This document shows, one piece after another, positions 1-64,000 of a stretch of DNA of 64,000 bases (positions are counted from its first letter, which is position 1; each line of letters opens with the position of its first letter). Source of the DNA: an uncultured Hyphomicrobiales bacterium (lineage in GTDB: Bacteria > Pseudomonadota > Alphaproteobacteria > Reyranellales > JAQSWP01). Below the pieces are notes generated by a model. That model was given only the letters and a program-made list of their open reading frames with translations. It was not told the origin of the DNA and did no database searches. The DNA lies in contig CAYWLS010000016.1 in NCBI GenBank assembly GCA_964458605.1, forward strand, positions 29,620 to 93,619, given 5' to 3'. The position numbers and the translations under genes are program-made.

Positions 1-1064
1 ACGACAACGTGCTGCGCATCTCCTACGCGCTGGCCTATCACCAGGCCTATCGCGAGGGCCGCCGCACCCTGTTCGCGCTGCCGCTCTACCACGCCTTCGG
101 CCTGGTGGTGGGGGTGATCGCCTCGATCTGGTCCGGCGGCGCCATCGTGCCGCAGATGACCTTCGATCCGGCCACCACCTTCGCCGGCATCGAGAAGTTC
201 AAGGCCACCGACGCGCTGTTCGTGCCCACCATGTCGATGGCGCTGCTCGAGCATCCCGACCGCACCAAATACGATCTGTCCTCGCTGACCGGCGTGCTGT
301 CGGGTGCGGCGCCGACCCCGGCCAGCGTGTGGAAGCGGCTGATCGAGGCACTGGGGCTGACGGAGACCTTCACCGGCTACGGCATGACCGAGCTGAGCTG
401 CGCCACGGTACTGACCGCCTCGGGCGACGACCTGGCGCTGCTGGAGCGCACGGTAGGGCGCATCATCGATGCCGGCGCCGCCGCCCTGCCCGAGCACAAC
501 GGGCTGGTCGGTCAATACAAGACCTGCGATCCCTATACCGGCGAGCTGCTGCCCGACGGCGCCGAGGGCGAGCTGGTGTTCAAGGGGCCGACCGCCACCA
601 AGGGCTATTTCGAGCGGCCGGAGGAGACGGCGGCGCTGTTCCTCGAGGACGGCTGGCTGCGCTCGGGCGATCTGGGCCGCATCCGCCCGGACGGCTATAT
701 CGAGCTGACCGGCCGCTCCAAGGAACTCTACAAGACCGGCGGCGAGCTGGTGGCGCCCAAGGAGGTGGAAGCGGTGCTCGACCAGCATCCCGACGTGGCG
801 CAGTCCTACGTGATCGGCGTGCCGGACGACAAATGGGGCGAGATCGGCGCCGCCTGGGTGGTGCCCAAGGCCGGCGCGCGGCCCCAGCCCGAGGCACTGG
901 CGCAATGGTGCGCCGAGCGGCTGGCCAAGTACAAATGGCCGCGCCACGTGTTCCTGACCGATGCCGATTCCTTGCCGAAGACTCCCACCGGCAAGGTGCA
1001 GAAATTCGAGCTGGTCAAGCTGGCCCAGGCCAGGCTGAAGGAAGCGGCGCGCAAGAGCGCCTAG
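1..1064 (+). CDS. AMP-dependent acyl-CoA synthetase/ligase (ANL family), C-terminal ~350 aa; the 5' end lies outside the window
   Basis: ORF 9..1064 is open to the window edge. It carries ANL motifs TGYGMTE, GWLRSGDLG and GRSKELYKTGGELVAPKEVE, plus the C-terminal PKTPTGKVQK lysine motif. Confidence 0.9.
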   Translation, partial: DNVLRISYALAYHQAYREGRRTLFALPLYHAFGLVVGVIASIWSGGAIVPQMTFDPATTFAGIEKFKATDALFVPTMSMALLEHPDRTKYDLSSLTGVLSGAAPTPASVWKRLIEALGLTETFTGYGMTELSCATVLTASGDDLALLERTVGRIIDAGAAALPEHNGLVGQYKTCDPYTGELLPDGAEGELVFKGPTATKGYFERPEETAALFLEDGWLRSGDLGRIRPDGYIELTGRSKELYKTGGELVAPKEVEAVLDQHPDVAQSYVIGVPDDKWGEIGAAWVVPKAGARPQPEALAQWCAERLAKYKWPRHVFLTDADSLPKTPTGKVQKFELVKLAQARLKEAARKSA

Positions 1065-1576
1065 CCGCCCTCGCCCAGCGCCGCACGCACCCGCTCGGCG
1101 ATCTCCGCCGGCGGCGCATCGATATCGACCACGATGGCGCGTTCCTCCGGCGTCGGATGCTCCAATATGGCGAGCTGGCTGTCGAGCAGGCTGGGCGGCA
1201 TGTAGTGATCGCGCCGCGCCGCCATGCGGGTGCGGATCAGCCCGGGCGCGCCGCTCAGATGCACCAGCCGCACGCCCGTTCGTCCGTTCAGCAGCCGCTC
1301 GCGATAGGCCCGCTTCAGCGCCGAACACGTCACGACGCCGCCCACACCCTCTGCGCGCCAGCGATCGATCTGGGCGGCGATGCGGTCGAGCCACGGCCAG
1401 CGATCGGCGTCCTCCAGCGGCGTGCCGGCGCGCATCTTCGCCACGTTCTCGGGCGGATGCAGCACATCGCCTTCCTGGAACGCCACGCCCAAGGTCTCGG
1501 CCAGCGCCAGCGCCACCGTGGTCTTGCCGGCGCCGGCCACGCCCATCAGCAGCAAGATCGGCGGCGGCGCGCTCAT
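1061..1576 (-). CDS. gntK: gluconokinase
   Basis: Lies inside ORF 1061..1813. Start taken at Met80 (MSAPPPILLLMGVAGAGKTT, P-loop), 1 nt after the gnd stop. The upstream part of the ORF is an Arg-rich overlap with gnd. Confidence 0.8.
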   Translation of the reverse strand: MSAPPPILLLMGVAGAGKTTVALALAETLGVAFQEGDVLHPPENVAKMRAGTPLEDADRWPWLDRIAAQIDRWRAEGVGGVVTCSALKRAYRERLLNGRTGVRLVHLSGAPGLIRTRMAARRDHYMPPSLLDSQLAILEHPTPEERAIVVDIDAPPAEIAERVRAALGEGG

Positions 1577-1577
1577 C

Positions 1578-2591
1578 TCACGTCTTGGGCGGCTTGCGGG
1601 GTTCGAGATGGCCGCCGAAGGCATGGCGCATGGCCGACAGCAGCTTGTCGGCGATGTTGTCGCCCGCCCCGTCGCCAAGGCGCGAGCGGAAGCGCGCATG
1701 GAGCGCCGCCGACAGCACCGGCGCCGGCACCGCTTCCTCCACCGCCGTCTGCACCGTCCAGCGGCCCTCGCCCGAATCCTCGACATGGCCCGAATAGCCG
1801 TCGAGCCGCGCATCGGCCGCCAGCGCCGCCGATGTCAGGTCGAGCAGCCAGGACGACACCACGCTGCCGCGCCGCCACAGCTCGGCGATGTCGGCCAGGT
1901 CGAAATCGAAGCGCTGATCGGCCGGCAGCTTGTCGCTATTCGCCTGCTGCAGGATGGCGAAGCCCTCGGCATAGGCTTGCATCAGCCCGTACTCGATGCC
2001 GTTATGCACCATCTTGACGAAATGCCCGGCGCCGGCCGGCCCGCAATGCATGTAGCCGCGCGCGACCCGCGCATCGCGGCCCTCCCGCCGTGCCGTGGCG
2101 GCGATGTCGCCGCTGCCCGGCGCCAGCGCAGCGAAGATCGGATCGAGCCGCTGCACTGTCGCCGCATCGCCGCCGATCATCAGGCAATAGCCCCGATCGA
2201 GTCCCCACACGCCGCCGGAGGTGCCGCAATCGATGTAGGCGATGCCGCGCTCGCCCAGCATGGCGGCGCGCCGCACATCGTCCTTGAAGTAGGAATTGCC
2301 GCCATCGATCAGCGCGTCGCCCGCCTCGAGCAGTGCGGCGAGCTGGAACACCGCGCTCTCGGTGATGGCGCCGCTGGGCAGCATCAGCCACACCGCGCGC
2401 GGCTTGGCGAGCTGGCGCACCAGATCGGCCAGATCGCTGGCCGCCGCGATGCCCTCGCCCTGCAACGCCGCCACCGCCGCCGCATCGTGATCGAACGCCA
2501 CGCAGCGATGCCCCTGCCGCGCCAGCCGCCGCACGATATTGCCGCCCATGCGGCCCAGCCCGATCACGCCCAATTGCCTCTGCCCTTGCAT
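1578..2591 (-). CDS. gnd: 6-phosphogluconate dehydrogenase (decarboxylating), short form
   Basis: ORF 1578..2687, start taken at Met33 ([23 protein letters not shown] Rossmann motif). Also has [22 protein letters not shown], typical of 6PGDH. Confidence 0.85.
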
Positions 2592-2698
2592 CAGGCTTCC
2601 TCCCGCCGGCGTCTCGTTGCCCGAAGGCCGGCATGCTTGCCCCCAGGTCCCGATTGTTCCATGAATGGCGCCGCCGCTCGACAACAAGGTGACGCTTC

Positions 2699-2995
2699 GT
2701 GACCTATCTGCTGCTGTTCCTGGCCGGCGCGCTGCTGTGCAACGCCATCCCGCATCTGGCGGCGGGGCTGCGCGGCGAGCCCTTCCCGACGCCTTTCGCC
2801 AAGCCGCGCGGCGTCGGCCTGTCGCCGCCGCTGGTCAATTTCCTGTGGGGCCTGCTCAACCTGGTGGTCGGGCTGTGGCTGGCGGCGGAGCGGCCGTTTG
2901 CGCTGGGCGTCAACGTCGCTCGCCCTGCTGGCCGGGGCGCTTGGCATCGGCATCTACCTGTCGCTGCATTTCGCCAAGGTGCGGCGCGACCGTGA
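2699..2995 (+). CDS. small hydrophobic membrane protein, possibly frameshifted near 2915
   Basis: GTG-start ORF with two hydrophobic helices ([32 protein letters not shown]). The C-terminal 25 aa are Arg/Ala-rich, while the +1 frame from 2916 reads a third helix, [28 protein letters not shown], ending at 3002. Confidence 0.4.
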
Positions 2996-3008
2996 AGGCT
3001 GATCGACG

Positions 3009-4220
3009 CTACTTCGCCAGGCAGCTCTGCGCCGTCCAGCAGAACAGCCATTCCATGGCGTCGTAGTAGCGTTCCGGCGAGCGATCCTTCCACAGCTCGT
3101 TGCGCACCAGCCGCTCCACGTCCTTGGCGTGGTAGATGCGGCCCATCTCGCGCGAGGACAGCACGATGCGGGCGGTGCGCGCCACGCGCGAGCGCTGGTA
3201 GAGCTCGAAGGCCGGCGCGAACTCGTCGCCGCTGACGCGCAGCGCCTCGCCCAGGGTCACCGCGTCCTCCACCGCCATGCAGGCGCCCTGCGCCATGTAT
3301 TGCAAAGTGGCGTGCGCGGCATCGCCCAGCAGGGTGACGCGGCCATAGTTCCATTGCGCGATCGGCTCGCGGTCGGCGGTGGCCCAGCGCGTCCAGTCCT
3401 TGGGCAGGTCGATGAGCTGGCGCGCCTTGGCGCAGATGCCGTCGAAATAGCTCTGCACCTCGTCGCGGCTGCCGATGCGCACGCCCCATTCCTCGCGCTC
3501 GCGGCTGTGGAAGGTCACCACCACGTTGTATTGCGCGCCGCCGCGCAGCGGGTAATGCACCAGGTGGCAGTTGGGCCCGACCCAGATGCTGGCGGCGTTC
3601 CATTGCAGGTCGGCCGGGAAGTCCTTCCTGTCGACGACGGCGCGATAGACCACATGGCCCGAGACCCGCGCCTCGTCGCCGACATATTGCCGGCGCACCG
3701 CCGACTTCACGCCGTCGGCGCCGATCAGCGCCATGCCGCGATGGCGATTGCCCTTGGCGTCGATGGCCGTGACGCTTGCCTCGTCCTGCTCGACGCGCTG
3801 CACCTGGGTCGAGGTCAGCAGCGCGATGCTGCCGGCCGCCCGCGCGCCGTCCAGCAGCGCATCGTGCACGTCGGCGCGATGGATCACGGCATAGGGATTG
3901 CCGAAGCGGGCGCGAAACGCCGCGCCGGTCGGGATGCGGCCGACGACGGATTCGTCGAGCGCGTCGTGCATCACCATCTCGTCGGTATAGACCGCGCGCG
4001 AGCGGGCGAATTCGCCGATGCCCAGCGCGTCGAACGCCGCGAACCCATTCGGCCCGACCTGCAGCCCGGCGCCGATCTCGCCAAGCTGCGCGGCCTGCTC
4101 CAGCACCGTGACGGCAAAGCCGCGCCGCGCCAGGGCCAGCGCGGCGGCGATGCCGCCGATGCCGCCGCCCGCCACCAGCACCGGCAGATCGGATCTCAGG
4201 TCGGATCTAGGGCGTGGCAT
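3009..4220 (-). CDS. FAD-dependent aromatic-ring hydroxylase (3-hydroxybenzoate 6-hydroxylase / salicylate hydroxylase family)
   Basis: GGGIGG dinucleotide fold at the N-terminus, ADGVKS, LLGDAAHATLQYMAQGACMAVEDA (GDAAH motif); ~400 aa. Confidence 0.85.
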   Translation of the reverse strand: MPRPRSDLRSDLPVLVAGGGIGGIAAALALARRGFAVTVLEQAAQLGEIGAGLQVGPNGFAAFDALGIGEFARSRAVYTDEMVMHDALDESVVGRIPTGAAFRARFGNPYAVIHRADVHDALLDGARAAGSIALLTSTQVQRVEQDEASVTAIDAKGNRHRGMALIGADGVKSAVRRQYVGDEARVSGHVVYRAVVDRKDFPADLQWNAASIWVGPNCHLVHYPLRGGAQYNVVVTFHSREREEWGVRIGSRDEVQSYFDGICAKARQLIDLPKDWTRWATADREPIAQWNYGRVTLLGDAAHATLQYMAQGACMAVEDAVTLGEALRVSGDEFAPAFELYQRSRVARTARIVLSSREMGRIYHAKDVERLVRNELWKDRSPERYYDAMEWLFCWTAQSCLAK

Positions 4221-4998
4221 AGCCGCCGCTCACCGAGATCACCTGGCCCGAGACATGGCCCGCCATTTTGTCGGAGGCGAAGAACAGCACCGCGTTGGCG
4301 ATGTCGGCGGCGGTGCCCAGCTTGCCCAGCGGCACCGCCTTGCGCGAGGTCTCGAACTGCGCCTCGGAGAACACCGCGCCGTCCTCCGCCCACAAACTGT
4401 CGCGGCCGACATCCTCGCGGCTGGCCGGCGGGATCACGCCCGGCGCCACCACGTTGCAGCGGATGTTGTAGCGGCCGAACTCCTTGGCGATGGCTTTGGC
4501 GAAGGTGTTGACCCCGCCCTTGGCCGCGCCATAGACCGCGTTGCGCTTCTCGCCGAAGCTGGCGTCGGAGGAGATGCACACCACCGCGCCGGCCCGATTC
4601 GGCACCATGCGCTCCAGCGCCGCCTTGGTGGCGTGGATCGTGCCCATCAGGTTGATGCCGATTACCCGCTGCCAGTAGTCCGGCTTCTGGTCGGAGAAAT
4701 ATTGCGGCCGGTCCCAGCCGGCATTGTTGACCAGCACGTCGATGCGATCGTGCGCCCGCTCCGCCGCATCGACCAGCCGCTCGACATCCTCGAAGCTGGT
4801 GACGTCGGCCCGCACCACCTCGACCCTCGCGCCGTGACGCTGGCGCGCCAGCTTCGCCGTGGCCTCGGCCTGGTCGCGATCGATGTCGCCCAAGGTGATG
4901 CGCGCGCCCTCGGCGGCGAAGGCCAGCACGATGCCGCGGCCGATATTCGAACCGCCGCCGGTGATCAGCACCGACTTGCCGGCAAACCCCAGATCCAT
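4207..4998 (-). CDS. short-chain dehydrogenase/reductase (SDR)
   Basis: ORF 4207..5040, start at Met15 (MDLGFAGKSVLITGGGSNIGRG = TGxxxGIG). Contains NNAG and YGAAK (YxxxK). Overlaps the start of the hydroxylase by 14 nt. Confidence 0.85.
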   Translation of the reverse strand: MDLGFAGKSVLITGGGSNIGRGIVLAFAAEGARITLGDIDRDQAEATAKLARQRHGARVEVVRADVTSFEDVERLVDAAERAHDRIDVLVNNAGWDRPQYFSDQKPDYWQRVIGINLMGTIHATKAALERMVPNRAGAVVCISSDASFGEKRNAVYGAAKGGVNTFAKAIAKEFGRYNIRCNVVAPGVIPPASREDVGRDSLWAEDGAVFSEAQFETSRKAVPLGKLGTAADIANAVLFFASDKMAGHVSGQVISVSGGYATP

Positions 4999-5191
4999 TC
5001 CCGTCCTCCCTCGCTTTGGCCGCAGCCTAGCGCGGCGCAAGCCGCCGCCGGCAGCCTATTCCGCCGCTGCCATCGCGTTGCGGCATGGCCCGGATCCGGA
5101 TCGCTCGCAATGCGGGATTGGCCTGGAAGCGAAGCGCCCCGGAGCAGGCTCTGCCCCGGGGCACAGGATTGCCTGTCCGATACGGCCGTCC

Positions 5192-6079
5192 CTACCGACG
5201 ATCGCCGCGGCACCTCACCTCGCCCGGGCGGTCGTTGACCACGTCGCAGCGGGCATTGTTGGGCAGGTCGCGCACCACGCGCCAATGGTCGGGCGTGCGA
5301 TCGCCGCGGTCGTGGGCGGTGATATAGCCGCAGATCATGTTGTTGTTCTCGATCCACACCCGCCAGAAGCGCAAGGTCTCCGCACCCATCGCCTTCCACG
5401 GCCCGTCGTCGCCGACCACGTCGGCGGTGGCGCGCACATTGGCGGGGCACTTGAAGGCGTCGAAGCGCGGCGGCCGGATGCGGGTCTGATCGCAGACCAG
5501 GGCAACGCTGTCGATATAGAGACCCCAGCGGCCGACCAGCGCGCTGCCCACCGCATTGGCCGGACACCAGCCGGCCGGGTCGTTGGGGCCGCGACGATCG
5601 GAGCCGGGTCGGCTGCCGCCGGCGCCGATCGAACCGACCGTCTCGAAGCGGTTGGCGCGATCGTTCCAGCGCTGGCAGCGCAGGACGATCTCGTGCACGT
5701 AGTTGGCGCCGGCGAAGACCTGGACGCCGGGGAAATTGTAGGAGCGCGCGTTCCAGCTGCCGCCGAGGCCGGTGACCAGCGACCCCGCCGGACAGATCTG
5801 CTGCACGCGACGGCCGCCGCCGCCATTGCCGACCGTATAGATATCGCCGACCAGTTCGTTGTTGCGGACCCTGCGGCAGATCACCTGCACGCCGTTGAGG
5901 AAATTGTCGACCCAGGCGTTGATGCCGACGATCGCGCCATCCTCGCCGCAATCGAGCCGATAGGGGCTGCCGCCATTGCCGCCCATCGGCGCCGTCCGCG
6001 TTTCCTGCGCCAGCGCGGTGCCGGCCAGCAGCAGGCAGGCGGCCGCGCCGGCCAATACGATGCGAATCAAGGACCTCAT
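5192..6079 (-). CDS. secreted Cys-rich protein of unknown function with GGxGG-containing internal repeats (tentatively jacalin-like beta-prism)
   Basis: Start at Met13 of ORF 5192..6115, preceded by GGGAGG. Signal peptide MRSLIRIVLAGAAACLLLAGTALA. Three segments begin GGNGG / GNGGGG / GAGGS, each followed by spaced Cys and hydrophobic-G-hydrophobic patterns. Confidence 0.6.
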   Translation of the reverse strand: MRSLIRIVLAGAAACLLLAGTALAQETRTAPMGGNGGSPYRLDCGEDGAIVGINAWVDNFLNGVQVICRRVRNNELVGDIYTVGNGGGGRRVQQICPAGSLVTGLGGSWNARSYNFPGVQVFAGANYVHEIVLRCQRWNDRANRFETVGSIGAGGSRPGSDRRGPNDPAGWCPANAVGSALVGRWGLYIDSVALVCDQTRIRPPRFDAFKCPANVRATADVVGDDGPWKAMGAETLRFWRVWIENNNMICGYITAHDRGDRTPDHWRVVRDLPNNARCDVVNDRPGEVRCRGDRR

Positions 6080-6280
6080 GAAAACCTCCCGGAAGATTTC
6101 ATCGACGACGATCAAAGCTTAACGCAGCGGCACGCAAAATGTGCCAAACCGCAACGGGCGATGCGAGCGCGAAGCAGCCGCGCCCATTCCCGCCATTCCA
6201 TCTTGAGGGCGGGATTCTGAATTAAATGTGGCAAGCGGCAGCCGGGCGCGATGCCTTGGAAAAGTACCCGACCGTCCTTG

Positions 6281-6332
6281 CCGAACAGCCTCACCGAACA
6301 GCCTCGCCAAACGGCCTCGCCGGACGGCGCTC
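6281..6332. repeat. degenerate 13-bp tandem repeat, ~4 copies
   Basis: ccgaacagcctca / ccgaacagcctcg / ccaaacggcctcg / ccggacggcgctc, read directly in the intergenic region. Confidence 0.8.
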
Positions 6333-6355
6333 CCCGCCCATTTGACTCGCGCCGG

Positions 6356-6375
6356 AAATGAATCTAGATTCATTT
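6356..6375. promoter_or_regulatory. perfect 20-bp palindrome, candidate TetR operator
   Basis: AAATGAATCT|AGATTCATTT sits 22 nt upstream of the tetR ATG (6398) in an otherwise GC-rich intergenic region. Confidence 0.6.
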
Positions 6376-6397
6376 TCCCTGAAGATTGGTTCACACC

Positions 6398-7048
6398 ATG
6401 GCCCTGGCCCAGCTGCGCCGCCGGCAGATCGAGGACACGCTCAACCGCATCCTCGCCGTCACCCGCGCGTTGATCGCCGAGGGCGGCTGGGCTGCGGCGC
6501 AGATCTCGGTGATCGCCGACCGCGCCGGCCTGGCCACCGGCTCGATCTATCGCTACTTCGATTCCAAGGTCGATCTGTGCGTCCAGGTGCTGGCGCAGGT
6601 CTCCGAACGCGAAGCCCAGGTCGCCGCCGCGATCATCGATTCGACCGGTTCCCCCGGAGGCGACGCCGCATCGCGCCTGCACGACGTGGTGGCGACTTTC
6701 GTGCGCCGTGCCGCGCGCCAGTCGCGGCTGGCCTATGCCTTGATCGCCGAGCCGTGCGAGCCGGCGCTGGACGAGGCGCGTCTGCAATATCGCGACGCGC
6801 TGGCGCGGCAGATCGCCCGCCTGCTCGAGGAAGGCCGCGACAGCGGCGCCTTCGTCGATGCGCCGGCCGAGGTGCTGTCGACCTGCATTGCCGGCGCCAT
6901 GATGGAGCCGCTGATCCGCCCGCTGGCGCGCGCCGGCCGCCCATCGAAGGCCGAGATCGACGCCCTGGCCGAGCAGGTCGCCGCCGCCTGCGTGCGCATG
7001 GTGCGCGCGCCGGGTCCTCGCCTTCGTGCGCCACGGAGGAGCAAATGA
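6398..7048 (+). CDS. TetR/AcrR family transcriptional regulator
   Basis: HTH region ISVIADRAGLATGSIYRYFDSKVDL. Its stop overlaps the next start (ATGA at 7045-7048). Confidence 0.9.
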   Translation: MALAQLRRRQIEDTLNRILAVTRALIAEGGWAAAQISVIADRAGLATGSIYRYFDSKVDLCVQVLAQVSEREAQVAAAIIDSTGSPGGDAASRLHDVVATFVRRAARQSRLAYALIAEPCEPALDEARLQYRDALARQIARLLEEGRDSGAFVDAPAEVLSTCIAGAMMEPLIRPLARAGRPSKAEIDALAEQVAAACVRMVRAPGPRLRAPRRSK

Positions 7049-8661
7049 GCACGCATCAGGTCCTGAACCAGGCCCGGCCCGCCACCGGCTTCAACGCCTT
7101 CGAGGGCGACGCCGTGCTGCGCGAGCAGGTGCAGCGCCATGCGCCGTGGAGCGCCGATCGCGCCACGCGGCTGGGAGCGCTGGCCGGCGACGAACAGACA
7201 CAGGAGGCAGCCCGCCTGGCCAACGAATACGGGCCGCAACTCAAAAGCCACGACCGCTTCGGCAACCGGCTCGACTGGGTCGAATTCCATCCGGCCTGGC
7301 ACCAATTGATGGGCCTGGCCTTCGGCAGCGGCGTTCATAGTCTCGCCTGGACCGCGCCACAGCCCGGCGGCCACTTTGCCCGCGCCGTGCTGAGCTATCT
7401 GTGGAACCAGGTCGAGAACGGCGTCGGCTGCCCCACCGGCATGGCCTATGCGGCGGCGGCGGGCTTCGCCGACCGGCCCGCGTTCAAGCTATGGCACGAC
7501 AAGACGATCGCGCCCGACTACGACCCGCGCCGCCTGCCGCTGCACCGGAAGAAGGCGGCGGTGATCGGCTATGCCATGACCGAGAAGCAAGGCGGCTCCG
7601 ATCTGCGCCAGACCCAGACCACCGCCGAGTTCGCCGGCACGGAGAACGGCGCCGACATCTACCTGATCACCGGCCATAAATGGTTCTTCTCGGTGCCGAC
7701 CAGCGACGGCTTCTACACGCTCGCTCGAACCAGATCCGGCGTGAGCTGCCTGTTCGTGCCGCGCATCCATGACGACGGCAGCCTCAACCGCGTGTTCATC
7801 CAGCGGCTGAAGGACAAATGCGGCAATCGCTCCAATGCTTCGAGCGAAGTGGAGTTCGACCAGACCCGCGCGCTGCTGGTCGGCGAGGAAGGCCGCGGCA
7901 TCGCCGAGATCCTGAGCCATGCGCATCTGACGCGGCTGGATTTCGCCGTCGGCTCGGCCGGGCTGATGCGCCAGGCGCTGACCCTGGCGCTCAACCATGC
8001 CGGCACGCGCAACGGCTTTGGCCAGCGCATGGCCGAGCTGCCGATGCAGGCCAATGTGCTGGCCGACATGGCGCTGGAGAGCGAGGCCGCCACCTTGTCG
8101 GCGCTGCGTGTGGCCCGCGCCACCGATGCGATGGAAACGAACGCGCAGGAGCGGCTGCTGGCCCGCGTCGCCACGCCGGTGGTGAAGTTCTGGAACTGCC
8201 AGCGCGCCGCCTATTTCGTCTACGAGGCGGTGCAGGTGCATGGCGGCAACGGCTTCATCATGGAGAACCCGGTGGCGCGGCTCTATCGCGAGGCGCCGCT
8301 CAACTCGATCTGGGAAGGCACCTCCAACATGATGTGCATGGACGTGCTGCGGGCGCTCAGCCGCGAGCCCGGCGCGCGCGAGGCCTTCATGGCGGAAGTG
8401 GCCGCCGTGCCGCAGGACGGCTTCATGGGCCGGCTGGGCGACGACCTGGCCTCGCGCGTGAACGACGAAGGCAGCGCCCGCGCGCTGGTGACGCGCATGG
8501 CTCTCGCCTTGCAAGCCAGCGAGATGCTGAAGCACAGCCCTCAGGCGGTGGCGCAGCGCTTCATCGACTCGCGGCTGGGCGGCCAGCATGCCGGCATCAT
8601 GGGCTCGCTGGCCAACGGCCCCGACCTGGCCGATATCGTGGCCCGCGCCGCCGTGGCGTAA
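7045..8661 (+). CDS. aidB: AidB-like acyl-CoA dehydrogenase family protein
   Basis: Met230 of ORF 6358..8661; 538 aa. Matches my recollection of E. coli AidB: FHPAWHQLM, GYAMTEKQGGSDLRQTQT, GHKWFFSVP, RLKDKCGNRSNASSEVEF, YREAPLNSIWEGTSNMMCMDVLRAL. Confidence 0.8.
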   Translation: MSTHQVLNQARPATGFNAFEGDAVLREQVQRHAPWSADRATRLGALAGDEQTQEAARLANEYGPQLKSHDRFGNRLDWVEFHPAWHQLMGLAFGSGVHSLAWTAPQPGGHFARAVLSYLWNQVENGVGCPTGMAYAAAAGFADRPAFKLWHDKTIAPDYDPRRLPLHRKKAAVIGYAMTEKQGGSDLRQTQTTAEFAGTENGADIYLITGHKWFFSVPTSDGFYTLARTRSGVSCLFVPRIHDDGSLNRVFIQRLKDKCGNRSNASSEVEFDQTRALLVGEEGRGIAEILSHAHLTRLDFAVGSAGLMRQALTLALNHAGTRNGFGQRMAELPMQANVLADMALESEAATLSALRVARATDAMETNAQERLLARVATPVVKFWNCQRAAYFVYEAVQVHGGNGFIMENPVARLYREAPLNSIWEGTSNMMCMDVLRALSREPGAREAFMAEVAAVPQDGFMGRLGDDLASRVNDEGSARALVTRMALALQASEMLKHSPQAVAQRFIDSRLGGQHAGIMGSLANGPDLADIVARAAVA

Positions 8662-8708
8662 GGAACAAACCCCATGCAAACATCGCCGTGAGCAAGGTGA
8701 AGGCCGCC

Positions 8709-9142
8709 ATGTCGCCGCAGGAGTGGCAGACGCGCATCGATCTGGCCGCCTGCTACCGGCTGATGGCGCTCTATGGCATGACCGACCTGATCTACAACCA
8801 CATCGGCGCCCGCATCCCCGGCGCCGCGGAGCACTGCCTGATCGACCCCTACGGCATGCGAGGAGATCACCGCCTCGAGCCTGGTGACGATCGACGTCGA
8901 AGGCAACACGCTGCTGCAGCCCGACCATGGCTACAACGCCAACGTGGCGGGCTTCTATCCAGGCGGCCATCGACAACACGGTGAGCAGCTTCCGCGGCAG
9001 CGAGATCACCCTGCTCGACCAAGCTGCCGCCAACCCGACCCTGAACGCCCGGGCGGGATCCGACAGCGGCGGCTACGGCGCGCTGGAGTGGCCGGCGCTG
9101 CTGCGCAAGCTCGACCGCGCCGATCCGGTCTGGCGGCAGCAA
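8709..9142 (+). pseudogene. decayed class II aldolase/adducin-family gene (frameshift plus internal deletion)
   Basis: The N-terminus MSPQEWQTRIDLAACYRLMALYGMTDLIYNHIGARIPGAAEHCLIDPYGM is in frame 0. EEITASSLVTIDVEGNTLLQPDHGYNANVAGF follows in a second frame. IQAAIDNTV...GALEWPALLRKLDRADPVWRQ follows in a third frame. The total is ~145 codons, against ~250 expected for the family. Confidence 0.7.
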
Positions 9143-9190
9143 GCATGTGTGCGCGTCACCGCGCCTCTTGGGGGAGGGGCGAGAAAGCCG

Positions 9191-9667
9191 TCACTCCGCG
9201 CCGCCCGGCGGTCCCGCAAAGAACGCCTGCAGCACGGGACGCTGGCCCTTGGTGATCCTGGCGAGCGCGGTTGCTTCGCCGAACCACTGGGCGCGATCGA
9301 CCTCGGGGAAGGATTGCCGGCGGCCCGAGTTGGGCGGCCATATCATCTCGAAGCTATTGCTGCTGAGCGCGGCGGGATCGCAATCGCCCTGGCGCGCGAA
9401 GACACGCAGCGTCTTGCCGCCGCTCAAGCGGAACAGACCCAGGTCGCGATAGGCGTCGTCGTCGGCCAGCGCAAAGCCGGTCTCCTCGGCGAATTCGCGG
9501 CGCGCCGCCACGAGCGGATCCTCGCCGGGATCGATCAGCCCTTTGGGGATCGACCAGACCTGGTCGTCCTTCTTGGCCCAGAACGGCCCGCCCGGATGCG
9601 CCAGGAACACCTCGACCGCACGCTTGCCCCGGCGATACAGCAGAATGCCGGCAGAGAGCTGGGGCAC
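9191..9667 (-). CDS. NUDIX hydrolase
   Basis: Nudix box GLIDPGEDPLVAARREFAEETG (GX5EX7REUXEEXGU pattern). Confidence 0.85.
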   Translation of the reverse strand: MPQLSAGILLYRRGKRAVEVFLAHPGGPFWAKKDDQVWSIPKGLIDPGEDPLVAARREFAEETGFALADDDAYRDLGLFRLSGGKTLRVFARQGDCDPAALSSNSFEMIWPPNSGRRQSFPEVDRAQWFGEATALARITKGQRPVLQAFFAGPPGGAE

Positions 9668-9674
9668 GCCGGCG

Positions 9675-11426
9675 CTAGCCCAGCAGCAGCCGGCGCATCA
9701 GGCCGATCAGCTGCTCCGAGGTGAACGGCTTGCTGAGCACCGGCACGTCGCGGAATTCGGCATTGATGCCCTCGCGGCCGTAGCCGGTGGCGAAGGCGAA
9801 GGGCACGCCCTGGCGCTGCAGCGCCGTAGCCAGGTCGTGCACCGGCTGGCCCGCCAGATTGGCGTCGAGCAGCACCGCATCGAACTGGCCCAGCGCCACC
9901 GCCCGCCGCGCCGCATCGAGGGTGCCGGCGCGGCCCGACACCACCATGCCGACATCGGTCAGCGCGCTTTCGATGTCCAGCGCAACCAGCACCTCGTCCT
10001 CGACGATCAGCACTCGCTTGCCTTCCATGCCGGCGCTGCCGGTCCCGCCGACAGTCTCGATGCCCTCGCGCTCGGCCGCCGACAGGCTGGTGGTGCTTTC
10101 GACCTCCGGCAGCGGCACCACCAGTTCGCAGGTCACGCCACCAGGCCGGTAGTGCAGCAGCCCGCGGCCGCCTTCCGATTCCAGAGTGCGCTCGATCAAG
10201 GTGCTGCCGAAGCCGCGCCGGCTGGGCTCGCTCACGCCCTCGACCCCGCTCTCGCGCCATTGCAGCACCAGTTCGCGGCGCGGATAGGCGAATACCTGCC
10301 ACTGGATCGCCAGCCGGCCGCCGGCTTGCGACAGGGCGCCGTATTTGCGCGCGTTGGTGGCCAGCTCGTGCAGCACCAGCCCGAGATTGACCGCCGCCTT
10401 GGCCGGCAGGAACACCGGCGGGCCGTCGAAGGCGATGCGCTCGCCGCCATCCTTGCCCAGCACCACCTGCTCGCGCGCGATCTGCTCGATCGACGCGCCC
10501 TGCATGCGCCCGCTGACCAGCAGGTCGTGCGCCCGCGCCAGCGACTGGATGCGGCCGTTGAACGAGGCGACGAAGGCGGCCGGGCTCGAAGCGCTGCGCA
10601 GCGACTGGCCGGCCAGCGCCTGGATGGTAGCCAGGGTGTTCTTGACGCGATGGTTGAGCTCGTCGAACAGCAGGCGCTGCAACTGCTCGGCCTGTTTGCG
10701 TTCGGTGACGTCGCGCGCGATCTTGGAAGCGCCGACCACCACGCCGGCGCGGTTGCGCAGCGGCGACACGGTGATCGAAACGTCGATGCGCCGGCCGTCC
10801 TTGGTCAGGCGCACCGTGTCGAAATGCTCGATACGCTGGCCGCGCTGGATGCGGGCGATGATCTCCTTCTCCTCGTCCTGCAGCTCAGCAGGGATGATCT
10901 TGAGGATCGGCTGGCCGATCATCTCCTCCGCGCTCCAGCCGAAGATGCGCTGGGCCGCGGCGTTCCAGGAATTGATGCGCCCGGTCAGATCCTTCGAAAC
11001 GATGGCGTCTTCGGACGAGGACACGATCGCCGCCAGCCGGGCCAGCTCCATGTCCGCCTTGACCCGGTCGCTGAGATCGATCAGCACGTTGAGCATGCCG
11101 ATCACCTTGCCTTGCGCGTCGCGCAGCAAGCTGGGATGGCCGCGCACCGTGACGCGGCTGCCATCGGGCCGTTCGACGATCGCTTCGGCACCCTGCACCG
11201 CCCGGTCGGCCTTGAGGGATACCGCGGTCGGGCTTTGCTCGGCGGACAGCGGCTGGCCGCCCAGGCCGTAGAGGCGCCAGGCGCCGGTCCAGCGTGCCTT
11301 GGCCAGTTCGGGACGGTATCCCCACAGCTCGGCGGCGGCCTCGTTGTAATAGGTGAGATAGCCCTCGGCGTCGGTCAGGTAGGCTGGTAACGGCAGCGCT
11401 GCGAGCAGGGTCGGATCGACGGTCAT
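9675..11426 (-). CDS. hybrid sensor histidine kinase: PAS domains, HWE/HisKA_2-type kinase and C-terminal receiver
   Basis: Met143 of ORF 9675..11852. PAS-like repeats (YYNEAAAELWGY, INSWNAAAQRIFGW), H-box ELNHRVKNTLATIQALAGQS (HWE/HisKA_2 style), receiver KRVLIVEDE...LLDANL...SKPF. Confidence 0.85.
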   Translation of the reverse strand: MTVDPTLLAALPLPAYLTDAEGYLTYYNEAAAELWGYRPELAKARWTGAWRLYGLGGQPLSAEQSPTAVSLKADRAVQGAEAIVERPDGSRVTVRGHPSLLRDAQGKVIGMLNVLIDLSDRVKADMELARLAAIVSSSEDAIVSKDLTGRINSWNAAAQRIFGWSAEEMIGQPILKIIPAELQDEEKEIIARIQRGQRIEHFDTVRLTKDGRRIDVSITVSPLRNRAGVVVGASKIARDVTERKQAEQLQRLLFDELNHRVKNTLATIQALAGQSLRSASSPAAFVASFNGRIQSLARAHDLLVSGRMQGASIEQIAREQVVLGKDGGERIAFDGPPVFLPAKAAVNLGLVLHELATNARKYGALSQAGGRLAIQWQVFAYPRRELVLQWRESGVEGVSEPSRRGFGSTLIERTLESEGGRGLLHYRPGGVTCELVVPLPEVESTTSLSAAEREGIETVGGTGSAGMEGKRVLIVEDEVLVALDIESALTDVGMVVSGRAGTLDAARRAVALGQFDAVLLDANLAGQPVHDLATALQRQGVPFAFATGYGREGINAEFRDVPVLSKPFTSEQLIGLMRRLLLG

Positions 11427-11585
11427 TCGCGTTGTTTTACTTGTGGTTGCCCCGCCGGGGTGGCTGCAATCTAGCCAAGATCGCAGCGCTCGGCAAAAAA
11501 TGACGTCTACGGTAACGTTTGGCCGCGCCGAACGATCCCGGCCGACATCCCCCGGCGCCCCGTATCGCCGCCGGTCGCCCCCAAA

Positions 11586-11640
11586 GGGCAGTCGATGGGG
11601 GCAGTCGATGGGGGGCAGTCGATGGGGCGGTCGACGGGCA
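11586..11640. repeat. tandem repeat G(3-6)-CAGTCGAT, ~4.5 copies with variable G-run length
   Basis: gggcagtcgat gggggcagtcgat ggggggcagtcgat ggggcggtcgac gggca, read directly. Confidence 0.85.
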
Positions 11641-11643
11641 ACT

Positions 11644-11667
11644 GAACAGGCCGGTGGGCCATCCGTT
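11644..11667 (+). promoter_or_regulatory. candidate sigma-EcfG (general stress response) promoter: tGAAC-N16-CGTT
   Basis: GAAC at 11644-11647, a 16-nt spacer, then CGTT at 11664-11667, 28 nt upstream of the DUF4142 ATG. The known alphaproteobacterial EcfG consensus is GGAAC-N16/17-CGTT. Confidence 0.45.
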
Positions 11668-11694
11668 TTCCCTTGTACAGCCAAGGAGAAAAGG

Positions 11695-12240
11695 ATGACC
11701 CCCCAAAAGCCGCACCGCACCCCCCAGCCCACCGACCGCAACGAAACCGCCAGCGCCATGCGCGACCTTGCCGGAGGCGTGGCGAGCAAGCTGGAAGCCG
11801 CCGTCACCACCTCGACCGAAGGCTTCGTGAAGATGGCCGGCACCAGCGACATCTACGAGCTGGAAGCGGCCAAGATCGCCCTGCAGCGCTCGACCAGCCA
11901 GGACGTCAAGGATTTCGCCCGTCACATGATCGCCGATCACACCCGGACGACCGAGCAGCTCAAATCGACCCTGCAGGCGCTGGGCATGCCGACCGTGCCG
12001 CCGCAGCAGCTCGACGAGCGCCACCAGACCATGCTCGACGATCTCAACGGCGCGGCCCAGGAGGATTTCGACCACCGCTATATCGCCCAGCAGAAGGCCG
12101 CCCACTCGGCCGCCATCACCCTGTTCAAGACCTATCGCGAACGCGGCGAGGCTCGGGAACTGCGCGCGCTATGCGCCCAGGCGCTGCCGGTGCTGGAGAG
12201 CCATCTGCACATGATCGAGCAGATGAAGGCGCAGCGTTAG
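11695..12240 (+). CDS. DUF4142-like four-helix protein
   Basis: Met85 of ORF 11443..12240, preceded by AAGGAGAAAAGG. The repeated pattern ...YELEAAKIALQRSTSQDVKDFARHMIADHTRTTEQL... / ...FDHRYIAQQKAAHSAAITLF...ALPVLESHLHMIEQM matches my recollection of DUF4142. No signal peptide is apparent. Confidence 0.65.
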   Translation: MTPQKPHRTPQPTDRNETASAMRDLAGGVASKLEAAVTTSTEGFVKMAGTSDIYELEAAKIALQRSTSQDVKDFARHMIADHTRTTEQLKSTLQALGMPTVPPQQLDERHQTMLDDLNGAAQEDFDHRYIAQQKAAHSAAITLFKTYRERGEARELRALCAQALPVLESHLHMIEQMKAQR

Positions 12241-12249
12241 CGCTGGTTG

Positions 12250-12276
12250 GCGGCCGGCTCAGCGCCGGCCGCTTTT
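12250..12276 (+). terminator. candidate Rho-independent terminator after the DUF4142 gene
   Basis: GCGGCCGGC-tcagc-GCCGGCCGC (9-bp GC stem) followed by TTTT. A near-identical copy of the stem-loop at 12280-12304 overlaps the 3' end of the convergent MFS gene. Confidence 0.55.
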
Positions 12277-12289
12277 CCCGGCGGCCGGT

Positions 12290-13507
12290 TCAGCGCCGGC
12301 CGCTGGCCAGCCGGGTGGCCTCGGGCCGGGCGCGCAGCCGGCCCATGGCGACGATGCCGGCGATCGGACCCAGCGCCAGCACGACGAAGGCGTAGCGCCA
12401 GCCCAGCCATTCCACCACATAAGGCAGGGCGTGGATGGTAATCAGCGTGAGCAGGAAGCCCACCGCCGTCTGCGCCGTCAGCATGGTGCCGATGCGGTCG
12501 GGCGGCGACAGCTCGGCGACGCTGGCCGAGAACTGCGCCGAGTCCGCCACCACCGCCACGCCCCACACCAGGCACAGCACGATGGTGAGAGCCGGCCCGC
12601 CGCCATAGGTGAAGCCGATCAGCACGCAGCACGTGCCGCTGATCAGCAATGCGGCCATGGTGATGGTGGTGCGGCCCAGCCGGTCGGCCAGCAAGCCGCC
12701 CAGCAGCGAGCCCAGCGCGCCGATGCCGATGGTGGCGAAGGCCACCAGCTTGGCGGCCACCGCGCCGCCTTCGGGCATGGAAAGCGCGAAGCTGGCGGCC
12801 AGGAAGGCGCCGATCCAGGCCCACATGGCGTAGAGCTCCCACATATGGCCGAGATAGCCGAGATTGGCCAGGCGCAGCGGCACGTTCTGCCAGCCATAGA
12901 GCGCGTCGGCGAAGCGGAAGGCGCCGCGCCGTGCATTGGCCGGGCCGATGCCGACCAGGTTGACGAAAACCGCCGCCAGACCTGCCGCCAGCGAGGCCAG
13001 CGCGATGGTCCAGCGCCAGTCGACCCCGCCCAGCACGTCGAACAGATAGGGCGAAGCCGAGCCCAGGGTCAGCGCGCCGACCAGGATGCCGACCAGCAGC
13101 CCCGCATTGCCGCGTGCCCAGCTCGCCGCCATCTTCATGCCCACCGGATAGATGCCGGCCATGCAGATGCCGGTCGCCAGCCGCAACGCCGGCACCACCG
13201 CCGACAGCGGATCGACCGCCAGGATCGCGGCATTGGCCAGCGCGGCGAGGGCGGCGCAGATGCAAAACAGCCGGCGCGAATCGATCCGGTCGGGCAGCGC
13301 GAACAGCGCGCTGCCGACACAGCCGATCACGAAGCCCAGCTGCACCGCCGCCGTCAGCAGCGCCTTGTGGAACGCGCCGATATGGTATTGCGCGTCGAGC
13401 GACTGGATCACCGGCGAGGTGGAGAACCACAGCGCCAGCGCCCCCACCTCGCACAGGGCAAGCGTTGCGATGGAGGCGGCGGCGGACCGGAACGAAGGGA
13501 TACCCAT
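12290..13507 (-). CDS. MFS transporter
   Basis: 405 aa with ~12 hydrophobic segments, a DRxxRR-like loop (LPDRIDSRR) after TM2 and its counterpart (LADRLGRT) in the second half. Confidence 0.85.
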   Translation of the reverse strand: MGIPSFRSAAASIATLALCEVGALALWFSTSPVIQSLDAQYHIGAFHKALLTAAVQLGFVIGCVGSALFALPDRIDSRRLFCICAALAALANAAILAVDPLSAVVPALRLATGICMAGIYPVGMKMAASWARGNAGLLVGILVGALTLGSASPYLFDVLGGVDWRWTIALASLAAGLAAVFVNLVGIGPANARRGAFRFADALYGWQNVPLRLANLGYLGHMWELYAMWAWIGAFLAASFALSMPEGGAVAAKLVAFATIGIGALGSLLGGLLADRLGRTTITMAALLISGTCCVLIGFTYGGGPALTIVLCLVWGVAVVADSAQFSASVAELSPPDRIGTMLTAQTAVGFLLTLITIHALPYVVEWLGWRYAFVVLALGPIAGIVAMGRLRARPEATRLASGRR

Positions 13508-13598
13508 GACGGCGGCGATTATCGGCCCCGCGCCGTCAAAGGCAAGCGCGGGCGGTCGCAGCGATTGCCCGACACGACACCGGCGCGAAGAATCGGCC

Positions 13599-15530
13599 TC
13601 AGGACGAGGCGGTGCCCGGCAAGCGGATCAGCGCCTCGCGATGACGCTCGTGCCGCACCGCCGCCGCCCGCACCCGCAGCAGGTCGCGTCGCGCCACCAG
13701 CCCCACCACCTGGCCGTCGCGGCGACGCAGGATCGGCACGCGCCCGGCATCGGCCTGCGCCATGCGGTCGGCCAGCCGGCCGACCAGCTCGTCTTCGTGG
13801 CCGGTCAGGCAGTCGCGCCCGCCCACCGCCTCGGCCAGGGTGCCCTCCTGCGCCCAGCCCTCGCGGGTCCAGCGCAGCACGTCGGCGCGCGCCACCATGC
13901 CGACCAGCCTGCCCGCGTCGTCGACCACCGGATAGCTCTTGTGGCGCGGCGCCGTCCCATCGCCCGCGCCCTCCTCGCCCGTCCCGTCATCCGCCGCGGC
14001 GCCGGTGAAGAACGCCACCGCGGCGCCGATCGTCATGGCGCCGGACAGGGTGTCGACCGGCTGGGCCATGATCTCCTGCACGCGCATGATCTCGAACGGA
14101 TCGACCACATATTCGCGCATCACATGGTGGCCGCGGCGGGCCACCTTTTCGGTCAGGATCGAGCGCTTCAGCAGCAGCACGGTGGTGGTGTGAGCCATGA
14201 CGCAGCCCACCGCCAGCGGCAGCATGGCGCCGAAATTATGCGTCAGCTCGATGGCGAAGACGATGGCGGTGAGCGGCGAGCGCATCGTGCCGCCCATCAT
14301 CGCCGCCATGCCGACCAGCGCCCACAGCGCCACGTCGCCCTGCGCGATGCCGTGGGGCACGATGCCGCCGAACAGCGCGCCCAGCGCGCCGCCCATGATC
14401 AGCAGCGGCGCCAGCACGCCGCCGGACGTGCCCGAGCCCAGCGCGATCGCCCAGATGATCGCCTTGACCGCCATCAGCCGCAGCACCGGCCCGTTGTCCA
14501 GCGTGCCATGCAGCAGGGCGGCGATGTTGTCGTAGCCCACGCCCAGCGCGTGCGGCTCGATCAGTCCGCCGACGCCGATCGTCAGCCCGCCCAGCACCGG
14601 CCACCACATCCAATGGATCGGCAGGCGCTGGAAGGCGTCCTCGCAGGCATAGACCATCAGGGTCAGCAGCCCCGAGGCCAGCCCGCCGGCCACGCCCAGC
14701 AGTGCCGCGCATAGCAGGCCCAGCGCCGGCAATGTCGCGCTGCTGGCCATCGGAAACAGCACGCCGCCGCCCAGCAGCAGCGGCCGCCACGCCGCCGCCA
14801 CCACCGCGGCCACCGCCACCGGCACGAAGCTGCGCGGCTTCCATTCGAACAGCAGCAGCTCGACCGCCAGCAAGATGGCGGCGATCGGCGTGCCGAAGGT
14901 GGCGGCCATGCCGGCCGCGGCGCCGGCCACCAGCAGGGTCTTGCGTTCGGCGTTGGAGAGCTGGAAGAACTGGGCGAACAGCGAGCCGAAGGCGCCGCCG
15001 GTCATGATGATCGGCCCCTCGGCGCCGAACGGACCGCCGCTGCCGATCGAGATCGCCGAGGACAGCGGCTTGAGCAGCGCCACCTTGGGCTGGATGCGGC
15101 TGCGGCCGATCAGGATCGCCTCCATCGCCTCGGGAATGCCGTGGCCGCGGATCTTCTCCGAGCCGTAGCGCGCCATCAGGCCGATGATCAGGCAGCCCGC
15201 CGCCGGCACCAGCACCGCCCAGCCGCCCAGATGGTGGCTGGCGATCTCGGCCGGCGCGGTGCTGAAGCGGCCGAAATAGGCCAGGTTGGTGGCCAGCGCG
15301 ATCAGCCGCAGCAGCGCCCAGGCCGCCGCCGCGCCGGCGCTGCCCACCACCAGCGCCATCGCCGCCAGCAGCAGCAGGCGCGGATCGGCGGTGAAGTCGC
15401 GCAGGCCATGCTCGCCCGCCGCCGCCCCGCCCGATCCGGGGCCCGGCACGAGATCCCGCGCGGGGCTCGAGCTGGCTTGGGGTTGCGCGGATAAGTCGGG
15501 TTGCGCGGACAAGGCGGCGCGGGGTTCCAT
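13599..15530 (-). CDS. ClC-family chloride channel / H+-Cl- exchanger with C-terminal CBS pair
   Basis: Start taken at Met43 of ORF 13599..15656. ClC motifs GHGIPEA, GSGGPFGAEGP and GGVLAP, then a C-terminal CBS-like region (VQEIMAQPVDTL..., PVVDDAGRLVGMVARADVL, VPILRRRDGQVVGLVARRDLL). Confidence 0.85.
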   Translation of the reverse strand: MEPRAALSAQPDLSAQPQASSSPARDLVPGPGSGGAAAGEHGLRDFTADPRLLLLAAMALVVGSAGAAAAWALLRLIALATNLAYFGRFSTAPAEIASHHLGGWAVLVPAAGCLIIGLMARYGSEKIRGHGIPEAMEAILIGRSRIQPKVALLKPLSSAISIGSGGPFGAEGPIIMTGGAFGSLFAQFFQLSNAERKTLLVAGAAAGMAATFGTPIAAILLAVELLLFEWKPRSFVPVAVAAVVAAAWRPLLLGGGVLFPMASSATLPALGLLCAALLGVAGGLASGLLTLMVYACEDAFQRLPIHWMWWPVLGGLTIGVGGLIEPHALGVGYDNIAALLHGTLDNGPVLRLMAVKAIIWAIALGSGTSGGVLAPLLIMGGALGALFGGIVPHGIAQGDVALWALVGMAAMMGGTMRSPLTAIVFAIELTHNFGAMLPLAVGCVMAHTTTVLLLKRSILTEKVARRGHHVMREYVVDPFEIMRVQEIMAQPVDTLSGAMTIGAAVAFFTGAAADDGTGEEGAGDGTAPRHKSYPVVDDAGRLVGMVARADVLRWTREGWAQEGTLAEAVGGRDCLTGHEDELVGRLADRMAQADAGRVPILRRRDGQVVGLVARRDLLRVRAAAVRHERHREALIRLPGTASS

Positions 15531-15570
15531 CAGGGCCTCGACGGGACAGGAATGGGTTCGGGGACCGGGT

Positions 15571-15591
15571 TTATATCGTATTACGATATAA
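15571..15591. promoter_or_regulatory. perfect 21-bp palindrome, candidate MarR operator
   Basis: TTATATCGTA-T-TACGATATAA lies between the divergent ClC (start 15530) and marR (start 15611) genes. It is the only AT-rich stretch in this intergenic region. Confidence 0.6.
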
Positions 15592-15610
15592 TTGGAAGTG
15601 CGGGGGATGC

Positions 15611-16081
15611 ATGGCTGCGACGCGCGGTAAGGCCGAGGCCTTGAAAACGACGACATCGCGGAACGCGGCCGGTTCGAGGGCGGCGCTCGACCCGGCCGAC
15701 TACCAGCGCCTGGCCGAGTTCCGCTATCTGCTGCGCCAGTTCCTGGTGTTCAGCGAACAGGCCGCCGAGGCTGCCGGGCTGACGGCGCAGCAGCACCAGG
15801 CACTGCTGGCGCTGAAAGGCCATCGCGGTCCGGCGCCGCTGGGGATCGGCGCGCTGGCCAAGCGGCTGGCGATCCGCCCGCACAGCGCGGTCGGGCTGAT
15901 CGACCGGCTGGCGGCCAAGGATCTGGTGCGCCGCTCCAGCCCGGCCAGCGACCGCCGCCAGGTGCTGATCGAGCTGACGCCCCATGCCGAGGCGCTGCTG
16001 CACAGGCTGACCAGCGCCCATCGTCGCGAGCTGGCGCGCATCGCCCCGCTGCTGTCGGAGCTGTTGAAGCCGTTCGTGTGA
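15611..16081 (+). CDS. MarR family transcriptional regulator
   Basis: Winged-helix region LTAQQHQALLALKGHRGPAPLGIGALAKRLAIRPHSAVGLIDRLAAKDLVRRSSPASDRRQVLIELT. Confidence 0.85.
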   Translation: MAATRGKAEALKTTTSRNAAGSRAALDPADYQRLAEFRYLLRQFLVFSEQAAEAAGLTAQQHQALLALKGHRGPAPLGIGALAKRLAIRPHSAVGLIDRLAAKDLVRRSSPASDRRQVLIELTPHAEALLHRLTSAHRRELARIAPLLSELLKPFV

Positions 16082-16217
16082 TCTGAGCGGATCGCGATCG
16101 GAGACAGCGCGACAACGCTGCCCTCCGGTCGCGTGAATCCGCTCGATTCCTCAGGGGTAGAGCCAATCCAGATCTTTCGACGGAATCCGGAAGGATTCCG
16201 TCGAAAGGCGATTGGCG

Positions 16218-18599
16218 CTAGCGCCGCGCCGCCGCCAGCAGGCCGCGCGCCGCGGCATCGATGATCGCCTCGCCGTCCAGGCCGTAGACCCGGTAGAGAT
16301 CGGGCAGGTCGCCCGACTGGCCGAAATGGTCGACGCCCAGCGGCTGCACGCGCTGGCCGCGCACCGCGCCCAGCCAGGACAGCGCCGCCGGATGGGCGTC
16401 GGTCAGCGTGACCAGCGCGGCACCCTGCGCCAGCGGCGCCAGCAGATCCTCGACATGGCTGCCGGCCTGCCCGCCCGCATTGCGCCCCTGCCGCGACCTG
16501 ACCCAGCCCTCGTGCAGCCGGTCGGCCGACGTCACCGCCAGCAGCCCGGCGCCGGGAATGTCCGGCAGGATCGCCTCGTAGGCGGCGATGGCCTCGGGCG
16601 CCACCGCGCCGGTATAGGCGATGGCGAAATCCACGCCCGGCGCCGGCGGCTTCAGCCAGTAGCCGCCCGCGACGATGGCATGGCGCAGCGCCGCATCGAC
16701 GGTGCGCTGCGGCTGCTCGATCGGCCTGGTCGACAGGCGCAGATAGATCGAACCGCCCTCTTCGTCCTGCATGTGGCGGAAGCCGAACGCCATGATGGTG
16801 GCCAGCTCGTCGACGAAGGCCGGCTCGAAGGCGGCCAGCCCATCCTGCGCCATGCCGATCAGCGGCGTGCCGATCGACTGGTGCGCGCCGCCTTCGGCCG
16901 CCAGGGTGATGCCCGAGGGCGTCGCCACCAGCATGAAGCGGGCGCGCTGGTAGCAGGCATAGTTGAGCGCATCCAGACCGCGCTGGATGAACGGGTCGTA
17001 CAGCGTGCCGATCGGCAGCAGCCGGGCGCCGAACAGCGTGTCGCTCATGCCCAGCGCGCCGAGCTGCAGGAACAGGTTGTTCTCGGCGATGCCCAGCTCG
17101 ATGTGCTGGCCTTGCGGCGACATCTGCCAGCGCTGCGCCGACACCACCTTCTCCTCGCGGAACACGTCGGCGGCTTCCTGGCGATGGAAGATGCCGCGCC
17201 GGTTGACCCAGGCGCCCAGATTGGTCGACACCGTGACGTCGGGCGAGGTGGTGACGATGCGCGCGGCCAGCGGCGTATCGGAGCCCGCGATCTCGTTGAG
17301 GATGCGGCCGAAGCCCTCCTGCGTCGATTGCCGCGGCGCGCTGGGAATCGGCAAGGTCTCCGGCACCTCGATGGCGGCAGCGTCGCGCCGGCGCCTGCCC
17401 TCGGCATTGAACGGCACCTGGGCCAGGAAGGCCTGCAATTCCTGCGCAGGCACGTCGAGGCCGGCGAACTTTTCCCACTCCTCGCCCTCGCCCAGTCCCA
17501 TCGACTGGCGGAAGCCCGCCATCTGGTCGGGACTCATCAGCCCGGCGTGGTTGTCCTTGTGACCGGCGAAAGGCAGGCCGAAGCCCTTGATGGTATAGGC
17601 GATGAAGCAGGTCGGCACGTCGTCATGGCCGGCCGCTTCGAACGCCTCCAGCACCGCTTCCAGATCGTTGCCGGCCAGGTTGGTCATCAGCGCCTGCAGC
17701 GCCTGGTCGTCATGCGCCTCGAGGATGCGGCGGATGCCGGGATAGGCGTTGAGGTCGCGGGTCAGCGCCTGGCGCCAGGCGGCGCCGCCCTTGTAGACCA
17801 GCGCCGAATAGAGCGAGTTGGGGCAGTTGTCGATCCAGTCGCGCAGATGGCCGCCATCCTCCTGGGCGAAGGCCGCCTCGAGCTGCTTGCCGTATTTCAA
17901 GGTGACGACGCGCCAGCCCACCATGTCGAACAGCCGGTCGATGCGGTTGAACAGCCGGTCGCTGACCACCGAATCCAGGCTCTGGCGGTTGTAGTCGATC
18001 ACCCACCACAGGTTCTTGACGTCGTGCTTCCAGCCCTCGAGCAGCGCTTCGAAGATGTTGCCTTCGTCGAGTTCGGCATCGCCGACCAGCGCCACCATGC
18101 GGCCGGGCGCGCGCTCCTCGTCGGCGAGCTTCTTGAGCCGCACATAGTCCTGCACGATCGAGGCGAACAGGGTGATCGCCACGCCCAGCCCGACCGAGCC
18201 GGTGGAGAAATCGACGTCGTCGCTGTCCTTGGTGCGCGAGGGATAGGCCTGCGCGCCGCCCAGCCTGCGGAAATTCTCCAGTCTGTCGCGCGTCTGATTG
18301 CCCAGCAGGTACTGGATGGCGTGGAACACCGGCGAGGCATGCGGCTTGACCGCGACGCGATCCTGCGGCCGCAGCACCGCGAAATAGAGCGCCGTCATGA
18401 TGGTGGCGAGCGAGGCGCTGGAGGCCTGGTGGCCGCCCACCTTCAGCCCGTCGCGGCTGTCGCGGATATGGTTGGCGTTGTGGATCGTCCAGCTCGACAG
18501 CCACAGCGCCTTCTTCTGCAGCGCCCGCAGGCAGCGCAGCCGCTCGGCCCGGATCTGGCTGCGGTCGCTCGAATCCTTGCGCATCTGAGTGGCGGGCAT
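16218..18599 (-). CDS. AceE-like (homodimeric-type) 2-oxoacid dehydrogenase E1 / transketolase-fold protein, ~793 aa
   Basis: Start at Met72 of ORF 16218..18812, preceded by AGGAGA. ThDP region GDAELDEGNIFEALLEGWKHDVKNLWWVIDYNRQSLD (GDG-X-N style) plus GGHQASSASLATIMTALYF resemble E. coli AceE as I recall it. No E2/E3 genes are nearby. Confidence 0.7.
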   Translation of the reverse strand: MPATQMRKDSSDRSQIRAERLRCLRALQKKALWLSSWTIHNANHIRDSRDGLKVGGHQASSASLATIMTALYFAVLRPQDRVAVKPHASPVFHAIQYLLGNQTRDRLENFRRLGGAQAYPSRTKDSDDVDFSTGSVGLGVAITLFASIVQDYVRLKKLADEERAPGRMVALVGDAELDEGNIFEALLEGWKHDVKNLWWVIDYNRQSLDSVVSDRLFNRIDRLFDMVGWRVVTLKYGKQLEAAFAQEDGGHLRDWIDNCPNSLYSALVYKGGAAWRQALTRDLNAYPGIRRILEAHDDQALQALMTNLAGNDLEAVLEAFEAAGHDDVPTCFIAYTIKGFGLPFAGHKDNHAGLMSPDQMAGFRQSMGLGEGEEWEKFAGLDVPAQELQAFLAQVPFNAEGRRRRDAAAIEVPETLPIPSAPRQSTQEGFGRILNEIAGSDTPLAARIVTTSPDVTVSTNLGAWVNRRGIFHRQEAADVFREEKVVSAQRWQMSPQGQHIELGIAENNLFLQLGALGMSDTLFGARLLPIGTLYDPFIQRGLDALNYACYQRARFMLVATPSGITLAAEGGAHQSIGTPLIGMAQDGLAAFEPAFVDELATIMAFGFRHMQDEEGGSIYLRLSTRPIEQPQRTVDAALRHAIVAGGYWLKPPAPGVDFAIAYTGAVAPEAIAAYEAILPDIPGAGLLAVTSADRLHEGWVRSRQGRNAGGQAGSHVEDLLAPLAQGAALVTLTDAHPAALSWLGAVRGQRVQPLGVDHFGQSGDLPDLYRVYGLDGEAIIDAAARGLLAAARR

Positions 18600-18853
18600 G
18601 TCTTTCTCCTGTTGCGGCAGGAGGATAGGCCGCGTGCCGGGGAAAAGCTTTGCGAACAGGCCGCCCAAGCCCCGGTAATGGGTCGAATATTCCATAAAGA
18701 CGGTTCTTATTGGATAAATCGACCGAATCGAGCGCTGCGTCGGCAAAGAGTGGCCGCTGGGGCGGGCGCGGCCGCGACCCGGCGGGAACCGGCATGGCCG
18801 CCAAGCGCTCAAGCTAGAGCCGCCCGGTCCCGCCGCTCCCGCCCGAGGTTGTC

Positions 18854-19027
18854 ATGCTCAAGCTTGCCTTTATCTTCTTCATCGTCTCGCTGATCGCCGG
18901 CCTGCTGGGCCTGACCGGCATCGCCCAGGGTGCGCGGCGCATCGCTCTGATCGTCTTCGTCCTGGCGCTGATCGTGTTCGTGGTGCTGCTGGTGATCGGC
19001 TTGATGGCCGGCGCCGTGCTGTTCTGA
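18854..19027 (+). CDS. DUF1328/UPF0391-type small membrane protein (57 aa)
   Basis: Not in the ORF track because it is under 60 aa. My hand translation reads MLKLAFIFFIVSLIAGLLGLTGIAQGARRIALIVFVLALIVFVVLLVIGLMAGAVLF*, with GAGG 5 nt upstream of the ATG. Confidence 0.7.
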   Translation: MLKLAFIFFIVSLIAGLLGLTGIAQGARRIALIVFVLALIVFVVLLVIGLMAGAVLF

Positions 19028-19163
19028 GGCGCCTGCCCTGCCTTGCCCGCAGACGCGAACCGTTTGCAAGCAAGCTGCGACGCCGCATCGCGGGCGTCGG
19101 CAGGCACGCCGGGATTGGCGCGCGCCCATGCTCTGATAGGCTCGCGGCAGCGGAGGAAACGCC

Positions 19164-19493
19164 ATGCGCCCCATTCCGGTCCTGTTCGCTCTTGCCGTCC
19201 TGGCCGTTGCGCAGCCCGTCTCCGGCGCGGGCGCCGCCGATGCCGAGAACGGCCGCCGTCTGGCCGGCCAGTGGTGCAGCACCTGCCACATCGTCGACAG
19301 CCGCGGCACCGGGACCGCGCGCGACACGGCGCCCAGCTTCGTGTCGGTGGCCGCCGATCCCGCCCGCGTCGATGCCGATCACCTGGCGGCATGGCTGATG
19401 ACCGGCCACCGGCAGATGCCCAATTTCAACCTGACGCGCGACAGCGTCGCCGATCTGGTGGCCTATATCCGCAGTCTGGGCCCGGCGCGCTAG
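19164..19493 (+). CDS. class I c-type cytochrome (periplasmic)
   Basis: Signal peptide MRPIPVLFALAVLAVAQPVSG, heme motif CSTCH, and a distal Met candidate in HRQMPNF. Confidence 0.85.
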   Translation: MRPIPVLFALAVLAVAQPVSGAGAADAENGRRLAGQWCSTCHIVDSRGTGTARDTAPSFVSVAADPARVDADHLAAWLMTGHRQMPNFNLTRDSVADLVAYIRSLGPAR

Positions 19494-19505
19494 GCCCAGG
19501 CGCGC

Positions 19506-21047
19506 TCAGCGATAGACGAAGGCCGGATCGTCGAGATCGATCTTGGGGAAGACGTCCTTCTCGTTCCAGTAATCCTGGGTGTGCTGCCATTCCGGCTTGT
19601 CGCCGCGCCGGGGCAGCAGGTGCATGCCGCGCATGACGTAGCCCGGATTGAAATTGTCGGTGTCGATCCAGGGCAGCAGCTTCATGTCGCGATCTTCGGG
19701 CCGCAGCGCCACCTCGACCCGCCTGGCCTGCTTGTCCTTCATATGCGCCAGCAGCCGGCACACGAAATCCGCCACCAGGTCGGCGCGCAGGGTCCAGGAG
19801 GCGCGGAAATAGCCGAACACCCACACCATGTTGGGCACGCCGGTGAACATCATGCCGCGATAGGTCACCGTGTCGTGGAACGCCAGCTTCTCGCCGTCGA
19901 TCTGGAAATCGATGTCGCCCAGCACGTTGAGATTGAAGCCGGTGGCGGTGATCACGATGTCGGCCTCGATCTCCTGCCCCGACTTCACCCTGATGCCCTT
20001 CTCGGTGAAGCTGTCGATCTCGTCGGTCACCACCGAGGCCTTGCCCGAGGCGATGCCGCGGAACAAATCGCCGTCGGGCACAAAGGCGATGCGCTGGCGC
20101 CACGGCAGGTAGGACGGCGTGAAGTGCCTGGCGATGTCGTAGTCGGGCCCGAGGAACAGGCGAGCCGCGCCCAGCAGCTCCTTCTTCACCGCCTCCGGTT
20201 CCTCGAAGCAGCGCCTGGTGAAATTGGCCTGGTCGAGCAGGATGCGGCGGCGCACGATCTCGTGAATCCAGCTCTCGTCGACCTGCAGGGCGCGCAGCTC
20301 GTCGGCCAGCACCTGGGCATTGCGCGCCGGGATGAAATAGGTCGGCGAACGCTGCAGCATGGTGACGTGCGCCACGTCGGCGGCGATGTTGGGCACCAGC
20401 GTCGCTGCCGTGGCGCCCGAGCCGATCACGATCACCTTCTTGCCCTTGTAGTCGAGATCGGTCGGCCAGGTCTGGGGATGGACGATCCTGCCCGCGAACC
20501 GGTCCATGCCCGGCCATTGCGGCGTGTAGCCTTCGCTGTGGCGGTAATAGCCCTGGCACATCCACAGGAAGTTGCAGGCGATGCGCCGCAGCGCGCCGGT
20601 CTCGTGCTGGCGCACCTCCAAGGTCCACAGATTGTCGGCGCTCGACCAGTTGGCGCGCTCGATGCGGTGGCCGTAGCGGATATGCAGGCCCAGCTCGTTG
20701 TCGGCGATCACCTCGCCCAGGTATTGCAGGATCTCGGCGGCGGTGGCGATCGGCTTGCCGGTCCAGGGCTTGAAGCGATAGCCGAAAGTGTAGAGATCGC
20801 TGTCGGAGCGGATGCCGGGATATTTGTGCGTGATCCAGGTGCCGCCGAAACTGTCCTGCGCCTCGAGCACCAGGAACGAGGTGTCGGGCATCTGCTGGCG
20901 CAGATGATAGGCGCCGCCGATGCCGGAGATGCCGGCGCCGACGATGACCACGTCGAAATATTCGCTGGCCCGGTCGGCGGCTGGGTCGGCGGCTGGGTCG
21001 GCGGCCTTGTTGACGGACTGGTCCGGCTGCAACGCTGTATCGGGCAT
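19506..21047 (-). CDS. type I Baeyer-Villiger / flavin-containing monooxygenase
   Basis: GAGISG and GSGATA Rossmann motifs plus the BVMO fingerprint FAGRIVHPQTWP (FxGxxxHxxxWP). Confidence 0.85.
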   Translation of the reverse strand: MPDTALQPDQSVNKAADPAADPAADRASEYFDVVIVGAGISGIGGAYHLRQQMPDTSFLVLEAQDSFGGTWITHKYPGIRSDSDLYTFGYRFKPWTGKPIATAAEILQYLGEVIADNELGLHIRYGHRIERANWSSADNLWTLEVRQHETGALRRIACNFLWMCQGYYRHSEGYTPQWPGMDRFAGRIVHPQTWPTDLDYKGKKVIVIGSGATAATLVPNIAADVAHVTMLQRSPTYFIPARNAQVLADELRALQVDESWIHEIVRRRILLDQANFTRRCFEEPEAVKKELLGAARLFLGPDYDIARHFTPSYLPWRQRIAFVPDGDLFRGIASGKASVVTDEIDSFTEKGIRVKSGQEIEADIVITATGFNLNVLGDIDFQIDGEKLAFHDTVTYRGMMFTGVPNMVWVFGYFRASWTLRADLVADFVCRLLAHMKDKQARRVEVALRPEDRDMKLLPWIDTDNFNPGYVMRGMHLLPRRGDKPEWQHTQDYWNEKDVFPKIDLDDPAFVYR

Positions 21048-21135
21048 GGCGCGGTTCCTCGTGTGGCCCCCGCCAGTATAGAGGCATTCCCCCGCGCCGT
21101 CGCAACCGCACCGCGAAACGCTGCGGCGGCGACGG

Positions 21136-22251
21136 TCAGAATCCGTAAGGCTTGTAAGGCCCGAAGATATGCTGCTCGAAATGCACCATGCCGGTCGAGC
21201 CGTCGCCGCCGCTCATGCGGCAGGGGAATTCGGTCGGGCCCAGCCGCTTGCTCTCCGGCAGCGCCGTCCGCCCCGTCTTGCCCAGATGATGGGCCGAGGG
21301 ATAGCGGTCGGTCTCCACCACCGGTCCCACGCCGCGCCAGACGCCGGCGCTGCCGCCATCCTGCCAGCCGCCGTAATAGCCCAGGCCCTGCACGTCGGCC
21401 GGCGTGCCGGCGGCGGCGATGGTGTAGTCGCGCCAGTGCCCGTCGCTGTCCAGCAGCGAGAAGCTGCCGCCGATCACGTTGCGGGTGCCCGGCGCGTAGA
21501 CCAGCTTGTGCTTGACCGACACCAGCCGCACCGTGCTGCCATCGGGCAAATAGAGCGCGCCCTCGAAGTCCAGCGGCTTGCCGGCCTCGTCCTCGTGGGT
21601 GTTGAAGAAGCCGGTGTAGCGGTCGGTGGCGAACGGAGCCCAGATGCGGAAGCGGCGATGGTCGACCTCGTCCGGGTCGCGCCCCGCCCCGCCATGCGGC
21701 GTGGCCGGTCCCATGCCCGAGCGCACGCCCCAGGAATGGTCGCGGATCGCGGTCCAGCCGTTCGCGACGATGGTCTCGCCGTCGCGCCGCACCGTGCCGC
21801 TGGCGGCGCAGACCCGGGTGTAGCGCAGCATGTCGTGGATCAGGTGGCCGTATTTGCGGAAGCGATAGGGGGCCTCGAGGAAGGCCGGCGAGCGCGTGGC
21901 GAAGGTCAGGTCGAAGGAGAAGCCTGCCGCGTTGTCGTCCAGCGACAGGCGGACCTCCTGCATCGGCTGGCGGATCTCCAGCCGCAACGGCCCGACATCG
22001 AGTTCGGCCGCGCGCGGCCGCAGCGCGCGCGAGGCGCGCAGCACGCGCTGCTCGCCCTGGCGCGCCAGCCCGGCGAAGCCGTCGATCACGTTCATGTTGG
22101 GGTGCAGGCGCAGGCCGGTCACGACATAGCAGTCCTCGGCGAAGGTGGCGCAGAAATAGCCGTCGTTGAAATGCACGTCCGAGGTGAACGGGATGTTGAA
22201 CGGCGTGGGGTGCTGGTGGAACGGGTACTCGTCGAAGTCACTCAATTGCAT
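21136..22251 (-). CDS. conserved hypothetical protein (371 aa), function unknown
   Basis: The full-length ORF has non-biased composition. I recognise no family with confidence. The RDHSWG motif is reminiscent of CrtC/AttH-like lipocalin-fold hydratases (tentative). Confidence 0.6.
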   Translation of the reverse strand: MQLSDFDEYPFHQHPTPFNIPFTSDVHFNDGYFCATFAEDCYVVTGLRLHPNMNVIDGFAGLARQGEQRVLRASRALRPRAAELDVGPLRLEIRQPMQEVRLSLDDNAAGFSFDLTFATRSPAFLEAPYRFRKYGHLIHDMLRYTRVCAASGTVRRDGETIVANGWTAIRDHSWGVRSGMGPATPHGGAGRDPDEVDHRRFRIWAPFATDRYTGFFNTHEDEAGKPLDFEGALYLPDGSTVRLVSVKHKLVYAPGTRNVIGGSFSLLDSDGHWRDYTIAAAGTPADVQGLGYYGGWQDGGSAGVWRGVGPVVETDRYPSAHHLGKTGRTALPESKRLGPTEFPCRMSGGDGSTGMVHFEQHIFGPYKPYGF

Positions 22252-22503
22252 AAGGCTCTCGCTTCCCGGTCGTCTTCGAGGCGTGCCATGGTCCAGCGGC
22301 CATGGCGCTGCGGCGGCTGGCGGACATGGATGGAGCGGTCCCGGCGCCGGCCGCGCGACTATTCAACCTGCGGTCGAGTGCCGACGTCAACCCCGCAGCT
22401 TCGGGACGTCGAACGGGCGCGCGCCAGCCCGTCGCGCCGGTGACGCTAGGTCGCGACGACGAAATCGCCTCGATTCCGTCGATAAGGCGATTTGCGATTT
22501 GCT

Positions 22504-24876
22504 CTAGACTTGCCCGGTTTCGCCGCTGACAGCGGCGGCGCGCAGGGGGCCGCGCAGGGTGAGATAGAGTCCGCCCACCAGGCCGATCGTGGTGGCCAGC
22601 ATCAGCGCCAGCCACAGCAGCGGCTTGGTGGCATGCAGCGACAGCGAGCCCATATAGCCGATCGCCACCGTCACCGCCGCCAGCACCGCCCAGGCGCTCC
22701 AGCGCGTGATGTCCGGCGCCGGCGGCTGGTCGCTGACCCGCTCGTCCTTCAGCCATTGCGCCAGTTCCTCGACCGAGCCCTTCTGCTGCTGCACGCCGCC
22801 CTCCAGCTCCATCTCCTTGGCGACCTCCTCGGCCTCCTTGGCGATGCGCCGATCGAGCCAGCGTTGCAGCAGACTCTTGCGGGCCGGCGCGGCCTCGACC
22901 CGCTCGACCGCTTCCACCCTCACCTGCAGCCTGGCGCGGCGGCCGGGCAGATAGTCGAAGCCGACCGCGGCGGCGGCCAGCGCCAGCCCCAGCAGGTCGA
23001 CCCAGAACGGGCTCTTGAAGATCAGCAGCCCGGCGGCCAAGGCGAACACCAGGCGCTGCAGCGGGTTGAGCGGGCGGTGGAAATAGCCCGCCAGCGCCGC
23101 CGTGGTCAGCACCATGCCGGCGCTGGCCACCAGGGTGGCGAGGACGATCTCCAGCGGCGTGCCGCGCATCAGCAGCGCCGGCTCGAACACGAACACCAGC
23201 GGCACGATGAAGGCGGCGACGCCCAGGCGCGAGGCCTCCACCATGGTCTTCATCGGGTTGGCGTTGGCCAGCCCGGCGGCGGCCACGGCGGCCAGCGCGG
23301 TGGGCGGGGTGATGTCCGACACCACGCCGTAATAGAAGGCGAACATGTGCGCGGCCATCTCCGGCACGCCGCTGGCCTTGAGGATCGGGATCACCGTGGC
23401 GACCATGGTGATGTAGACCGCCGAGGCGGTCAGCCCGGTGCCCAGGATCAGCGAGATCAGCGCGCCGATGATCAGGATCAGCCATAGCTGGTTCGACACC
23501 ATGTCGAGGATCAGCTGGGTGATCTGGAAGCTCAGGCCGGTAGCGAACATGGCGCCGATGATGATGCCGGCGCAGGCGCAGGTGGTCGACAGGCTGCAGC
23601 TCACCTTGGCGGTCACCTCGAGCGCCTCGCCGATGCGGCTGGGCGACAGCAAGGTGCGGCGCGACACGAAGGACAGCAGGAAGGTGCCCAGGCTGGTGAC
23701 CAGCGCCACCAGGATGATCGAGTAGCCCAGCGCCAGCAGCACCGCGATCAGCAGCAGCGGGATCGCCAGATAGCCGTTGGTGCGCATGATGCGCCAGGCA
23801 TTGGGCATGGCCTCCTTGGGCATGCGCGACAGGCCCTGCTTGCGCGCCTCGAAATGCACCGTCCAGTAGATCGAGAAGTAATAGAGAAAGGCCGGGATCG
23901 CCGCGGCGACGATCACCGTGACGTAGCTGACGCCCATGAACTCGGCCATCATGAACGCCACCGCGCCCATCACCGGCGGCATGATCGAGCCGCCCACCGC
24001 CGCCGCCGCCTCGACGCCGCCGGCGAAATGCGGGCGATAGCCCAGCCGGCGCATCATCGGGATGGTGAAGGCGCCGGTGGTCAGCACGTTGCTGACGCCC
24101 GAGCCCGACAGCATGCCGAACAGGCCCGAGGCGATGACGCCGGCCTTGGCCGGGCCGCCGACGCGATGGCCGAACACGGCGAAGGCGATGCGGGTGAAGA
24201 AGCTGCCGGCGCCGGCCGCCTGCAGCAGCCGGCCGAACAGCAGGAACAGCACGATGTACTGCGCCGCCACCAGCAGCGGGATGCCGAACACGCCGGCATC
24301 GCCCACCACCAGGGTCTGGATCAGCGCCTCCGGCTTGACCGGCGGGCCGTAGAAGATCCCGGGGAAGTGATTGGCGAACAACGCATGGCAGCAGAAGATG
24401 CCGGCCAGCACGATCATCGCCCAGCCGACGGTGCGGCGCACCGCCTCGCATACCAGGAAGATCAGCACCAGGCCGGCGGCATAGTCGCGCGGCGCCAGCC
24501 CGACATAGAGATCCTGCCAGGTATCGACGATCGACAGGTAGTAGACCATCAGCAGCGCGCAGGCCAGCACGCAGGCGCCGTCGAGCAGCGCCAGCGCCGA
24601 TCGCCACCGGCCGCCGGTGGCGGCGGGATTGAGCAGGAACACCAGGCTGATGGCGATCAGCAGGTGCATCGGCAGGAAGATGGCGTTGGTCGGCGGCCCG
24701 TAGATGCCGATATAGATGTGATAGAGGACCAGATAGACCGACAGCACCGTGACCAGGGTCAGTCGCGCGGTCTGCGGCCAGGATCGCGCCGTGCGGGCGG
24801 CGGCGCCCGCCGACGGGGCGGCCCCCAGGGGAGTAGCCCCCGGCCGCCCCGACGCCAGTTGCAGGATGCCCGACAC
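22504..24876 (-). CDS. TRAP transporter fused 4TM/12TM permease (TAXI-type), with a ~150-aa C-terminal extension
   Basis: 790 aa, highly hydrophobic and DctQ/DctM-like. It lies 18 nt downstream of a TAXI solute receptor gene. Confidence 0.85.
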   Translation of the reverse strand: MSGILQLASGRPGATPLGAAPSAGAAARTARSWPQTARLTLVTVLSVYLVLYHIYIGIYGPPTNAIFLPMHLLIAISLVFLLNPAATGGRWRSALALLDGACVLACALLMVYYLSIVDTWQDLYVGLAPRDYAAGLVLIFLVCEAVRRTVGWAMIVLAGIFCCHALFANHFPGIFYGPPVKPEALIQTLVVGDAGVFGIPLLVAAQYIVLFLLFGRLLQAAGAGSFFTRIAFAVFGHRVGGPAKAGVIASGLFGMLSGSGVSNVLTTGAFTIPMMRRLGYRPHFAGGVEAAAAVGGSIMPPVMGAVAFMMAEFMGVSYVTVIVAAAIPAFLYYFSIYWTVHFEARKQGLSRMPKEAMPNAWRIMRTNGYLAIPLLLIAVLLALGYSIILVALVTSLGTFLLSFVSRRTLLSPSRIGEALEVTAKVSCSLSTTCACAGIIIGAMFATGLSFQITQLILDMVSNQLWLILIIGALISLILGTGLTASAVYITMVATVIPILKASGVPEMAAHMFAFYYGVVSDITPPTALAAVAAAGLANANPMKTMVEASRLGVAAFIVPLVFVFEPALLMRGTPLEIVLATLVASAGMVLTTAALAGYFHRPLNPLQRLVFALAAGLLIFKSPFWVDLLGLALAAAAVGFDYLPGRRARLQVRVEAVERVEAAPARKSLLQRWLDRRIAKEAEEVAKEMELEGGVQQQKGSVEELAQWLKDERVSDQPPAPDITRWSAWAVLAAVTVAIGYMGSLSLHATKPLLWLALMLATTIGLVGGLYLTLRGPLRAAAVSGETGQV

Positions 24877-24894
24877 GGCGCCGCCCTCTTCGCG

Positions 24895-25860
24895 CTACTT
24901 GATCAGTCCGACTTCGCGATAGTACTTCTCGGCGCCGGGATGCAGCGGGATCTTGTTGCCGTCCAGCGCGCCCTTGGTATCCATCTCGTTGGCGCCGGCG
25001 AACAGGCCGTGGAACTCCTTGACCTGCTCGTTCATCAGCTTGGTGATCTTGTACACCAGATCGTCCGACAGCTTGGACGAGGCCACCAGCTGGTTGATCA
25101 GATAGGGCGTGTCGACGTCGTTGGGCATGCTCTTGTAGATGCCGCCCTTGAGCGTGCGCATGGTGACGCCGGGCAGCAGCGCCATCATCTTCTCGCCCGC
25201 GGCCTTGTCGAAGCTCAGCACCCGGAAGCCCGGCGCGCGATCCAGCTCCATCATCGGCCCGTAGGGCGCCGGACCGGAGAAGAACGCCACGTCGACCTGG
25301 CCGTCCTGGAACGCCTGGCTGAGATTCTGGTAGCCGGCCGTGTTCAGCACGCCGCCGGCCTTGGTGATGTCCTCCGGCGTGACGCCGTAGGAGGCCAGCG
25401 CCGCCACGTTGAGCGCGTAGAAGGTCGAAGCCTTGGTGCCGAGCCACACCTTGTACGGCTTGGTCTTGAGGTCGGCCAGGCTCTTGATGTCGGACTTCTC
25501 CTGCACCACCACCATGAAATAGGCGCCGTACAGGCTCATGACGTGACGCAGGTTCTCGGTCTTGACGCCCAGCCCGCCCTCGCCGTTGCGCAGCTGGTTG
25601 GTCTGGTAGGTATAGGCCAGGCCCATCTCCGCGTCGCCCTTGTCGATGCGGATCAGCGTCTGCTCGGTCGGCCCCGCCAGGGTCGAGGCGCGCACGCCCG
25701 GGATGTTCTTGTTGATCAGCTCGGCCAGCTTGGCGCCGAACACCGGATAGGTGCCGGCCAGGCCCGAACCGATGCGCAGGAATTCTTCGGCCCGCGCGCC
25801 GACGCTGACGCCGAAGGCGGTGGCTGCCACCAGCAGCACGGCAACGAGTTTACGCAGCAT
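24895..25860 (-). CDS. TAXI-family TRAP transporter solute-binding protein
   Basis: Signal peptide, then FLRIGSGLAGTYPVFGAKLAELINKNIPGVRAS...GPTEQTLIRIDKGDAEMGLAY, typical of TAXI/Imp receptors. AAGGAGG lies 5 nt upstream of the ATG. Confidence 0.85.
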   Translation of the reverse strand: MLRKLVAVLLVAATAFGVSVGARAEEFLRIGSGLAGTYPVFGAKLAELINKNIPGVRASTLAGPTEQTLIRIDKGDAEMGLAYTYQTNQLRNGEGGLGVKTENLRHVMSLYGAYFMVVVQEKSDIKSLADLKTKPYKVWLGTKASTFYALNVAALASYGVTPEDITKAGGVLNTAGYQNLSQAFQDGQVDVAFFSGPAPYGPMMELDRAPGFRVLSFDKAAGEKMMALLPGVTMRTLKGGIYKSMPNDVDTPYLINQLVASSKLSDDLVYKITKLMNEQVKEFHGLFAGANEMDTKGALDGNKIPLHPGAEKYYREVGLIK

Positions 25861-26018
25861 CTCGACCTCCTTGTCCTGTTTGCTCTTTCCTTGTCATGCC
25901 TCTGCGGGCGCTTGGCGCTGGCGCGCAGCGACGACGGTACGGAGCGCGGCACACCCCTTCCAATACAAATTTCTCATCACTCCATTGGCTCCGTAAATCA
26001 CTGCCCCGTGCCCTTGCG

Positions 26019-26642
26019 TCACGGCGGTTGCAGCATGGCGAAGACATCCGTCAGCCGCGTGTACAGGCCGCGGCCGGAAATCCGGCCGACCGCGTCGAGC
26101 GCCGCGCCGTCGACGTTGAAGTCGGCGTCGACCAGCCCGTCGCGGTAGTGGAAATGCACCACCTCGCCCACGATCATGGTGTTGGGCTTGCGCCCCAGCT
26201 TCAGGATGTGCAGCGCCTTGCATTCGAAGCTGGCCGGGCACTCGGCCAGGCGCGGCGGCGCCACCTTGAGCGACGGCGCGGTGCGCAGCCCGGCCGCTTC
26301 GATCTCGCTGCGACCCGGCGCCAGGCTGGCGGCGCATCGGTTCATCTTTTCGGCCATGGCGCGGCCGACGATATTGACCACGAATTCGCCGCCGGCCTCG
26401 ATGTTGCGCACCGTGTCCTTCATGACCGGCGCAGCGGTCGTAGCACCGGCGCGCGGCGCCACCGAGATCATCAGTATCGGCGGATCGACGCCCACCATGT
26501 TGAAGAAGCTGAACGGCGCGGCATTGACCACGCCGCCGCCCATTGTCGTCACCAGCGCGATCGGCCGCGGCACCACCGTGCTGGCGACCAGACGATATTG
26601 CTGGTCGGGCGCCAGGCGGGCCGGGTCGAAATCGGCCGCCAC
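26019..26642 (-). CDS. flavin reductase-domain protein (FMN-binding split barrel)
   Basis: VVPRPIALVTTMGGGVVNAAPFSFFNMVGVDPPILMISV is the typical PF01613-like N-terminal pattern. Confidence 0.8.
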   Translation of the reverse strand: MAADFDPARLAPDQQYRLVASTVVPRPIALVTTMGGGVVNAAPFSFFNMVGVDPPILMISVAPRAGATTAAPVMKDTVRNIEAGGEFVVNIVGRAMAEKMNRCAASLAPGRSEIEAAGLRTAPSLKVAPPRLAECPASFECKALHILKLGRKPNTMIVGEVVHFHYRDGLVDADFNVDGAALDAVGRISGRGLYTRLTDVFAMLQPP

Positions 26643-26646
26643 CGGA

Positions 26647-28113
26647 TCAGCCTTTCATCTCGGCCGCCAGCTTGACCAGCGCCGGCTTGAGGATCTTGCC
26701 CGAGGAATTCTTCGGCATGTCGTCGACGAAGAAGATGCGCTTGGGCGCCTTGTAGGGCGCCAGCTTGGCGCGGCACAGCGCGATCAGCTCGTCGGCCGGC
26801 ACCGGCGTCTTGACGACGACGAAAGCCGCCACCTCCTCGCCCATCTCCGGCGACGGCAGCCCGACCACCGCAGCTTCCATCACCTGAGCATGGTTCAACA
26901 ACGTTTCCTCGATCTCGTTGGGATAGATGTTGACGCCGCCCCTGATGATCATGTCCTTGCGGCGGCCCTTGAGGAACAGATAGCCCTCCTCGTTCAGGGT
27001 GCCGAGATCGCCGGGATAGAACCAGCCGTCCTTGAACATCTCCGCCGTTGCCGCCGGATCGCCGAAGAACTCGGTGGCGCAGCCGGGGCTGCGATAGCGC
27101 AGCAGGCCGGTCTCCCCCGCCGGCAGCGATCTGCCGTTGTCGTCCACCACCTGCACTTCGATGGCGAACATGCAACGGCCGACCGAGTCGCCGAACCGCG
27201 CCTGGTCGGGCGGCGTCAGCATGGAGACGCCGCCGCCCTCGGTGGTGGCGTACATCTCGTAGAAATGCGGCGTGATCTTCTGCCTGATGGCACGCCGTTC
27301 CTCGGCGTGCAGCGGCGAGCCGCTGGACAGCAGCATGGTCAGCGACGGCATCAGCAGTCCCTCGCCCGCGTCCAGCGCCAGCAGGCGGCGCAGCAGGGTC
27401 GGCACCAGGAACAGATGCGTCGCCTGGCGCTGGCGCACCTCCTCGATCAGCTCCTCCGGCCGGTAGGGCGGCGGGAACATGATCACGGTGCCGCCGCAGA
27501 ACAGCTGCGACAGGGCGAAGGTGCGGCCGCCGCCGAAATAGATCGGCGTGGCCGAGACGTAACGCGACTGCGCGTTCAGCCCCATGTTGATCCAGTGGGT
27601 CCAGAAGCGGCGCTGGAACTGCTGGTGCGTCACCAGCGGGCCCTTGGCCATGCCGGTGGTGCCGGAGGACAGCGACAGCAGGAACGGCAGGGCGTCGCCG
27701 TCGGCCAGTTCTTGCAGCGGCGCCGCCGCGGCCACGCCGCGCTGCCACTTCTCGTCGCAGCGCAGCGCCGGGGCCACGTCGTTCCACGCCGCGCCGGGCT
27801 CGAGGATCACGCGCTTGGCCTTGAAGTGCTGCGCGATGCGTTCCTGCTCGCCCACCGTCCAGCGGCAATCCATCGGCAGCACGATGGCGCCCAGCGCGGC
27901 CAGCGCGAAGATACTGACCAGATGGGTCGCCGTGTCGTCCAGCGCCAGGCCGATCACCTCGCCGCGCCCGATGCCCTGGCTGGCCAGCCAGCCGGCAGTG
28001 CGGCGCACCAGCCCGTCGAGATCGCGATAAAGGACGGTTTCGGCGCCGGTGACCAGCGCCGGATGCAGCGGGCGCGACTGCGCCAGGATGCGGAGGGAAC
28101 CGGCGAGGTTCAT
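26647..28113 (-). CDS. AMP-dependent acyl-CoA synthetase/ligase
   Basis: Met323 of ORF 26647..29079 (MNLAGSLRILAQ...). Motifs LSLSSGTTGMAKG, YATTEGG, GWFYPGDLG, GRRKDMIIRGGVNIYPNEIE, PKNSSGKILK. The start lies 2 nt after the upstream stop. Confidence 0.9.
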   Translation of the reverse strand: MNLAGSLRILAQSRPLHPALVTGAETVLYRDLDGLVRRTAGWLASQGIGRGEVIGLALDDTATHLVSIFALAALGAIVLPMDCRWTVGEQERIAQHFKAKRVILEPGAAWNDVAPALRCDEKWQRGVAAAAPLQELADGDALPFLLSLSSGTTGMAKGPLVTHQQFQRRFWTHWINMGLNAQSRYVSATPIYFGGGRTFALSQLFCGGTVIMFPPPYRPEELIEEVRQRQATHLFLVPTLLRRLLALDAGEGLLMPSLTMLLSSGSPLHAEERRAIRQKITPHFYEMYATTEGGGVSMLTPPDQARFGDSVGRCMFAIEVQVVDDNGRSLPAGETGLLRYRSPGCATEFFGDPAATAEMFKDGWFYPGDLGTLNEEGYLFLKGRRKDMIIRGGVNIYPNEIEETLLNHAQVMEAAVVGLPSPEMGEEVAAFVVVKTPVPADELIALCRAKLAPYKAPKRIFFVDDMPKNSSGKILKPALVKLAAEMKG

Positions 28114-28115
28114 GG

Positions 28116-28982
28116 CTACTTGATCGGCAGCTTGTAGATGCGGATGGCGTTGTCGCGCAGGAACTTGCGCTTGGCGGCGTCGGGAATGCCCAGCGCCTCG
28201 ATCTCGGCGCGGGTGCGCTCGAAACCCAGCACCGGGAAGTCGGTGCCGAACAGCACCTTGTCCTGGCCGAAGCTCTTGATGTAGTGGACGAAGCTCTGCG
28301 GCCAGTATTTCGGCGCATGGGCGTCGGAGCCGATATAGACGTTCTTGTGCTTCCACGCCATGGCGATCATCTCGTCGGTCCAGGGAATGCCGACATGGAT
28401 GCCGATCAGGATCAGCTCGGGGAAATCGCAGGCCACGTCGTCCAGCGTGATCGGCCGGCCGACGCTGCGGCGCGGATAGTCGGGCGCGTAGATCATCGAC
28501 TGGCCGACCTGCAACTGGATCGGCACGCCCAGCTCCACGCATTTGGCGTAGAACGGATAGTAGCGCGCATGGTTGGGCGCCAGTTCGAACCAGTGCGGAT
28601 AGGAATGCGCGCCGACGAAGCCCATGTCCTTGACCGCGCGCTCCAGCGCCCGCACCCCGTCCATGCCCTCGGTGGGATCGACGCCGGCCAGGCCATAGAA
28701 GCGCTGCGGATACTGCTTCACAGCCCGCTCCACCAGCTCGTAAGGCAGGTGGTAGCAGGAGGGATGGCCGATCGGCCCGTTCTTCGAGGCGATCAGGAAG
28801 GCGCGCTCGATGCCGGCCGCATCCATGCGCTTGAGCATCTCTTCGAGCGACACGCCGCCCATGGTGTTGTCGTCGACCTTCATCTTGCCCTGGTAGAACG
28901 CCTTGCGGTTCTTGGGCCGGTACTGCCCGACCTCCTCGGTGAAGATGTTGACCACGACGTCGATGGCCTTGATGTCGTACAT
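28116..28982 (-). CDS. amidohydrolase_2 (ACMSD/LigI/LigJ-type TIM-barrel) family protein
   Basis: Met307 of ORF 28116..29900; 288 aa. The C-terminal LFGTDFP and IGIHVG motifs fit COG2159-type enzymes. The usual N-terminal HxH appears replaced (IDVVVNIF). Confidence 0.7.
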   Translation of the reverse strand: MYDIKAIDVVVNIFTEEVGQYRPKNRKAFYQGKMKVDDNTMGGVSLEEMLKRMDAAGIERAFLIASKNGPIGHPSCYHLPYELVERAVKQYPQRFYGLAGVDPTEGMDGVRALERAVKDMGFVGAHSYPHWFELAPNHARYYPFYAKCVELGVPIQLQVGQSMIYAPDYPRRSVGRPITLDDVACDFPELILIGIHVGIPWTDEMIAMAWKHKNVYIGSDAHAPKYWPQSFVHYIKSFGQDKVLFGTDFPVLGFERTRAEIEALGIPDAAKRKFLRDNAIRIYKLPIK

Positions 28983-29002
28983 GACGCTGCCTTTCCCGCC
29001 CG

Positions 29003-30148
29003 CTACAGGCCGAGTTCGCGCGCGATGATGTCGCGCTGGATTTCGTTGGAGCCTTCGCCGAAGGAATAGAGCCGTGCATCGCGCCAGTAGCGCTGCATGT
29101 CGCTCTCGGCCGAATAGCCGGCGCTGGCCATGATCTGCATGCCGTGATCGGTGACGAATTGCAGGCATTCGGTCGCCTGCACCTTGGCCTGGGCGGCCTC
29201 GCGACGGCATGGCCGGCCGGTGCCGATCAGCCAGGCCAGATAGCGCATGGCGTGGCGGCTGGCATCGACCCGCATCTGCATGTCGACCAGCCGATGCTTG
29301 ATGGTCTGGAACGAACCGATCGGCCGGCCGAATTGCTGGCGCTCCCTGGCGTGGGCCAGCGCGGCATCGACCGCCGCCTGGGCGCAGCCGGTGATGGTGG
29401 CGGCCATGCTGGCGCGCGAATAATGCAGGGTCGACATCAGGTTGGGAAAGCCGCGGCCGCGTTCGCCCAGCACCGCCTGGTAGGGCACGAACACGTCGTC
29501 GAAGCCGATATCGAAGCTCGGCATGCAGTTGTTGCCGACCTTGGGCAGTTGCGTCATGGCAATGCCCTTGGCATCGCGCGGGATCAGCAGCATGGAGATG
29601 CCGCCGGCGCCCTTGCTGTCGGGCTCGGTGCGCACCGCCGCCAGCAAATAGTCGGCGCCGCCGGCATCGCTGATCCAGGTCTTGCGGCCGCGCACCTTCC
29701 AGCCGCCTTCGGTCTGCACGCCGCGCGTCGTGATGGCAGCGGCGTCGCTGCCGGCCTGCGGTTCGGTCAGTGCCAGCGCGATCAGGCATTTGCCTTCGAC
29801 CAGGCGCGGCAGGAACTCCCGCTTCTGCGCTTCGCTGCCATAGGTCAGGAACGACATGGCGCCGAAGCCGACCACGCGGTTGAAGATCGAGGCCACGCAA
29901 TAGCCGTGCTGCCCCAGCCGCTCCTGCGCCAGCGCCACGGTGGTCCAGTCCTGGCCGCTGCCGCCATATTCCTCCGGCACCGCCAGGCCGAAGAAGCCGG
30001 CCGCGCCCATCGCCGGCAGCAGGTCGTAGGGCGTGATGTGCCCGGCGTCGCGGCGCCGGATCTCGTCGGGCGGCGCGTGGCGCGCCATGAAGCGATCCAC
30101 CGTGTCGAGAATCTGGTTCTGCTGTTCGCTGAGCGCGAAATCCATCAC
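29003..30148 (-). CDS. acyl-CoA dehydrogenase
   Basis: 381 aa with ALTEPQAGSDAAA, and a C-terminal RLYSFGEGSNEIQRDIIAREL retaining the catalytic Glu position of the YEGT motif. Confidence 0.85.
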   Translation of the reverse strand: MMDFALSEQQNQILDTVDRFMARHAPPDEIRRRDAGHITPYDLLPAMGAAGFFGLAVPEEYGGSGQDWTTVALAQERLGQHGYCVASIFNRVVGFGAMSFLTYGSEAQKREFLPRLVEGKCLIALALTEPQAGSDAAAITTRGVQTEGGWKVRGRKTWISDAGGADYLLAAVRTEPDSKGAGGISMLLIPRDAKGIAMTQLPKVGNNCMPSFDIGFDDVFVPYQAVLGERGRGFPNLMSTLHYSRASMAATITGCAQAAVDAALAHARERQQFGRPIGSFQTIKHRLVDMQMRVDASRHAMRYLAWLIGTGRPCRREAAQAKVQATECLQFVTDHGMQIMASAGYSAESDMQRYWRDARLYSFGEGSNEIQRDIIARELGL

Positions 30149-30172
30149 CGCTGCGCCTTCACTGCTGGACTT

Positions 30173-31096
30173 TCACTGCTGGCCCTTCCAGGCGTCGAGG
30201 ATTTCGCCGGCCGTGGCGCTCCACACCAAGCCGCGCCCCTGGATGTGGTCCAGCGCCCTGGCCAGGGCGTGGATGCGATAGGGCTGGCCGGTGATCCACG
30301 GCCGCAGCGCCAGCGACATGATGCGCCCGCCCTGCTTGCCGGCCTCCTCGGTCAGCACGTCGAACTGGTCGATGAGCTGGTCGGCGAATTCCTGCTCGCT
30401 GTGGTGGTTGCGGATCAGGATGCTGAAATCGTCGATATCGGGCGAATGCGGCATCGAATAGAGCGTGCCGGACGACGTCTTCATCGCATATGGCATGTCG
30501 TCGTTGTCCCAGTCGCAGGTGTAGTCCAGGCCGCGCTGGCGCACCAGATCGAGCGTGGCGAAGGATTCGCCCTTGGCCGGCGACAGCCAGCCGCGCACCT
30601 TGCCGCCGCCGGCGTTCAGCACTGCGAGCGACCGGTCGATCAGCGCACCCTCGGCCGTCTGGTCGAGGCCGCTGTGATGCAGATGCGCCATGTCGGTGCC
30701 ATGGGCCATCACCTCCCAGTTGCGCTGCCGCACCTCCTGCAGCAGGGACGGATAGCGCTGCGCCACGGCGGCGTTGACGGCAGCGGTGGCCTTGAGCTGG
30801 CGCGCGTCGAGCTCGCGCATCAGGCGATAGATGCCGACCCGGTTGCCGTAGTCGCGCAAGGTGTAGTGGCGCAAATCGGGATAGGCCGTGACCATCGCGC
30901 CCGGCGGCGCGAACGGCTTGTTGCTCATGTCGAGCGGGAACCATTCCAGCGCCACCACGATCGACAGCGCGATGCGCGCGCCGCCCGGCCACTGCACGGG
31001 TTTGCGGGTATGCAGCATCGACCAGTCGTAGCGGTCGTGATCCATGCCGTAGCGGCGCTGGCGGTATTCGAGATAGTCCGGCGGCAGGCTGGTCAT
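30173..31096 (-). CDS. PuuE/CE4-like 'polysaccharide deacetylase' family hydrolase, paralogue B
   Basis: Met201 of ORF 30173..31696. RDYGNRVGIYRLM motif and ~307 aa. Its start overlaps the stop of paralogue A (ATGA at 31093-31096). Confidence 0.7.
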   Translation of the reverse strand: MTSLPPDYLEYRQRRYGMDHDRYDWSMLHTRKPVQWPGGARIALSIVVALEWFPLDMSNKPFAPPGAMVTAYPDLRHYTLRDYGNRVGIYRLMRELDARQLKATAAVNAAVAQRYPSLLQEVRQRNWEVMAHGTDMAHLHHSGLDQTAEGALIDRSLAVLNAGGGKVRGWLSPAKGESFATLDLVRQRGLDYTCDWDNDDMPYAMKTSSGTLYSMPHSPDIDDFSILIRNHHSEQEFADQLIDQFDVLTEEAGKQGGRIMSLALRPWITGQPYRIHALARALDHIQGRGLVWSATAGEILDAWKGQQ

Positions 31097-32010
31097 GCGG
31101 CCTCTCCCACCTTGTGGCCGGCGCGCTGGAACGCGTCGTAGTGATTGTCGATGAAGTGCCTGGCGATCTCGCGGCCGGTGGCGAACCACACCTTGTCGTG
31201 GCCGGCGATATAGGCCAGCGCTTCCTCGAACGCCTTGATGCGATAGGGCCAGCCCACCAGGTAGGGATGCAGCGGAATGCACATCACCGTGCCGGAGTGC
31301 TTGCCCTCCTCGTAGAGCTGGTCGAACTGGCGCCTGATGATCTCGCCATACTGGCGCGGTGCCACCAGGTTGACGTTGTAGGCGATGACGTCGTTCATCT
31401 CCAAGGAATACGGCAGGCTGATCAGCTTGCCCTGCTTGACCTTGAGCGGCGTCGGCTGGTCGTCGTGGAACAGGTCGCAGACATAGCTCAAGCCCATCTC
31501 CGCCACCAGATCCATGGTGCGGTCGGTGTAGGTCAGCGCCGGCGCCAGCCAGCCATCCAGCTTCTGGCCGGTATGGTCCCGGATGGTGTCGATGGAATCT
31601 TGAATGACCGCGCGCTCCTGCGCCTCGTCCATGTTCATCAGGTAGCGCGTGTTGTAGGTGCCGTGGCTGTAGAACTCCCAGCCCGCCTTGCTGCACGCCT
31701 CGATGATCTCGGGATGGTGCTGGCAGACCGCGACGTTGAGCGAGACGCTGCCGCGGATTCTGTGCTTCTCCATCGCCTCGAACATGCGCCAGAAGCCGGC
31801 GCGGTTGCCGTAGTCGCGATAGGAATAGCCGCTGACGTCGGGCGCCGGCCGGCCCCAGGCCGCGCGCGAGGGGTTGCGCGGCGGATCGAGCTCGTAGAAT
31901 TCGATGTTGGGCGCCACCCAGAAAGCCACCCGCGCGCCGTTGGGCCAGGCGATCCTGGGCCGCTGCTGGTTGTAGGGCAGGTAGTCGTACAGGCCGGGAT
32001 CGCGTTTCAC
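31093..32010 (-). CDS. PuuE/CE4-like 'polysaccharide deacetylase' family hydrolase, paralogue A
   Basis: ORF 31093..32025. I prefer the GTG at 32010 (AGGGAGG 5 nt upstream) over the TTG at 32025. RDYGNRAGFWRMF motif. Confidence 0.7.
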   Translation of the reverse strand: MKRDPGLYDYLPYNQQRPRIAWPNGARVAFWVAPNIEFYELDPPRNPSRAAWGRPAPDVSGYSYRDYGNRAGFWRMFEAMEKHRIRGSVSLNVAVCQHHPEIIEACSKAGWEFYSHGTYNTRYLMNMDEAQERAVIQDSIDTIRDHTGQKLDGWLAPALTYTDRTMDLVAEMGLSYVCDLFHDDQPTPLKVKQGKLISLPYSLEMNDVIAYNVNLVAPRQYGEIIRRQFDQLYEEGKHSGTVMCIPLHPYLVGWPYRIKAFEEALAYIAGHDKVWFATGREIARHFIDNHYDAFQRAGHKVGEAA

Positions 32011-32021
32011 GCCAACCTCCC

Positions 32022-32699
32022 TCAAGCGCCGGTCGGGTTGTATTGCTTCAGGTAGGCGAACACTTCGGACACCGGCAGCACGTCGGCGTATTTCAGCGCC
32101 ATGTCGTAGAGATTGGCGAAATGCGGACTCTCGTGCTTGTCGGCCGTGGTCTCCTCCGGAACGATGGTGCGGAACGAGCGCTGCAGGCTGTCGACCACCG
32201 TGGCGCGGACGCAGCCCGAGGTCGAGCCGCCGGTCACCACGATGGTGTCGACCTTGTGGAAGGTGAACAGCGAGCCGAGATTGGTCTCGAAGAAGGCCGA
32301 GGCCATGCGCTTGTTGATGACGATGTCGCGCTCGTAATCGACCTCGCAGCGTTCATCGATTTGTGAGCGCCGCGAGCCGACCTTGATGTTCTGCAGCGAA
32401 TCGGGCGTGTCGGTGCGGGTGCCCCAGGCGCCGGCATCCTCGCCCGACTGCATGTAGGCCACGTAAGTCCACACCACCGGGCATTTGTTGGCGCGGAACA
32501 GCCGGGCCAGCTCGTTGACGTATTCGATCTGCCTGGGGTCGGTCTCGTAGGCGGTGACGAACTCGCCCGGACGGGTATAGGCATTCTGCAGATCGACGTT
32601 GATCAGCGCCGGCTTGCGGCCGAAGCCGAAGCGGCGGCGCGTCGGGTTGGCCTTGACGGCTTCGTACAATTCGCGAGCGGTCTTGTTCGAGGTTTCCAC
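32022..32699 (-). CDS. isochorismatase-like cysteine hydrolase (amidase type)
   Basis: ORF 32022..32759. I prefer the GTG at 32699 (AAGGAGG 6 nt upstream). Catalytic D-K-C pattern: ALINVDLQNAY, VINKRMASAF, VTGGSTSGCVRATV. Confidence 0.8.
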   Translation of the reverse strand: METSNKTARELYEAVKANPTRRRFGFGRKPALINVDLQNAYTRPGEFVTAYETDPRQIEYVNELARLFRANKCPVVWTYVAYMQSGEDAGAWGTRTDTPDSLQNIKVGSRRSQIDERCEVDYERDIVINKRMASAFFETNLGSLFTFHKVDTIVVTGGSTSGCVRATVVDSLQRSFRTIVPEETTADKHESPHFANLYDMALKYADVLPVSEVFAYLKQYNPTGA

Positions 32700-32727
32700 G
32701 TCGTGCCTCCTTCGATTTGGATTGGCT

Positions 32728-33612
32728 TCAGTATCCCGCGCGACCGGCCTGCGGGACATCGTATTTTTCTTCCAGCGCCTGGACCTCCGCCATGCCCAGC
32801 AGGTCGAAGAATTCGCGGAAGCCTGCGACTTCGTTGACCAGCCCGGCGATCGTGCCGGTGTCCTTCAGGGTCTGCAGCACGTGGCTGGCGGCGCGGATCG
32901 CCGCCAGCACCACCCAGTTGGGGTAGATCACCAGCTTGAAACCCAGTTTCTCGATCTCGTCCTTGCCCAGGAACGGCGTCTTGCCGCTGGTCGCCATGTT
33001 GTAGAGCAGCGGCGCCTTGAGCCGCGGCGCGATCAGCTTCAGGTGCTGCGGGCCGGGCGATTCGACGAAGATCATGTCGGCGCCGGCCTCCTGGTAGGCC
33101 AGCGCCCGCTCGATCGCCGGCTCGAAGCCGTCGACGCCGATGGCATCGGTACGCGCGATCACGACGAAATCGGGGTCGAGGCGCGAATCCAGCGCGGCCT
33201 TGATCTTGGATACCATTTCCTGGGTCGGCACCAGTTGCTTGCCGGCCAGATGGCCGCAGCGCTTGGGCAGCACCTGGTCCTCCAGGTGCAGCGCCGCCAC
33301 GCCGGCGCGCTCATAGGCCTGCACGGTGCGGCGCACGTTGAGCACGCCGCCGTAGCCGTTGTCGGCATCGGCAATCAGCGGCAGGCCCGACGCCTCGACG
33401 ATGCGCTGGGCGTTGTCGGCCATCTCCGTCATCGTCAGCAGCCCGACATCGGGCATGCCCAGCCGCACCGCCGTCGTGCCCGCGCCGGTCATGTAGATCG
33501 CCTCGAAGCCGTGACGACGCACCAGCCGCGCGTTGAGCGCATCGGCCACGCCCGGCGCCATCACGGCGCCCGGACGGGCCAGGAGATTGCGGAGCTGGGT
33601 GGTCAGTTTCAT
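32728..33612 (-). CDS. isocitrate lyase / PEP mutase superfamily C-C lyase (methylisocitrate / 2,3-dimethylmalate lyase-like)
   Basis: Signature LPKRCGHLAGK (K-[KR]-C-G-H with the catalytic Cys), plus IADADNGYGG and IARTDA. Confidence 0.8.
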   Translation of the reverse strand: MKLTTQLRNLLARPGAVMAPGVADALNARLVRRHGFEAIYMTGAGTTAVRLGMPDVGLLTMTEMADNAQRIVEASGLPLIADADNGYGGVLNVRRTVQAYERAGVAALHLEDQVLPKRCGHLAGKQLVPTQEMVSKIKAALDSRLDPDFVVIARTDAIGVDGFEPAIERALAYQEAGADMIFVESPGPQHLKLIAPRLKAPLLYNMATSGKTPFLGKDEIEKLGFKLVIYPNWVVLAAIRAASHVLQTLKDTGTIAGLVNEVAGFREFFDLLGMAEVQALEEKYDVPQAGRAGY

Positions 33613-33622
33613 GCCAATGCCT

Positions 33623-34228
33623 TTAGGTCAGCCAGTCGAACTGGCGGTGATATTCGCGTTCGAAGGCGGCGATCTTCTCGCCGTAGCTCTGGGTCAGGCC
33701 GATCTCGTCGACGCCGCGCAGCAGGGCCTCGCGCCAGAAGGCATCGACCTTGAAGGCGATCTCCCGTCCGTCGACCGCCACCACGTTGCGTTCGAGATCG
33801 ACGGTCAGGGCGGTGCCGGGATGGCGCTCCAATGTGGCCATGATCGCCTTGACGGTATCGTGCGGCAGCACCACGGGCAGCACGCCGTTCTTGAAGCAGT
33901 TGTTGTGGAAGATCGGCCCGAAGCTGGGGCCGATGACGCAGCGGAAGCCGCAATCGTAGAGCGCGTAGACCGCGCCCTCGCGGGACGAGCCGCAGCCGAA
34001 ATTCTCGCCCGTCACCAGGATGCGCGCGCCCTTGTAGTCGGGCCGGTCGAGCACGAAGCCAGGCCGAGGACCGCCATCCTCGGCGCGGCGTTGGTCGTGG
34101 AACAGGAACTGGCCGTAGCCGCCCGAGCGCGGATTTTTCAGGAACCGCGCCGGGATGATCTGGTCGGTGTCGACATTGTCCTGGTCGAACGGCACCGCCA
34201 CCGCGGCGAGCTTGCGGAACGGTTCCAT
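33623..34228 (-). CDS. aconitase-family hydratase small subunit (LeuD-like)
   Basis: Met72 of ORF 33623..34441. Motifs VDTDQIIPARFL and GENFGCGSSREGAVYAL. Its start shares one base with the large-subunit stop (TGATG at 34226-34230). Confidence 0.85.
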   Translation of the reverse strand: MEPFRKLAAVAVPFDQDNVDTDQIIPARFLKNPRSGGYGQFLFHDQRRAEDGGPRPGFVLDRPDYKGARILVTGENFGCGSSREGAVYALYDCGFRCVIGPSFGPIFHNNCFKNGVLPVVLPHDTVKAIMATLERHPGTALTVDLERNVVAVDGREIAFKVDAFWREALLRGVDEIGLTQSYGEKIAAFEREYHRQFDWLT

Positions 34229-35637
34229 CAGCCCTGCCCTCCGCCGTTCAGCCGGCGCACGTCGGTCAGCCTGCCGGTGACGGCCGCCGCCGCCGCCATG
34301 GCCGGGCTCACCAGATGGGTGCGCGCGCCCGCGCCCTGCCGGCCGATGAAGTTGCGGTTGGACGTCGAAGCGCTGCGCTTGCCCTTGGCCACGATGTCGC
34401 CGTTCATGCCGACGCACATCGAGCAGCCCGGCTCGCGCCATTCGGCGCCGGCGTCGCGGAACACGCGGTCCAGGCCCTCGGCCTCGGCCTGGGCCTTGAC
34501 CAGGCCGGAGCCCGGCACGATCACGGTCGGCACCTTGACCTTGGCCGCCTTGAGGATGCCGGCGGCGATGCGCAGATCCTCGATGCGGCCGTTGGTGCAG
34601 GAGCCGATGAACACGATATCGACCGGCGTTTCGCTGAGCGGCGCGCCGGCGGCGAGGCCCATGTAGTCCAGCGCGGCTTTTATATGCTCGCGCCTGGTGG
34701 CATCGGGCTCGCGCGACGGATCGGGGATGGTGGCGGTGATCGGCAGCACGTCCTCGGGCGTGGTGCCCCAGGTCACCATCGGCGCGATGCTGGCGGCGTC
34801 GAGCGATACTTCTCTATCGAAGGTCGCGTCCGCGTCGCTGGGCAAGGTGCGCCAATAGGCCACGGCACGATCCCACTTCCCGTCCTGGGGCGCGAACGGC
34901 CGGCCATGCAGATATTGATAGACCGTGTCGTCGGGCGCGATCAGCCCGGCCTTGGCCCCCGCTTCGATCGACATGTTGCATACGGTGAGCCGCTGCTCGA
35001 CCGAAAAGCCGCGCACCGTCGAGCCGGCATATTCGACCACATAGCCCACCGCGCCGGCGGCGCCGATCTTGCCGATGATCGCCAGGATCACGTCCTTGGA
35101 CGCCACGCCGTCGGCCAGCCGGCCGTCGATCGTGATGCGCATGCGGCGGGGCCGCTCCTGCCACAGCGTCTGCGTCGCCATGACATGGGCGTTTTCCGAC
35201 TGGCCGATGCCGAAGGCGAAGGCGCCCAGCCCGCCATGGGTCGAGGTGTGGCTGTCGCTGCAGGTCATGAACAGGCCCGGCAGGGTGATGCCCTGCTCCG
35301 GACCGATGACGTGGACGATGCCCTGGCGCACGTCGCCGCGCGGGAAGACGTGGATGCCCGAGCCTTCCATGTTGCGGGCGAACTGCTCGACCATGCGCGA
35401 CATCTCGGGCGGCTGCTGGCCGGCCGTGGCGTCGCCCCGCGTCCAGACGTAGTGGTCGGGGGTGCCGAAGGTCTGACCGGGCCGCGCGATCTTCAGCCCG
35501 CGCTGACGCAGGGTCTCGAAGGCGTGGAACGTGCCGTCGTGCACGATGTTGCGATCGACGTAGAGCAGCGAGGGGCCGTCGGGCTGCTCGAGGATGACGT
35601 GACGCCGCCAGATCTTGTCGAACAGGGTGCTCGGCAT
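34228..35637 (-). CDS. aconitase-family hydratase large subunit (LeuC-like paralogue)
   Basis: Met35 of ORF 34228..35739. Fe-S cysteines lie in CSDSHT, GSCTNGR and GCSMCVGMN. The region that reads HEVTSPQAF in canonical LeuC (as I recall it) reads HDGTFHAF here. Confidence 0.85.
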   Translation of the reverse strand: MPSTLFDKIWRRHVILEQPDGPSLLYVDRNIVHDGTFHAFETLRQRGLKIARPGQTFGTPDHYVWTRGDATAGQQPPEMSRMVEQFARNMEGSGIHVFPRGDVRQGIVHVIGPEQGITLPGLFMTCSDSHTSTHGGLGAFAFGIGQSENAHVMATQTLWQERPRRMRITIDGRLADGVASKDVILAIIGKIGAAGAVGYVVEYAGSTVRGFSVEQRLTVCNMSIEAGAKAGLIAPDDTVYQYLHGRPFAPQDGKWDRAVAYWRTLPSDADATFDREVSLDAASIAPMVTWGTTPEDVLPITATIPDPSREPDATRREHIKAALDYMGLAAGAPLSETPVDIVFIGSCTNGRIEDLRIAAGILKAAKVKVPTVIVPGSGLVKAQAEAEGLDRVFRDAGAEWREPGCSMCVGMNGDIVAKGKRSASTSNRNFIGRQGAGARTHLVSPAMAAAAAVTGRLTDVRRLNGGGQG

Positions 35638-35703
35638 GTACCGCTTTCCGCTGGGCGTGAAAAACCGCGCGCCGGGAAAAACTAGGATAGCCGGCAGGCC
35701 GGA

Positions 35704-35719
35704 ACAATTATATAATTGT
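35704..35719. promoter_or_regulatory. perfect 16-bp palindrome, candidate LysR-type operator
   Basis: ACAATTAT|ATAATTGT lies in the 104-bp AT-rich region between the leuC-like start (35637) and the lysR start (35742), and contains a T-N11-A arrangement. Confidence 0.6.
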
Positions 35720-35741
35720 AATCTATTAATTGGAAACATTA

Positions 35742-36707
35742 ATGAAAAACATAACCATCAAGCAGTTGCGTGCCTTCATCGCGGTTTCGCGCGAGAAGAA
35801 CTTCACCCGCGCCGCCAGCCAGCTTGGCCTGTCGCAATCGGCGCTGACCATCGCGGTGCGCCAGCTCGAGCGCGAGATCAACCTCAAGCTGTTCGACCGC
35901 TCGACTCGGTCGGTGCAGCTCACCCCGCACGCCACCGCCTTCCTGCCCACCGCCGAGCGGCTGCTGGAGGACCTGTCGCGCGCGCTCGACGATTTGAGCG
36001 CCATCGCCGCGCGGCAGAAGGGCAACGTGGTGGTGGCCGCCACCGCCTCGTTCCTGTGCTCGGTGCTGGCGCCGACCGTGGCGGCGTTCTCGCGCAAATA
36101 TCCCGGCATCCACATCAAGCTGGTCAACACCCCGGAAAACCTGGCGCGCCGCGTGCTGGAGGAAGAGATCGATTTCGGCATCGCCAATGTCTGGCAGCCG
36201 GTACAGTCGCTGGAATCGCACCTGCTGCTGGAGGACCGCTTCGGCCTGGTGTGCCCTGCCAAGCATCCGCTGGCCAAGGCGGCGGGACAGCTGAGCTGGA
36301 GCGATCTGCGCCAGCAGCCGGTCGTCACCATGGCGCCCGGCACCTCGGTGCGCGACATCATGGACCGCCAGAAGACCGCTTCGGGCAATCTGCAAAGCCC
36401 GGTCTGCGAGGTCAGCAGCATCTTCGCGCTGGGCGCGCTGATCGAGAACAATGTCGGCATCGCCGTGCTGCCGGCCCTGGTGGCGCGCCAGGTGCTGTCG
36501 CGCAACCTGGTGTTCCGGCCGCTCAGCCGGCCGGTGATCAAGCGCGACCTGTCGATCGTCAAGCGGCGCGGCCGCAGCCTGACGCCGGCGGCGCTGGAGC
36601 TGATCCGCTCCATGACCATCGTGCTGGGCGAGATCGGGCGCGACCCGCATATCGACGTGCAACCGGCGGCGTCGCTGATGGCCGGGCTGGCCGGCGACGC
36701 GCCCTGA
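35742..36707 (+). CDS. LysR family transcriptional regulator
   Basis: MKNITIKQLRAFIAVSREKNFTRAASQLGLSQSALTIAVRQLE is the canonical LysR HTH. The ATG at 35742 is preferred over the TTG at 35730. Confidence 0.9.
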   Translation: MKNITIKQLRAFIAVSREKNFTRAASQLGLSQSALTIAVRQLEREINLKLFDRSTRSVQLTPHATAFLPTAERLLEDLSRALDDLSAIAARQKGNVVVAATASFLCSVLAPTVAAFSRKYPGIHIKLVNTPENLARRVLEEEIDFGIANVWQPVQSLESHLLLEDRFGLVCPAKHPLAKAAGQLSWSDLRQQPVVTMAPGTSVRDIMDRQKTASGNLQSPVCEVSSIFALGALIENNVGIAVLPALVARQVLSRNLVFRPLSRPVIKRDLSIVKRRGRSLTPAALELIRSMTIVLGEIGRDPHIDVQPAASLMAGLAGDAP

Positions 36708-36859
36708 ACGGCGCGCGCGCGATGCCGCACCGCAGCAGGCGGAGCCATGAGCGGGTCTCATTATTCCATTTAATTAATATATTAGATCAATACATCCGCC
36801 GTCGCTAAGATTGCGCCGCATTGCAACAAACCGACCGGCAGGAGGGTTCGAGCCCGGCG

Positions 36860-38404
36860 ATGCTCCAGTTCGACACACCCGACATCATGCTGCCCGAGAT
36901 CATGGCGTTGCACGCCCGCAACCAGCCGCGCAAACCGGCACTGATCTGCGACGGCGCGACGATCGACTGGGCGACGTTCGATGGGGCCATGGCGCGGTTC
37001 GGCGAACGCCTGGCACGGCTGGGACTGAAGCGCGGCGACACGGTCGGCGTGCTGGCCGAGCCCGGCATCGACGGCATCGTCGCCCAGTTCGGCGTGCTGC
37101 GCGCGGGCATGACCGTGGCCTCGCTGTCGACCGTGGTGCAGCGCGATGCGCTGCTGCGCATGATCGCCGATTGCGGCGCCCGGGCGCTGGCGGTGTCGCC
37201 GCAGCATCGCGATGCCGTTGCCCTCGCCCCCATTCCGCCCGAGCGCGTGATCGTGCTGGGCGAGAACGAGCCGCCGGCGGCGCCCGGCGAGGCGCCCACA
37301 ATCGCCACTGCCGTCGATGGCGACGCCCCGCTCTGCATCATCTATTCCTCCGGCACCACCAGCCTGCCCAAGGGCATCGTGCTCAGCCATCGCTGCCGGC
37401 TGGCGACCGCGTTCCTGACCTGCAGCGAGTTCGGCTACAACTCGCGCTCGGTGGTGATCGTTGCGGCGCAGCTCCACTCCAACACGGCCTGGTCGCTGCT
37501 GATCCGCGCCTTCCTGTTCGGCGCCACTGCCGTGGTGATGGGCAGGTTCGACGCCACCGGATTCTGCCGCCTGGTCGACCGGCACAAGGCGACGCACACC
37601 ACCCTCGTGCCGGTGCAACTGCAGGCGATCCTCGACGTCGCCGACGGCTTCGACCTCACGTCGATCCAGACCGTCGGCTCGACCGGCTCGCTGATGCCGC
37701 CGGGCTTGAAGCGGCGGCTGATCGAGCGCTTCCCGCGCCAGTTCTACGAGGTCTACGGCCTGACCGAGGGCGTGGCGACCATCCTACGGCCCGAGGACAT
37801 GGCCGAGCACGGCGATTCGGCCGGCCGGCCGGTGTTGGGCAACGATATCCGCATCGTCGGCAACGACGATCGCGAAGTGCCGCCCGGCGAGCGCGGCGAG
37901 ATCGTCGGCTACGGCCCGCAATTGCTGCTGCGCTACCACAACGACGAGGCCCGCACTCGGGAGGCGATCTGGCGCGAGCCGCAATCGGGCCGCAGCTTCC
38001 TGCGCACCGGCGACATCGGCTATTTCGATGCCGACGGCTATCTGCACCTGGTCGATCGCAAGAAGGACATGATCGTGTCGGGCGGCTACAACGTGTTCGC
38101 CGCTGATATCGAGGCGGTGATCGGCTCGCATCCCGAGATCGCCGAGGCCGGCGTGATCGCCGTGCCGCACGAGAAATGGGGCGAGACTCCGGCCGCCTTC
38201 GTGGTACCGCGTCCGGCCCTGGGCCTGGCACCCGAAGAACTGCGGCTGTGGATCAACCAGCGCCTGGGCAAGCACCAGCGCGTCTCCGCCCTGTTCTACT
38301 GCGCGGCGCTGCCGCGCAACGCCAGCGGCAAGGTGGTCAAGCCCGAGCTGCGCGCCCGCTACGAGCAACTCAAGACCGCCGCCGGCGGGGAGACCATGCG
38401 ATGA
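36860..38404 (+). CDS. AMP-dependent acyl-CoA synthetase/ligase
   Basis: ORF 36821..38404. The start is uncertain (ATG 36860, 36887 or 36902). Motifs IYSSGTTSLPKG, YGLTEG, RTGDIGYFDADGYLHLVDRKKDMIVSGGYNV, PRNASGKVVK. Confidence 0.85.
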   Translation: MLQFDTPDIMLPEIMALHARNQPRKPALICDGATIDWATFDGAMARFGERLARLGLKRGDTVGVLAEPGIDGIVAQFGVLRAGMTVASLSTVVQRDALLRMIADCGARALAVSPQHRDAVALAPIPPERVIVLGENEPPAAPGEAPTIATAVDGDAPLCIIYSSGTTSLPKGIVLSHRCRLATAFLTCSEFGYNSRSVVIVAAQLHSNTAWSLLIRAFLFGATAVVMGRFDATGFCRLVDRHKATHTTLVPVQLQAILDVADGFDLTSIQTVGSTGSLMPPGLKRRLIERFPRQFYEVYGLTEGVATILRPEDMAEHGDSAGRPVLGNDIRIVGNDDREVPPGERGEIVGYGPQLLLRYHNDEARTREAIWREPQSGRSFLRTGDIGYFDADGYLHLVDRKKDMIVSGGYNVFAADIEAVIGSHPEIAEAGVIAVPHEKWGETPAAFVVPRPALGLAPEELRLWINQRLGKHQRVSALFYCAALPRNASGKVVKPELRARYEQLKTAAGGETMR

Positions 38405-39219
38405 GCCTGACCCAGCCAGCGGCCGCCGCGACGCCGCACAACAGCGGCGCCATCGCCATCTCCGGCGTGACCAAGACCTACGACAGCGGCGGCAGCAAGA
38501 CCGTCGCCGTCTCCAACATCGAACTGAAGATCGCGCCGGGCGAATTCGTCGTGCTGCTGGGCCGCTCGGGCTGCGGCAAGACCACCCTGCTGCGCTCGCT
38601 GGCCGGCCTGCTGGCGCCCAGCGCCGGCAGCATCGCCATCGACGGTCAAAAGCTTTACGACGAGCGCGGCAAGGTGCAGCGCCCGGTGCTGGGCAATCTC
38701 GGCTTCGTGTTCCAGGACGCCAATCTGCTGCCGTGGCGCTCGGTGTGGAAGAACATCGCCCTGCCGCTGGAAGTGCAGAAGATGCCCAAGGAGGCCCGCC
38801 GGCGCCGCGCCGAACAGCTGGCGCAGCTGGCCAAGCTGGAAGGCTTCCTCGACCACCTGCCGCGCGCCCTGTCGGGCGGCATGCGCCAGCGCGTCGCCAT
38901 CATGCGCGCACTGGCGCCCGAGCCTTCCATCCTGCTGATGGACGAGCCGTTCAGCGCGCTCGACGCCATGACGCGCGACGAGCTGAACCTCAGCCTGCAG
39001 GACATCTGGATGCGCCAGCGCAAGACGGTGGTGCTGGTGACCCACTCGATCAACGAGGCGGTGTTCCTGGCCGACAGGATCGTGTTGCTGTCGCCCCATC
39101 CGGGCCGCATCCAGCGCGTCATCCCGGTTCCCTTCCTGCGGCCCCGGCCGCTCAGCCTGGCCCGCGATCCCGAATTCCAGCGCCTGGCCGGCGAATTGCG
39201 CGAGGAGCTGGGAGAATGA
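38401..39219 (+). CDS. ABC transporter ATP-binding protein (NitT/TauT nitrate-sulfonate-bicarbonate type)
   Basis: Met76 of ORF 38176..39219. Walker A GRSGCGKTT, signature LSGGMRQR, Walker B ILLMDEPFSALD. ATGA overlap with the ligase stop. Confidence 0.9.
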   Translation: MSLTQPAAAATPHNSGAIAISGVTKTYDSGGSKTVAVSNIELKIAPGEFVVLLGRSGCGKTTLLRSLAGLLAPSAGSIAIDGQKLYDERGKVQRPVLGNLGFVFQDANLLPWRSVWKNIALPLEVQKMPKEARRRRAEQLAQLAKLEGFLDHLPRALSGGMRQRVAIMRALAPEPSILLMDEPFSALDAMTRDELNLSLQDIWMRQRKTVVLVTHSINEAVFLADRIVLLSPHPGRIQRVIPVPFLRPRPLSLARDPEFQRLAGELREELGE

Positions 39220-40058
39220 CCATGGAAGCGCGCAGCCAGGAGGAACTGGATCTCGAACGGCCGCTGCCGACCCCGGTCGGCAAGTCGCCCCTCGAACGTC
39301 ACCTGATCTGGATCACCACGCCGATCCTGATCGCCGCCTTCGTCGCCCTGTGGAAGCTCTACATCGTGCTGTTCAAGGTCAGCCCGTTCATGCTGCCGCC
39401 GCCGGAGAAGGTCGGCGCGGCGCTGCTCGACATGCTGCAGAAGGGCTATTTCTGGCACAACCTGGGCGTCACGGTATCGGAGATCCTGCTCGGCTTCGCG
39501 CTGGCGGTGCTGTTCGGCGCGGTGCTGGGCGTGGCGCTGGGCAAATCGGCGCTGTTCGAGCGCATCGCGGCGCCCTTCATCATCGGTTCGCAGGTCACGC
39601 CCAAGGTGGCGCTGATGCCGCTGTTCCTGCTGTGGATCGGCTTCGGCATCTCCTCGAAGATCGCCATGGTTGTGTTGCTGTCGTTCTTTCCGGTGATGAA
39701 GGCCACCATCCTGGGCGTGCGCTCGATCGGCGCCGAGCAGCGCGACCTGTTCACCGTGATCCGCGCGCCGCTCGTCAAGCGCATCGTCTCGCTCGACGTG
39801 CCGGCGGTGCTGCCCTACCTGCTGACCGGCGTCGAGACCGCCAGCGTGCTGGCGGTGACCGGCGCCATCGTCGGCGAATATCTCGCCGGCAACGAAGGTC
39901 TGGGCGCGCTGGTGGTGATCACCCTCAACGCCATGCGCGTCGACCAGATGTTCGCCGCCATCGTCGCGCTGGCCATCTTCGGCTTCGTCTTCTACGCCCT
40001 GATCGCCTCGATCCGCCGCTTTGCCGTGCCGTGGCACGATTCCAACCAGAAGAACTGA
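39216..40058 (+). CDS. ABC transporter permease (NitT/TauT type)
   Basis: Met162 of ORF 38733..40058 (alternative ATG at 39222). About six hydrophobic segments and an EAA-like loop. Confidence 0.85.
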   Translation: MTMEARSQEELDLERPLPTPVGKSPLERHLIWITTPILIAAFVALWKLYIVLFKVSPFMLPPPEKVGAALLDMLQKGYFWHNLGVTVSEILLGFALAVLFGAVLGVALGKSALFERIAAPFIIGSQVTPKVALMPLFLLWIGFGISSKIAMVVLLSFFPVMKATILGVRSIGAEQRDLFTVIRAPLVKRIVSLDVPAVLPYLLTGVETASVLAVTGAIVGEYLAGNEGLGALVVITLNAMRVDQMFAAIVALAIFGFVFYALIASIRRFAVPWHDSNQKN

Positions 40059-40095
40059 GCCGATTTCCCCTCGTCGCTTCCTACAGGAGACCGCA

Positions 40096-41127
40096 ATGAA
40101 CCGTCGTCAATTGCTGAAAGGCGCAGCCGCCGCCTCCGTCGCCGCCGCCTTCGGCGGCACTTCCGTGCGCTTCGGCCTCTCGAGCGCGCTGGCCCAGGGC
40201 GGGCCGGAATACACCTACATGGCGCCCTCGCGGCTGACCCTGTTCCAGAGCTACCTGCTGATCGCCGAGGCCAAGGGCTATTTCAAGGACGAAGCCGTAT
40301 CGATCAAGATCCAGCCCGGCACCAACACCGTGGTGGCGGTGCAGCAGGTGGCGGCCGGCGCTGCCGCCTTCGGCATGGCGGCGCCGATCTCGACCTGCGC
40401 GCCGATCGCCGACCAGAAGGCGCCGATCGTCAGCATCGGCCAGATCGGTTACCGCAATTTCTGGGAACTGGCCTCCCTGCCCGGCAAGCCGCTGAAGCAT
40501 CCGAAGGACTGGCAGGGCAAGACCGTCGGCATCATCTCGGTCGGCGGCGCCGCCGACCTGCAGTTCGACGCCATGTCGATGGCGGTCGGCCTCGATCCCA
40601 AGAACGTCAAGAAGGTGGTCACCGGGCTGGGGCCGAGCGGCCTGGCCTTCCTGCAGCGCGGCGACGTCGACGGCTTCTTCGTGTTCTACGAATCGAAGCT
40701 GGCGCTGCAGCAGCAGGGCGTCGACCTGTTCTACCTGCCGGCCGACGACTACGCGCCGCTGCCGGCCGACGCGCTGATCACCTCGCGCCCCTTCGCCGAC
40801 GATCCGGCCAACGAGCAGGTGATCGTCAAGTTCCTGCGCGCCTGCCGCAAGGGCGTCGAGTACATGCAGGATGAAAAGAACTACGACGAGATCATCGGCA
40901 TGTTCAAGAAATACAACCCGATCGAGGGCGAGCAGGTCGAGAAGGGCAAGCGCGTGCTGAAGCTGCTGCAGCACTACATGAAGCCGCCGGGCAATCTGCC
41001 GCGCCTGAAGATGAGCGACGAGGACTGGGCCAAGGCGGTGGCGCTGCTGGAGAAGTCGGACGTGATCAAGACCAAGGGCCTGGGCGCCCAGCACTATTAC
41101 ACCAACAAATTCATCGACAAGGTGTAG
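40096..41127 (+). CDS. ABC transporter periplasmic substrate-binding protein (NMT1/SsuA/TauA-like) with Tat-type signal
   Basis: Met26 of ORF 40021..41127. MNRRQLLKGAAAASVAAAFG twin-arginine signal, with GGAGA upstream. Confidence 0.8.
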   Translation: MNRRQLLKGAAAASVAAAFGGTSVRFGLSSALAQGGPEYTYMAPSRLTLFQSYLLIAEAKGYFKDEAVSIKIQPGTNTVVAVQQVAAGAAAFGMAAPISTCAPIADQKAPIVSIGQIGYRNFWELASLPGKPLKHPKDWQGKTVGIISVGGAADLQFDAMSMAVGLDPKNVKKVVTGLGPSGLAFLQRGDVDGFFVFYESKLALQQQGVDLFYLPADDYAPLPADALITSRPFADDPANEQVIVKFLRACRKGVEYMQDEKNYDEIIGMFKKYNPIEGEQVEKGKRVLKLLQHYMKPPGNLPRLKMSDEDWAKAVALLEKSDVIKTKGLGAQHYYTNKFIDKV

Positions 41128-41145
41128 CGTCGGGAATGGCGCGGC

Positions 41146-42816
41146 TCACGCGGGCCGCGCCAGCACCTGGCGAATGACGGCGGCGGCATCCGCGTCGCCG
41201 TTGCCGCGCCAGGCCACCACCTGGTCCGGCCGGACCAGCGCCAGATCGGCGCCGTAGAGATCGCGCGCCGCCGCGCCCGGCAGATCGACGATCTTCAACG
41301 CCATCCCGGCCCGGGCTGCAGCGGCCACCAAGCCATCGCCCGGCGCGCCGGTCGACAATCGCAGCAACGTCCATTCGAAGCCAAACGCATCGTAGAGCGA
41401 CTGCTCGGGCGACAGCCAGAGATGCGGCGCCCGGCCGCCGGGACAGGCCGAGGGCACGTAGACATTGGCCGAGTCCGGCGGCGGCTCGGTCCCGTCGCCG
41501 ACGATCGCGGCCGATCGGTAGCGCGCGCCGAAGGTGATGCCCGGGATGTCGAACTCCGCCCGGCCATGCGCCGCCAGATAGTCGCCCGCCGCCTGCCGCG
41601 CCGCGCCGCCCGCGGCCGTGTCGGCTTCGATGTCCGGCGCCGGCACGAAGCGGCCCAGCGAGTCGGCGAACTGCCGCGCATAGCCGGTATTGCGCCTGGC
41701 CACGGGCTGCCGCTCGGTCTCGTAGGTCGCCAGCAGCGCGGGGCCCGCCTCGCCGCGCAGCACCGCCGCCAGCTTCCAACCGAGATTGGCGGCATCCTCG
41801 ATCGCGGTGTTGTAGCCCAGCCCGCCCGCCGGCGTGAACAGATGCGCCGCGTCGCCGGCCAGCAGCACTCTGCCCTGCTGGAAACGTTCGGCGACCAGCG
41901 CGTAGCCGGCGGTCCAGCTGCCGGTCGACAATATCTCGGCATCGACAGGCGCGCCTGTCGCCGCCTGGAACAGGCCCAGCGCCCGCGCCGGGGTCATGTC
42001 GTCTTCGCGCTCGTGGTCGCGCAACTGGGTGTGGAAAGCGAATTCGCCTTTGCCGTCGACCGCGGCCATGAAGGCACGGCGTTCGGGATTGAAAGTTACG
42101 TTCATCCATGCCGGCGGATGGGGCGTCGCTCGATAGAAGTCCGGCGCGCGCAGATAGACCGCGAACATGCGGCCACCGAAGAAGTCGCGCACGGCGCCCC
42201 GGTCGCCGCTATAGCCCAAGCCCAGCGACCGCCGCACCGTGCTGCGGGCCCCGTCCGCCCCCACCATGTAGTCGGCGTCGAGCCGGAAACGACGACCGTC
42301 GCTCAAGCGCTCGATATCGGCGACGACGCGCTCGTCGCTGGCGTCGAACGATATCAACCGCATGCCATAGCGCACGGCGATGCCGGGCAGCGCCTCGGCA
42401 TGGCGGCGCAACACCTGCTCGACGAATTTCTGCGACACGCGGTGCGGCAGCTCGGCCGCGCTCCACGAGCCGGTCAGCGTCCCGACGCGCTCGACCGCCT
42501 GGCGCGCCGAGGGCAGTTGGAAGCGTGCCAGCTCGTGGCCGGCGAAGCGCGTGAAATAGGCGATGTCGGTGGGAAAATCCGGCGGCAGGCCCAGCGCCCG
42601 GATTTCCCGGGCAATGCCCAGCCGCCGGAAATGCTCCATGGTGCGGGCTTGCGTAGCGTTGGCCTGCGGGTTGAACGCCGTGCCGGGCTTGGCATCGACC
42701 AGCACCGCGCCGATGCCGCGCCGGCCCAGCTCGTTGGCCAGCATCAGGCCGCAAGGACCGCCGCCGACGATCAGCACGGCGCAGCGGTTCGGCAAGGTCT
42801 GGTCGGGGCCGTCCAT
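41146..42816 (-). CDS. FAD-binding aromatic monooxygenase (PheA/TfdB/MhpA-like), ~556 aa
   Basis: Met43 of ORF 41146..42942. Motifs VLIVGGGPCGLMLANELGRRG and LLAGDAAHLFTPAGGLGYNTAIEDAANLGWKL. Confidence 0.85.
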   Translation of the reverse strand: MDGPDQTLPNRCAVLIVGGGPCGLMLANELGRRGIGAVLVDAKPGTAFNPQANATQARTMEHFRRLGIAREIRALGLPPDFPTDIAYFTRFAGHELARFQLPSARQAVERVGTLTGSWSAAELPHRVSQKFVEQVLRRHAEALPGIAVRYGMRLISFDASDERVVADIERLSDGRRFRLDADYMVGADGARSTVRRSLGLGYSGDRGAVRDFFGGRMFAVYLRAPDFYRATPHPPAWMNVTFNPERRAFMAAVDGKGEFAFHTQLRDHEREDDMTPARALGLFQAATGAPVDAEILSTGSWTAGYALVAERFQQGRVLLAGDAAHLFTPAGGLGYNTAIEDAANLGWKLAAVLRGEAGPALLATYETERQPVARRNTGYARQFADSLGRFVPAPDIEADTAAGGAARQAAGDYLAAHGRAEFDIPGITFGARYRSAAIVGDGTEPPPDSANVYVPSACPGGRAPHLWLSPEQSLYDAFGFEWTLLRLSTGAPGDGLVAAAARAGMALKIVDLPGAAARDLYGADLALVRPDQVVAWRGNGDADAAAVIRQVLARPA

Positions 42817-42827
42817 CGGCGGCGCGC

Positions 42828-43658
42828 TCAGGCGTCCAGGAAACGCCCGATCGCCGCCGCCGCGCCGGCCGGATCGGCCGTCACCGGCGGAATGGTGGCC
42901 TTGACCGCGCCGGGGATCAGCGCGGCGAATTCGTCGTGCCATTGCGCCAGCATGTCGTTGGCGGCGCAGGCGGCCATGGTCGGCACGCGGATGCGCTGGA
43001 ACTGCGCGCGCTTGTCGTAGCGGAAGGCGGCGCGATACGACAAATGATAGGTGGCGATGGCCTTCAGCACGTCCAGCACCTTGTCGTGCAGCACTTCCGG
43101 CGGCGGCAGGCCGAGGCTGCGGCGGTGGGCGGCGTCGGTGGCGTACCAGGGCCAGAACATGTAGGTATCGCGCACGAAGTGCCAGACCCAGTTGATGTGG
43201 CCGCCGTGCAGATCGGGCCGCATGGCCGGCGCATAGCGCTCCAGCAATTCGGCCTGCAGTGCGTCGGGATAGAGGCCGATGCCATCCAGCACCAGCTTGC
43301 GCACCCGGTCCGGCGCGGCGATCGCCAGTTCGGCGGCGATCGAGCCGCCGGTATGGGTGCCGTAGAGATCGAACCGCTCCAGCCCCAGCGCATCCAGCGC
43401 CTCGAGCAGCCGCGCCGCGAAGAACGGGATCTCCGGCTGGTCCGGCATCGCGCCCGAGGAATCGCCGTTGCCCATCGTGTCGGGCGCGATCACGCGCCGC
43501 GTCGGCGCGAACGCCGCCATCAGCGGCTCGAGCGACTTGGCCGAGCCCGGCGAGGCATGCACCAGCACCAGCGGCGTGCCGCCTGCTCCCGCTTCGCGAT
43601 AATGGATTTGTCCGCCTTCGACATCGGCGAAGCCCCGCTTGATCGATCGGCTGCTCAC
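42828..43658 (-). CDS. alpha/beta-fold hydrolase-like protein with an atypical nucleophile elbow
   Basis: ORF 42828..43754. I prefer the GTG at 43658 (GGGAGA 5 nt upstream). PLVLVHASPGSA, and an elbow reading DLYGTHTGGSIA (His where Ser/Asp/Cys is expected). Confidence 0.7.
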   Translation of the reverse strand: MSSRSIKRGFADVEGGQIHYREAGAGGTPLVLVHASPGSAKSLEPLMAAFAPTRRVIAPDTMGNGDSSGAMPDQPEIPFFAARLLEALDALGLERFDLYGTHTGGSIAAELAIAAPDRVRKLVLDGIGLYPDALQAELLERYAPAMRPDLHGGHINWVWHFVRDTYMFWPWYATDAAHRRSLGLPPPEVLHDKVLDVLKAIATYHLSYRAAFRYDKRAQFQRIRVPTMAACAANDMLAQWHDEFAALIPGAVKATIPPVTADPAGAAAAIGRFLDA

Positions 43659-43864
43659 TGAAATCTCCCTGCCGCAGATGGCGGTTACGTTCGGGCCGCG
43701 ATGAGGCAAAGACAAATTGAAAATTCTCGCCAATCGATGCCGTTCGCGCATCAATCTACGCCATCGGCCATGCCACTGGCCACGCCGCCGGGCGCGGGCC
43801 GTTTCACCGCGCCGCCGCTTCGTATAGGCTGCCGCGATCGGTTCAAGCTCTTGAGGAGTCGTCC

Positions 43865-44977
43865 ATGGAAGTCCGCGCCGCGGTGGCGTTCGAAGCCGGC
43901 AAGCCGCTCAGCATCGAAACGGTGAAGCTCGAGGGGCCGCGCGCCGGCGAGGTGCTGGTCGAGATCAAGGCCACCGGCGTCTGCCACACCGACGCCTATA
44001 CCCTGTCGGGACTGGATTCGGAGGGCAAGTTCCCCTGCATCCTGGGCCATGAAGGCGCCGGCATCGTGGTCGATATCGGCCCCGGCGTAACCAGCGTCAA
44101 GAAGGGCGACCACGTCATCCCGCTCTACACGCCCGAATGCCGGCAGTGCAAATCCTGCCTCAGCCGCAAGACCAATCTGTGCACCGCGATCCGCACCACC
44201 CAGGGCCAGGGCGTGATGCCGGACGGCAGCTCGCGCTTCTCGCGCGACGGCCGGCCGCTCTGGCACTACATGGGCACCTCGACCTTCGCCAACTACACCG
44301 TGCTGCCGGAGATCGCGGTGGCCAGGATCCGGCCCGACGCGCCGTTCGACAAGGTCTGCTATATCGGCTGCGGCGTCACCACCGGCATCGGCGCGGTGAT
44401 CTGGACCGCCAAGGTGACGCCGGGCGCCAATGTGGTGGTGTTCGGCCTGGGCGGCATCGGGCTGAACGTGATCCAGGGCGCGCGGCTGGCCGGCGCCGAC
44501 AAGATCGTCGGCGTCGACATCAACCCGGCGCGCCGCGCCATGGCCGAGAAATTCGGCATGACCCATTTCGTCGATCCGCGCGACATGAAGGAAGAGGAGC
44601 TGGTGCCCTACCTGGTCGAGCTGACCGATGGCGGCGCCGATTTCAGCTTCGAGTGCATCGGCAACACCAAGACCATGCGCCAGGCGCTGGAATGCTGCCA
44701 TCGCGGCTGGGGCCAGTCGATCATCATCGGCGTGGCGCCGTCGGGCACCGAGATCGCCACGAGGCCGTTCCAGCTCGTCACCGGGCGGGTCTGGAAGGGC
44801 TCGGCCTTCGGCGGGGCGCGCGGCCGCACCGATGTGCCCAAGATCGTCGACTGGTACATGGAGGGCAAGATCAACATCGACGATCTGATCACCCATGTCA
44901 TGCCGCTGGAGAAGATCAACGATGCCTTCGACCTTATGCATGAAGGCAAGTCGATCCGCTCCGTGGTCACCTTCTGA
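43865..44977 (+). CDS. frmA: S-(hydroxymethyl)glutathione dehydrogenase / class III alcohol dehydrogenase
   Basis: GVCHTDAYTLSGLDSEGKFPCILGHEGAGIV, CRQCKSCLSRKTNLC and GLGGIGL are typical of GSH-dependent formaldehyde dehydrogenase. Confidence 0.9.
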   Translation: MEVRAAVAFEAGKPLSIETVKLEGPRAGEVLVEIKATGVCHTDAYTLSGLDSEGKFPCILGHEGAGIVVDIGPGVTSVKKGDHVIPLYTPECRQCKSCLSRKTNLCTAIRTTQGQGVMPDGSSRFSRDGRPLWHYMGTSTFANYTVLPEIAVARIRPDAPFDKVCYIGCGVTTGIGAVIWTAKVTPGANVVVFGLGGIGLNVIQGARLAGADKIVGVDINPARRAMAEKFGMTHFVDPRDMKEEELVPYLVELTDGGADFSFECIGNTKTMRQALECCHRGWGQSIIIGVAPSGTEIATRPFQLVTGRVWKGSAFGGARGRTDVPKIVDWYMEGKINIDDLITHVMPLEKINDAFDLMHEGKSIRSVVTF

Positions 44978-44990
44978 ACGGAATTTGACG

Positions 44991-45707
44991 ATGCAACCGC
45001 AACCCAACGTGCCCCATTCCACCGCCGAGACCGACGACATGGTGCTGCAGCGCCTGCTCGACGGCCGCTATAGCTGCCGCGCCTTCCAGCCGCGGCAGGT
45101 GCCGCGCGACGTGATCGAGCGCCTGCTGGTGCTGGCGCAGCGCACGCCGTCCTGGTGCAACACCCAGCCCTGGCACCTGCACATCACCAGCGGCGCGGCG
45201 ACCGACCGCTTCCGCGACGCCTTCTACAAATTCATGCAGGGCAATCCCGCCCCGCAGAGCGACATCCCGCCGCCGCGCGAATATCGCGGCATCTCGCTGG
45301 CGCGACGGCGCGAATGCGGCGCGGCGCTCTACGAATCGGTCGGCATCGCCCGCGGCGACAAGGAGGCCTATGCGCGCCAGGCGCTGGAGAATTTCCGCCT
45401 GTTCGGCGCGCCGCATGTCGCCATCATCACCACCGACGAGCCGCTGGGCGCCTATGGCGCGGTCGATGTCGGCGCCTATGTCAGCACTTTCCTGCTGGCC
45501 GCCCAGTCGCTGGGCCTGTCGAGCATTCCCCAGGCGGCGCTGGCGATCTATGGCGGCGGCTTCGTGCGCGACTATTTCAAGATCGCCGAGGACCGCATCC
45601 TGGTGTGCGGCATTTCCTTCGGCTACGGCGATTCCAGCCATCCGATCAACCAGTTCCGCACCACCCGCGCCGCGCCCGAAGAGGCAGCGACGTTCCACGA
45701 CACCTGA
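44991..45707 (+). CDS. nitroreductase family protein
   Basis: Met33 of ORF 44895..45707. Motifs RYSCRAFQPRQVPRDVIERLLVLAQRTPSWCNTQPW. Confidence 0.8.
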   Translation: MQPQPNVPHSTAETDDMVLQRLLDGRYSCRAFQPRQVPRDVIERLLVLAQRTPSWCNTQPWHLHITSGAATDRFRDAFYKFMQGNPAPQSDIPPPREYRGISLARRRECGAALYESVGIARGDKEAYARQALENFRLFGAPHVAIITTDEPLGAYGAVDVGAYVSTFLLAAQSLGLSSIPQAALAIYGGGFVRDYFKIAEDRILVCGISFGYGDSSHPINQFRTTRAAPEEAATFHDT

Positions 45708-45722
45708 AGCGACGGGGCGATC

Positions 45723-46574
45723 ATGGAGTTGATCAGGCAATGGCGCTGCTTCGGCGGCCGGCAGCAGCTATGGCAGCATCGCTCGGCGGCGCTGGACTGC
45801 CCCATGCAGTTCGCCGTCTACCTGCCGCCCCAGGTCGCCGGCAGCAGCACCACCAACGGCGCCGTACCGCCGGTGCTGTATTTCCTGTCCGGCCTGACCT
45901 GCACCTGGGAGAATTTCACCGCCAAGGCCGGCGCCCAGCGCTATGCCGCGCAGCACGGGCTGGCGCTGGTGATGCCCGACACCTCGCCGCGCGGCATCGA
46001 CCTGCCGGGCCAGGACGACAGCTACGATTTCGGCTCGGGCGCCGGCTTCTATGTCGATGCCACCCAGCCGCCCTGGTCGAAGCACTATCGGATGTATTCC
46101 TACGTCACCGAGGAGCTGCCGGCGCTGGTCGCCCGGCACCTACCGGTCGATGCCACGCGCAGCAGCATCGCCGGCCATTCGATGGGCGGCCATGGCGCGC
46201 TGGTCGCTGCGTTCCGCAACCCGCAGCGCTATCGCGCGGTCTCGGCTCTGGCGCCGATCGTGGCGCCCAGCCAGGTGCCGTGGGGCGTCAAGGCCTTCGC
46301 CGGCTATCTCGGCGAGGATCGCGCGCACTGGGCGCCATACGATGCCACGGCGCTGGCTGCCACCACGACATGGCGCCGGCCGATCCTGATCGACCAGGGC
46401 GGCGCCGACGAGTTCCTCGATAGCCAGCTCAAGCCGCAGCTGCTGGTCGAGGCCTGCGCCAAAGCCGGCATCGCGCTCGATTACCGCCAGCACGACGGCT
46501 ACGACCACAGCTATTATTTCATCGCCAGCTTCATCGGCGATCACATCGCCTTCCATGCCCGGGCGCTGGCGTGA
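45723..46574 (+). CDS. fghA: S-formylglutathione hydrolase (esterase D)
   Basis: FAVYLPPQ, YFLSGLTCTWENF and GHSMGGHGAL, plus HDGYDHSYYFI, typical of FghA/FrmB. Confidence 0.9.
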   Translation: MELIRQWRCFGGRQQLWQHRSAALDCPMQFAVYLPPQVAGSSTTNGAVPPVLYFLSGLTCTWENFTAKAGAQRYAAQHGLALVMPDTSPRGIDLPGQDDSYDFGSGAGFYVDATQPPWSKHYRMYSYVTEELPALVARHLPVDATRSSIAGHSMGGHGALVAAFRNPQRYRAVSALAPIVAPSQVPWGVKAFAGYLGEDRAHWAPYDATALAATTTWRRPILIDQGGADEFLDSQLKPQLLVEACAKAGIALDYRQHDGYDHSYYFIASFIGDHIAFHARALA

Positions 46575-46614
46575 GCGGTGGGGCGCCGGCCAGCGCGGCC
46601 GGCTTAAAGCGCCT

Positions 46615-47157
46615 TCACGGCGGCGTCAGGCCAAGCTGCGGAGCCCGCTCGCTGGCATAGCGCATATAGCTCGCCATGAGGGACCGCAACGTGGCGACCT
46701 CGCCCGCCGACAATGTCGGATGGTAGACTTTGCCCTCGCCGCGCATGGCCGAAAGGTTATTGCCGAAGAACAGCTTGTCGTAGATTGACGCGGTCGCGCC
46801 GGACTCCAACGAGGCCATGTCGCCAGCCAACGAGGCGACAAGATCCTCCAGCAGATTCCAGCCTTCGAGGAGAATGGCGCAGGTGCCGGCTGCAAGACGC
46901 CGCTGCGGCGCCAGCGCCGCCAGTGCTGACAGGAATTCGTCCAGGTCGAATTCCGCGGCTTCATCCCAATGAACCGTGTCGGACGAGCCGGGGTTCAGCT
47001 TGCGTCGCATCTGCGGCATCGATTCGGCCGACAACAGCTCGCCAGTCGGCAGCAGCAGGAACGAGTCCCGCTCCGCCTCGCCGGTCGACCACATCAGAAT
47101 CGTGTCGCCACCGCGACAGCGGAGCGTATAGGGATAAATGTCTCTAGGTTCCGTCAT
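46615..47157 (-). CDS. hypothetical protein (180 aa), no recognisable family
   Basis: Full ORF with ordinary amino-acid composition; the first gene of the lower-GC islet. Confidence 0.5.
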   Translation of the reverse strand: MTEPRDIYPYTLRCRGGDTILMWSTGEAERDSFLLLPTGELLSAESMPQMRRKLNPGSSDTVHWDEAAEFDLDEFLSALAALAPQRRLAAGTCAILLEGWNLLEDLVASLAGDMASLESGATASIYDKLFFGNNLSAMRGEGKVYHPTLSAGEVATLRSLMASYMRYASERAPQLGLTPP

Positions 47158-47181
47158 CTGGCGCCGCTCGCACCGAACACC

Positions 47182-47439
47182 TCATCCCAATTCGAGCGCC
47201 TCCGCTTCGGTGCCGGCGACGAAGCAAAACTGCCGGAAGAAATCGTCGACCACAAAGACCTCGTGATCGACGGCCTCAACGTCGCCCAATCCGCCGAAGC
47301 TGGGCGTCAGACGAACCGATTCCAGTCGATAAACCAGCGCATCGTAACCCGCACCCGCGTCCAGCGCCCTGATCTCGACACGAAATCGCAGGGTTGCTCC
47401 GCCTCCGGAACGATCTCCTGCAGATCGACCACCCGGCAT
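47182..47439 (-). CDS. small hypothetical protein, start or frame uncertain
   Basis: An 85-aa ORF. The overlapping 60-aa ORF 47307..47489 in another frame has a plausible N-terminus (MHVKATVCRVVDLQEIVPEAEQ) that would read on into TLRFRVEIRALDAG... after a 1-nt shift. Confidence 0.35.
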   Translation of the reverse strand: MPGGRSAGDRSGGGATLRFRVEIRALDAGAGYDALVYRLESVRLTPSFGGLGDVEAVDHEVFVVDDFFRQFCFVAGTEAEALELG

Positions 47440-47495
47440 ACCGTCGCCTTCACGTGCATGGCATCGCGCCGTCCAATCGCGGCGTGCACGGCGCT

Positions 47496-47999
47496 CTACA
47501 ACTCAATCTTTTCATATATCGCATCGATTCTTTGTTTAAAGCCGGCTTCCCTGCCAGAAGTTTTTTTCCTCAAGATATCGATCGCCATGAGAACGCCGAC
47601 CTTCTGGAATCTCGAATGGGCACGTACCGACAATTCGTCGATCGCATCCAGCGCCGTCTCCCCCTCGTAAGATCGCGCAACGAAATCGCCGACAACAAAA
47701 CAAAGCGTTTCGCCTTCATAGTTCGGATAATTCTCAATCAGGATCTTCAACAAATCGGCTTTCTGCGATTGCGACAATAAATCCAACGACCAATGCAATT
47801 CAAAAAGGAAAGATTCGATGCTTTCCGTATTGCGGAGCTCCGGATCGGATAGAGTCTCAACCGCAAATTCGAAGTAATCCGCCGACAGCGTCTTTTGCAG
47901 TAACAGCCCCTCCGAAAAAGCGTCGACCAGATCTCTCAAGACAGCGCCAGGCTCGCGCACCCGTTGTTTCAATTGTTGCGACAGCTCTTTACCGGTCAT
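47496..47999 (-). CDS. hypothetical all-alpha protein (167 aa), no recognisable family
   Basis: An ORF in the most AT-rich part of the window. Leu/Glu-rich helical composition with no motifs recognised. Confidence 0.55.
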   Translation of the reverse strand: MTGKELSQQLKQRVREPGAVLRDLVDAFSEGLLLQKTLSADYFEFAVETLSDPELRNTESIESFLFELHWSLDLLSQSQKADLLKILIENYPNYEGETLCFVVGDFVARSYEGETALDAIDELSVRAHSRFQKVGVLMAIDILRKKTSGREAGFKQRIDAIYEKIEL

Positions 48000-48071
48000 C
48001 CGTTAGCCGCCTTCCTAACAAAGTCCCGGCGGGACGCAGCCCGCTCTTCCGCCAAAGGTCGGCGAACTCCG

Positions 48072-48485
48072 TCAAAAAAAGGAAAGAGTAAGCCTTACGG
48101 GAACGCCTATATGCGCCAATCGCGACATTTGCATCGGACTGATCTCGAACTCATGTGTCTTTTCGCATCCTCCAGCGACGAAAATATCGATATAGGCCTC
48201 CTCCAGCCCCTTTATCGTGCAGATCTTTCCGGTATCGAAATCGATCTTCGCCAGGAATGCCTCGATATGGTCCGCCAAACGATCCGAGCACGGCTCGGGC
48301 TTGGCTTTGAGATTCCATATCCCGATTTTCCTGACGTATTTTCGGCCTTCCTTGCCGAACTGCACCTGCCCCTTGAACTGGCCGTAGTCCGGCTTTTTGC
48401 CAAGCACCTCCGAAGCTACGCTCGGATCGAGGCTATCTCCACGAAGCCACAAGCCGACGGAAATCGCATATTTTGATTCAGGCAT
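48072..48485 (-). CDS. DUF4279-like small protein (tentative)
   Basis: Start at Met28 of ORF 48072..48566 (MPESKYAISVGLWLRGDSLDPSVASEVLGKKPDY...). Length and pattern resemble my recollection of DUF4279. Confidence 0.45.
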   Translation of the reverse strand: MPESKYAISVGLWLRGDSLDPSVASEVLGKKPDYGQFKGQVQFGKEGRKYVRKIGIWNLKAKPEPCSDRLADHIEAFLAKIDFDTGKICTIKGLEEAYIDIFVAGGCEKTHEFEISPMQMSRLAHIGVPVRLTLSFF

Positions 48486-48584
48486 TTTTTGCTCCAAAAT
48501 ATCGGATCGGTGTATCCAGCCTGCATCGACATGCTTACCCGCCGTCCGGGTGCCGCCACCAGTCAAGGCCTAGTCAGGGCCTGG

Positions 48585-48761
48585 CTACAGGCTCTCCGAG
48601 AAGCCCCTCAACGCATTGATCAGCGTGCACACTTCGTGCTTGGCCAATTCAACCGGGTCGCCATATCTGTCGCGAGCGATCAGGCTTATTGCGCCACCTT
48701 CATTGATCCAGATCCGGACATCGCTGCCAAAAAGCTCTCGGCTGCGTCCATCATTCGACAT
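48585..48761 (-). CDS. small hypothetical protein (58 aa from Met19)
   Basis: ORF 48585..48815. MSNDGRSRELFGSDVRIWINEGGAISLIARDRYGDPVELAKHEVCTLINAL. Confidence 0.35.
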   Translation of the reverse strand: MSNDGRSRELFGSDVRIWINEGGAISLIARDRYGDPVELAKHEVCTLINALRGFSESL

Positions 48762-48804
48762 GATCGACTCTCTCTGATTCTGCGGAGACGGACCGTCCGA
48801 CTGG

Positions 48805-49299
48805 TCACACTCCATTCCTGGCCGCTCGCACGGTCCGGCGAAGGAATGGAATCGTCCTCGCCCATACCAGCAGATAGTTCATTCCAAAAAGCCACACGAA
48901 ACTTGCGGCGACAACGATGGCTATCGTTGGCCAGGCGATCCGGTTGGCCATCGCGACCAGCGAAATAAAGACAAGCAGACCCACGGCGATTATGAACAAT
49001 CTCATCGTCGACAGGCGATAGACGACGAGAATGTCGGGACCGCGCCGCACGACTTCGAATATTCCCGAGCCGACACCGACATAGCGGAAAAACGACCACT
49101 GCATTCCGGCATCGTTCTCGAAGCGTAATGTGTTTTGCCGCCGAACCGACTTTATGCCTTGAGCCTCAAGGTCCTTCGCGATCGACTCCAAAATTGCGTC
49201 CGACGCCGAAGCCGGAAGATTTCCGCCCTTTATCTGGCCCTTGATTTCGACGAGCCACATCGCCTCGAGATCGACGTCGGTGTCAGCGGATTTCCTCAT
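48805..49299 (-). CDS. hypothetical membrane protein (soluble N-domain plus two C-terminal TM helices)
   Basis: Hydrophobic segments LFIIAVGLLVFISLVAMA and WPTIAIVVAASFVWLFGMNYLLVWA. Confidence 0.5.
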   Translation of the reverse strand: MRKSADTDVDLEAMWLVEIKGQIKGGNLPASASDAILESIAKDLEAQGIKSVRRQNTLRFENDAGMQWSFFRYVGVGSGIFEVVRRGPDILVVYRLSTMRLFIIAVGLLVFISLVAMANRIAWPTIAIVVAASFVWLFGMNYLLVWARTIPFLRRTVRAARNGV

Positions 49300-49407
49300 C
49301 TGGTTGTCGAGGATAACTCAAATGCAACTGCGAGCGCCAGCCATCCAGGGCAGCACGGACACCGCTTCGCTCAGTCTCGGCAGGCAGGGAAAAGCATTGG
49401 GGGCGAG

Positions 49408-49483
49408 TGGTGCCCAGGGCCGGAATCGAACCAGCGACACTGCGATTTTCAGTCGCATGCTCTACCAACTGAGCTACCTGGGC
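49408..49483 (-). tRNA. tRNA-Phe (anticodon GAA), CCA encoded
   Basis: The reverse complement reads GCCCAGGTAGCTCAGTTGGTAGAGCATGCGACTGAAAATCGCAGTGTCGCTGGTTCGATTCCGGCCCTGGGCACCA. It has a 7-bp acceptor stem, a CT-GAA-AA anticodon loop and the GGTTCGATTCC T-arm. Confidence 0.95.
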
Positions 49484-49711
49484 CCGCGCGCTCGAATGCC
49501 GGCGAGTTGGCGTCGCGGGCAGCGCCGTCCGGCCATTGGCGCCGGTCGGGCCGGGTGCTTATAGAAGAACGGGCGGGCGCTGTCCAGCCTTCCGGCTCGG
49601 CCCCGGTGCCGCCGTTTTAGGCTGCGATTCCCGTCACTTGCGCCGCGTCGCCCGCGACGCCGCATGGCGCCTCTGCTATGCTGCCCGCCGCACCGAGGAG
49701 GGTGCCCAAGC

Positions 49712-50215
49712 ATGACCGGTTCGACGATTTGCAGGCGCGGGCTGCTGGCGGCCGCCGCGCTGTTGCTCGCCCTGGCGCCGATGACGCTGCTGCCGCTGGC
49801 CGGCGCGCGCGCCGCCGATCCCGCCGCCGAGGCCTTCCTGCACGACATCTATGCCCAGTATGGCGGCGCCAACACGCCGGGCGTTTCGCTCGACACCGAC
49901 GAGGCGCTCAACCGCTATTTCGAGCCCGACCTGGTGGCCCTCCTGGTCAAGGACATGGACGAGGCCAACAAGAACAACGAGGTGCCTAAGCTCGACGGCG
50001 ATCCGTTCGTCGATGCCCAGGACTGGGACATCACCCAACTGTCGATCGCCGTCGCCGACGCCGGCGCCGACCGCGCCCAGGCCACGGTGAACTTCCAGAA
50101 CTTCAAGCAGCCCAAGACCGTGAAGCTCGACCTGGTCAGGCTGGGCGGCAAGTGGAAGATCCACGACATCCGCTGGGCCGAAGGCACGCTGCGCGAGCTG
50201 CTGACCTCGCCTTGA
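49712..50215 (+). CDS. exported protein of unknown function (DUF3828-like, tentative)
   Basis: Met17 of ORF 49664..50215 with GAGGAGG upstream. Signal-like CRRGLLAAAALLLALAPMTLLPLAGARA. Confidence 0.6.
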   Translation: MTGSTICRRGLLAAAALLLALAPMTLLPLAGARAADPAAEAFLHDIYAQYGGANTPGVSLDTDEALNRYFEPDLVALLVKDMDEANKNNEVPKLDGDPFVDAQDWDITQLSIAVADAGADRAQATVNFQNFKQPKTVKLDLVRLGGKWKIHDIRWAEGTLRELLTSP

Positions 50216-50357
50216 TCACGCCGTGCGAAGCCGAATTCCGGAATCGCTTCAATCGGGCATTGGAGCGCGCCGCCGCCGTAGATCGCCGCCTGGGCGGGCA
50301 CCCTCGCCGAAACGGTGCTGATTGAGCTTCACGACAGCAGTCATGTGGGGGAGTCGC

Positions 50358-50579
50358 CTATCGATCAACGATGCGGTGGCCAGTATCTACCTTGGGCCAG
50401 AGCCATTTTACAAAGTCATCGACATAGCCGTGATCGCCGTCACCGACGAAAACACCATATTTTTCGTTCGGATCAGCGGCCACCCGCCGGTTCCCTTCGC
50501 CGCCACTTTCCAGCCGGATGATTTGGGGCCATTCAGGCTCATTGAGACAATCGCCATAGCCGACCAGCGCGACGGCCGA
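50358..50579 (-). pseudogene. possible C-terminal gene remnant without a start codon
   Basis: My hand translation of the minus strand gives SAVALVGYGDCLNEPEWPQIIRLESGGEGNRRVAADPNEKYGVFVGDGDHGYVDDFVKWLWPKVDTGHRIVDR*. It is bounded upstream by an in-frame TGA, with no ATG/GTG/TTG before codon ~26. The local GC is low. Confidence 0.3.
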
Positions 50580-50626
50580 TCATTGCCTCGCCGTACCAGT
50601 AGCTTGATGCCTCCGACTGCCCCCGC

Positions 50627-50845
50627 TCACGGCCGCTTGGGCGGCGGCAGATCCTGCTCGCCCAGGCTGTCGTCCTCGTCGAGATTGGGGCCGGCCGGAA
50701 TGCGATAGCCTTCCTTCAGCCAGCGCCCCAGATCGATATCGGCGCAGCGCCGCGAACAGAACGGCTTGTGCTCGGCCATGGCCGGCTGGCCGCAGATCGG
50801 ACAGGTGGGCGGCTTGACCAGCCGCAGCTTGGGCGTCTCTGCCAT
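50627..50845 (-). CDS. yacG: DNA gyrase inhibitor YacG (zinc finger)
   Basis: CPICGQP...FCSRRCADIDLGRWL, the four-Cys zinc ribbon typical of YacG. Confidence 0.85.
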   Translation of the reverse strand: MAETPKLRLVKPPTCPICGQPAMAEHKPFCSRRCADIDLGRWLKEGYRIPAGPNLDEDDSLGEQDLPPPKRP

Positions 50846-50854
50846 GGCGCCAGT

Positions 50855-51499
50855 CTACTGCGCCACGCGCAGGCCGACAAAGCGCAGCTGATCGACCTTG
50901 AGCCCGCTGCTTGCCAGGATCTGGTCGATCGCCGCGGCGACCGGCGGTCCCAGCGCCGCCGCGGCGTCGGGCGCGCCGAGCTGGCCGTCGCTGCGCGCGG
51001 CGATGGCGTCGGCGATCGCCTGCTCCGCCGTGCGGCTGGCCAGCCGCGCCGCATCGTCGTCGGCGCCGGCGAATCGGATCCAGAATTTCCCGGCATCGAT
51101 CACGCGAAAGGTCAGCAGCGCCTCGTATTGCACCGTGCTGCCCTGCGCCGACTTCGCCGTGCGCCGCAGCGCGGGCAGCGGCCGGACGCCCTTGTCGATC
51201 TGCACCACGTGGTCGAGGATGGGAATGCGGTAGACATGGCCCGCTTGCTTGACGTCGACGATGCGGCCGCCACGGAAATGCAGCGCGTAATAGCCATCGG
51301 CCACGCGGGTGGTGTCGTAGTAGAGAATGCCGGCCACCGCGATCGCCGACAGCACGAACAGCGCGATCTCGATCCTGACCCGGCGCCGGCGCCTGGCCTT
51401 TGCCGCCTCCAGGGCCGCGGCCTGCTGGGCGCGCCGCTCCAGCGCCGCCCGCCGGCGCGCTTCGAGCATCTCATGACCCGATGGCAGACGATCGCTCAA
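50855..51499 (-). CDS. membrane-anchored protein, SPFH/band-7-like (tentative)
   Basis: Basic N-terminus and a single TM (IEIALFVLSAIAVAGILYY), then a pattern resembling SPFH domains (HVYRIPILDHVVQIDKGV...YEALLTFRVID). Confidence 0.5.
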   Translation of the reverse strand: MSDRLPSGHEMLEARRRAALERRAQQAAALEAAKARRRRRVRIEIALFVLSAIAVAGILYYDTTRVADGYYALHFRGGRIVDVKQAGHVYRIPILDHVVQIDKGVRPLPALRRTAKSAQGSTVQYEALLTFRVIDAGKFWIRFAGADDDAARLASRTAEQAIADAIAARSDGQLGAPDAAAALGPPVAAAIDQILASSGLKVDQLRFVGLRVAQ

Positions 51500-51515
51500 C
51501 GCAGCCTCCGCTCGG

Positions 51516-52694
51516 TCAGTCCGCGCCGCCAGCGGCGAAACGCTCCGCCAGGCTGGCGCCGCGCCGGGCGCGGGTCAGTTCGACCATGCCCAGCCGGGTC
51601 CAGCCTACCACCTGGCTGGGCGTCGGATCGGCCGCCAGCGCCACCGCCAGCCGGCCCAGCACCTGGTCGCGCTCGGCGCCGCTCTTCAGGGTGACGAAAT
51701 CGACCACCACGGCGCCGCCCAGGTTGCGCAGCCGCAACTGCCGGGCGATCTCCTCGGCCGCTTCCAGATTGGCCGCCAGCGGCGCGGCGCGTCCGCTATC
51801 GACGTCGATCGCGGTCAGCGCCCGCGTCGCCTCGATGCTGAGCGAGCCGCTGCCGCCCAGCGGCACCAGCGGATCGAGCGCCTGCTCGAGCTGGGCCTCG
51901 ATGTCGTGGATCTCGAAGATCGGCGTGCGGCCGTCGTGCTGGGTGACGACGAAGCCGTCGCCCTGGGCCTGGGCCAGTTCGCCCAGCTGGCGCGCCAGGC
52001 TCTTGCCGTCGATGCCGCCCTCGACCACCACATGCTGAAGCTGCCCGCCATGCTCGCGCAGCACCTGCTTCAGCTCGTCCTCGGCGGCGAACAGGCACAG
52101 CGGCGGCGCCGCGGTCAGCGCCCGCGCGCGCAGCCGGTCCCACAGCACCGACAGCCGCTGCACCTCCTGCGCCAGCGCCGCCGCATCGGCCTCGGCCGCG
52201 GCGGTGCGCGCCGTGATGCCGGTCTCCCGCGCCAGCGGCGCCAGGATCTCGCCCAGCCGGCGACGCTCGTCGGCATCGACGATGCGCGGGGAGATTTCCG
52301 CGCCGGTCTCCTGCGGCCGCAGCACCACCAGCCGTCCGGGCAAGGCCAGCTTCATCGACAGCCGCGCGCCTTTGTCGGAGGTCGCCTCGCGCGCCACCTG
52401 CACCAGCACCGGATCGCCCGGCCGCGGCCGGTCGGCCGCGCCGCCGATCATGTCGGCAGTCCGCAGGAAGCCGTCGCGCCCGCCGTCCTGGCGCGCGCCG
52501 ATATCGACGAAGGCGGCATCGAGCTGCGGCGCGGCAGTGGCGATGCGGCCCAGATGGATGGCGCCGATCTGGCCCGGCCGGTCGGGCTCCACCACGCGCA
52601 ATTCGATCAGGCGGCCTGCGCCCAGCAGCGCGATCTCCAGCCGTCGCTCGCGCCGGCGCAGCACCAGCTCGTCGACCAGGCCGGTCGGCGTCAT
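51516..52694 (-). CDS. rng: ribonuclease E/G family protein
   Basis: Met88 of ORF 51516..52955. S1-like IHLGRIATAAPQLDAAFVDIG, then TAIDVDSG and LRNLGGAVVVDF motifs. ATGA overlap with the maf stop. Confidence 0.75.
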   Translation of the reverse strand: MTPTGLVDELVLRRRERRLEIALLGAGRLIELRVVEPDRPGQIGAIHLGRIATAAPQLDAAFVDIGARQDGGRDGFLRTADMIGGAADRPRPGDPVLVQVAREATSDKGARLSMKLALPGRLVVLRPQETGAEISPRIVDADERRRLGEILAPLARETGITARTAAAEADAAALAQEVQRLSVLWDRLRARALTAAPPLCLFAAEDELKQVLREHGGQLQHVVVEGGIDGKSLARQLGELAQAQGDGFVVTQHDGRTPIFEIHDIEAQLEQALDPLVPLGGSGSLSIEATRALTAIDVDSGRAAPLAANLEAAEEIARQLRLRNLGGAVVVDFVTLKSGAERDQVLGRLAVALAADPTPSQVVGWTRLGMVELTRARRGASLAERFAAGGAD

Positions 52695-53275
52695 TGCGAC
52701 TCCAGCCCCGCCAGCCCCGAAGCCGCCAGCAGTGCGGCGGTCTCGAACAGCGGCAGCCCGACGACGTTGCTGTAGGAGCCCGACAGGAAGCCGACGAACA
52801 GCGCGGCGCGGCCCTGGATGGCGTAGCCGCCGGCCTTGCCGTGCCACTCGCCGCCGGCGATATAGGCGTCGATCTCGGCGGCGGTCAGGCGCTTGAAGCG
52901 CAGCACCGTGGTGACCAGCCGGAGGCGGCGGCGCCCGTCGGCGGCGATCGCGCACACGCCGCCCAGCACGCGATGGCGCCGGCCCGACAGCAGTTCCAGG
53001 CAGCGCCGCGCCGTGGCCGCGTCCTCGGCCTTGGGCAGGATGCGCCGGCCGCAGGCCACCACCGTATCGGCGCCCAGCACCAGCGCGCCTCGATGGCGCT
53101 GGGCGACCAGCGCCGCCTTGGCTTCGGCCAGGCGCCGCGCATAGTCGCGCGGCAGCTCGTCGCGCAGCGGCGTCTCGTCCAGCGATGCCGGATCGACCGC
53201 GTCGGGCGCGATGCCGATCTGCCGCAGCAGGTCGAGCCGGCGCGGCGAGGCGGAGGCCAGGATCAGGCGCGGCAT
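52691..53275 (-). CDS. maf: Maf-like nucleoside triphosphate pyrophosphatase
   Basis: Met38 of ORF 52691..53386. LILASASPRRLDLLRQIG, GADTVV and KAGGYAIQG. Confidence 0.9.
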   Translation of the reverse strand: MPRLILASASPRRLDLLRQIGIAPDAVDPASLDETPLRDELPRDYARRLAEAKAALVAQRHRGALVLGADTVVACGRRILPKAEDAATARRCLELLSGRRHRVLGGVCAIAADGRRRLRLVTTVLRFKRLTAAEIDAYIAGGEWHGKAGGYAIQGRAALFVGFLSGSYSNVVGLPLFETAALLAASGLAGLESQ

Positions 53276-53438
53276 GGCGGCAGATGGCGCTGGAAGGGAT
53301 GCGGCACGTGGGCTCCGTTGGCCGCTGGTGGACGCCGCGACGAACGCTGCGGCGCCGGGCGGGATACTCGCAAGGGCGCTCGGCACCTCGCCGCCGGCCC
53401 CTGCGGCCGGCCGGCCTGGCGCGCCGATGCGCCAGACG

Positions 53439-53657
53439 CTACTTGAAGCGGAAGACGATGCGGCCCTTGGTCAGGTCGTAGGGCGTCATCTCGACGTTCA
53501 CCTTGTCGCCTGCCAGCACGCGGATGCGATTCTTGCGCATCTTGCCCGAAGTATGGGCGAGAATTTCGTGGTCGTTGTCCAGCTTGACGCGGAACATGGC
53601 GTTGGGCAGCAACTCCATCACCGTGCCGGCAAACTCGATCAGGTCTTCCTTGGCCAT
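53439..53657 (-). CDS. infA: translation initiation factor IF-1
   Basis: Met22 of ORF 53439..53720. [72 protein letters not shown]. Confidence 0.97.
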
Positions 53658-53676
53658 CCGGCCTCCGTCGCGATGT

Positions 53677-53713
53677 TGAAAAACGGCCGGAAAAATGGGC
53701 TTCCCCCGGCCGG
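53677..53713 (-). terminator. GC-rich hairpin followed by U5, just upstream of the infA SD
   Basis: The minus strand reads CCGGCCG(G)-15 nt-CCGGCCG-TTTTT. Stem arms are at 53706-53712 and 53684-53690, and the T-run (plus-strand AAAAA) is at 53679-53683. Confidence 0.4.
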
Positions 53714-53816
53714 AAGTCAAGGCGAAGCCACACCCTTCCCCAGGCGGCCGGGCGGAGCCGCCCCGCCAACCGGGCGCGGCCGCCCCACCGCTACCGTCCC
53801 CCCGCGCCGCCTCCGG

Positions 53817-54260
53817 CTAAACCGTCGGCCCGCCGGCGCCGCCGAACCGCGCCTTGATGCGTTCCATCAGCCCGTCGCGCACCGCACGATAGGCGTCCAG
53901 CCGGCTTTCCCGGCTGCCTTCGATGACCGAGGGATCGACCGTATTCCAGAACTCCACCTCGCAGGCCATGGTGCGGGTCATCTCGACCGCGCTGTGCTGG
54001 GCCTCCGGCGACAGGGTGATGACCAGGTCGAAGGAGGTATCCTCCAGGTCGTCGAAGGTCTTGGCGTGGTGGCGGTGCAGATCGATGCCGATCTCCTCCA
54101 TCACGGCGATGGCGAAGCCGTCGATCTCCTGCGCCCGCACCCCCACCGAGTCGAAATAGATCTGCTTGCCGAACAGGTATTTGGCGATGGCTTCGGCCAT
54201 CGGCGAGCGCACCGAATTCTGGCTGCAGGCGAACAGCACGCTCGAGGGCAGCTCGGCCAC
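53817..54260 (-). CDS. low-molecular-weight protein-tyrosine phosphatase / ArsC-like
   Basis: CX5R(S/T) active site VLFACSQNSVRSP. Confidence 0.85.
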   Translation of the reverse strand: MAELPSSVLFACSQNSVRSPMAEAIAKYLFGKQIYFDSVGVRAQEIDGFAIAVMEEIGIDLHRHHAKTFDDLEDTSFDLVITLSPEAQHSAVEMTRTMACEVEFWNTVDPSVIEGSRESRLDAYRAVRDGLMERIKARFGGAGGPTV

Positions 54261-54261
54261 C

Positions 54262-54750
54262 TTACCCCCGGATGTGCAGGACGCAGATCAAGGTGAACAG
54301 CCGGCGCGCCGTGTCCAGGTCGAGATCGATCTTGCCCTCGAGCCGCTCGCGCAGCAGCTCGGAGCCCTCGTTGTGCAGGCCGCGGCGGCCCATGTCGAGC
54401 GCCTCGATCTGCGAGGGGCTGAGCTTCTTGATGGCGTTGTAGTAGCTGTCGCAGATGGTGAAATAGTCCTTCACCACGGTGCGGAACGGCGTCATCGACA
54501 GGATCACGTCGCGCAGCTTCTTGCCCTGGGTGTCGCGGATGTCGAACAGCAGCCGGTTCTCCTGCACCGCGATGTGCAGGTTGTAGGGACCGTCGGGCAG
54601 GCCCTGGGGCGAGAAGCTGTTGTCCTCGATCAGGTCGTAGATCGCCACCGCGCGCTCGTGCTCGACCTCGGCCGAGCGCCGCACCATGGTCTTCTCGTCC
54701 AGCACGATATGGGCGATGCGCCGCTGCTGGGAAGCCTTGTCCGCGGTCAT
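54262..54750 (-). CDS. UPF0262 family protein
   Basis: The position immediately downstream of hisD is typical for alphaproteobacteria, and the sequence pattern ERAVAIYDLIEDNSF...YNLHIAVQENRLLFDIRD matches my recollection of UPF0262. Confidence 0.75.
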   Translation of the reverse strand: MTADKASQQRRIAHIVLDEKTMVRRSAEVEHERAVAIYDLIEDNSFSPQGLPDGPYNLHIAVQENRLLFDIRDTQGKKLRDVILSMTPFRTVVKDYFTICDSYYNAIKKLSPSQIEALDMGRRGLHNEGSELLRERLEGKIDLDLDTARRLFTLICVLHIRG

Positions 54751-54761
54751 GGCGGGTGCCG

Positions 54762-56075
54762 CTAGCGCCGGTTGAGCCGGATCGCCACCGACAGGGCGTG
54801 CGCCGGCAGGCCCTCGGCCTCGGCCAGGGTCAGCGCCGCCGGGCCGATCGCCGCCAGCCCGTCGGCGCCGCAGCGCACGAAGGAGCTGCGCTTGACGAAG
54901 TCGCTCACGCCCAGCCCGGAGGAGAAGCGCGCGCTGCGCGAGGTCGGCAGCACATGGTTGGTGCCGGCCACGTAGTCGCCGATCACCTCCGGCGTGAAGC
55001 GGCCCAGGAAGATCGCTCCGGCATGGCGCACCTTGCCCATCAGCCGCTCGGCCGCGTCGTCGTCCAGCGCCAGCTCCAGATGCTCCGGCGCGATGCGATC
55101 GACCAGCGGCGCGGCATCGTCGATCGTCGGCACCACGACGATGGCGCCGTAGCTGTCCCAGGACTGGCGCGTGATGGCCGCGCGCGGCAGCACCTTCAGG
55201 TGGCTCTCCACCGCCTGCGCCACGGCGTCGGCGAATGCCGCGTCGTCGGTGATCAGCACCGATTGCGAAGCCGGATCGTGCTCGGCCTGCGACAGCAGAT
55301 CGGCGGCGATCCAGGCCGGATCGTTCTTGCCATCGGCCACAACGAGAATTTCCGACGGACCGGCGATCAGGTCGATGCCGACCTGGCCGAACACGCGGCG
55401 CTTGGCGGCGGCGACATAGGCGTTGCCCGGCCCGACGATCTTGTCGACCGGCCTGATGCTCGCCGTGCCATAGGCCAGCGCCGCCACGGCCTGCGCACCG
55501 CCGATGCGATAGATTTCCTTGACCCCGCCCAGCCGGGCGGCCAGCAGTACCAGCGGGTTGATCTTGTCGTCCGGCGTCGGCGTCACCATGACGATGCGCT
55601 GCACACCCGCCACCTTGGCCGGCATGGCGTTCATCAGCACCGAGGACGGATAGGCCGCCGTGCCGCCGGGCACGTAGAGCCCGACCGCATCGAGCGGCCG
55701 GTAGCGCGCGCCCAGCCGCACCCCTTGCGCATCGGTGAAATCGACGTCCCGCGGCGCCTGGGTGCGGTGATAGGCCTCGATGCGATCGGCCGCCATCCGC
55801 AGCGCCCGGCGCTGCGCGTCGGGCACCGAAGTCGCCGCGGCCTCGATCTCGGCGTCGGAGATGCGCAAGCCGGCGGCGGTCAGGGTCAGCCGGTCGAATT
55901 TGGCCGTCAGCTCGATCAGCGCCTGGTCGCCCCGCGCCCGCACGTCGGCCACGATGCGGCCGGCCGCGGCGTCGACGTCCTCGTCGATCTCGCGCTTCAG
56001 GTCGAGGAAGCGGGCGAAGGCGGCATCGAAATCGGCGGCGCCGGCATCGAGCCGCAGCGGCCCCTTAGGCGGCAT
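54762..56075 (-). CDS. hisD: histidinol dehydrogenase
   Basis: 437 aa with [28 protein letters not shown] and HVLPT motifs. Confidence 0.95.
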
Positions 56076-56730
56076 GGCGCACGACCTTGCGGAAACGATC
56101 GACCCAGCCGGCGATCTCCTCCGGCCGCGTCTTGAGCGCGGCGCGGTTGACGATCAGCCGCGAGGTGACATGGGCGATGTGCTCGATCTCGACCAGGCCG
56201 TTCTCTTTCAGGGTGCGGCCGGTCGCCACCAGGTCGACGATGCGATGGCACAGCCCCAGGCTGGGCGCCAGCTCCATGGCGCCGTTCAGCTTGATGCATT
56301 CGGCCTGCACGCCGCGCGCGGCGAAGTGGCGGCGCGTGATCTCGGGATATTTGGTGGCCACCCGCACATGGCTCCAGCGCGCGGGATTGTCGCTGCCGGC
56401 CAGTTCGATCGGCTCGGCCACCATCAGCCGGCAATAGCCGATGCCCAGATCGACCGGCGCGTAGATCTCCGGGAAGTCGAATTCCATCAGCACGTCGTTG
56501 CCGGCGATGCCGATATGGGCGGCGCCGAACGCCACGAAGGTGGCGACGTCGAACGAGCGCACCCGGATGATGTCCAGGCCGGGATGGTTGGTGGCGAAGC
56601 GCAGCGCGCGCGAATCGGGATCGGCGAAGGCCGGCTCCGGCTCGATGCCGGCCTCGGCCAGCAGCGGCGCCGCTTCGGACAGGATTCGGCCCTTGGGCAG
56701 GGCCAGGACGAGCTTGTCGTTCTGGGTCAT
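56065..56730 (-). CDS. hisG: ATP phosphoribosyltransferase, short form
   Basis: Met13 of ORF 56065..56766. [11 protein letters not shown] and [14 protein letters not shown]. Overlaps hisD by 11 nt. No hisZ in the window. Confidence 0.9.
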
Positions 56731-56791
56731 CGGGATGTTGCTGCGCCAAATAAAAAGCCGGCGCAATCAAGACCTTACGGGCTGGCTGGCG

Positions 56792-57244
56792 CTATTCGAC
56801 CGAATGCGCCGGCTTCCAGCGGGTGGGCCATGGCTCGCCGACATCCTCTAAATGGCACAACACGCGGTCGACTTCCAGCCGGATCGCCGCCTGGTCGGCG
56901 AACACCAGCAGCACAAAATCCCCGCCATCCGGCCGCTTGCCGCACTCGACCGCCAGCAGGCTCAGCACCCGCTCCGGCCGCTGGCGCTCGATGCCCTGCA
57001 TGGCGGCGCGGCCGACGCCGTCGATCACCAGCAGGCTGTGGCTGCGGGTGAAGCTGCCGTCGGCGGCAGGCTTGCGCTCCCAGCAGAAACGGTTGGCCAC
57101 CAGCGCGAAACGGCGCTGGTCGGTCAGCAGGGTCATGTCGCCCACCGCAACTATGGCGTCCTGCAGGTTGGACGAGATCACCTGCAGGTCCTCGGCGTCC
57201 TCGGCGCGCAGCTTGAGCCCGTTGGCGGCGACGGCGCTTTCCAT
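56792..57244 (-). CDS. DUF2948 family protein
   Basis: The C-terminal 150 aa of ORF 56792..58333 (MESAVAANGLKLRAEDAEDLQVISSNLQDAIV...). The conserved murA-DUF2948-hisG arrangement fits alphaproteobacteria as I recall it. Confidence 0.7.
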   Translation of the reverse strand: MESAVAANGLKLRAEDAEDLQVISSNLQDAIVAVGDMTLLTDQRRFALVANRFCWERKPAADGSFTRSHSLLVIDGVGRAAMQGIERQRPERVLSLLAVECGKRPDGGDFVLLVFADQAAIRLEVDRVLCHLEDVGEPWPTRWKPAHSVE

Positions 57245-57249
57245 GGCGG

Positions 57250-58527
<1,278 letters not shown>

Positions 58528-58549
58528 CGATGCTTGCTTTCCGCTCTGG

Positions 58550-59104
58550 TCAGATTTTGGGCAGGGTCACGCCGCGCTGGCCCTGGTATTTGCCGCGCTT
58601 GTCGCGATAGGAGGTTTCGCAGGGCTGGTCGCCCTGCAGGAACAGGAACTGGCAGGCGCCTTCGTTGGCGTAGATCCGCGCCGGCAGCGGCGTGGTGTTG
58701 GAGAATTCCAGCGTAACGTGGCCTTCCCATTCCGGTTCCAGCGGCGTCACGTTGACGATGATGCCGCAGCGCGCATAGGTCGATTTGCCGACGCAGATCA
58801 CCAGGATGTCGCGCGGCACGCGGAAATATTCCACCGTGCGGGCCAGCGCGAAGCTGTTGGGCGGGATGATGCAGACATCGGTGCGCCGGTCGACGAAGCT
58901 GTTCTCGGCGAAGTTCTTGGGATCGACCACCGCGTTGTCGACATTGGTGAAGATCTTGAATTCGTCGCCGACCCGGGCATCGTAGCCGTAGGACGACAGG
59001 CCGTAGGAGATCACGCCCTCGCGCTTCTGGCCGTCGACGAACGGCTCGATCATGCCGTGCTGCTGGGCCATCTGGCGGATCCAGATATCGGACATCACGG
59101 GCAT
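58550..59104 (-). CDS. dcd: dCTP deaminase
   Basis: Met26 of ORF 58550..59179, with GGGGAG 6 nt upstream. [19 protein letters not shown] and [15 protein letters not shown]. Confidence 0.9.
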
Positions 59105-59182
59105 CGAAAACTCCCCCACCGCCGCCGGCATCCAGGACGGCCCGCCGGTGGTTTTAGACAATGCAGCCAGCGGCCACAAGCA

Positions 59183-59404
59183 TCAGCCCCGCCTCGGCTT
59201 ATCCGCCGCCCCGATCGGGGTTTTTCCGCCGGTTTCGCCTGGCCGCGCCTGTTCGCCGGCCTGCTCCCGGGCCTGCGCCTTCCGCTTCTTCAGGTTCTCG
59301 CGCAGCGCCGCCGCCAGGCGCTGCTCGCGCGCGACCGTGGCGGCGGTTTTGGGCCGCTGGGAGGGCTGGTCGGCGTTCCGGTCGGAGGCTCGGTCCTGGC
59401 TCAT
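59183..59404 (-). CDS. small basic hypothetical protein (~73 aa)
   Basis: Met25 of ORF 59183..59476. The REQRLAAALRENLKKRKAQAR motif resembles small conserved alphaproteobacterial proteins I recall. Coding status is uncertain. Confidence 0.4.
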   Translation of the reverse strand: MSQDRASDRNADQPSQRPKTAATVAREQRLAAALRENLKKRKAQAREQAGEQARPGETGGKTPIGAADKPRRG

Positions 59405-59490
59405 GGCGGCGATGCGATCGGGCGAATCGATTTGCAGGTGAATCTGCTCATCCCTATACGGCAAACTTGTGGCCAAAGGGAGAGCGATCG

Positions 59491-60417
59491 ATGATCAAGG
59501 CCTTGCGCACGCCGGATGCCCGCTTCGCCGACCTGCCCGGCTTTCCGTGGCAGCCGTTCTATATCGACGAGCTGAGCTCCAGCGCGCCCTATGCCGGCCT
59601 GCGCATGGCCTTCATCGACGAAGGACCTCGCGGCGCTCGAGGGGGCAGCGCCCAGCGCGTGGCGCTGTGCCTGCACGGCCAGCCGACCTGGTCCTATCTC
59701 TATCGCCGCATGATCCCGGTATTCGCCGAGGCGGGCTACCGGGTGGTGGCGCCCGACCTGTTCGGCTTCGGCCGTTCCGACAAGCCGGTCGACGAAGCCG
59801 TCTACACCTTCGACTTCCACCGCGAATCGCTGCGCCTGCTGATCGAGCGGCTGTCGCTGTCCAACATCACCCTGGTGTGCCAGGACTGGGGCGGGCTGCT
59901 GGGCCTGACCCTGCCGATGGACATGCCCGGCCGCTTCGAGCGGCTGCTGGTGATGAACACCATGCTGGCCACCGGCGACGAGCCGCTGACCAAGGGCTTC
60001 CTCGACTGGCGCGCCTTCAACAACGCCAATCCCGACATGCGGGTGGGCGGGCTGCTGAAGCGCGCCTGCCCCCATCTCAACGACGCCGAGGCCGCCGCCT
60101 ACGACGCGCCCTATCCCGACGCGGCCTACAAATCGGGCGTGCGGCGCTTTCCCAACCTGGTGCCGGACGGGCCCGACGCCCCTGGTGCAGCATTGTCGCG
60201 ACGCGCCCGCAGCTGGTGGCAGGACGACTGGAAGGGCCTGTCCTTCATGGCCATCGGCATGCAGGATCCGGTGCTGGCCGCCGTCATGCCGACCTTGCGT
60301 TCCTGGATCAGGAACTGCCCGCGGCCCATGGAGGTGGCCGAGGCCGGGCATTTCGTCCAGGAATGGGGCGAGCCGATCGCCCGGGCGGCGATCGCCCATT
60401 TCGCCCGCGCCGACTGA
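59491..60417 (+). CDS. haloalkane dehalogenase, HLD-I (DhlA-like)
   Basis: Met111 of ORF 59161..60417; 308 aa. Collinear with my recollection of Xanthobacter DhlA: IRTPDxRF, CLHGxPTWSYLYRxMIPVFAExG, PDxFGFGxSDKPVDE, QDWGG (Asp-Trp), FMAIGMxD, AGHFVQE. Confidence 0.8.
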   Translation: MIKALRTPDARFADLPGFPWQPFYIDELSSSAPYAGLRMAFIDEGPRGARGGSAQRVALCLHGQPTWSYLYRRMIPVFAEAGYRVVAPDLFGFGRSDKPVDEAVYTFDFHRESLRLLIERLSLSNITLVCQDWGGLLGLTLPMDMPGRFERLLVMNTMLATGDEPLTKGFLDWRAFNNANPDMRVGGLLKRACPHLNDAEAAAYDAPYPDAAYKSGVRRFPNLVPDGPDAPGAALSRRARSWWQDDWKGLSFMAIGMQDPVLAAVMPTLRSWIRNCPRPMEVAEAGHFVQEWGEPIARAAIAHFARAD

Positions 60418-60559
60418 CCCGGCCGGCGGCGCCGACCCGCGCCGCCCCCGTCGCCCCGCGTCGCCCCCGTCGCCACGGCGCCGCTCGATGGCGTTGCGCC
60501 ACTGGCCTTTGCCGGGGCGCTCTTCCATAATCGCCGCGCAACAGTCCGGATCTTTTCCC

Positions 60560-61327
60560 ATGGCCTTGTTCAAACGCGGCGAATCGGGCGCCAGGCGCGG
60601 CCGCACCCTGGAAGTCGGCTGGATCGTCCAGCCCGGCGCGGCCTCGGCCGTCTGGTTCGAGCCGCAGCAGTTCCGGCGCGAGAGCGGTCCGCCGCCCTCG
60701 GCCAAGGCGGTGCAGAACTGTCCCGCGGTGATCGATTTCGACGCCCGCCATTTCGTCGTGCCCTGCCCGGTCGATCTCAACATCGCCCTGGCAAAGGACA
60801 AGGACGGCAAGGTGGTGCTGCGCAATCTCGACGGCGCGCAGAGCGCGGTGGCCGCCTCGCACATTCCCAAGCTGGTGCATCTCAATTCGCCCAACCAGTG
60901 GCGCCATCCCGAGCGGCCGATCATCCAGATGTCCACGCCCTATCGCTTCGTGGCCGACGAGCGCTGCTTCATGAACCAGTTGCCGCCGTTCCTGCATTTC
61001 CGGCGCGAGGCCTGGCCCGGCACCATGATCGCCGGCCGCTTCCAGCTCGACGTGTGGCCGCGCATCATGATGTGGGCGTTCGAATGGATGGACCCGTCGC
61101 GGCCGCTCGCCCTGCGCCGCGGCGAGCCGTGGTTCTATCTGCGCTTCGAGCCGGGCGACGACAGCGACCGGCCGGTGCGCATGGTCGAGGCGGAATGGAC
61201 GCCCGAGCTCGAGCAGTACTGCCAGAGCATCGACGGCGTCACCAACTACGTGAAGCGCACCTTCTCGCTGTTCCCGCTGGCCGCCAAACGCCGCCCGGCC
61301 AAGCTGCTGAAGAAGAAGGAGCGGTAG
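60560..61327 (+). CDS. conserved hypothetical protein (255 aa), no recognisable family
   Basis: Met126 of ORF 60185..61327. Normal composition, with a basic tail AKRRPAKLLKKKER. Confidence 0.55.
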   Translation: MALFKRGESGARRGRTLEVGWIVQPGAASAVWFEPQQFRRESGPPPSAKAVQNCPAVIDFDARHFVVPCPVDLNIALAKDKDGKVVLRNLDGAQSAVAASHIPKLVHLNSPNQWRHPERPIIQMSTPYRFVADERCFMNQLPPFLHFRREAWPGTMIAGRFQLDVWPRIMMWAFEWMDPSRPLALRRGEPWFYLRFEPGDDSDRPVRMVEAEWTPELEQYCQSIDGVTNYVKRTFSLFPLAAKRRPAKLLKKKER

Positions 61328-61905
61328 CTGGGGCTGCTCTCTCGCACCATAGATCTAGCCGGGACCAAGATCGGCGCTGGCCAAGCAAACTCCCGCGCCA
61401 TAGCCGACGCCTCCACAAGCTTTCCATTGTCTGACGTGCAAAACACAATGCCATTGTCTCTCAACAAGACATGGGCTTGATGGTCGACGGACAATACATA
61501 CCCGGACCAATCGAACGTCAGCATAAGAAAAACCAACCCGCTCAAAATCGCGCTCTCTTCCTCTTTATAAAAATCATCAGAATCGCCAACGAATTTCTCA
61601 AACAAATGGCATGGCGCCTGCCCAAGAGGCCTGGTTTCGCCGCAGCCATTGCGTATTTTCTCGAACAGAACGACGGCCTGCGCCGGATAGGCCGACCAGA
61701 CAGATGGCCAAAGCGCTCTGTAGTGCCCATCCGGAAGCCATTGGGCGAGGCGCGCGGCAAACCGCGCGATCTGCAGCGGCGCGGATGGCAAATCGACAGC
61801 GACGCGATAGCCAACCTTGGCAAAGTTCAGGTCACCATCGTCGGCGATGGTGACGCCAGATCTATGAAACAAATCTTCGCATTGTTGGCGCGAAAAGCAT
61901 TTCAT
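61246..61905 (-). CDS. hypothetical protein (219 aa) in a low-GC patch
   Basis: The ORF's last ~27 codons run into the 3' end of the convergent gene (82-nt overlap). No family recognised. Confidence 0.45.
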   Translation of the reverse strand: MKCFSRQQCEDLFHRSGVTIADDGDLNFAKVGYRVAVDLPSAPLQIARFAARLAQWLPDGHYRALWPSVWSAYPAQAVVLFEKIRNGCGETRPLGQAPCHLFEKFVGDSDDFYKEEESAILSGLVFLMLTFDWSGYVLSVDHQAHVLLRDNGIVFCTSDNGKLVEASAMAREFAWPAPILVPARSMVRESSPSYRSFFFSSLAGRRLAASGNSEKVRFT

Positions 61906-61918
61906 TCATCGCCTCGCT

Positions 61919-63718
61919 TCAAGCCGCCTTCGGCAAGCCCCTGGCCAGCGCCGCCGGCACCTGGATCGGCATGTCGAGCAGCATCTGGGCATAGGCCTTG
62001 CCCTGCGGGTCGGCCTGCAGCGAGGCCACGCCGCCGCCGCCCAGCGCGCTGCGCAGCAGGAAGTTGAAGCCGCCGATGCCCGGCAGCGCCCAGCGGCTGA
62101 CCATGCCCTTGACGCGATGCGCCATGTACCGCGCCACACTCGCCTCGGTCACCTGGGCGGCGATGATCGGCAGGTATTCCGGCTTGCGCGCGATGATGCC
62201 GATATTGCAGCTATCGCCCTTGTCGCCGCTGCGGCCATAGGCCAGCGCCACCAGCGGCACGCTGACCGCGTCGCCTGCAATGGCTTCCGGCTGGGGCGGC
62301 GCGTCGGCCGGCAGCATGTCGGGCGAGAAGCCGCCCTCGGCCGGGATCGTCACGTCGATGCGCCTGCCGTCGATATCGACCGTCACCGGCACCATGTTCT
62401 TGGGCACCAGGCAGGAGAACAGGCGGATCAGCGGGCCCGGCGTGGCGCGGCCGCCGCCCAGGAAGCCGGTCATGCCCGGCACGCCGCCGGTGCCCATCGG
62501 CGCGATCTCGCGGCCCAGAATGGTCAGCGCCTCCTTCTGGTCGTGCTTGGCGGCGATCTTCATCACCACCTCGCGCGATCCGGCATGGGCGTGCGGCCCG
62601 TAGGTGGTCTCCGCGCCGATCGCCTCGATCGTCACTTCCTTGTAGTCGCCCAGGTTGCGCTCGCGGAACATGCGGCGCGTGCGCTTGACGATGGCCTCGG
62701 CGATATGGGCGCCCTTCTTCGCCGCCGCGATGCCGCCGATCATGAACACGGCGGTCAGCTTGAAGCCGTCGACATAGGTGGCCGAGGTCTTGTAGGTCGA
62801 ACTGGGCGGCAGGCCGCGCGCGCCCGACACGCGCACCACGTCCGGGCCGGTCTGCTCCATCTTCACCCTGGTGAAGTCGCAGGTGACGTCGGGCAGCATA
62901 TAGGCGCGCGGATCGCCGATCTCGTACAGCATCTGCTCGCCCACCGTGGCCGGCGTGATCAGCCCGCCGGTGCCGGGCGGTTTGGAGATGGTGAAATTGC
63001 CGTCGCTGTCGACCTCGGCGATCGGGAAGCCGATATTGTCGAAATCGGGCACGAGCTGCCAGTCGGTGAAGTTGCCGCCGTTGCACTGCGCGCCGCATTC
63101 GACGATGTGCCCGGCCAGCGAGCCCATCGCCAGCCGGTCGTAGTCGTCCGCCTGCCAGCCGAATTCGTGGATCAGCGCGCCCAGCACCAGCGCGCTATCG
63201 ACGCAGCGGCCGGTGATCACCACATCGGCGCCCTCGGCCAGCGCGCGGGCGATCGGCAGCCCGCCCAGATAGGCGTTCATGCTGACCAGGGATTTGGGCA
63301 AGGTCTCGGCGCTGTCCAGTTCGACGATGCCGGCGGCGCGCAATTCGTCGGCGCGCGGCGCCAGGTCGTCGCCCAGCACCGCCGCCACCTTCAAGGTCAC
63401 GCCGGCCGCCGCGGCTGCTTTCAGCACCGCGTCGCGGCAGGAAAGCGGATTGACGCCGCCGGCATTGGTGATGACCTTGATCTTCTTCTCGGCGATCTCG
63501 CGCGCCAGCGGCGCCATGACATGGCTGACGAAATCGGTGGCATAGCCCGAGTCCGGCTTCTTCAGCCGCATGCCGGCCATGATCGACATGGTGATCTCGG
63601 CCAGGTAGTCGTTGACCAGGTAGTCGATATTGCCGCCGCGCACCAGTTGCGGCGCCGCCGTTTCGGTGTCGCCCCAGAAGCCCGAACTGCAGCCGATGCG
63701 AACCTTCTTCTCGCTCAT
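61919..63718 (-). CDS. atuA: AtuA-like (DUF1446, acyclic terpene utilisation) protein with C-terminal extension
   Basis: The pattern MSEKKVRIGCSSGFWGDTETAAPQLVRGGNIDYLVNDYLAEITMSIM...VITGRCVDSALV...HIVECGAQCNGGNF matches my recollection of AtuA/DUF1446. Confidence 0.75.
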   Translation of the reverse strand: MSEKKVRIGCSSGFWGDTETAAPQLVRGGNIDYLVNDYLAEITMSIMAGMRLKKPDSGYATDFVSHVMAPLAREIAEKKIKVITNAGGVNPLSCRDAVLKAAAAAGVTLKVAAVLGDDLAPRADELRAAGIVELDSAETLPKSLVSMNAYLGGLPIARALAEGADVVITGRCVDSALVLGALIHEFGWQADDYDRLAMGSLAGHIVECGAQCNGGNFTDWQLVPDFDNIGFPIAEVDSDGNFTISKPPGTGGLITPATVGEQMLYEIGDPRAYMLPDVTCDFTRVKMEQTGPDVVRVSGARGLPPSSTYKTSATYVDGFKLTAVFMIGGIAAAKKGAHIAEAIVKRTRRMFRERNLGDYKEVTIEAIGAETTYGPHAHAGSREVVMKIAAKHDQKEALTILGREIAPMGTGGVPGMTGFLGGGRATPGPLIRLFSCLVPKNMVPVTVDIDGRRIDVTIPAEGGFSPDMLPADAPPQPEAIAGDAVSVPLVALAYGRSGDKGDSCNIGIIARKPEYLPIIAAQVTEASVARYMAHRVKGMVSRWALPGIGGFNFLLRSALGGGGVASLQADPQGKAYAQMLLDMPIQVPAALARGLPKAA

Positions 63719-64000
63719 GACTTTCTCCGCTTGACGAATTTGCCCAGCAGCGCGGCCGGCTCGTCGCTATCCATCGACTGGGCGAAGGCGTCGATGCCCG
63801 CCGCCACCGCCTCGTCCAGCGCCAGCCGCTCCCAGCGGCGCATCAGCGCCTTCTGCAGCCGCACCGCACGGGGGCCGTTGTCGAGGATGGCGGCCAGCCA
63901 GTCCTCGACCGCGCCATCCAGCGCCTCCGGCGCGGCGAGGCGTTCGACGAAGCCCCAATCGGCCGCCGCCTGCGCGTCGATATTCTGCGCCGTCATCAGC
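63715..64000 (-). CDS. enoyl-CoA hydratase/isomerase (crotonase) family, C-terminal part; the 5' end lies outside the window
   Basis: ORF 63715..63996 is open to the window edge. The C-terminal helices have a crotonase-like pattern (GPRAVRLQKALMRRWE). ATGA overlap with the atuA-like start. Confidence 0.6.
   Translation of the reverse strand, partial: LMTAQNIDAQAAADWGFVERLAAPEALDGAVEDWLAAILDNGPRAVRLQKALMRRWERLALDEAVAAGIDAFAQSMDSDEPAALLGKFVKRRKS

Follow-up and report, generated by a model that had tools for sequence, protein, structure and literature searches.

The window, a stretch of 64,000 nucleotides, carries twelve co-directional minus-strand genes that run from 35637 to 22504, with a divergent LysR gene at their head. 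A leuC-like gene (34228-35637) and a leuD-like gene (33623-34228), encoding the large and small subunits of an aconitase-family hydratase, constitute module M2 together with a PrpB-like lyase gene of the ICL/PEP-mutase superfamily (32728-33612; Pfam PEP_mutase). Module M1 comprises an isochorismatase-like Cys amidohydrolase (32022-32699 from the GTG start called on identical public contigs, or 32022-32759 from an ATG; Pfam Isochorismatase), the CE4/PuuE-like protein PuuE1 (from 31093 to 32010 or 32025; Pfam Polysacc_deac_1), and its paralogue PuuE2 (30173-31096; TIGR03212, 122 bits). Module M3 consists of an ACAD with all three ACAD domains recognized by Pfam (29003-30148), an amidohydrolase_2-fold protein (28116-28982; Pfam Amidohydro_2), and an ANL-family acyl-CoA ligase (26647-28113; Pfam AMP-binding and AMP-binding_C). 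A flavin reductase-like protein (26019-26642; Pfam Flavin_Reduct), a TAXI-family TRAP solute receptor (24895-25860; TIGR02122), and a fused TRAP permease (22504-24876; TIGR02123) complete the array.

The leuC- and leuD-like genes overlap by 1 nt (TGATG at 34226-34230), 10 nt separate the latter from the lyase gene, and the lyase and isochorismatase-like genes are 28 nt apart with the GTG start or overlap by 32 nt with the ATG start. These are followed by a 4-nt overlap or an 11-nt gap ahead of PuuE1, a 4-nt overlap between PuuE1 and PuuE2 (ATGA at 31093-31096), and gaps of 24, 20, 2, and 4 nt ahead of the ACAD, amidohydrolase_2, ANL, and flavin reductase genes, respectively. The first ten genes are spaced by no more than 28 nt, with three overlaps, and gaps of 158 nt and 18 nt precede the TAXI and TRAP permease genes. 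Judging from gene spacing only, we infer that the twelve genes are co-transcribed. Recomputed coordinates and gaps confirmed the array, LysR gene, palindrome, and junctions reported in the first-pass annotation; Pfam and NCBIfam profile searches upheld all twelve of its family assignments, and the motifs it had claimed were present, namely KRCGH in the lyase, D-K-C in the isochorismatase-like protein, and the catalytic Glu in the ACAD.

The LysR-type regulator (35743..36707, plus strand; Pfam HTH_1 and LysR_substrate) showed 57% identity to the LysR protein at the equivalent place in the related locus L093. Its start is most likely the ATG at 35743 rather than the TTG at 35730 given in the list of open reading frames; the N terminus MKNITIK is common to L093. 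Within the 105-nt leuC-lysR intergenic region lies a perfect 16-bp palindrome, ACAATTATATAATTGT (35704-35719), a candidate operator. A promoter-like site on the minus strand (TTTCCA, 18-nt spacer, TATAAT; 35736-35707) has its -10 box within this palindrome, through which the divergent LysR protein might control the operon.

Approximately 170 related loci were compared. The grouping is more than chance: subsets of the gene set recurred side by side in unrelated genomes and in metagenome contigs, numbering in the dozens, with partial conservation across many soil and lake bacteria. The isochorismatase-like gene, PuuE1, and PuuE2 formed an invariant trio, which was found in 19 of 19 loci having at least 6 kb of flank on each side and also in all remaining loci of sufficient length, its hosts including Paraburkholderia, Rhodanobacter, Mesorhizobium, Comamonas, Sphingomonas, and Acidiphilium. 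The isochorismatase-like gene was always immediately upstream of PuuE1, and PuuE2 always came directly after PuuE1, mostly with a stop/start overlap. Among 68 orthologues the D-K-C triad of the amidase did not vary, save for a single gap in the alignment at Asp. Its closest solved relatives were N-carbamoylsarcosine amidase (2e-32) and the isochorismatase-family hydrolase 4l07 (8e-31), the latter presumably the maleamate amidase Ami. With NicF/Ami maleamate amidohydrolase of the nicotinate and nicotine routes and the N-carbamoylsarcosine amidase of the creatinine pathway, the protein shares the isochorismatase fold, the triad, and a putative target, a terminal amide or ureido group on a small acid. 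However, the similarity is moderate (E about 1e-31), neither nic nor creatinine genes accompany it, and the amidase here is always adjacent or translationally coupled to the PuuE pair.

PuuE1 homologues were widespread at 75-84% identity across Alpha-, Beta-, and Gammaproteobacteria. Residues N34, E36, H126, and H259 were invariant in 48 orthologues, and the substitutions W130N, R167A, R261Y, Y164L, and G166P were fixed in 47-48 of the 48, which removes the triad Trp of allantoinase and the two arginines of its pocket. The nearest characterised relative of PuuE1 was an allantoinase (121 bits), while the HpPgdA structure 3qbu scored only 55 bits. HpPgdA is related to cyclic imidases, including P. 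putida YZ-26 CIH and HxnM (PMC9304392), and cyclic imides are hydrolysed by PuuE-fold enzymes (PMC11424739, PMC9304392). PuuE1 reached 150 bits with the PuuE model TIGR03212, far under the cutoff of 425, and with W130, R167, and R261 also gone, its assignment as an allantoinase was rejected. Compared with PuuE allantoinase and allantoin racemase in the purine catabolism of Pseudomonas and Klebsiella, the likeness lies in the fold, in the metal-independent E-H...H residues of PuuE1, and in an allantoin-racemase-like protein often linked in related loci; the differences are the broken Glu-His-Trp triad and pocket, the sub-cutoff score, and a window without a racemase or other ureide-pathway genes. 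PuuE1 is a probable catalytic subunit of a metal-independent cyclic amidohydrolase. In PuuE2, Arg takes the position of the proposed catalytic His259, and within the PuuE2 family neither E36 nor H126 is constant, so that in this lineage the protein is probably a partner without catalysis of its own.

In M2, the LeuC-like protein (Pfam Aconitase, 532 bits) exceeded the TIGR00170 cutoff of 560 with 627 bits, retained the three Fe-S cysteines, and was 53.5% identical to E. coli LeuC versus 62-69% to nine of twelve cluster-linked LeuC proteins. The LeuD-like protein likewise exceeded its TIGR00171 cutoff (201 versus 116 bits). The lyase scored 160 bits with PEP_mutase and 299 bits with the prpB equivalog, under the cutoff of 354; its top match was 4iqd, deposited as carboxyvinyl-carboxyphosphonate phosphorylmutase. 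The arrangement is that of dimethylmaleate hydratase (DmdAB) and 2,3-dimethylmalate lyase (Dml) in the nicotinate fermentation of Eubacterium barkeri, and of the methylcitrate cycle where it ends with PrpD/aconitase/PrpB: after an aconitase-family hydratase of two subunits comes a short PrpB-like lyase of the ICL superfamily, predicted here to split a substituted malate. The hydratase is nevertheless not of the DmdA/DmdB type of E. barkeri, with which the first-pass annotation compared it; the pair is of the bacterial LeuC/LeuD type, over the leuC/leuD cutoffs and under that of the LeuD/DmdB family. The lyase, in addition to missing the prpB cutoff, was about equally distant from 4iqd, petal death protein, 2-methylisocitrate lyase, and 2,3-dimethylmalate lyase. 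In contrast to the E. barkeri route, the upstream steps here would be hydrolytic and B12 would not be needed.

Roughly half of the 19 trio loci had M2 linked to the trio (LeuCD in nine, the PrpB-like lyase in seven). Two non-orthologous LeuCD types were observed, the bacterial type found here and a 421+172-aa HacA/IPMI type in Paraburkholderia. Acidiphilium and Rubrivivax-type loci carried a CaiB-type CoA-transferase and an HMG-CoA-lyase-like enzyme without a PrpB-like lyase, and a Sphingomonas plasmid carried both this pair and the lyase. We read this pattern as non-orthologous displacement, the function of M2 being kept while its proteins were swapped. In keeping with the first-pass reading, LeuCD is part of the cluster and no housekeeping enzyme; homologous plasmid-borne clusters bring their own LeuCD.

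M3 was widespread also on its own. In the 48 loci anchored on amidohydrolase_2, an ANL orthologue lay within 10 kb in 40, mostly adjacent, and ACAD orthologues (55-88% identity) adjoined the anchor in 18. The closest solved structures to the ACAD were ordinary short-chain ACADs and glutaryl-CoA dehydrogenase 3mpi. Amidohydrolase_2 orthologues in Alpha- and Betaproteobacteria were 69-95% identical (67-95% by tblastn); the protein scored 162 bits with Pfam, had no match in the NCBIfam profile search, and was closest to the uncharacterised structure BB4693 (3irs). It lacks the HxH metal ligands and has a conserved V-x-N instead. The first-pass count of four amide/ring hydrolases was therefore too high, since PuuE2 has Arg for the catalytic His, and amidohydrolase_2, without HxH, has no assignable activity. 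An α/β-fold gene, abh_c8 (42828-43754, minus strand), lies beyond the twelve-gene span. Its product was 74% identical to a copy beside amidohydrolase_2 in Oceanibacterium, and orthologues occurred within the operon in L095, L084, and L106 and near amidohydrolase_2 in 12 of the 48 loci; by this linkage we regard it as a further M3 partner. Its nucleophile elbow is G-T-H-T-G, without Ser. The flavin reductase is, by its distribution, a lineage-specific addition: it occurred near amidohydrolase_2 in only 3 of the 48 loci, and none was present between ANL and TAXI in L095, the closest full relative. The TAXI receptor (TIGR02122, 174 bits, cutoff 84) was 75% identical to its equivalent in L095, and the fused permease scored 569 bits with TIGR02123 (cutoff 321); among related loci, we regard the transporter as a swappable component.

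Taken by this comparison, the cluster is a mosaic of three independently distributed modules plus a swappable transporter. It had been put forward as a single twelve-gene pathway; a genuine catabolic cluster with conserved subsets stands, but an indivisible unit does not. The order in L093 matches that of the window from LysR through LeuC, LeuD, lyase, isochorismatase-like protein, and PuuE1 to PuuE2, after which a TcuA/flavocytochrome-c-like flavoprotein and two racemase-like proteins replace the ACAD, amidohydrolase_2, and ANL. L095, the regulator-proximal end of which was not covered, has the window gene set minus the flavin reductase, in a different order and with the α/β-fold gene as a member of the operon. 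Amidohydrolase_2 was linked to PuuE1 in 4 of its own 48 loci, and M3 was present in only 3 of the 19 trio loci, which makes its role in the same pathway uncertain. Other frequent partners of the trio were a TcuA-like dehydrogenase and an MmgE/PrpD protein; the best model for a linked CoA-transferase was succinate-glutarate CoA-transferase. All three act on di- or tricarboxylates, in favour of the cyclic-imide reading given below. A partner of the Asp/Glu-racemase family, resembling allantoin/hydantoin racemase and not maleate isomerase, occurred in 12 of the 19 loci; it counts against that reading in that it favours a ring that is chiral, for instance a hydantoin or an imide in saturated form.

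Gene presence, gene co-travel, and the retention of catalytic residues were observed directly. The best reading of these, to which we give even chances, is an operon by which a substituted cyclic imide, or a close cyclic amide, probably carboxylated, is taken up and broken down. TAXI-TRAP would import the compound, and a PuuE1/PuuE2 complex, with PuuE1 catalytic and PuuE2 a degenerate partner, would open the ring to a half-amide. The isochorismatase-like Cys hydrolase would then take off the amide nitrogen as ammonia, so that a maleate or succinate with an alkyl or carboxyalkyl substituent is left. The LeuCD-type Fe-S hydratase would turn the cis-unsaturated acid into a substituted malate by hydration or isomerisation, which the PrpB-like lyase would split into a 2-oxo acid or glyoxylate and a carboxylic acid. 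The substrates of the LeuCD family are 2-alkyl acids of cis (maleate-type) geometry, and precisely this geometry, or its saturated form, results when a five-membered imide is opened. ANL, ACAD, and the amidohydrolase_2- and α/β-fold proteins may form a separate CoA-dependent module, directed either at a side chain that bears a carboxyl group or at the same molecule in saturated form; the loss of the usual catalytic residues in the latter two counts against the cyclic-imide reading. The general logic first proposed, of uptake, ring opening, deamidation, hydration, and C-C cleavage, agrees with the co-travelling genes. No published description or pathway assignment of the cluster was found in the literature searched.

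A cyclic-imide-transforming pathway with an imidase and a half-amidase has reportedly been described biochemically in Blastobacter sp. A17p-4. Our cluster resembles it and the HxnM/HxnN nicotinate steps of Aspergillus nidulans (PMC9304392) in two hydrolytic steps, a metal-independent CE4/PuuE-fold imide opening and an amidase reaction that frees ammonia to give a dicarboxylate. It differs in that the ring opener is a fixed paralogue pair with one degenerate member and that a Cys hydrolase of isochorismatase fold serves as the amidase. PuuE1, moreover, is nearer PuuE than the HpPgdA structure, and the cluster has a CoA module and, as its end module, LeuCD with the lyase.

A hydantoin-type or ureide substrate, although we consider it rather unlikely, is a serious rival to the cyclic imide. 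PuuE1/PuuE2 would then be an allantoinase-like hydantoinase for a 5-substituted carboxylated hydantoin or allantoin analogue, and the isochorismatase-like protein an N-carbamoyl amidohydrolase yielding NH3, CO2, and an amino acid, which would be deaminated before LeuCD and the lyase. The closest characterised homologues, PuuE allantoinase, N-carbamoylsarcosine amidase, and, for the frequent partner, allantoin/hydantoin racemase, suit this route. Moreover, ATP-dependent HyuA/HyuB, a pairing typical of N-methylhydantoin metabolism, replace the PuuE pair in L005; an NCS1 permease adjoins the cluster in L045 and L061; and many loci have a third PuuE paralogue, followed in L092 by a second, BiuH/RutB-like amidase. 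Nevertheless, the low PuuE-model score and lost allantoinase pocket of PuuE1 argue against it, the trio has neither an aminotransferase nor an ammonia-lyase as a conserved companion, the substrates of LeuCD, PrpB-like lyase, TcuA-like, and PrpD-like proteins are polycarboxylates without an amino group, and the amidase is equally close to 4l07, presumably a maleamate amidase.

A CoA-dependent six-membered-ring route of the citrazinate/isonicotinate type, the comparison drawn in the first-pass annotation, would give all twelve genes a role. ANL would activate an imported dihydroxypyridine carboxylate, reverse ACAD action with flavin reductase electrons would reduce the ring, and the dioxopiperidine would be opened by the PuuE pair and deamidated to a tricarboxylate for LeuCD and the lyase. 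TcuA-like (tricarballylate dehydrogenase-like) partners in related clusters are consistent with this, and so is the presence beside the trio, at 19 loci, of SnoaL-like proteins, which belong to the polyketide-cyclase class. Trihydroxypyridine rings are opened by enzymes of this class, and piperidine-2,6-dione by an Aspergillus PuuE-fold imidase (PMC9304392). We hold this route to be very improbable, however: the flavin reductase is missing from L095, ANL and ACAD are missing from most trio clusters, and no molybdenum hydroxylase was found nearby. On stereochemical reasoning, direct citrazinate hydrolysis is predicted to give trans-aconitate, which a LeuCD-type enzyme would not be expected to take, and cis-aconitate would need no dedicated hydratase or lyase. 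Improbable, too, is a chance juxtaposition of the trio, the LeuCD-lyase unit, and a CoA-dependent acid-degradation unit plus transporter as two or three unrelated pathways. The independent distributions of the modules, with so few M3-M1 links in either locus set, and the wide gap ahead of the transporter genes would agree with it. Against it, M1, M2, M3, and TAXI-TRAP recur together in L095 in another gene order, the first ten genes of the array are tightly packed, a single operon under LysR control holds both M1 and M2 in L093, and M3 and M1 lie in one tight operon in Comamonas endophytica and L106.

The operon comprises twelve genes on the minus strand, running from 35637 to 22504 by ORF listing and translation, in a window of about 68% G+C. 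The family names that the first-pass annotation had given to these genes were all borne out by Pfam and NCBIfam. In gene order, the first five junctions are a 1-nt overlap (TGATG, 34226-34230), 10 nt, 28 nt (with the GTG start, as annotated on identical contigs in public data), either a 4-nt overlap or 11 nt, and a 4-nt overlap (ATGA, 31093-31096), followed by 24, 20, 2, 4, 158, and 18 nt at junctions 6 to 11; from this spacing, we infer that the genes are co-transcribed. The perfect palindrome reported at 35704-35719, ACAATTATATAATTGT, is plain in the sequence itself, and the inverted-repeat scan missed it as a zero-loop palindrome. The TATAAT of the region's best promoter-like site on the operon strand lies inside it. 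A terminator scan returned fewer sites than in shuffled controls and was uninformative. For the LysR gene, the ATG at 35743 is the most likely start. The motif ATTAATTGG directly 5' of this start is common to the window (35720-35742) and to a Mesorhizobium MAG locus, L093 (6222-6250), and the LysR N-terminus is likewise common to both. Among the genomes of the species collection, a Reyranellales MAG was the closest, with protein identities of 84-95% over four genes.

Gene neighborhoods were surveyed from two anchors, and the counts depend on our own tblastn thresholds. The first survey was anchored on amidohydrolase_2 and covered 80 loci, one genome per species, with partners scored within 10 kb of the anchor in the 48 loci having at least 6 kb on either side. 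An ANL-ligase orthologue occurred in 40 of the 48, any isochorismatase-family protein in 23, an ACAD orthologue in 18, the α/β-fold protein that we call abh_c8 in 12, and LeuC in 11, while the pair of paralogous CE4/PuuE-like proteins, PuuE1 and PuuE2, was found in only 4; the transporters differed by locus, being of the TctC, NMT1-type ABC, or TAXI-TRAP kind. These partner counts therefore set ACAD, amidohydrolase_2, and the ANL ligase apart as a separate module. The second survey was anchored on PuuE1 and covered plasmids, genomes, and 80 metagenome contigs. In every sufficiently long locus (19/19 with at least 6 kb flanks), the isochorismatase-like gene lay 5' of PuuE1 and PuuE2 lay 3' of it. 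Around this trio, an Asp/Glu-racemase-family protein was found in 12 of the 19 loci, LeuCD in 9, a third PuuE paralogue in 8, the PrpB-like lyase in 7, a CoA ligase or transferase in 7, ACAD in 6, and a TcuA/flavocytochrome-c-like flavoprotein in 5; MmgE/PrpD proteins (18 loci) and SnoaL-like proteins (19 loci) were also frequent. Thus, of the initial reading of the twelve genes as one operon and one pathway, the genes and their junctions hold, whereas the surveys show that the operon is a mosaic of the trio, the LeuCD-lyase module, the ACAD-amidohydrolase_2-ANL module, and a transporter.

A common variant, seen at locus L092 (12554-14954) and at many loci from lake metagenomes (e.g., L118, L156, and L161), carries an allantoin-racemase-like protein and a third PuuE paralogue that is 45-52% identical to PuuE1. 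L092, the sole variant locus with domain calls, also has SnoaL-like proteins and a BiuH/RutB-like second amidase, the latter after the third paralogue. This variant suggests that some substrates have two rings, or two amide groups, that can be hydrolysed.

Across the related loci, function is retained and proteins are exchanged, that is, non-orthologous displacement has occurred. Short LeuCD of the HacA/IPMI type was found in the Paraburkholderia, B. plantarii, and Rhodanobacter clusters. An Acidiphilium plasmid and Rubrivivax-type loci combine LeuCD with a CaiB-type CoA-transferase and an HMG-CoA-lyase-like enzyme and lack the PrpB-like lyase; a Sphingomonas plasmid has the same transferase and HMG-CoA-lyase-like enzyme plus the PrpB-like lyase. 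The Mesorhizobium MAG locus shares the window's order (LysR / LeuC, LeuD, lyase, isochorismatase, PuuE1, PuuE2), and its PuuE2 is followed by a TcuA-like flavoprotein, two racemase-like genes, and an ABC transporter. In Comamonas endophytica, a single operon holds TctC, amidohydrolase_2, ANL, ACAD, abh_c8, isochorismatase, PuuE1, and PuuE2, without LeuCD. On a soil contig, L095, the gene set of the window recurs without the flavin reductase, in a different order and with abh_c8 within the operon. The Oceanibacterium hippocampi locus L005 (3347-7128) is otherwise akin to the window (LeuCD, lyase, ACAD, amidohydrolase_2, TAXI-TRAP, and ANL), with ATP-dependent HyuB/HyuA of the hydantoinase/oxoprolinase family at the place of the PuuE pair and an isochorismatase-family protein of a different subfamily.

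Both PuuE paralogues fell below the 424.6-bit cutoff of the PuuE allantoinase model TIGR03212, with PuuE1 at 149.7 bits and PuuE2 at 121.6 bits. In PuuE, a Glu-His-Trp triad replaces the metal triad of CE4 enzymes, and His259 is catalytic (PMC11424739). Using the catalytic and pocket residues of PuuE and BpIH from the same paper and the structure 1z7a as a ruler, we found that PuuE1 keeps N34, E36, H126, and H259 and departs from the triad at W130, which is Asn in 48/48 orthologues. Its pocket is also altered: in PuuE1 and the 48 orthologues, R167 is Ala, R261 is Tyr, Y164 is Leu, and G166 is Pro, with one exception at position 261. Among PuuE2 orthologues, E36 (Gln in 5) and H126 (Asn in 18) are not constant, and the window PuuE2 has Arg at H259, where His is kept in 27/28 relatives. 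Based on these residue patterns, PuuE1 is read as the putative catalytic subunit, with a pocket less polar than that of allantoinase, and PuuE2 as probably a structural partner. PuuE1 scored 121 bits against PuuE (1z7a) and 55 bits against the HpPgdA structure 3qbu, which stood in for CIH and HxnM. HpPgdA is related to cyclic imidases including the P. putida YZ-26 CIH and HxnM (PMC9304392), and BpIH, an enzyme of the PuuE clade, hydrolyses glutarimides (PMC11424739). PuuE1 homologues are very common: public data hold 3829 clusters at E ≤ 1e-30, and the close homologues, from three proteobacterial classes, share 75-84% identity.

The D-K-C triad attributed to the isochorismatase-like amidase is indeed intact, with Lys and Cys in 68/68 orthologues and Asp in 67 (one alignment gap). 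This protein scored below the RutB, BiuH, and PncA equivalog cutoffs and was equally near to N-carbamoylsarcosine amidase and to 4l07, which we take to be a maleamate amidase. LeuC and LeuD exceeded the cutoffs of TIGR00170 (626.6 versus 560.25 bits) and TIGR00171 (200.9 versus 116.25 bits), respectively, and the three Fe-S cysteines of LeuC are present (GSCTNG and CSMC). LeuD reached 77.3 bits against the 108.95-bit cutoff of TIGR02087 (LeuD/DmdB family), which places the pair outside DmdA/DmdB; the Paraburkholderia and Rhodanobacter clusters carry a short archaeal-type pair, whereas the window does not. Neither leuA nor leuB was found close to the operon within the annotated 12-46 kb of the window. 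The window LeuC is 62-69% identical to 9 of the 12 other cluster-linked LeuCs and 53.5% identical to E. coli LeuC, and plasmid clusters elsewhere have their own cluster-linked LeuCD copies. These plasmid-borne copies and the higher identity to cluster-linked LeuCs argue, at the sequence level, for a dedicated LeuCD paralogue rather than a housekeeping one. The lyase scored 299.4 bits against the PrpB model TIGR02317 (cutoff 354.4); its KRCGH lid motif, previously noted as intact, is present, and it is thus a superfamily member and not a PrpB equivalog.

In the remaining module, the ACAD retains the catalytic Glu claimed for it, with three ACAD domains and FGEGSNEIQ at the C-terminal site. It reached no equivalog cutoff, and its closest solved relatives were short-chain ACADs and glutaryl-CoA dehydrogenase. 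A two-component monooxygenase made of ACAD and flavin reductase was considered and rejected, as the ACAD is nearest to genuine short-chain ACADs and the reductase is absent from the soil contig L095. Amidohydrolase_2 (28116-28982, minus strand; Pfam, 162 bits) departs from the metal-ligand pattern of the ACMSD/LigI/LigJ group: V-x-N (ID-V-V-N) replaces the N-terminal HxH and is conserved in 66 orthologues, while the downstream His and Asp ligands are kept. Its orthologues share 69-95% identity across Alpha- and Betaproteobacteria, or 67-95% by tblastn. Solved structures did not yield a function for it, the only close match being the uncharacterised 3irs (BB4693). The gene of abh_c8 (42828-43754, minus strand) lies outside the operon span in the window, and its product shares 74% identity with that of Oceanibacterium. 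In the window and in the related loci L005, L030, L084, and L095, its nucleophile elbow reads G-T-H-T-G or G-S-A-T-G, with His or Ala and without the usual Ser, Asp, or Cys. The transporter is of the TAXI-TRAP type by both models, the receptor scoring 173.6 against 84.35 bits for TIGR02122 and the fused permease 569.4 against 320.65 bits for TIGR02123; the best match of the receptor to solved TAXI proteins was 3e-24. Because the ACAD-amidohydrolase_2-ANL module and the trio form one operon in Comamonas with no lyase nearby, this module probably acts on the same molecule as the trio and not on the lyase product.

LeuCD-family hydratases require cis geometry, as in a ring-derived diacid, and substituted di- or tricarboxylates are the substrates of all the downstream partners. 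Cyclic imides are hydrolysed by PuuE-fold enzymes (PMC11424739, PMC9304392). Given this PuuE-fold activity, the kinship of the amidase, and the polycarboxylate partners with their cis geometry, an imide-first order is favored, in which the imide would be opened, the half-amide would be deamidated to an alkylmaleate or alkylsuccinate, and this product would be hydrated and then cleaved by the lyase. The main rival holds that the substrate is a hydantoin or ureide. For all three core enzyme types, the nearest characterised relatives act on hydantoins, and HyuAB can take the position of the PuuE pair, as in the Oceanibacterium locus; however, the PuuE1 pocket is remodelled, no deaminating enzyme is conserved with the cluster, and the partners are of the polycarboxylate type. 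The racemase partner speaks for the rival in that it is akin to allantoin racemase and not to maleate isomerase, yet a saturated, chiral imide would also account for this racemase, as it would for the TcuA-like dehydrogenase. For the racemase partner, a NicE-like maleate isomerase had been the expectation, and it would have identified maleate as the product of the trio; the idea was rejected, because the solved relatives of the partner are allantoin/hydantoin racemases, and no maleate isomerase match was found.

Within cyclic imide breakdown, chemical logic alone leads to a more specific proposal, which we consider improbable: that the trio and its partners form a bacterial mineralisation route for monopyrrole imides from oxidised chlorophylls, hemes, and bilins. 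The imides meant are hematinic acid, dihydrohematinic imide, and methyl-ethyl- and methyl-vinyl-maleimide. PuuE1/PuuE2 would open the imide, and deamidation would give a methyl-substituted homoaconitate or a dialkylmaleate; LeuCD or a homoaconitase-type enzyme would hydrate it, and the PrpB-like lyase would release pyruvate and glutarate or butyrate. The ANL ligase or a CoA-transferase of the succinate-glutarate type would activate the released acid, ACAD would oxidise it, and the racemase-like and TcuA-like partners would take saturated, chiral imides of the ring-D type. If true, this would account for the frequency of the trio in bacteria of lakes and soils and in those associated with plants.

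Each part falls into a known family, and the biochemistry of the two-step imide logic is likewise known; what appears to be undescribed is the fixed trio, the pairing of the PuuE paralogues within it, and the addition of LeuCD-lyase and CoA modules. No description of the cluster was found in the full-text literature under the enzyme combination, cyclic imide hydrolases, hematinic acid, plasmid pJE1, or BB4693, a literature in which most subscription journals are missing, so that a prior report is possible. The trio is conserved, and it has spread over lakes, soils, rhizospheres, and plasmids in plant-associated bacteria, both of which point to a nitrogen heterocycle that is natural and abundant and whose fate in bacteria is uncharted. 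Three puzzles stand out, namely, an obligate pair of metal-independent CE4 paralogues of which one is degenerate, an amidohydrolase_2 without metal ligands, and an α/β-fold protein without a nucleophile. The identity of the substrate would let thousands of genes labelled polysaccharide deacetylase, isochorismatase, or 3-isopropylmalate dehydratase be annotated.

Several other window genes flank the operon. The plus-strand stretch 3' of LysR that separates the operon from abh_c8 (36821-41127) encodes a second ANL ligase and the ATPase, permease, and NMT1-type binding protein of an ABC transporter; these ABC parts show 42-56% identity to transporters accompanying the amidohydrolase_2-ANL module in other genomes. 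An FAD aromatic-ring-hydroxylase-like monooxygenase (41146-42816, minus strand; NCBIfam PRK06126, 703 bits) follows abh_c8 at a distance of 11 nt. On the other side, 252 nt downstream of the TRAP permease, orf371 (21136-22251, minus strand; 371 aa) matches the Rv3169 NCBIfam family at 265 bits and has no Pfam match, and an FMO/Baeyer-Villiger-like flavoprotein (19506-21047, minus strand) adjoins the cluster. Neither orf371, this flavoprotein, nor the monooxygenase is a conserved neighbor elsewhere, and all three were rejected as extra pathway parts. A divergent 877-aa E1/transketolase-like protein is also encoded beside the cluster, at 16218-18851 (minus strand; aceE model, 174 bits versus a cutoff of 860). 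Finally, tRNA-Phe (49408-49483, minus strand) sits near the downstream end of a low-GC stretch at 46000-50000 (GC of 0.60-0.61 versus about 0.68 elsewhere), and this stretch may be an integrated element.

Follow-up and report, generated by a model that had tools for sequence, protein, structure and literature searches.

A low-GC islet of six small genes beside tRNA-Phe in an uncultured Hyphomicrobiales bacterium: a candidate eroding array of orphan Rhs-type immunity genes

The interval between tRNA-Phe and fghA was analysed in a 64-kb window (the whole stretch of DNA under study, 64,000 nucleotides) from an uncultured Hyphomicrobiales bacterium. We consider it rather probable that the islet found there is an array of orphan immunity genes, each standing alone, of polymorphic (Rhs-type) toxin systems, which was acquired horizontally long ago and is being slowly eroded. 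An array of orphan immunity-type genes had been among the suggestions of a first-pass annotation made from the sequence, and this idea is largely supported, for three of the six genes (ORF1, ORF4 and, weakly, ORF2).

A single tRNA was detected in the window by ARAGORN and Rfam, namely tRNA-Phe(GAA) on the minus strand (49408..49483; RF00005, 71.8 bits), and its sequence is identical in the relative L084. Its 3' end (49408) points toward the islet, and six minus-strand ORFs, transcribed in the same direction as the tRNA, occupy the interval up to fghA; both features had been described in the first-pass annotation and were recovered here, the tRNA by ARAGORN and Rfam and the genes by ORF calling. 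The same six genes are present in independent gene calls on identical public contigs. The islet measures about 2.7 kb, with spacers of 24-99 nt and about 16% intergenic DNA. Its distal boundary is fghA (S-formylglutathione hydrolase; 45723..46574, plus strand; Pfam Esterase in the precomputed gene calls), a native flanking gene (GC3 of 0.88, 90% nucleotide identity with L084) that is convergent with ORF1 across a gap of 40 nt. The neighbours of the islet are fghA, a nitroreductase gene, frmA, tRNA-Phe and a DUF3828 gene, and each of the ten largest ORFs in the 64 kb either is a housekeeping gene or matches no family. Between tRNA-Phe and the first islet gene lies a conserved leader of about 147 nt (49261..49407, minus strand), which is common to all four versions of the locus. 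Its segment 49289-49407 shows 82-87% identity with L084, L087 and L085, and alignments with L085 and L084 indicate that 39 nt were lost from the leader in the window.

The composition of the islet is foreign. The two 1-kb bins at 47-49 kb have a GC content of 0.557 and 0.551 (z = -5.0 and -5.2, relative to the other 62 1-kb bins of the window, with mean GC 0.684 and standard deviation 0.025), and GC falls to 0.50-0.57 in the islet, the lowest gene being ORF3 (0.48). Recounting returned exactly the hand counts reported earlier (26 G+C in 47521-47580, 40 G+C in 46381-46440). The sharp drop that these counts had been taken to show applies to ORF3-ORF6 (about 47400-49300), to which it is confined, but not to ORF1 and ORF2, whose GC is intermediate (0.61-0.63). 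The flanking genes have a GC3 of 0.88-0.92, whereas in the islet it drops to 0.78 in ORF1 and to 0.58-0.68 in ORF2-ORF6.

The islet ORFs are real genes under purifying selection, as deduced from dN/dS values of 0.18-0.43: 0.38 for ORF1, 0.32 for the core of ORF2, 0.32-0.36 for ORF3, 0.18 for ORF4, 0.43 for ORF5 and 0.32 for ORF6 (the last value relative to L085), compared with 0.14-0.18 for fghA. Their dS (0.3-0.6) is comparable to that of the flank, which dates the islet to about the time when the relatives diverged. The ORFs are conserved, and the possibility, raised at the outset, that they are unconserved and non-coding is not borne out.

Relatives sharing about 90% identity across the flank differ in gene content, contrary to the initial caveat that the same genes might occur at this locus in all of them. 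L084 lacks ORF6, ORF5 and ORF4, and a Zn-ribbon gene has replaced most of its ORF1, of which a stub is left. L087, L088 and L089 lack ORF6 and ORF5, carry a frameshifted ORF4 and have undergone a 785-bp deletion that removed the body of ORF3 together with ORF2, so that ORF3 is cut to a 19-codon stub in L087. L085 lacks ORF4 and ORF3 and carries a 920-bp insert between the intact tRNA-Phe 3' end and a decayed duplicate of it (35/43 nt; score 22 versus a null maximum of 16); tRNA-Phe has therefore been used as an insertion site in this one relative. The L085 insert differs from the islet of the window, and the tRNA duplicate is present only in L085. Where relatives differ, the module boundaries lie close to gene ends, immediately 5' of a start or 3' of a stop; the junctions show about 2 nt of microhomology and no common motif, and two of them fall inside genes. 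Six of ten deletion endpoints are intergenic, compared with about 16% of the islet DNA, which suggests selection keeping the remaining genes intact. An empty tRNA-Phe/fghA site was not found, all four variants retaining some of the islet, and the tRNA-Phe/fghA synteny is absent from the nearest species-level genomes (71% identity or less at fghA). Since the relatives each miss different genes, by deletion, frameshift or replacement, the islet is old, ancestral, mosaic and eroding, and not a recent insertion.

ORF1 (46615..47157, minus strand; 180 aa) belongs to a large unnamed family, with 957 representative clusters at E <= 1e-3, and the label of orphan given to it earlier does not hold for a family of about 960 clusters. 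Near-invariant positions are W23, D31, W100, N101, D105, Y126, K128, F130, G132, N134, L135, P147 and E153. No Pfam family was matched in any of 111 family members, and the AF2 model of ORF1 (pLDDT 89) has no fold match in the PDB. Genes of this family hold Rhs-immunity positions elsewhere, either immediately behind the C-terminal toxin domains of Rhs proteins or in immunity arrays linked to Rhs. At locus L093, the end of an Rhs core (NNPINWADPKGL) is followed by a C-terminal domain of about 130 aa, which stops 15 nt before an ORF1-like gene, and at L104 the same toxin tail, GSEYSKIKK[HN]CERG*, stops 7 nt before an ORF1-like gene. At L095, the order is the end of an Rhs core with its C-terminal domain, a 139-aa gene and an ORF1-like gene, and a second RHS protein is also present (E 1.8e-58). 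On plasmid pTs485 of Thiodictyon, the order is RHS, hypothetical, IS, hypothetical, ORF1-like, MafI-family immunity, DUF1493, hypothetical and ankyrin. Visible linkage to Rhs concerns only 4 of about 19 ORF1-family loci, the remaining ones lying beside TA genes, a STAND NTPase gene or housekeeping genes.

ORF4 (48072..48485, minus strand) encodes 137 aa from its ATG, or 164 aa from a mechanically chosen TTG start. As had been suspected for one of the proteins, it matches DUF4279 above the Pfam cut-off (PF14106, E 7e-8, 33.2 bits versus a gathering cut-off of 25), covering model positions 2-112 of 116. DUF4279 corresponds to FdL-Imm5, one of the immunity families of polymorphic toxin systems (PMC9424270); in Salmonella it is predicted to act as immunity partner to an Rhs-Ntox33 effector (PMC13304343). 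ORF4 is thus a predicted polymorphic-toxin immunity protein. Its nearest plasmid relative is a DUF4279 gene of Rhizobium sophoriradicis pCC511_1, which overlaps by 8 nt the 3' end of the gene for a 1551-aa RHS core protein; unlike this Rhs-linked member, to which it is only about 22% identical, ORF4 has no toxin alongside. A consensus scan placed a terminator-like hairpin 3' of ORF4 (GTCCCGCCGGGAC then TTTGTT; 48023..48035, minus strand), and a deletion endpoint of L084 adjoins it at 48030, as located by the blastn junction.

ORF2 (47182..47459, minus strand) was called as an 85-aa ORF (47182-47439), its ancestral ATG being at 47459; this start is retained in L085. The intact L084 orthologue is a 113-aa gene, and alignment with it shows that the copy in the window has lost 1 nt near the N-terminus and 14 nt near the C-terminus. 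To judge from these lesions, the copy in the window is probably decaying and non-functional. A weak match was obtained to a Thiodictyon gene (33% identity over 80 aa, colinear, 42 bits) that begins 9 nt after the RHS gene of pTs485; this match was absent from the full plasmid search at E <= 0.05.

The three remaining genes are lineage-restricted orphans, for which neither relatives beyond this lineage nor immunity-family matches were detected. ORF3 (47496..47999, minus strand; 167 aa) is an all-helical ARM/HEAT-like repeat protein with homologues in only 3 clusters among 5.8 billion proteins. Its AF2 model (pLDDT 81, pTM 0.76, ten helices) agrees with the all-alpha protein noted previously, and Foldseek returned generic helical repeats only, none at E <= 0.001. 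ORF6 (48805..49299, minus strand; 164 aa, or 151 aa from the conserved start at 49260) is a small membrane protein in which a soluble N-terminal domain precedes two transmembrane segments at the C-terminal end (hydropathy peaks at residues ~96-118 and ~121-147), which identifies it as the two-TM protein of the first-pass annotation. Its homologues form only 2 clusters in the same 5.8 billion proteins, a JGI homologue (P0007) begins MWLVEIKG, and no match was found in Pfam, PADLOC, NCBIfam, plasmid or viral searches. ORF5 (48585..48815, minus strand; 76 aa) is a small soluble protein whose conserved core comprises 58 aa from the ATG at 48761; its L085 homologue, which has an equivalent start (MLNDGRS), shares an 11-nt overlap with the ORF6-like gene. 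ORF6 and ORF5 make up a two-gene module, found as a coupled pair in three contexts. An immunity role for ORF3, ORF5 and ORF6 would follow from guilt by association, through their location.

Toxin genes were searched in the islet and in the rest of the 64 kb, by profiling the ten largest ORFs and the flanks, and none was found; the genes are therefore orphans here, on the scale of the 64 kb. The window contains no Rhs core fragment (DPxGL and YD motifs are missing from all frames), no orphan C-terminal toxin fragment and no secretion system. No integrase or mobility gene was matched in Pfam, NCBIfam or PHROG among the six islet proteins, no nuclease or ATPase was found among them, and PADLOC-DB v2 gave zero matches at E <= 1 for all six, in agreement with the earlier remark that integrase, toxin, nuclease and ATPase genes are lacking. 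No recombinase was found among the six proteins, the housekeeping flanks or the ten largest ORFs; no attC-like paired inverted repeats or repeated intergenic sequence occur in the islet; and no relatives were found in viral contigs. No copy of the tRNA 3' end was present in the window with up to 3 mismatches, and the best local alignment of the last 45 nt of the tRNA with 46501-49400 scored 12 (shuffled mean 11.9). The suggestion of an island-insertion site is supported only in part: the window has neither att repeat nor integrase, but the insert of L085 is bounded by the tRNA-Phe 3' end duplicate.

The closest known systems are the orphan immunity arrays of Bacteroidales (AID/rAID clusters) and of the Vibrio cholerae T6SS loci (PMC12247911, PMC10470768, PMC5361080, PMC10539506). 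Like these, the islet consists of small immunity-type genes that all point the same way and have no cognate toxin close by, is horizontally acquired, differs in content between close relatives, and contains single genes related to immunity genes located directly after Rhs/T6SS toxins elsewhere. It differs from them in being tiny (six genes) and eroding rather than growing, in that half of its genes have no recognisable immunity family, and in its host, an uncultured high-GC alphaproteobacterium; unlike rAID it lacks both an associated recombinase and a repeated sequence between its genes, and unlike the V. cholerae arrays it stands apart from any T6SS or effector locus. The islet also resembles Rhs toxin-immunity loci that have orphan modules downstream (PMC3150448, PMC3967940). 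In the immunity position, directly after Rhs C-terminal domains, lie homologues of ORF1, ORF2 and ORF4, and ORF1-like genes are further found together with MafI-family and ankyrin genes in arrays downstream, whereas the window has immunity genes only and no Rhs gene. In tRNA-associated islands, insertion into the tRNA 3' end is mediated by an integrase, tRNA-Phe being a classic site in enterobacteria. The islet shares with them its position against the 3' side of tRNA-Phe, its atypical composition and its variable content, and L085 shares the tRNA 3' end duplicate bounding its insert; unlike such islands, the window has no integrase, direct repeat or mobility genes, and the leader separates tRNA-Phe from the first islet gene.

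Under the orphan immunity reading, the islet may have arrived through tRNA-targeted integration and would be expressed, with each small protein produced on its own, perhaps from the leader or as read-through of the co-directional tRNA. Each protein would bind and neutralise one toxin domain injected by competitors, for example the Rhs C-terminal domains delivered by T6SS, and the host would need no toxin of its own. Because each gene would protect alone, genes could be kept or lost singly as the local threat changes, which would generate presence/absence, frameshifts and replacements between related strains.

The islet could also be a degraded mobile element integrated at tRNA-Phe, whose functionless cargo is lost neutrally and whose likeness to immunity genes is that of typical element cargo, a reading that we regard as fairly unlikely. 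It would account for the adjacent tRNA 3' end, the foreign composition, the 920-bp insert of L085 with its decayed duplicate, the frameshifts in ORF2 (window) and ORF4 (L087, L088, L089), and the stubs of ORF3 (L087) and ORF1 (L084), but is opposed by long-term purifying selection on five or six genes (dN/dS 0.18-0.43 at dS 0.3-0.6), by the excess of intergenic deletion endpoints (6/10), which suggests selection for intact genes, and by the lack of integrase and att scar in the window. Quite improbable in our judgement is an unrecognised anti-phage, Abi, TA or stress module made up of all or part of the islet, especially the ORF6-ORF5 pair and ORF3. Abi/TA systems commonly join a small membrane protein to a small soluble partner, the ORF6-ORF5 pair recurs coupled in three contexts, and ORF1-family neighbourhoods also include ParE, YafQ, RelB, HicB-like and STAND NTPase genes; against this stand the zero PADLOC, Pfam, NCBIfam and PHROG matches for ORF6, ORF5 and ORF3, the absence of an enzymatic or NTPase domain and of relatives in viral contigs, and the independent loss of modules, which counts against a single multi-gene system.

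An integron-like or rAID-like cassette array, with site-specific exchange by a recombinase encoded elsewhere, appears very improbable. Spacers of 24-99 nt with no repeated sequence or attC-like inverted repeats, junctions with only ~2 nt of microhomology, no shared motif and two positions within genes, and the absence of a recombinase from the six proteins, flanks and ten largest ORFs all speak against it, even if small, co-directional, mostly orphan ORFs and module boundaries just upstream of starts or after stops are what such an array would display. That the ORFs are native genes or spurious non-coding ORFs with an incidentally low GC is hardly credible: the mildly reduced GC of ORF1 and ORF2 and the absence of an att scar would fit, but GC3 lies 0.2-0.3 below that of host genes with a GC z of about -5, relatives with about 90% identity in the flank differ in the genes they carry, every gene tested has a dN/dS under 0.45, and ORF1 and ORF4 are members of widespread families. 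This reading is effectively refuted by composition, ORF1 family size and dN/dS.

A stronger version of the orphan immunity reading is put forward only tentatively. The islet would then be a functional, recombinase-free, acquired interbacterial defence cluster of a free-living alphaproteobacterium, with several undescribed immunity families (ORF1, ORF2, ORF3 and ORF6/ORF5); the ORF1 family would be cognate to the unnamed Rhs C-terminal toxin ending GSEYSKIKK[HN]CERG, and the gene-precise pattern of loss and retention among strains would mirror the toxins present locally.

The islet extends the known phenomenon of orphan immunity and does not overturn current ideas. If the reading is true, orphan-immunity "shields" would not be confined to gut Bacteroidales or to the T6SS loci of well-studied pathogens, and tiny recombinase-free shield islets would also exist in environmental Alphaproteobacteria. 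The four variants of the locus provide a natural series of the gene-by-gene erosion of such arrays. Pseudogenes in the relatives fit neutral decay of useless cargo equally well. Candidates for annotating immunity and toxin families are supplied by ORF1, from a widely distributed unnamed family of about 170 aa, with a confidently predicted fold unmatched among solved structures, that takes the place of an immunity gene behind an unnamed Rhs C-terminal toxin domain, and by ORF2, from a second small family placed likewise behind a different Rhs toxin.

The only tRNA gene of the window, tRNA-Phe(GAA), was located at 49408-49483 on the minus strand (ARAGORN, Rfam), with its 3' end facing lower coordinates. 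Between it and the plus-strand gene fghA (45723-46574) lie six co-directional minus-strand ORFs, numbered here from fghA towards the tRNA: ORF1 (46615-47157, 180 aa), ORF2 (47182-47439, 85 aa), ORF3 (47496-47999, 167 aa), ORF4 (48072-48485, 137 aa), ORF5 (48585-48815, 76 aa, of which 58 aa from 48761 form a conserved core) and ORF6 (48805-49299, 164 aa). About 147 nt of leader sequence lie between the tRNA and the first islet gene. Identical public contigs carry the same six genes in their gene calls. The ORF6 start as called (ATG 49299) is not conserved in the related metagenome contigs L084, L087 and L085 (ATC, ACG and ACC, respectively); the conserved start is ATG 49260, giving 151 aa as in JGI P0007, and the leader of the window has lost 39 nt compared with L085 and L084. 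Both flanks are of housekeeping type, with tRNA-Phe and a DUF3828 gene on one side and frmA (S-(hydroxymethyl)glutathione dehydrogenase-like, 370 aa), a nitroreductase-family gene and fghA on the other. The latter three form a co-directional formaldehyde-detoxification-type cluster (43865-46574) ending 40 nt from ORF1; in the nearest Ferrovibrio locus, frmA and fghA abut and the intervening nitroreductase gene is absent.

The composition of the islet is foreign to the window. GC falls to 0.557 and 0.551 in the two 1-kb bins covering 47-49 kb (remaining bins: mean 0.684, sd 0.025; z about -5), the deep trough being limited to ORF3-ORF6, and GC3 is 0.58-0.68 in ORF2-ORF6 and 0.78 in ORF1, compared with 0.88-0.92 in the surrounding genes frmA, nitroreductase, fghA and DUF3828. 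The low-GC six-ORF islet at tRNA-Phe described in the first-pass annotation was thus confirmed by tRNA prediction, ORF coordinates, GC and GC3, and its hand counts of 26 and 40 G+C were reproduced exactly. The second-lowest GC in the window was measured in bin 61001-62000 (0.607, against the mean of 0.684), which may be another small atypical segment.

Similarity to immunity proteins was found for three of the six genes, by family membership or by homology to genes in immunity position. ORF4 matches Pfam DUF4279 (PF14106) above the gathering score (E 7e-8); this family corresponds to FdL-Imm5, a ferredoxin-like family described as providing immunity in polymorphic toxin systems (PMC9424270), and is the predicted immunity partner of an Rhs-Ntox33 effector of Salmonella SPI-19 (PMC13304343). 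The nearest plasmid relative of ORF4 (Rhizobium sophoriradicis pCC511_1) overlaps by 8 nt the 3' end of a 1551-aa RHS core-domain gene; a PDB sequence search with ORF4 gave nothing significant. For ORF2, comparison with an intact 113-aa orthologue on L084 revealed that 1 nt is missing close to the N-terminus and 14 nt close to the C-terminus, so that by alignment the window gene is a damaged copy; its ancestral start (window 47459) persists in L085 as well. Intact ORF2 resembles weakly (33% identity over 80 colinear residues, 42 bits) a 116-aa Thiodictyon gene that starts 9 nt after an RHS gene, the common motif being HE[IL][FW]V.DDFF, and a full plasmid tblastn search (E <= 0.05) returned no plasmid match for it, this gene included.

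ORF1 appeared orphan-like in a word-indexed search (6 clusters); an exhaustive profile search retrieved 957 representative clusters at E <= 1e-3 and 595 at E <= 1e-10. Its relatives, about 165-185 aa long, are stand-alone proteins with near-invariant W23, D31, W100, N101, D105, Y126, K128, F130, G132, N134, L135, P147 and E153, and none of 111 members had a Pfam match. The AF2 model is confident (pLDDT 89, pTM 0.85); Foldseek against the PDB gave no real fold match for it (TM <= 0.26), and a PDB sequence search with the family profile gave nothing significant. Metagenomes were scanned with a 20-sequence subset, as the 111-sequence alignment was too diverse. About 4 of 19 ORF1-family loci were visibly linked to Rhs genes, many of the others having less than 1.5 kb of flank; ParE, YafQ, RelB, STAND NTPase or housekeeping neighbours occur at other loci. 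On the Thiodictyon plasmid pTs485 the order is RHS core protein, hypothetical, IS, hypothetical, ORF1-like, MafI-family immunity, DUF1493, hypothetical and ankyrin. Literature support for DUF1493 as a documented immunity family was sought and not found, the name being the record's annotation. In this plasmid region (228054-244511) the upstream Rhs toxin carries a glycine-zipper linker and a Cys-rich C-terminal domain, and the ORF1-like gene is probably frameshifted, since it was recovered in two tblastn pieces and is annotated with only 116 aa. In metagenome locus L093, an Rhs core end (...NNPINWADPKGL) is followed by a C-terminal domain of about 130 aa that ends 15 nt before the ORF1-like gene, and in L104 a truncated Rhs with the same tail (GSEYSKIKK[HN]CERG*) ends 7 nt before it. 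This domain (L093:1-507, L104:1-294) is unnamed and has no Pfam match; as it lies directly upstream in two independent loci, it and the ORF1-family gene make a candidate new toxin-immunity pair. A further locus, L095, has an Rhs core end with a Cys-rich C-terminal domain, a 139-aa gene and the ORF1-like gene in this order, with a second large RHS protein on the opposite strand.

The other three genes have few relatives. ORF3 belongs to only three clusters among 5.8 billion proteins, and its predicted fold is a generic ARM/HEAT-like helical repeat, for which the Foldseek matches were all unspecific repeats of designed, ARM or HEAT type, with no specific structural neighbour. ORF6, with a soluble N-terminal domain and two TM segments, forms two clusters and is accompanied by ORF5 every time. 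ORF3 and ORF6 stayed unmatched in plasmid tblastn and, like the ORF1 family, had no relatives in viral contigs.

In a comparison anchored on fghA, the nearest species-level genome was a Ferrovibrio MAG (71% identity), synteny was absent, and none of the 11 nearest species-level loci had tRNA-Phe near fghA. Versions of the locus were taken from public metagenome assemblies, as short contigs compared by blastn and alignments, and for the JGI variant (sample 3300056388) from gene calls only. From tRNA to fghA, the window, L081, L082 and the JGI contig contain the leader, ORF6, ORF5, ORF4, ORF3, damaged ORF2 and ORF1. L084 contains the tRNA, leader, ORF3, intact ORF2, a novel 110-aa CxxC...CxxC gene, an ORF1 3' stub and fghA. 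L087, L088 and L089, from three samples, contain the tRNA, leader, ORF4 (with a 1-nt frameshift), the initial 19 ORF3 codons, joined to the start of ORF1 by a 785-bp deletion, ORF1 and fghA. In L085 an intact tRNA 3' end is followed by a 920-bp insert, a decayed tRNA-Phe duplicate, the leader, ORF6-like and ORF5-like genes and the ORF2 upstream region. Erosion is mosaic, and the gene stubs show that the relatives arose by deletion from a more complete ancestor resembling the window, which holds the fullest copy known. The 110-aa gene of L084 (1200-1532), zinc-ribbon-like and with sub-threshold rubredoxin/zinc-ribbon Pfam matches only, stands in place of the first ~400 nt of ORF1. Directly past the ORF5 stop codon, an 11-nt tandem direct repeat (AGGCCCTGACT / AGGCCTTGACT; 48559-48584, minus strand) adjoins the L085 deletion endpoint (48584).

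Values of dN/dS (Nei-Gojobori, against orthologues on the related contigs) were 0.38 for ORF1, 0.32 for the ORF2 core, 0.32-0.36 for ORF3, 0.18 for ORF4, 0.43 for ORF5 and 0.32 for ORF6, the flanking fghA giving 0.14-0.18; by this measure of coding constraint the six ORFs are genes. Native or spurious ORFs, a reading at odds with this constraint and the foreign composition, are scarcely credible. For the same genome pairs, islet dS was close to that of the flanks (0.32-0.37 against 0.27) or exceeded it by a factor of about 2.3 at the most (0.46 against 0.20), so that the islet is roughly as old as the split of these lineages; a recent insertion was ruled out on these values and on the persistence of islet parts in every relative. 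An integron- or rAID-like cassette array we regard as very improbable. No attC-like sites or repeats were found and the spacers are too short, on which grounds an integron/CALIN array was rejected. Six of 10 deletion endpoints are clearly intergenic, intergenic DNA being ~16% of the islet (binomial P ~0.002, the endpoints being not fully independent), and the junctions show ~2-nt microhomology and no common motif. Because of these two features, we read the losses as illegitimate deletions filtered by selection for intactness of the remaining genes, rather than as cassette recombination.

No integrase was found in the window, and a repeat search, a 3-mismatch pattern search and Smith-Waterman alignment with the 45 nt of the tRNA 3' end gave no att or direct repeat above chance. 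The island-insertion site proposed in the first-pass annotation is only partly borne out; an insertion trace was found on a single contig, L085 (1-1046, relative of window 49289-49437). There the perfect tRNA-Phe 3' end (1-19, at the contig edge) is separated from a decayed duplicate of its last ~43 nt (~930-973; 35/43 nt identical, score 22 against a shuffled maximum of 16) by the 920-bp insert, of GC ~0.53 and with two small ORFs (65 aa and a 99-aa membrane protein); this contig also lacks an integrase. The structure looks like an att-type scar, the remnant expected of site-specific insertion into a tRNA 3' end, and on this account tRNA-Phe is a real insertion site in the lineage, by which the islet may have arrived. 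That the islet is a functionless remnant of such a tRNA-integrated element is possible and rather unlikely; the scar and the damaged ORF2 agree with it, and the coding constraint and the intergenic endpoint excess do not. A novel defence, TA or stress module, chiefly formed by ORF6, ORF5 and ORF3, would suit the constant pairing of ORF6 with ORF5; PADLOC matched none of the six proteins, NCBIfam and PHROGs gave nothing meaningful, and we consider such a module quite improbable. The largest ORFs in the 64 kb were PDH-E1-like, AMP-binding, AidB-like, HWE kinase, CLC channel or without family match, six-frame translations of the islet and its variants contained no Rhs remnants or core motif, and PAAR strings in islet translations were rejected as chance matches in non-coding frames. 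The islet thus carries immunity-type genes and no toxin partner inside the 64-kb window. In the best-supported reading, which we hold with moderate confidence, it is probably an array of stand-alone immunity genes directed against Rhs-type polymorphic toxins, acquired horizontally long ago, toxin-free and trimmed gene by gene across strains. Its genes, presumably expressed and protective, would be retained without any toxin while different strains trim different genes. The orphan immunity-type array suggested from the first reading is accordingly supported for ORF1, ORF4 and, more weakly, ORF2; ORF3, ORF5 and ORF6 are unassignable and may also serve in immunity.

Of the systems already described, the islet comes closest to orphan immunity arrays and clusters of acquired interbacterial defence (PMC12247911, PMC10470768, PMC5361080, PMC10539506) and to the orphan modules found downstream of Rhs loci (PMC3150448), whose mode of working it would share. 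It differs from them in having no recombinase, repeated sites or T6SS/Rhs link, in its alphaproteobacterial host and minimal size, and in that half of its genes are unassignable; as a tRNA island it falls short, with neither integrase nor att repeat found. The analysis also yielded a widespread family without a name (ORF1), a candidate for immunity whose predicted fold is unseen in the PDB, an unnamed Rhs C-terminal domain as its putative cognate, and a second small candidate immunity family (ORF2).
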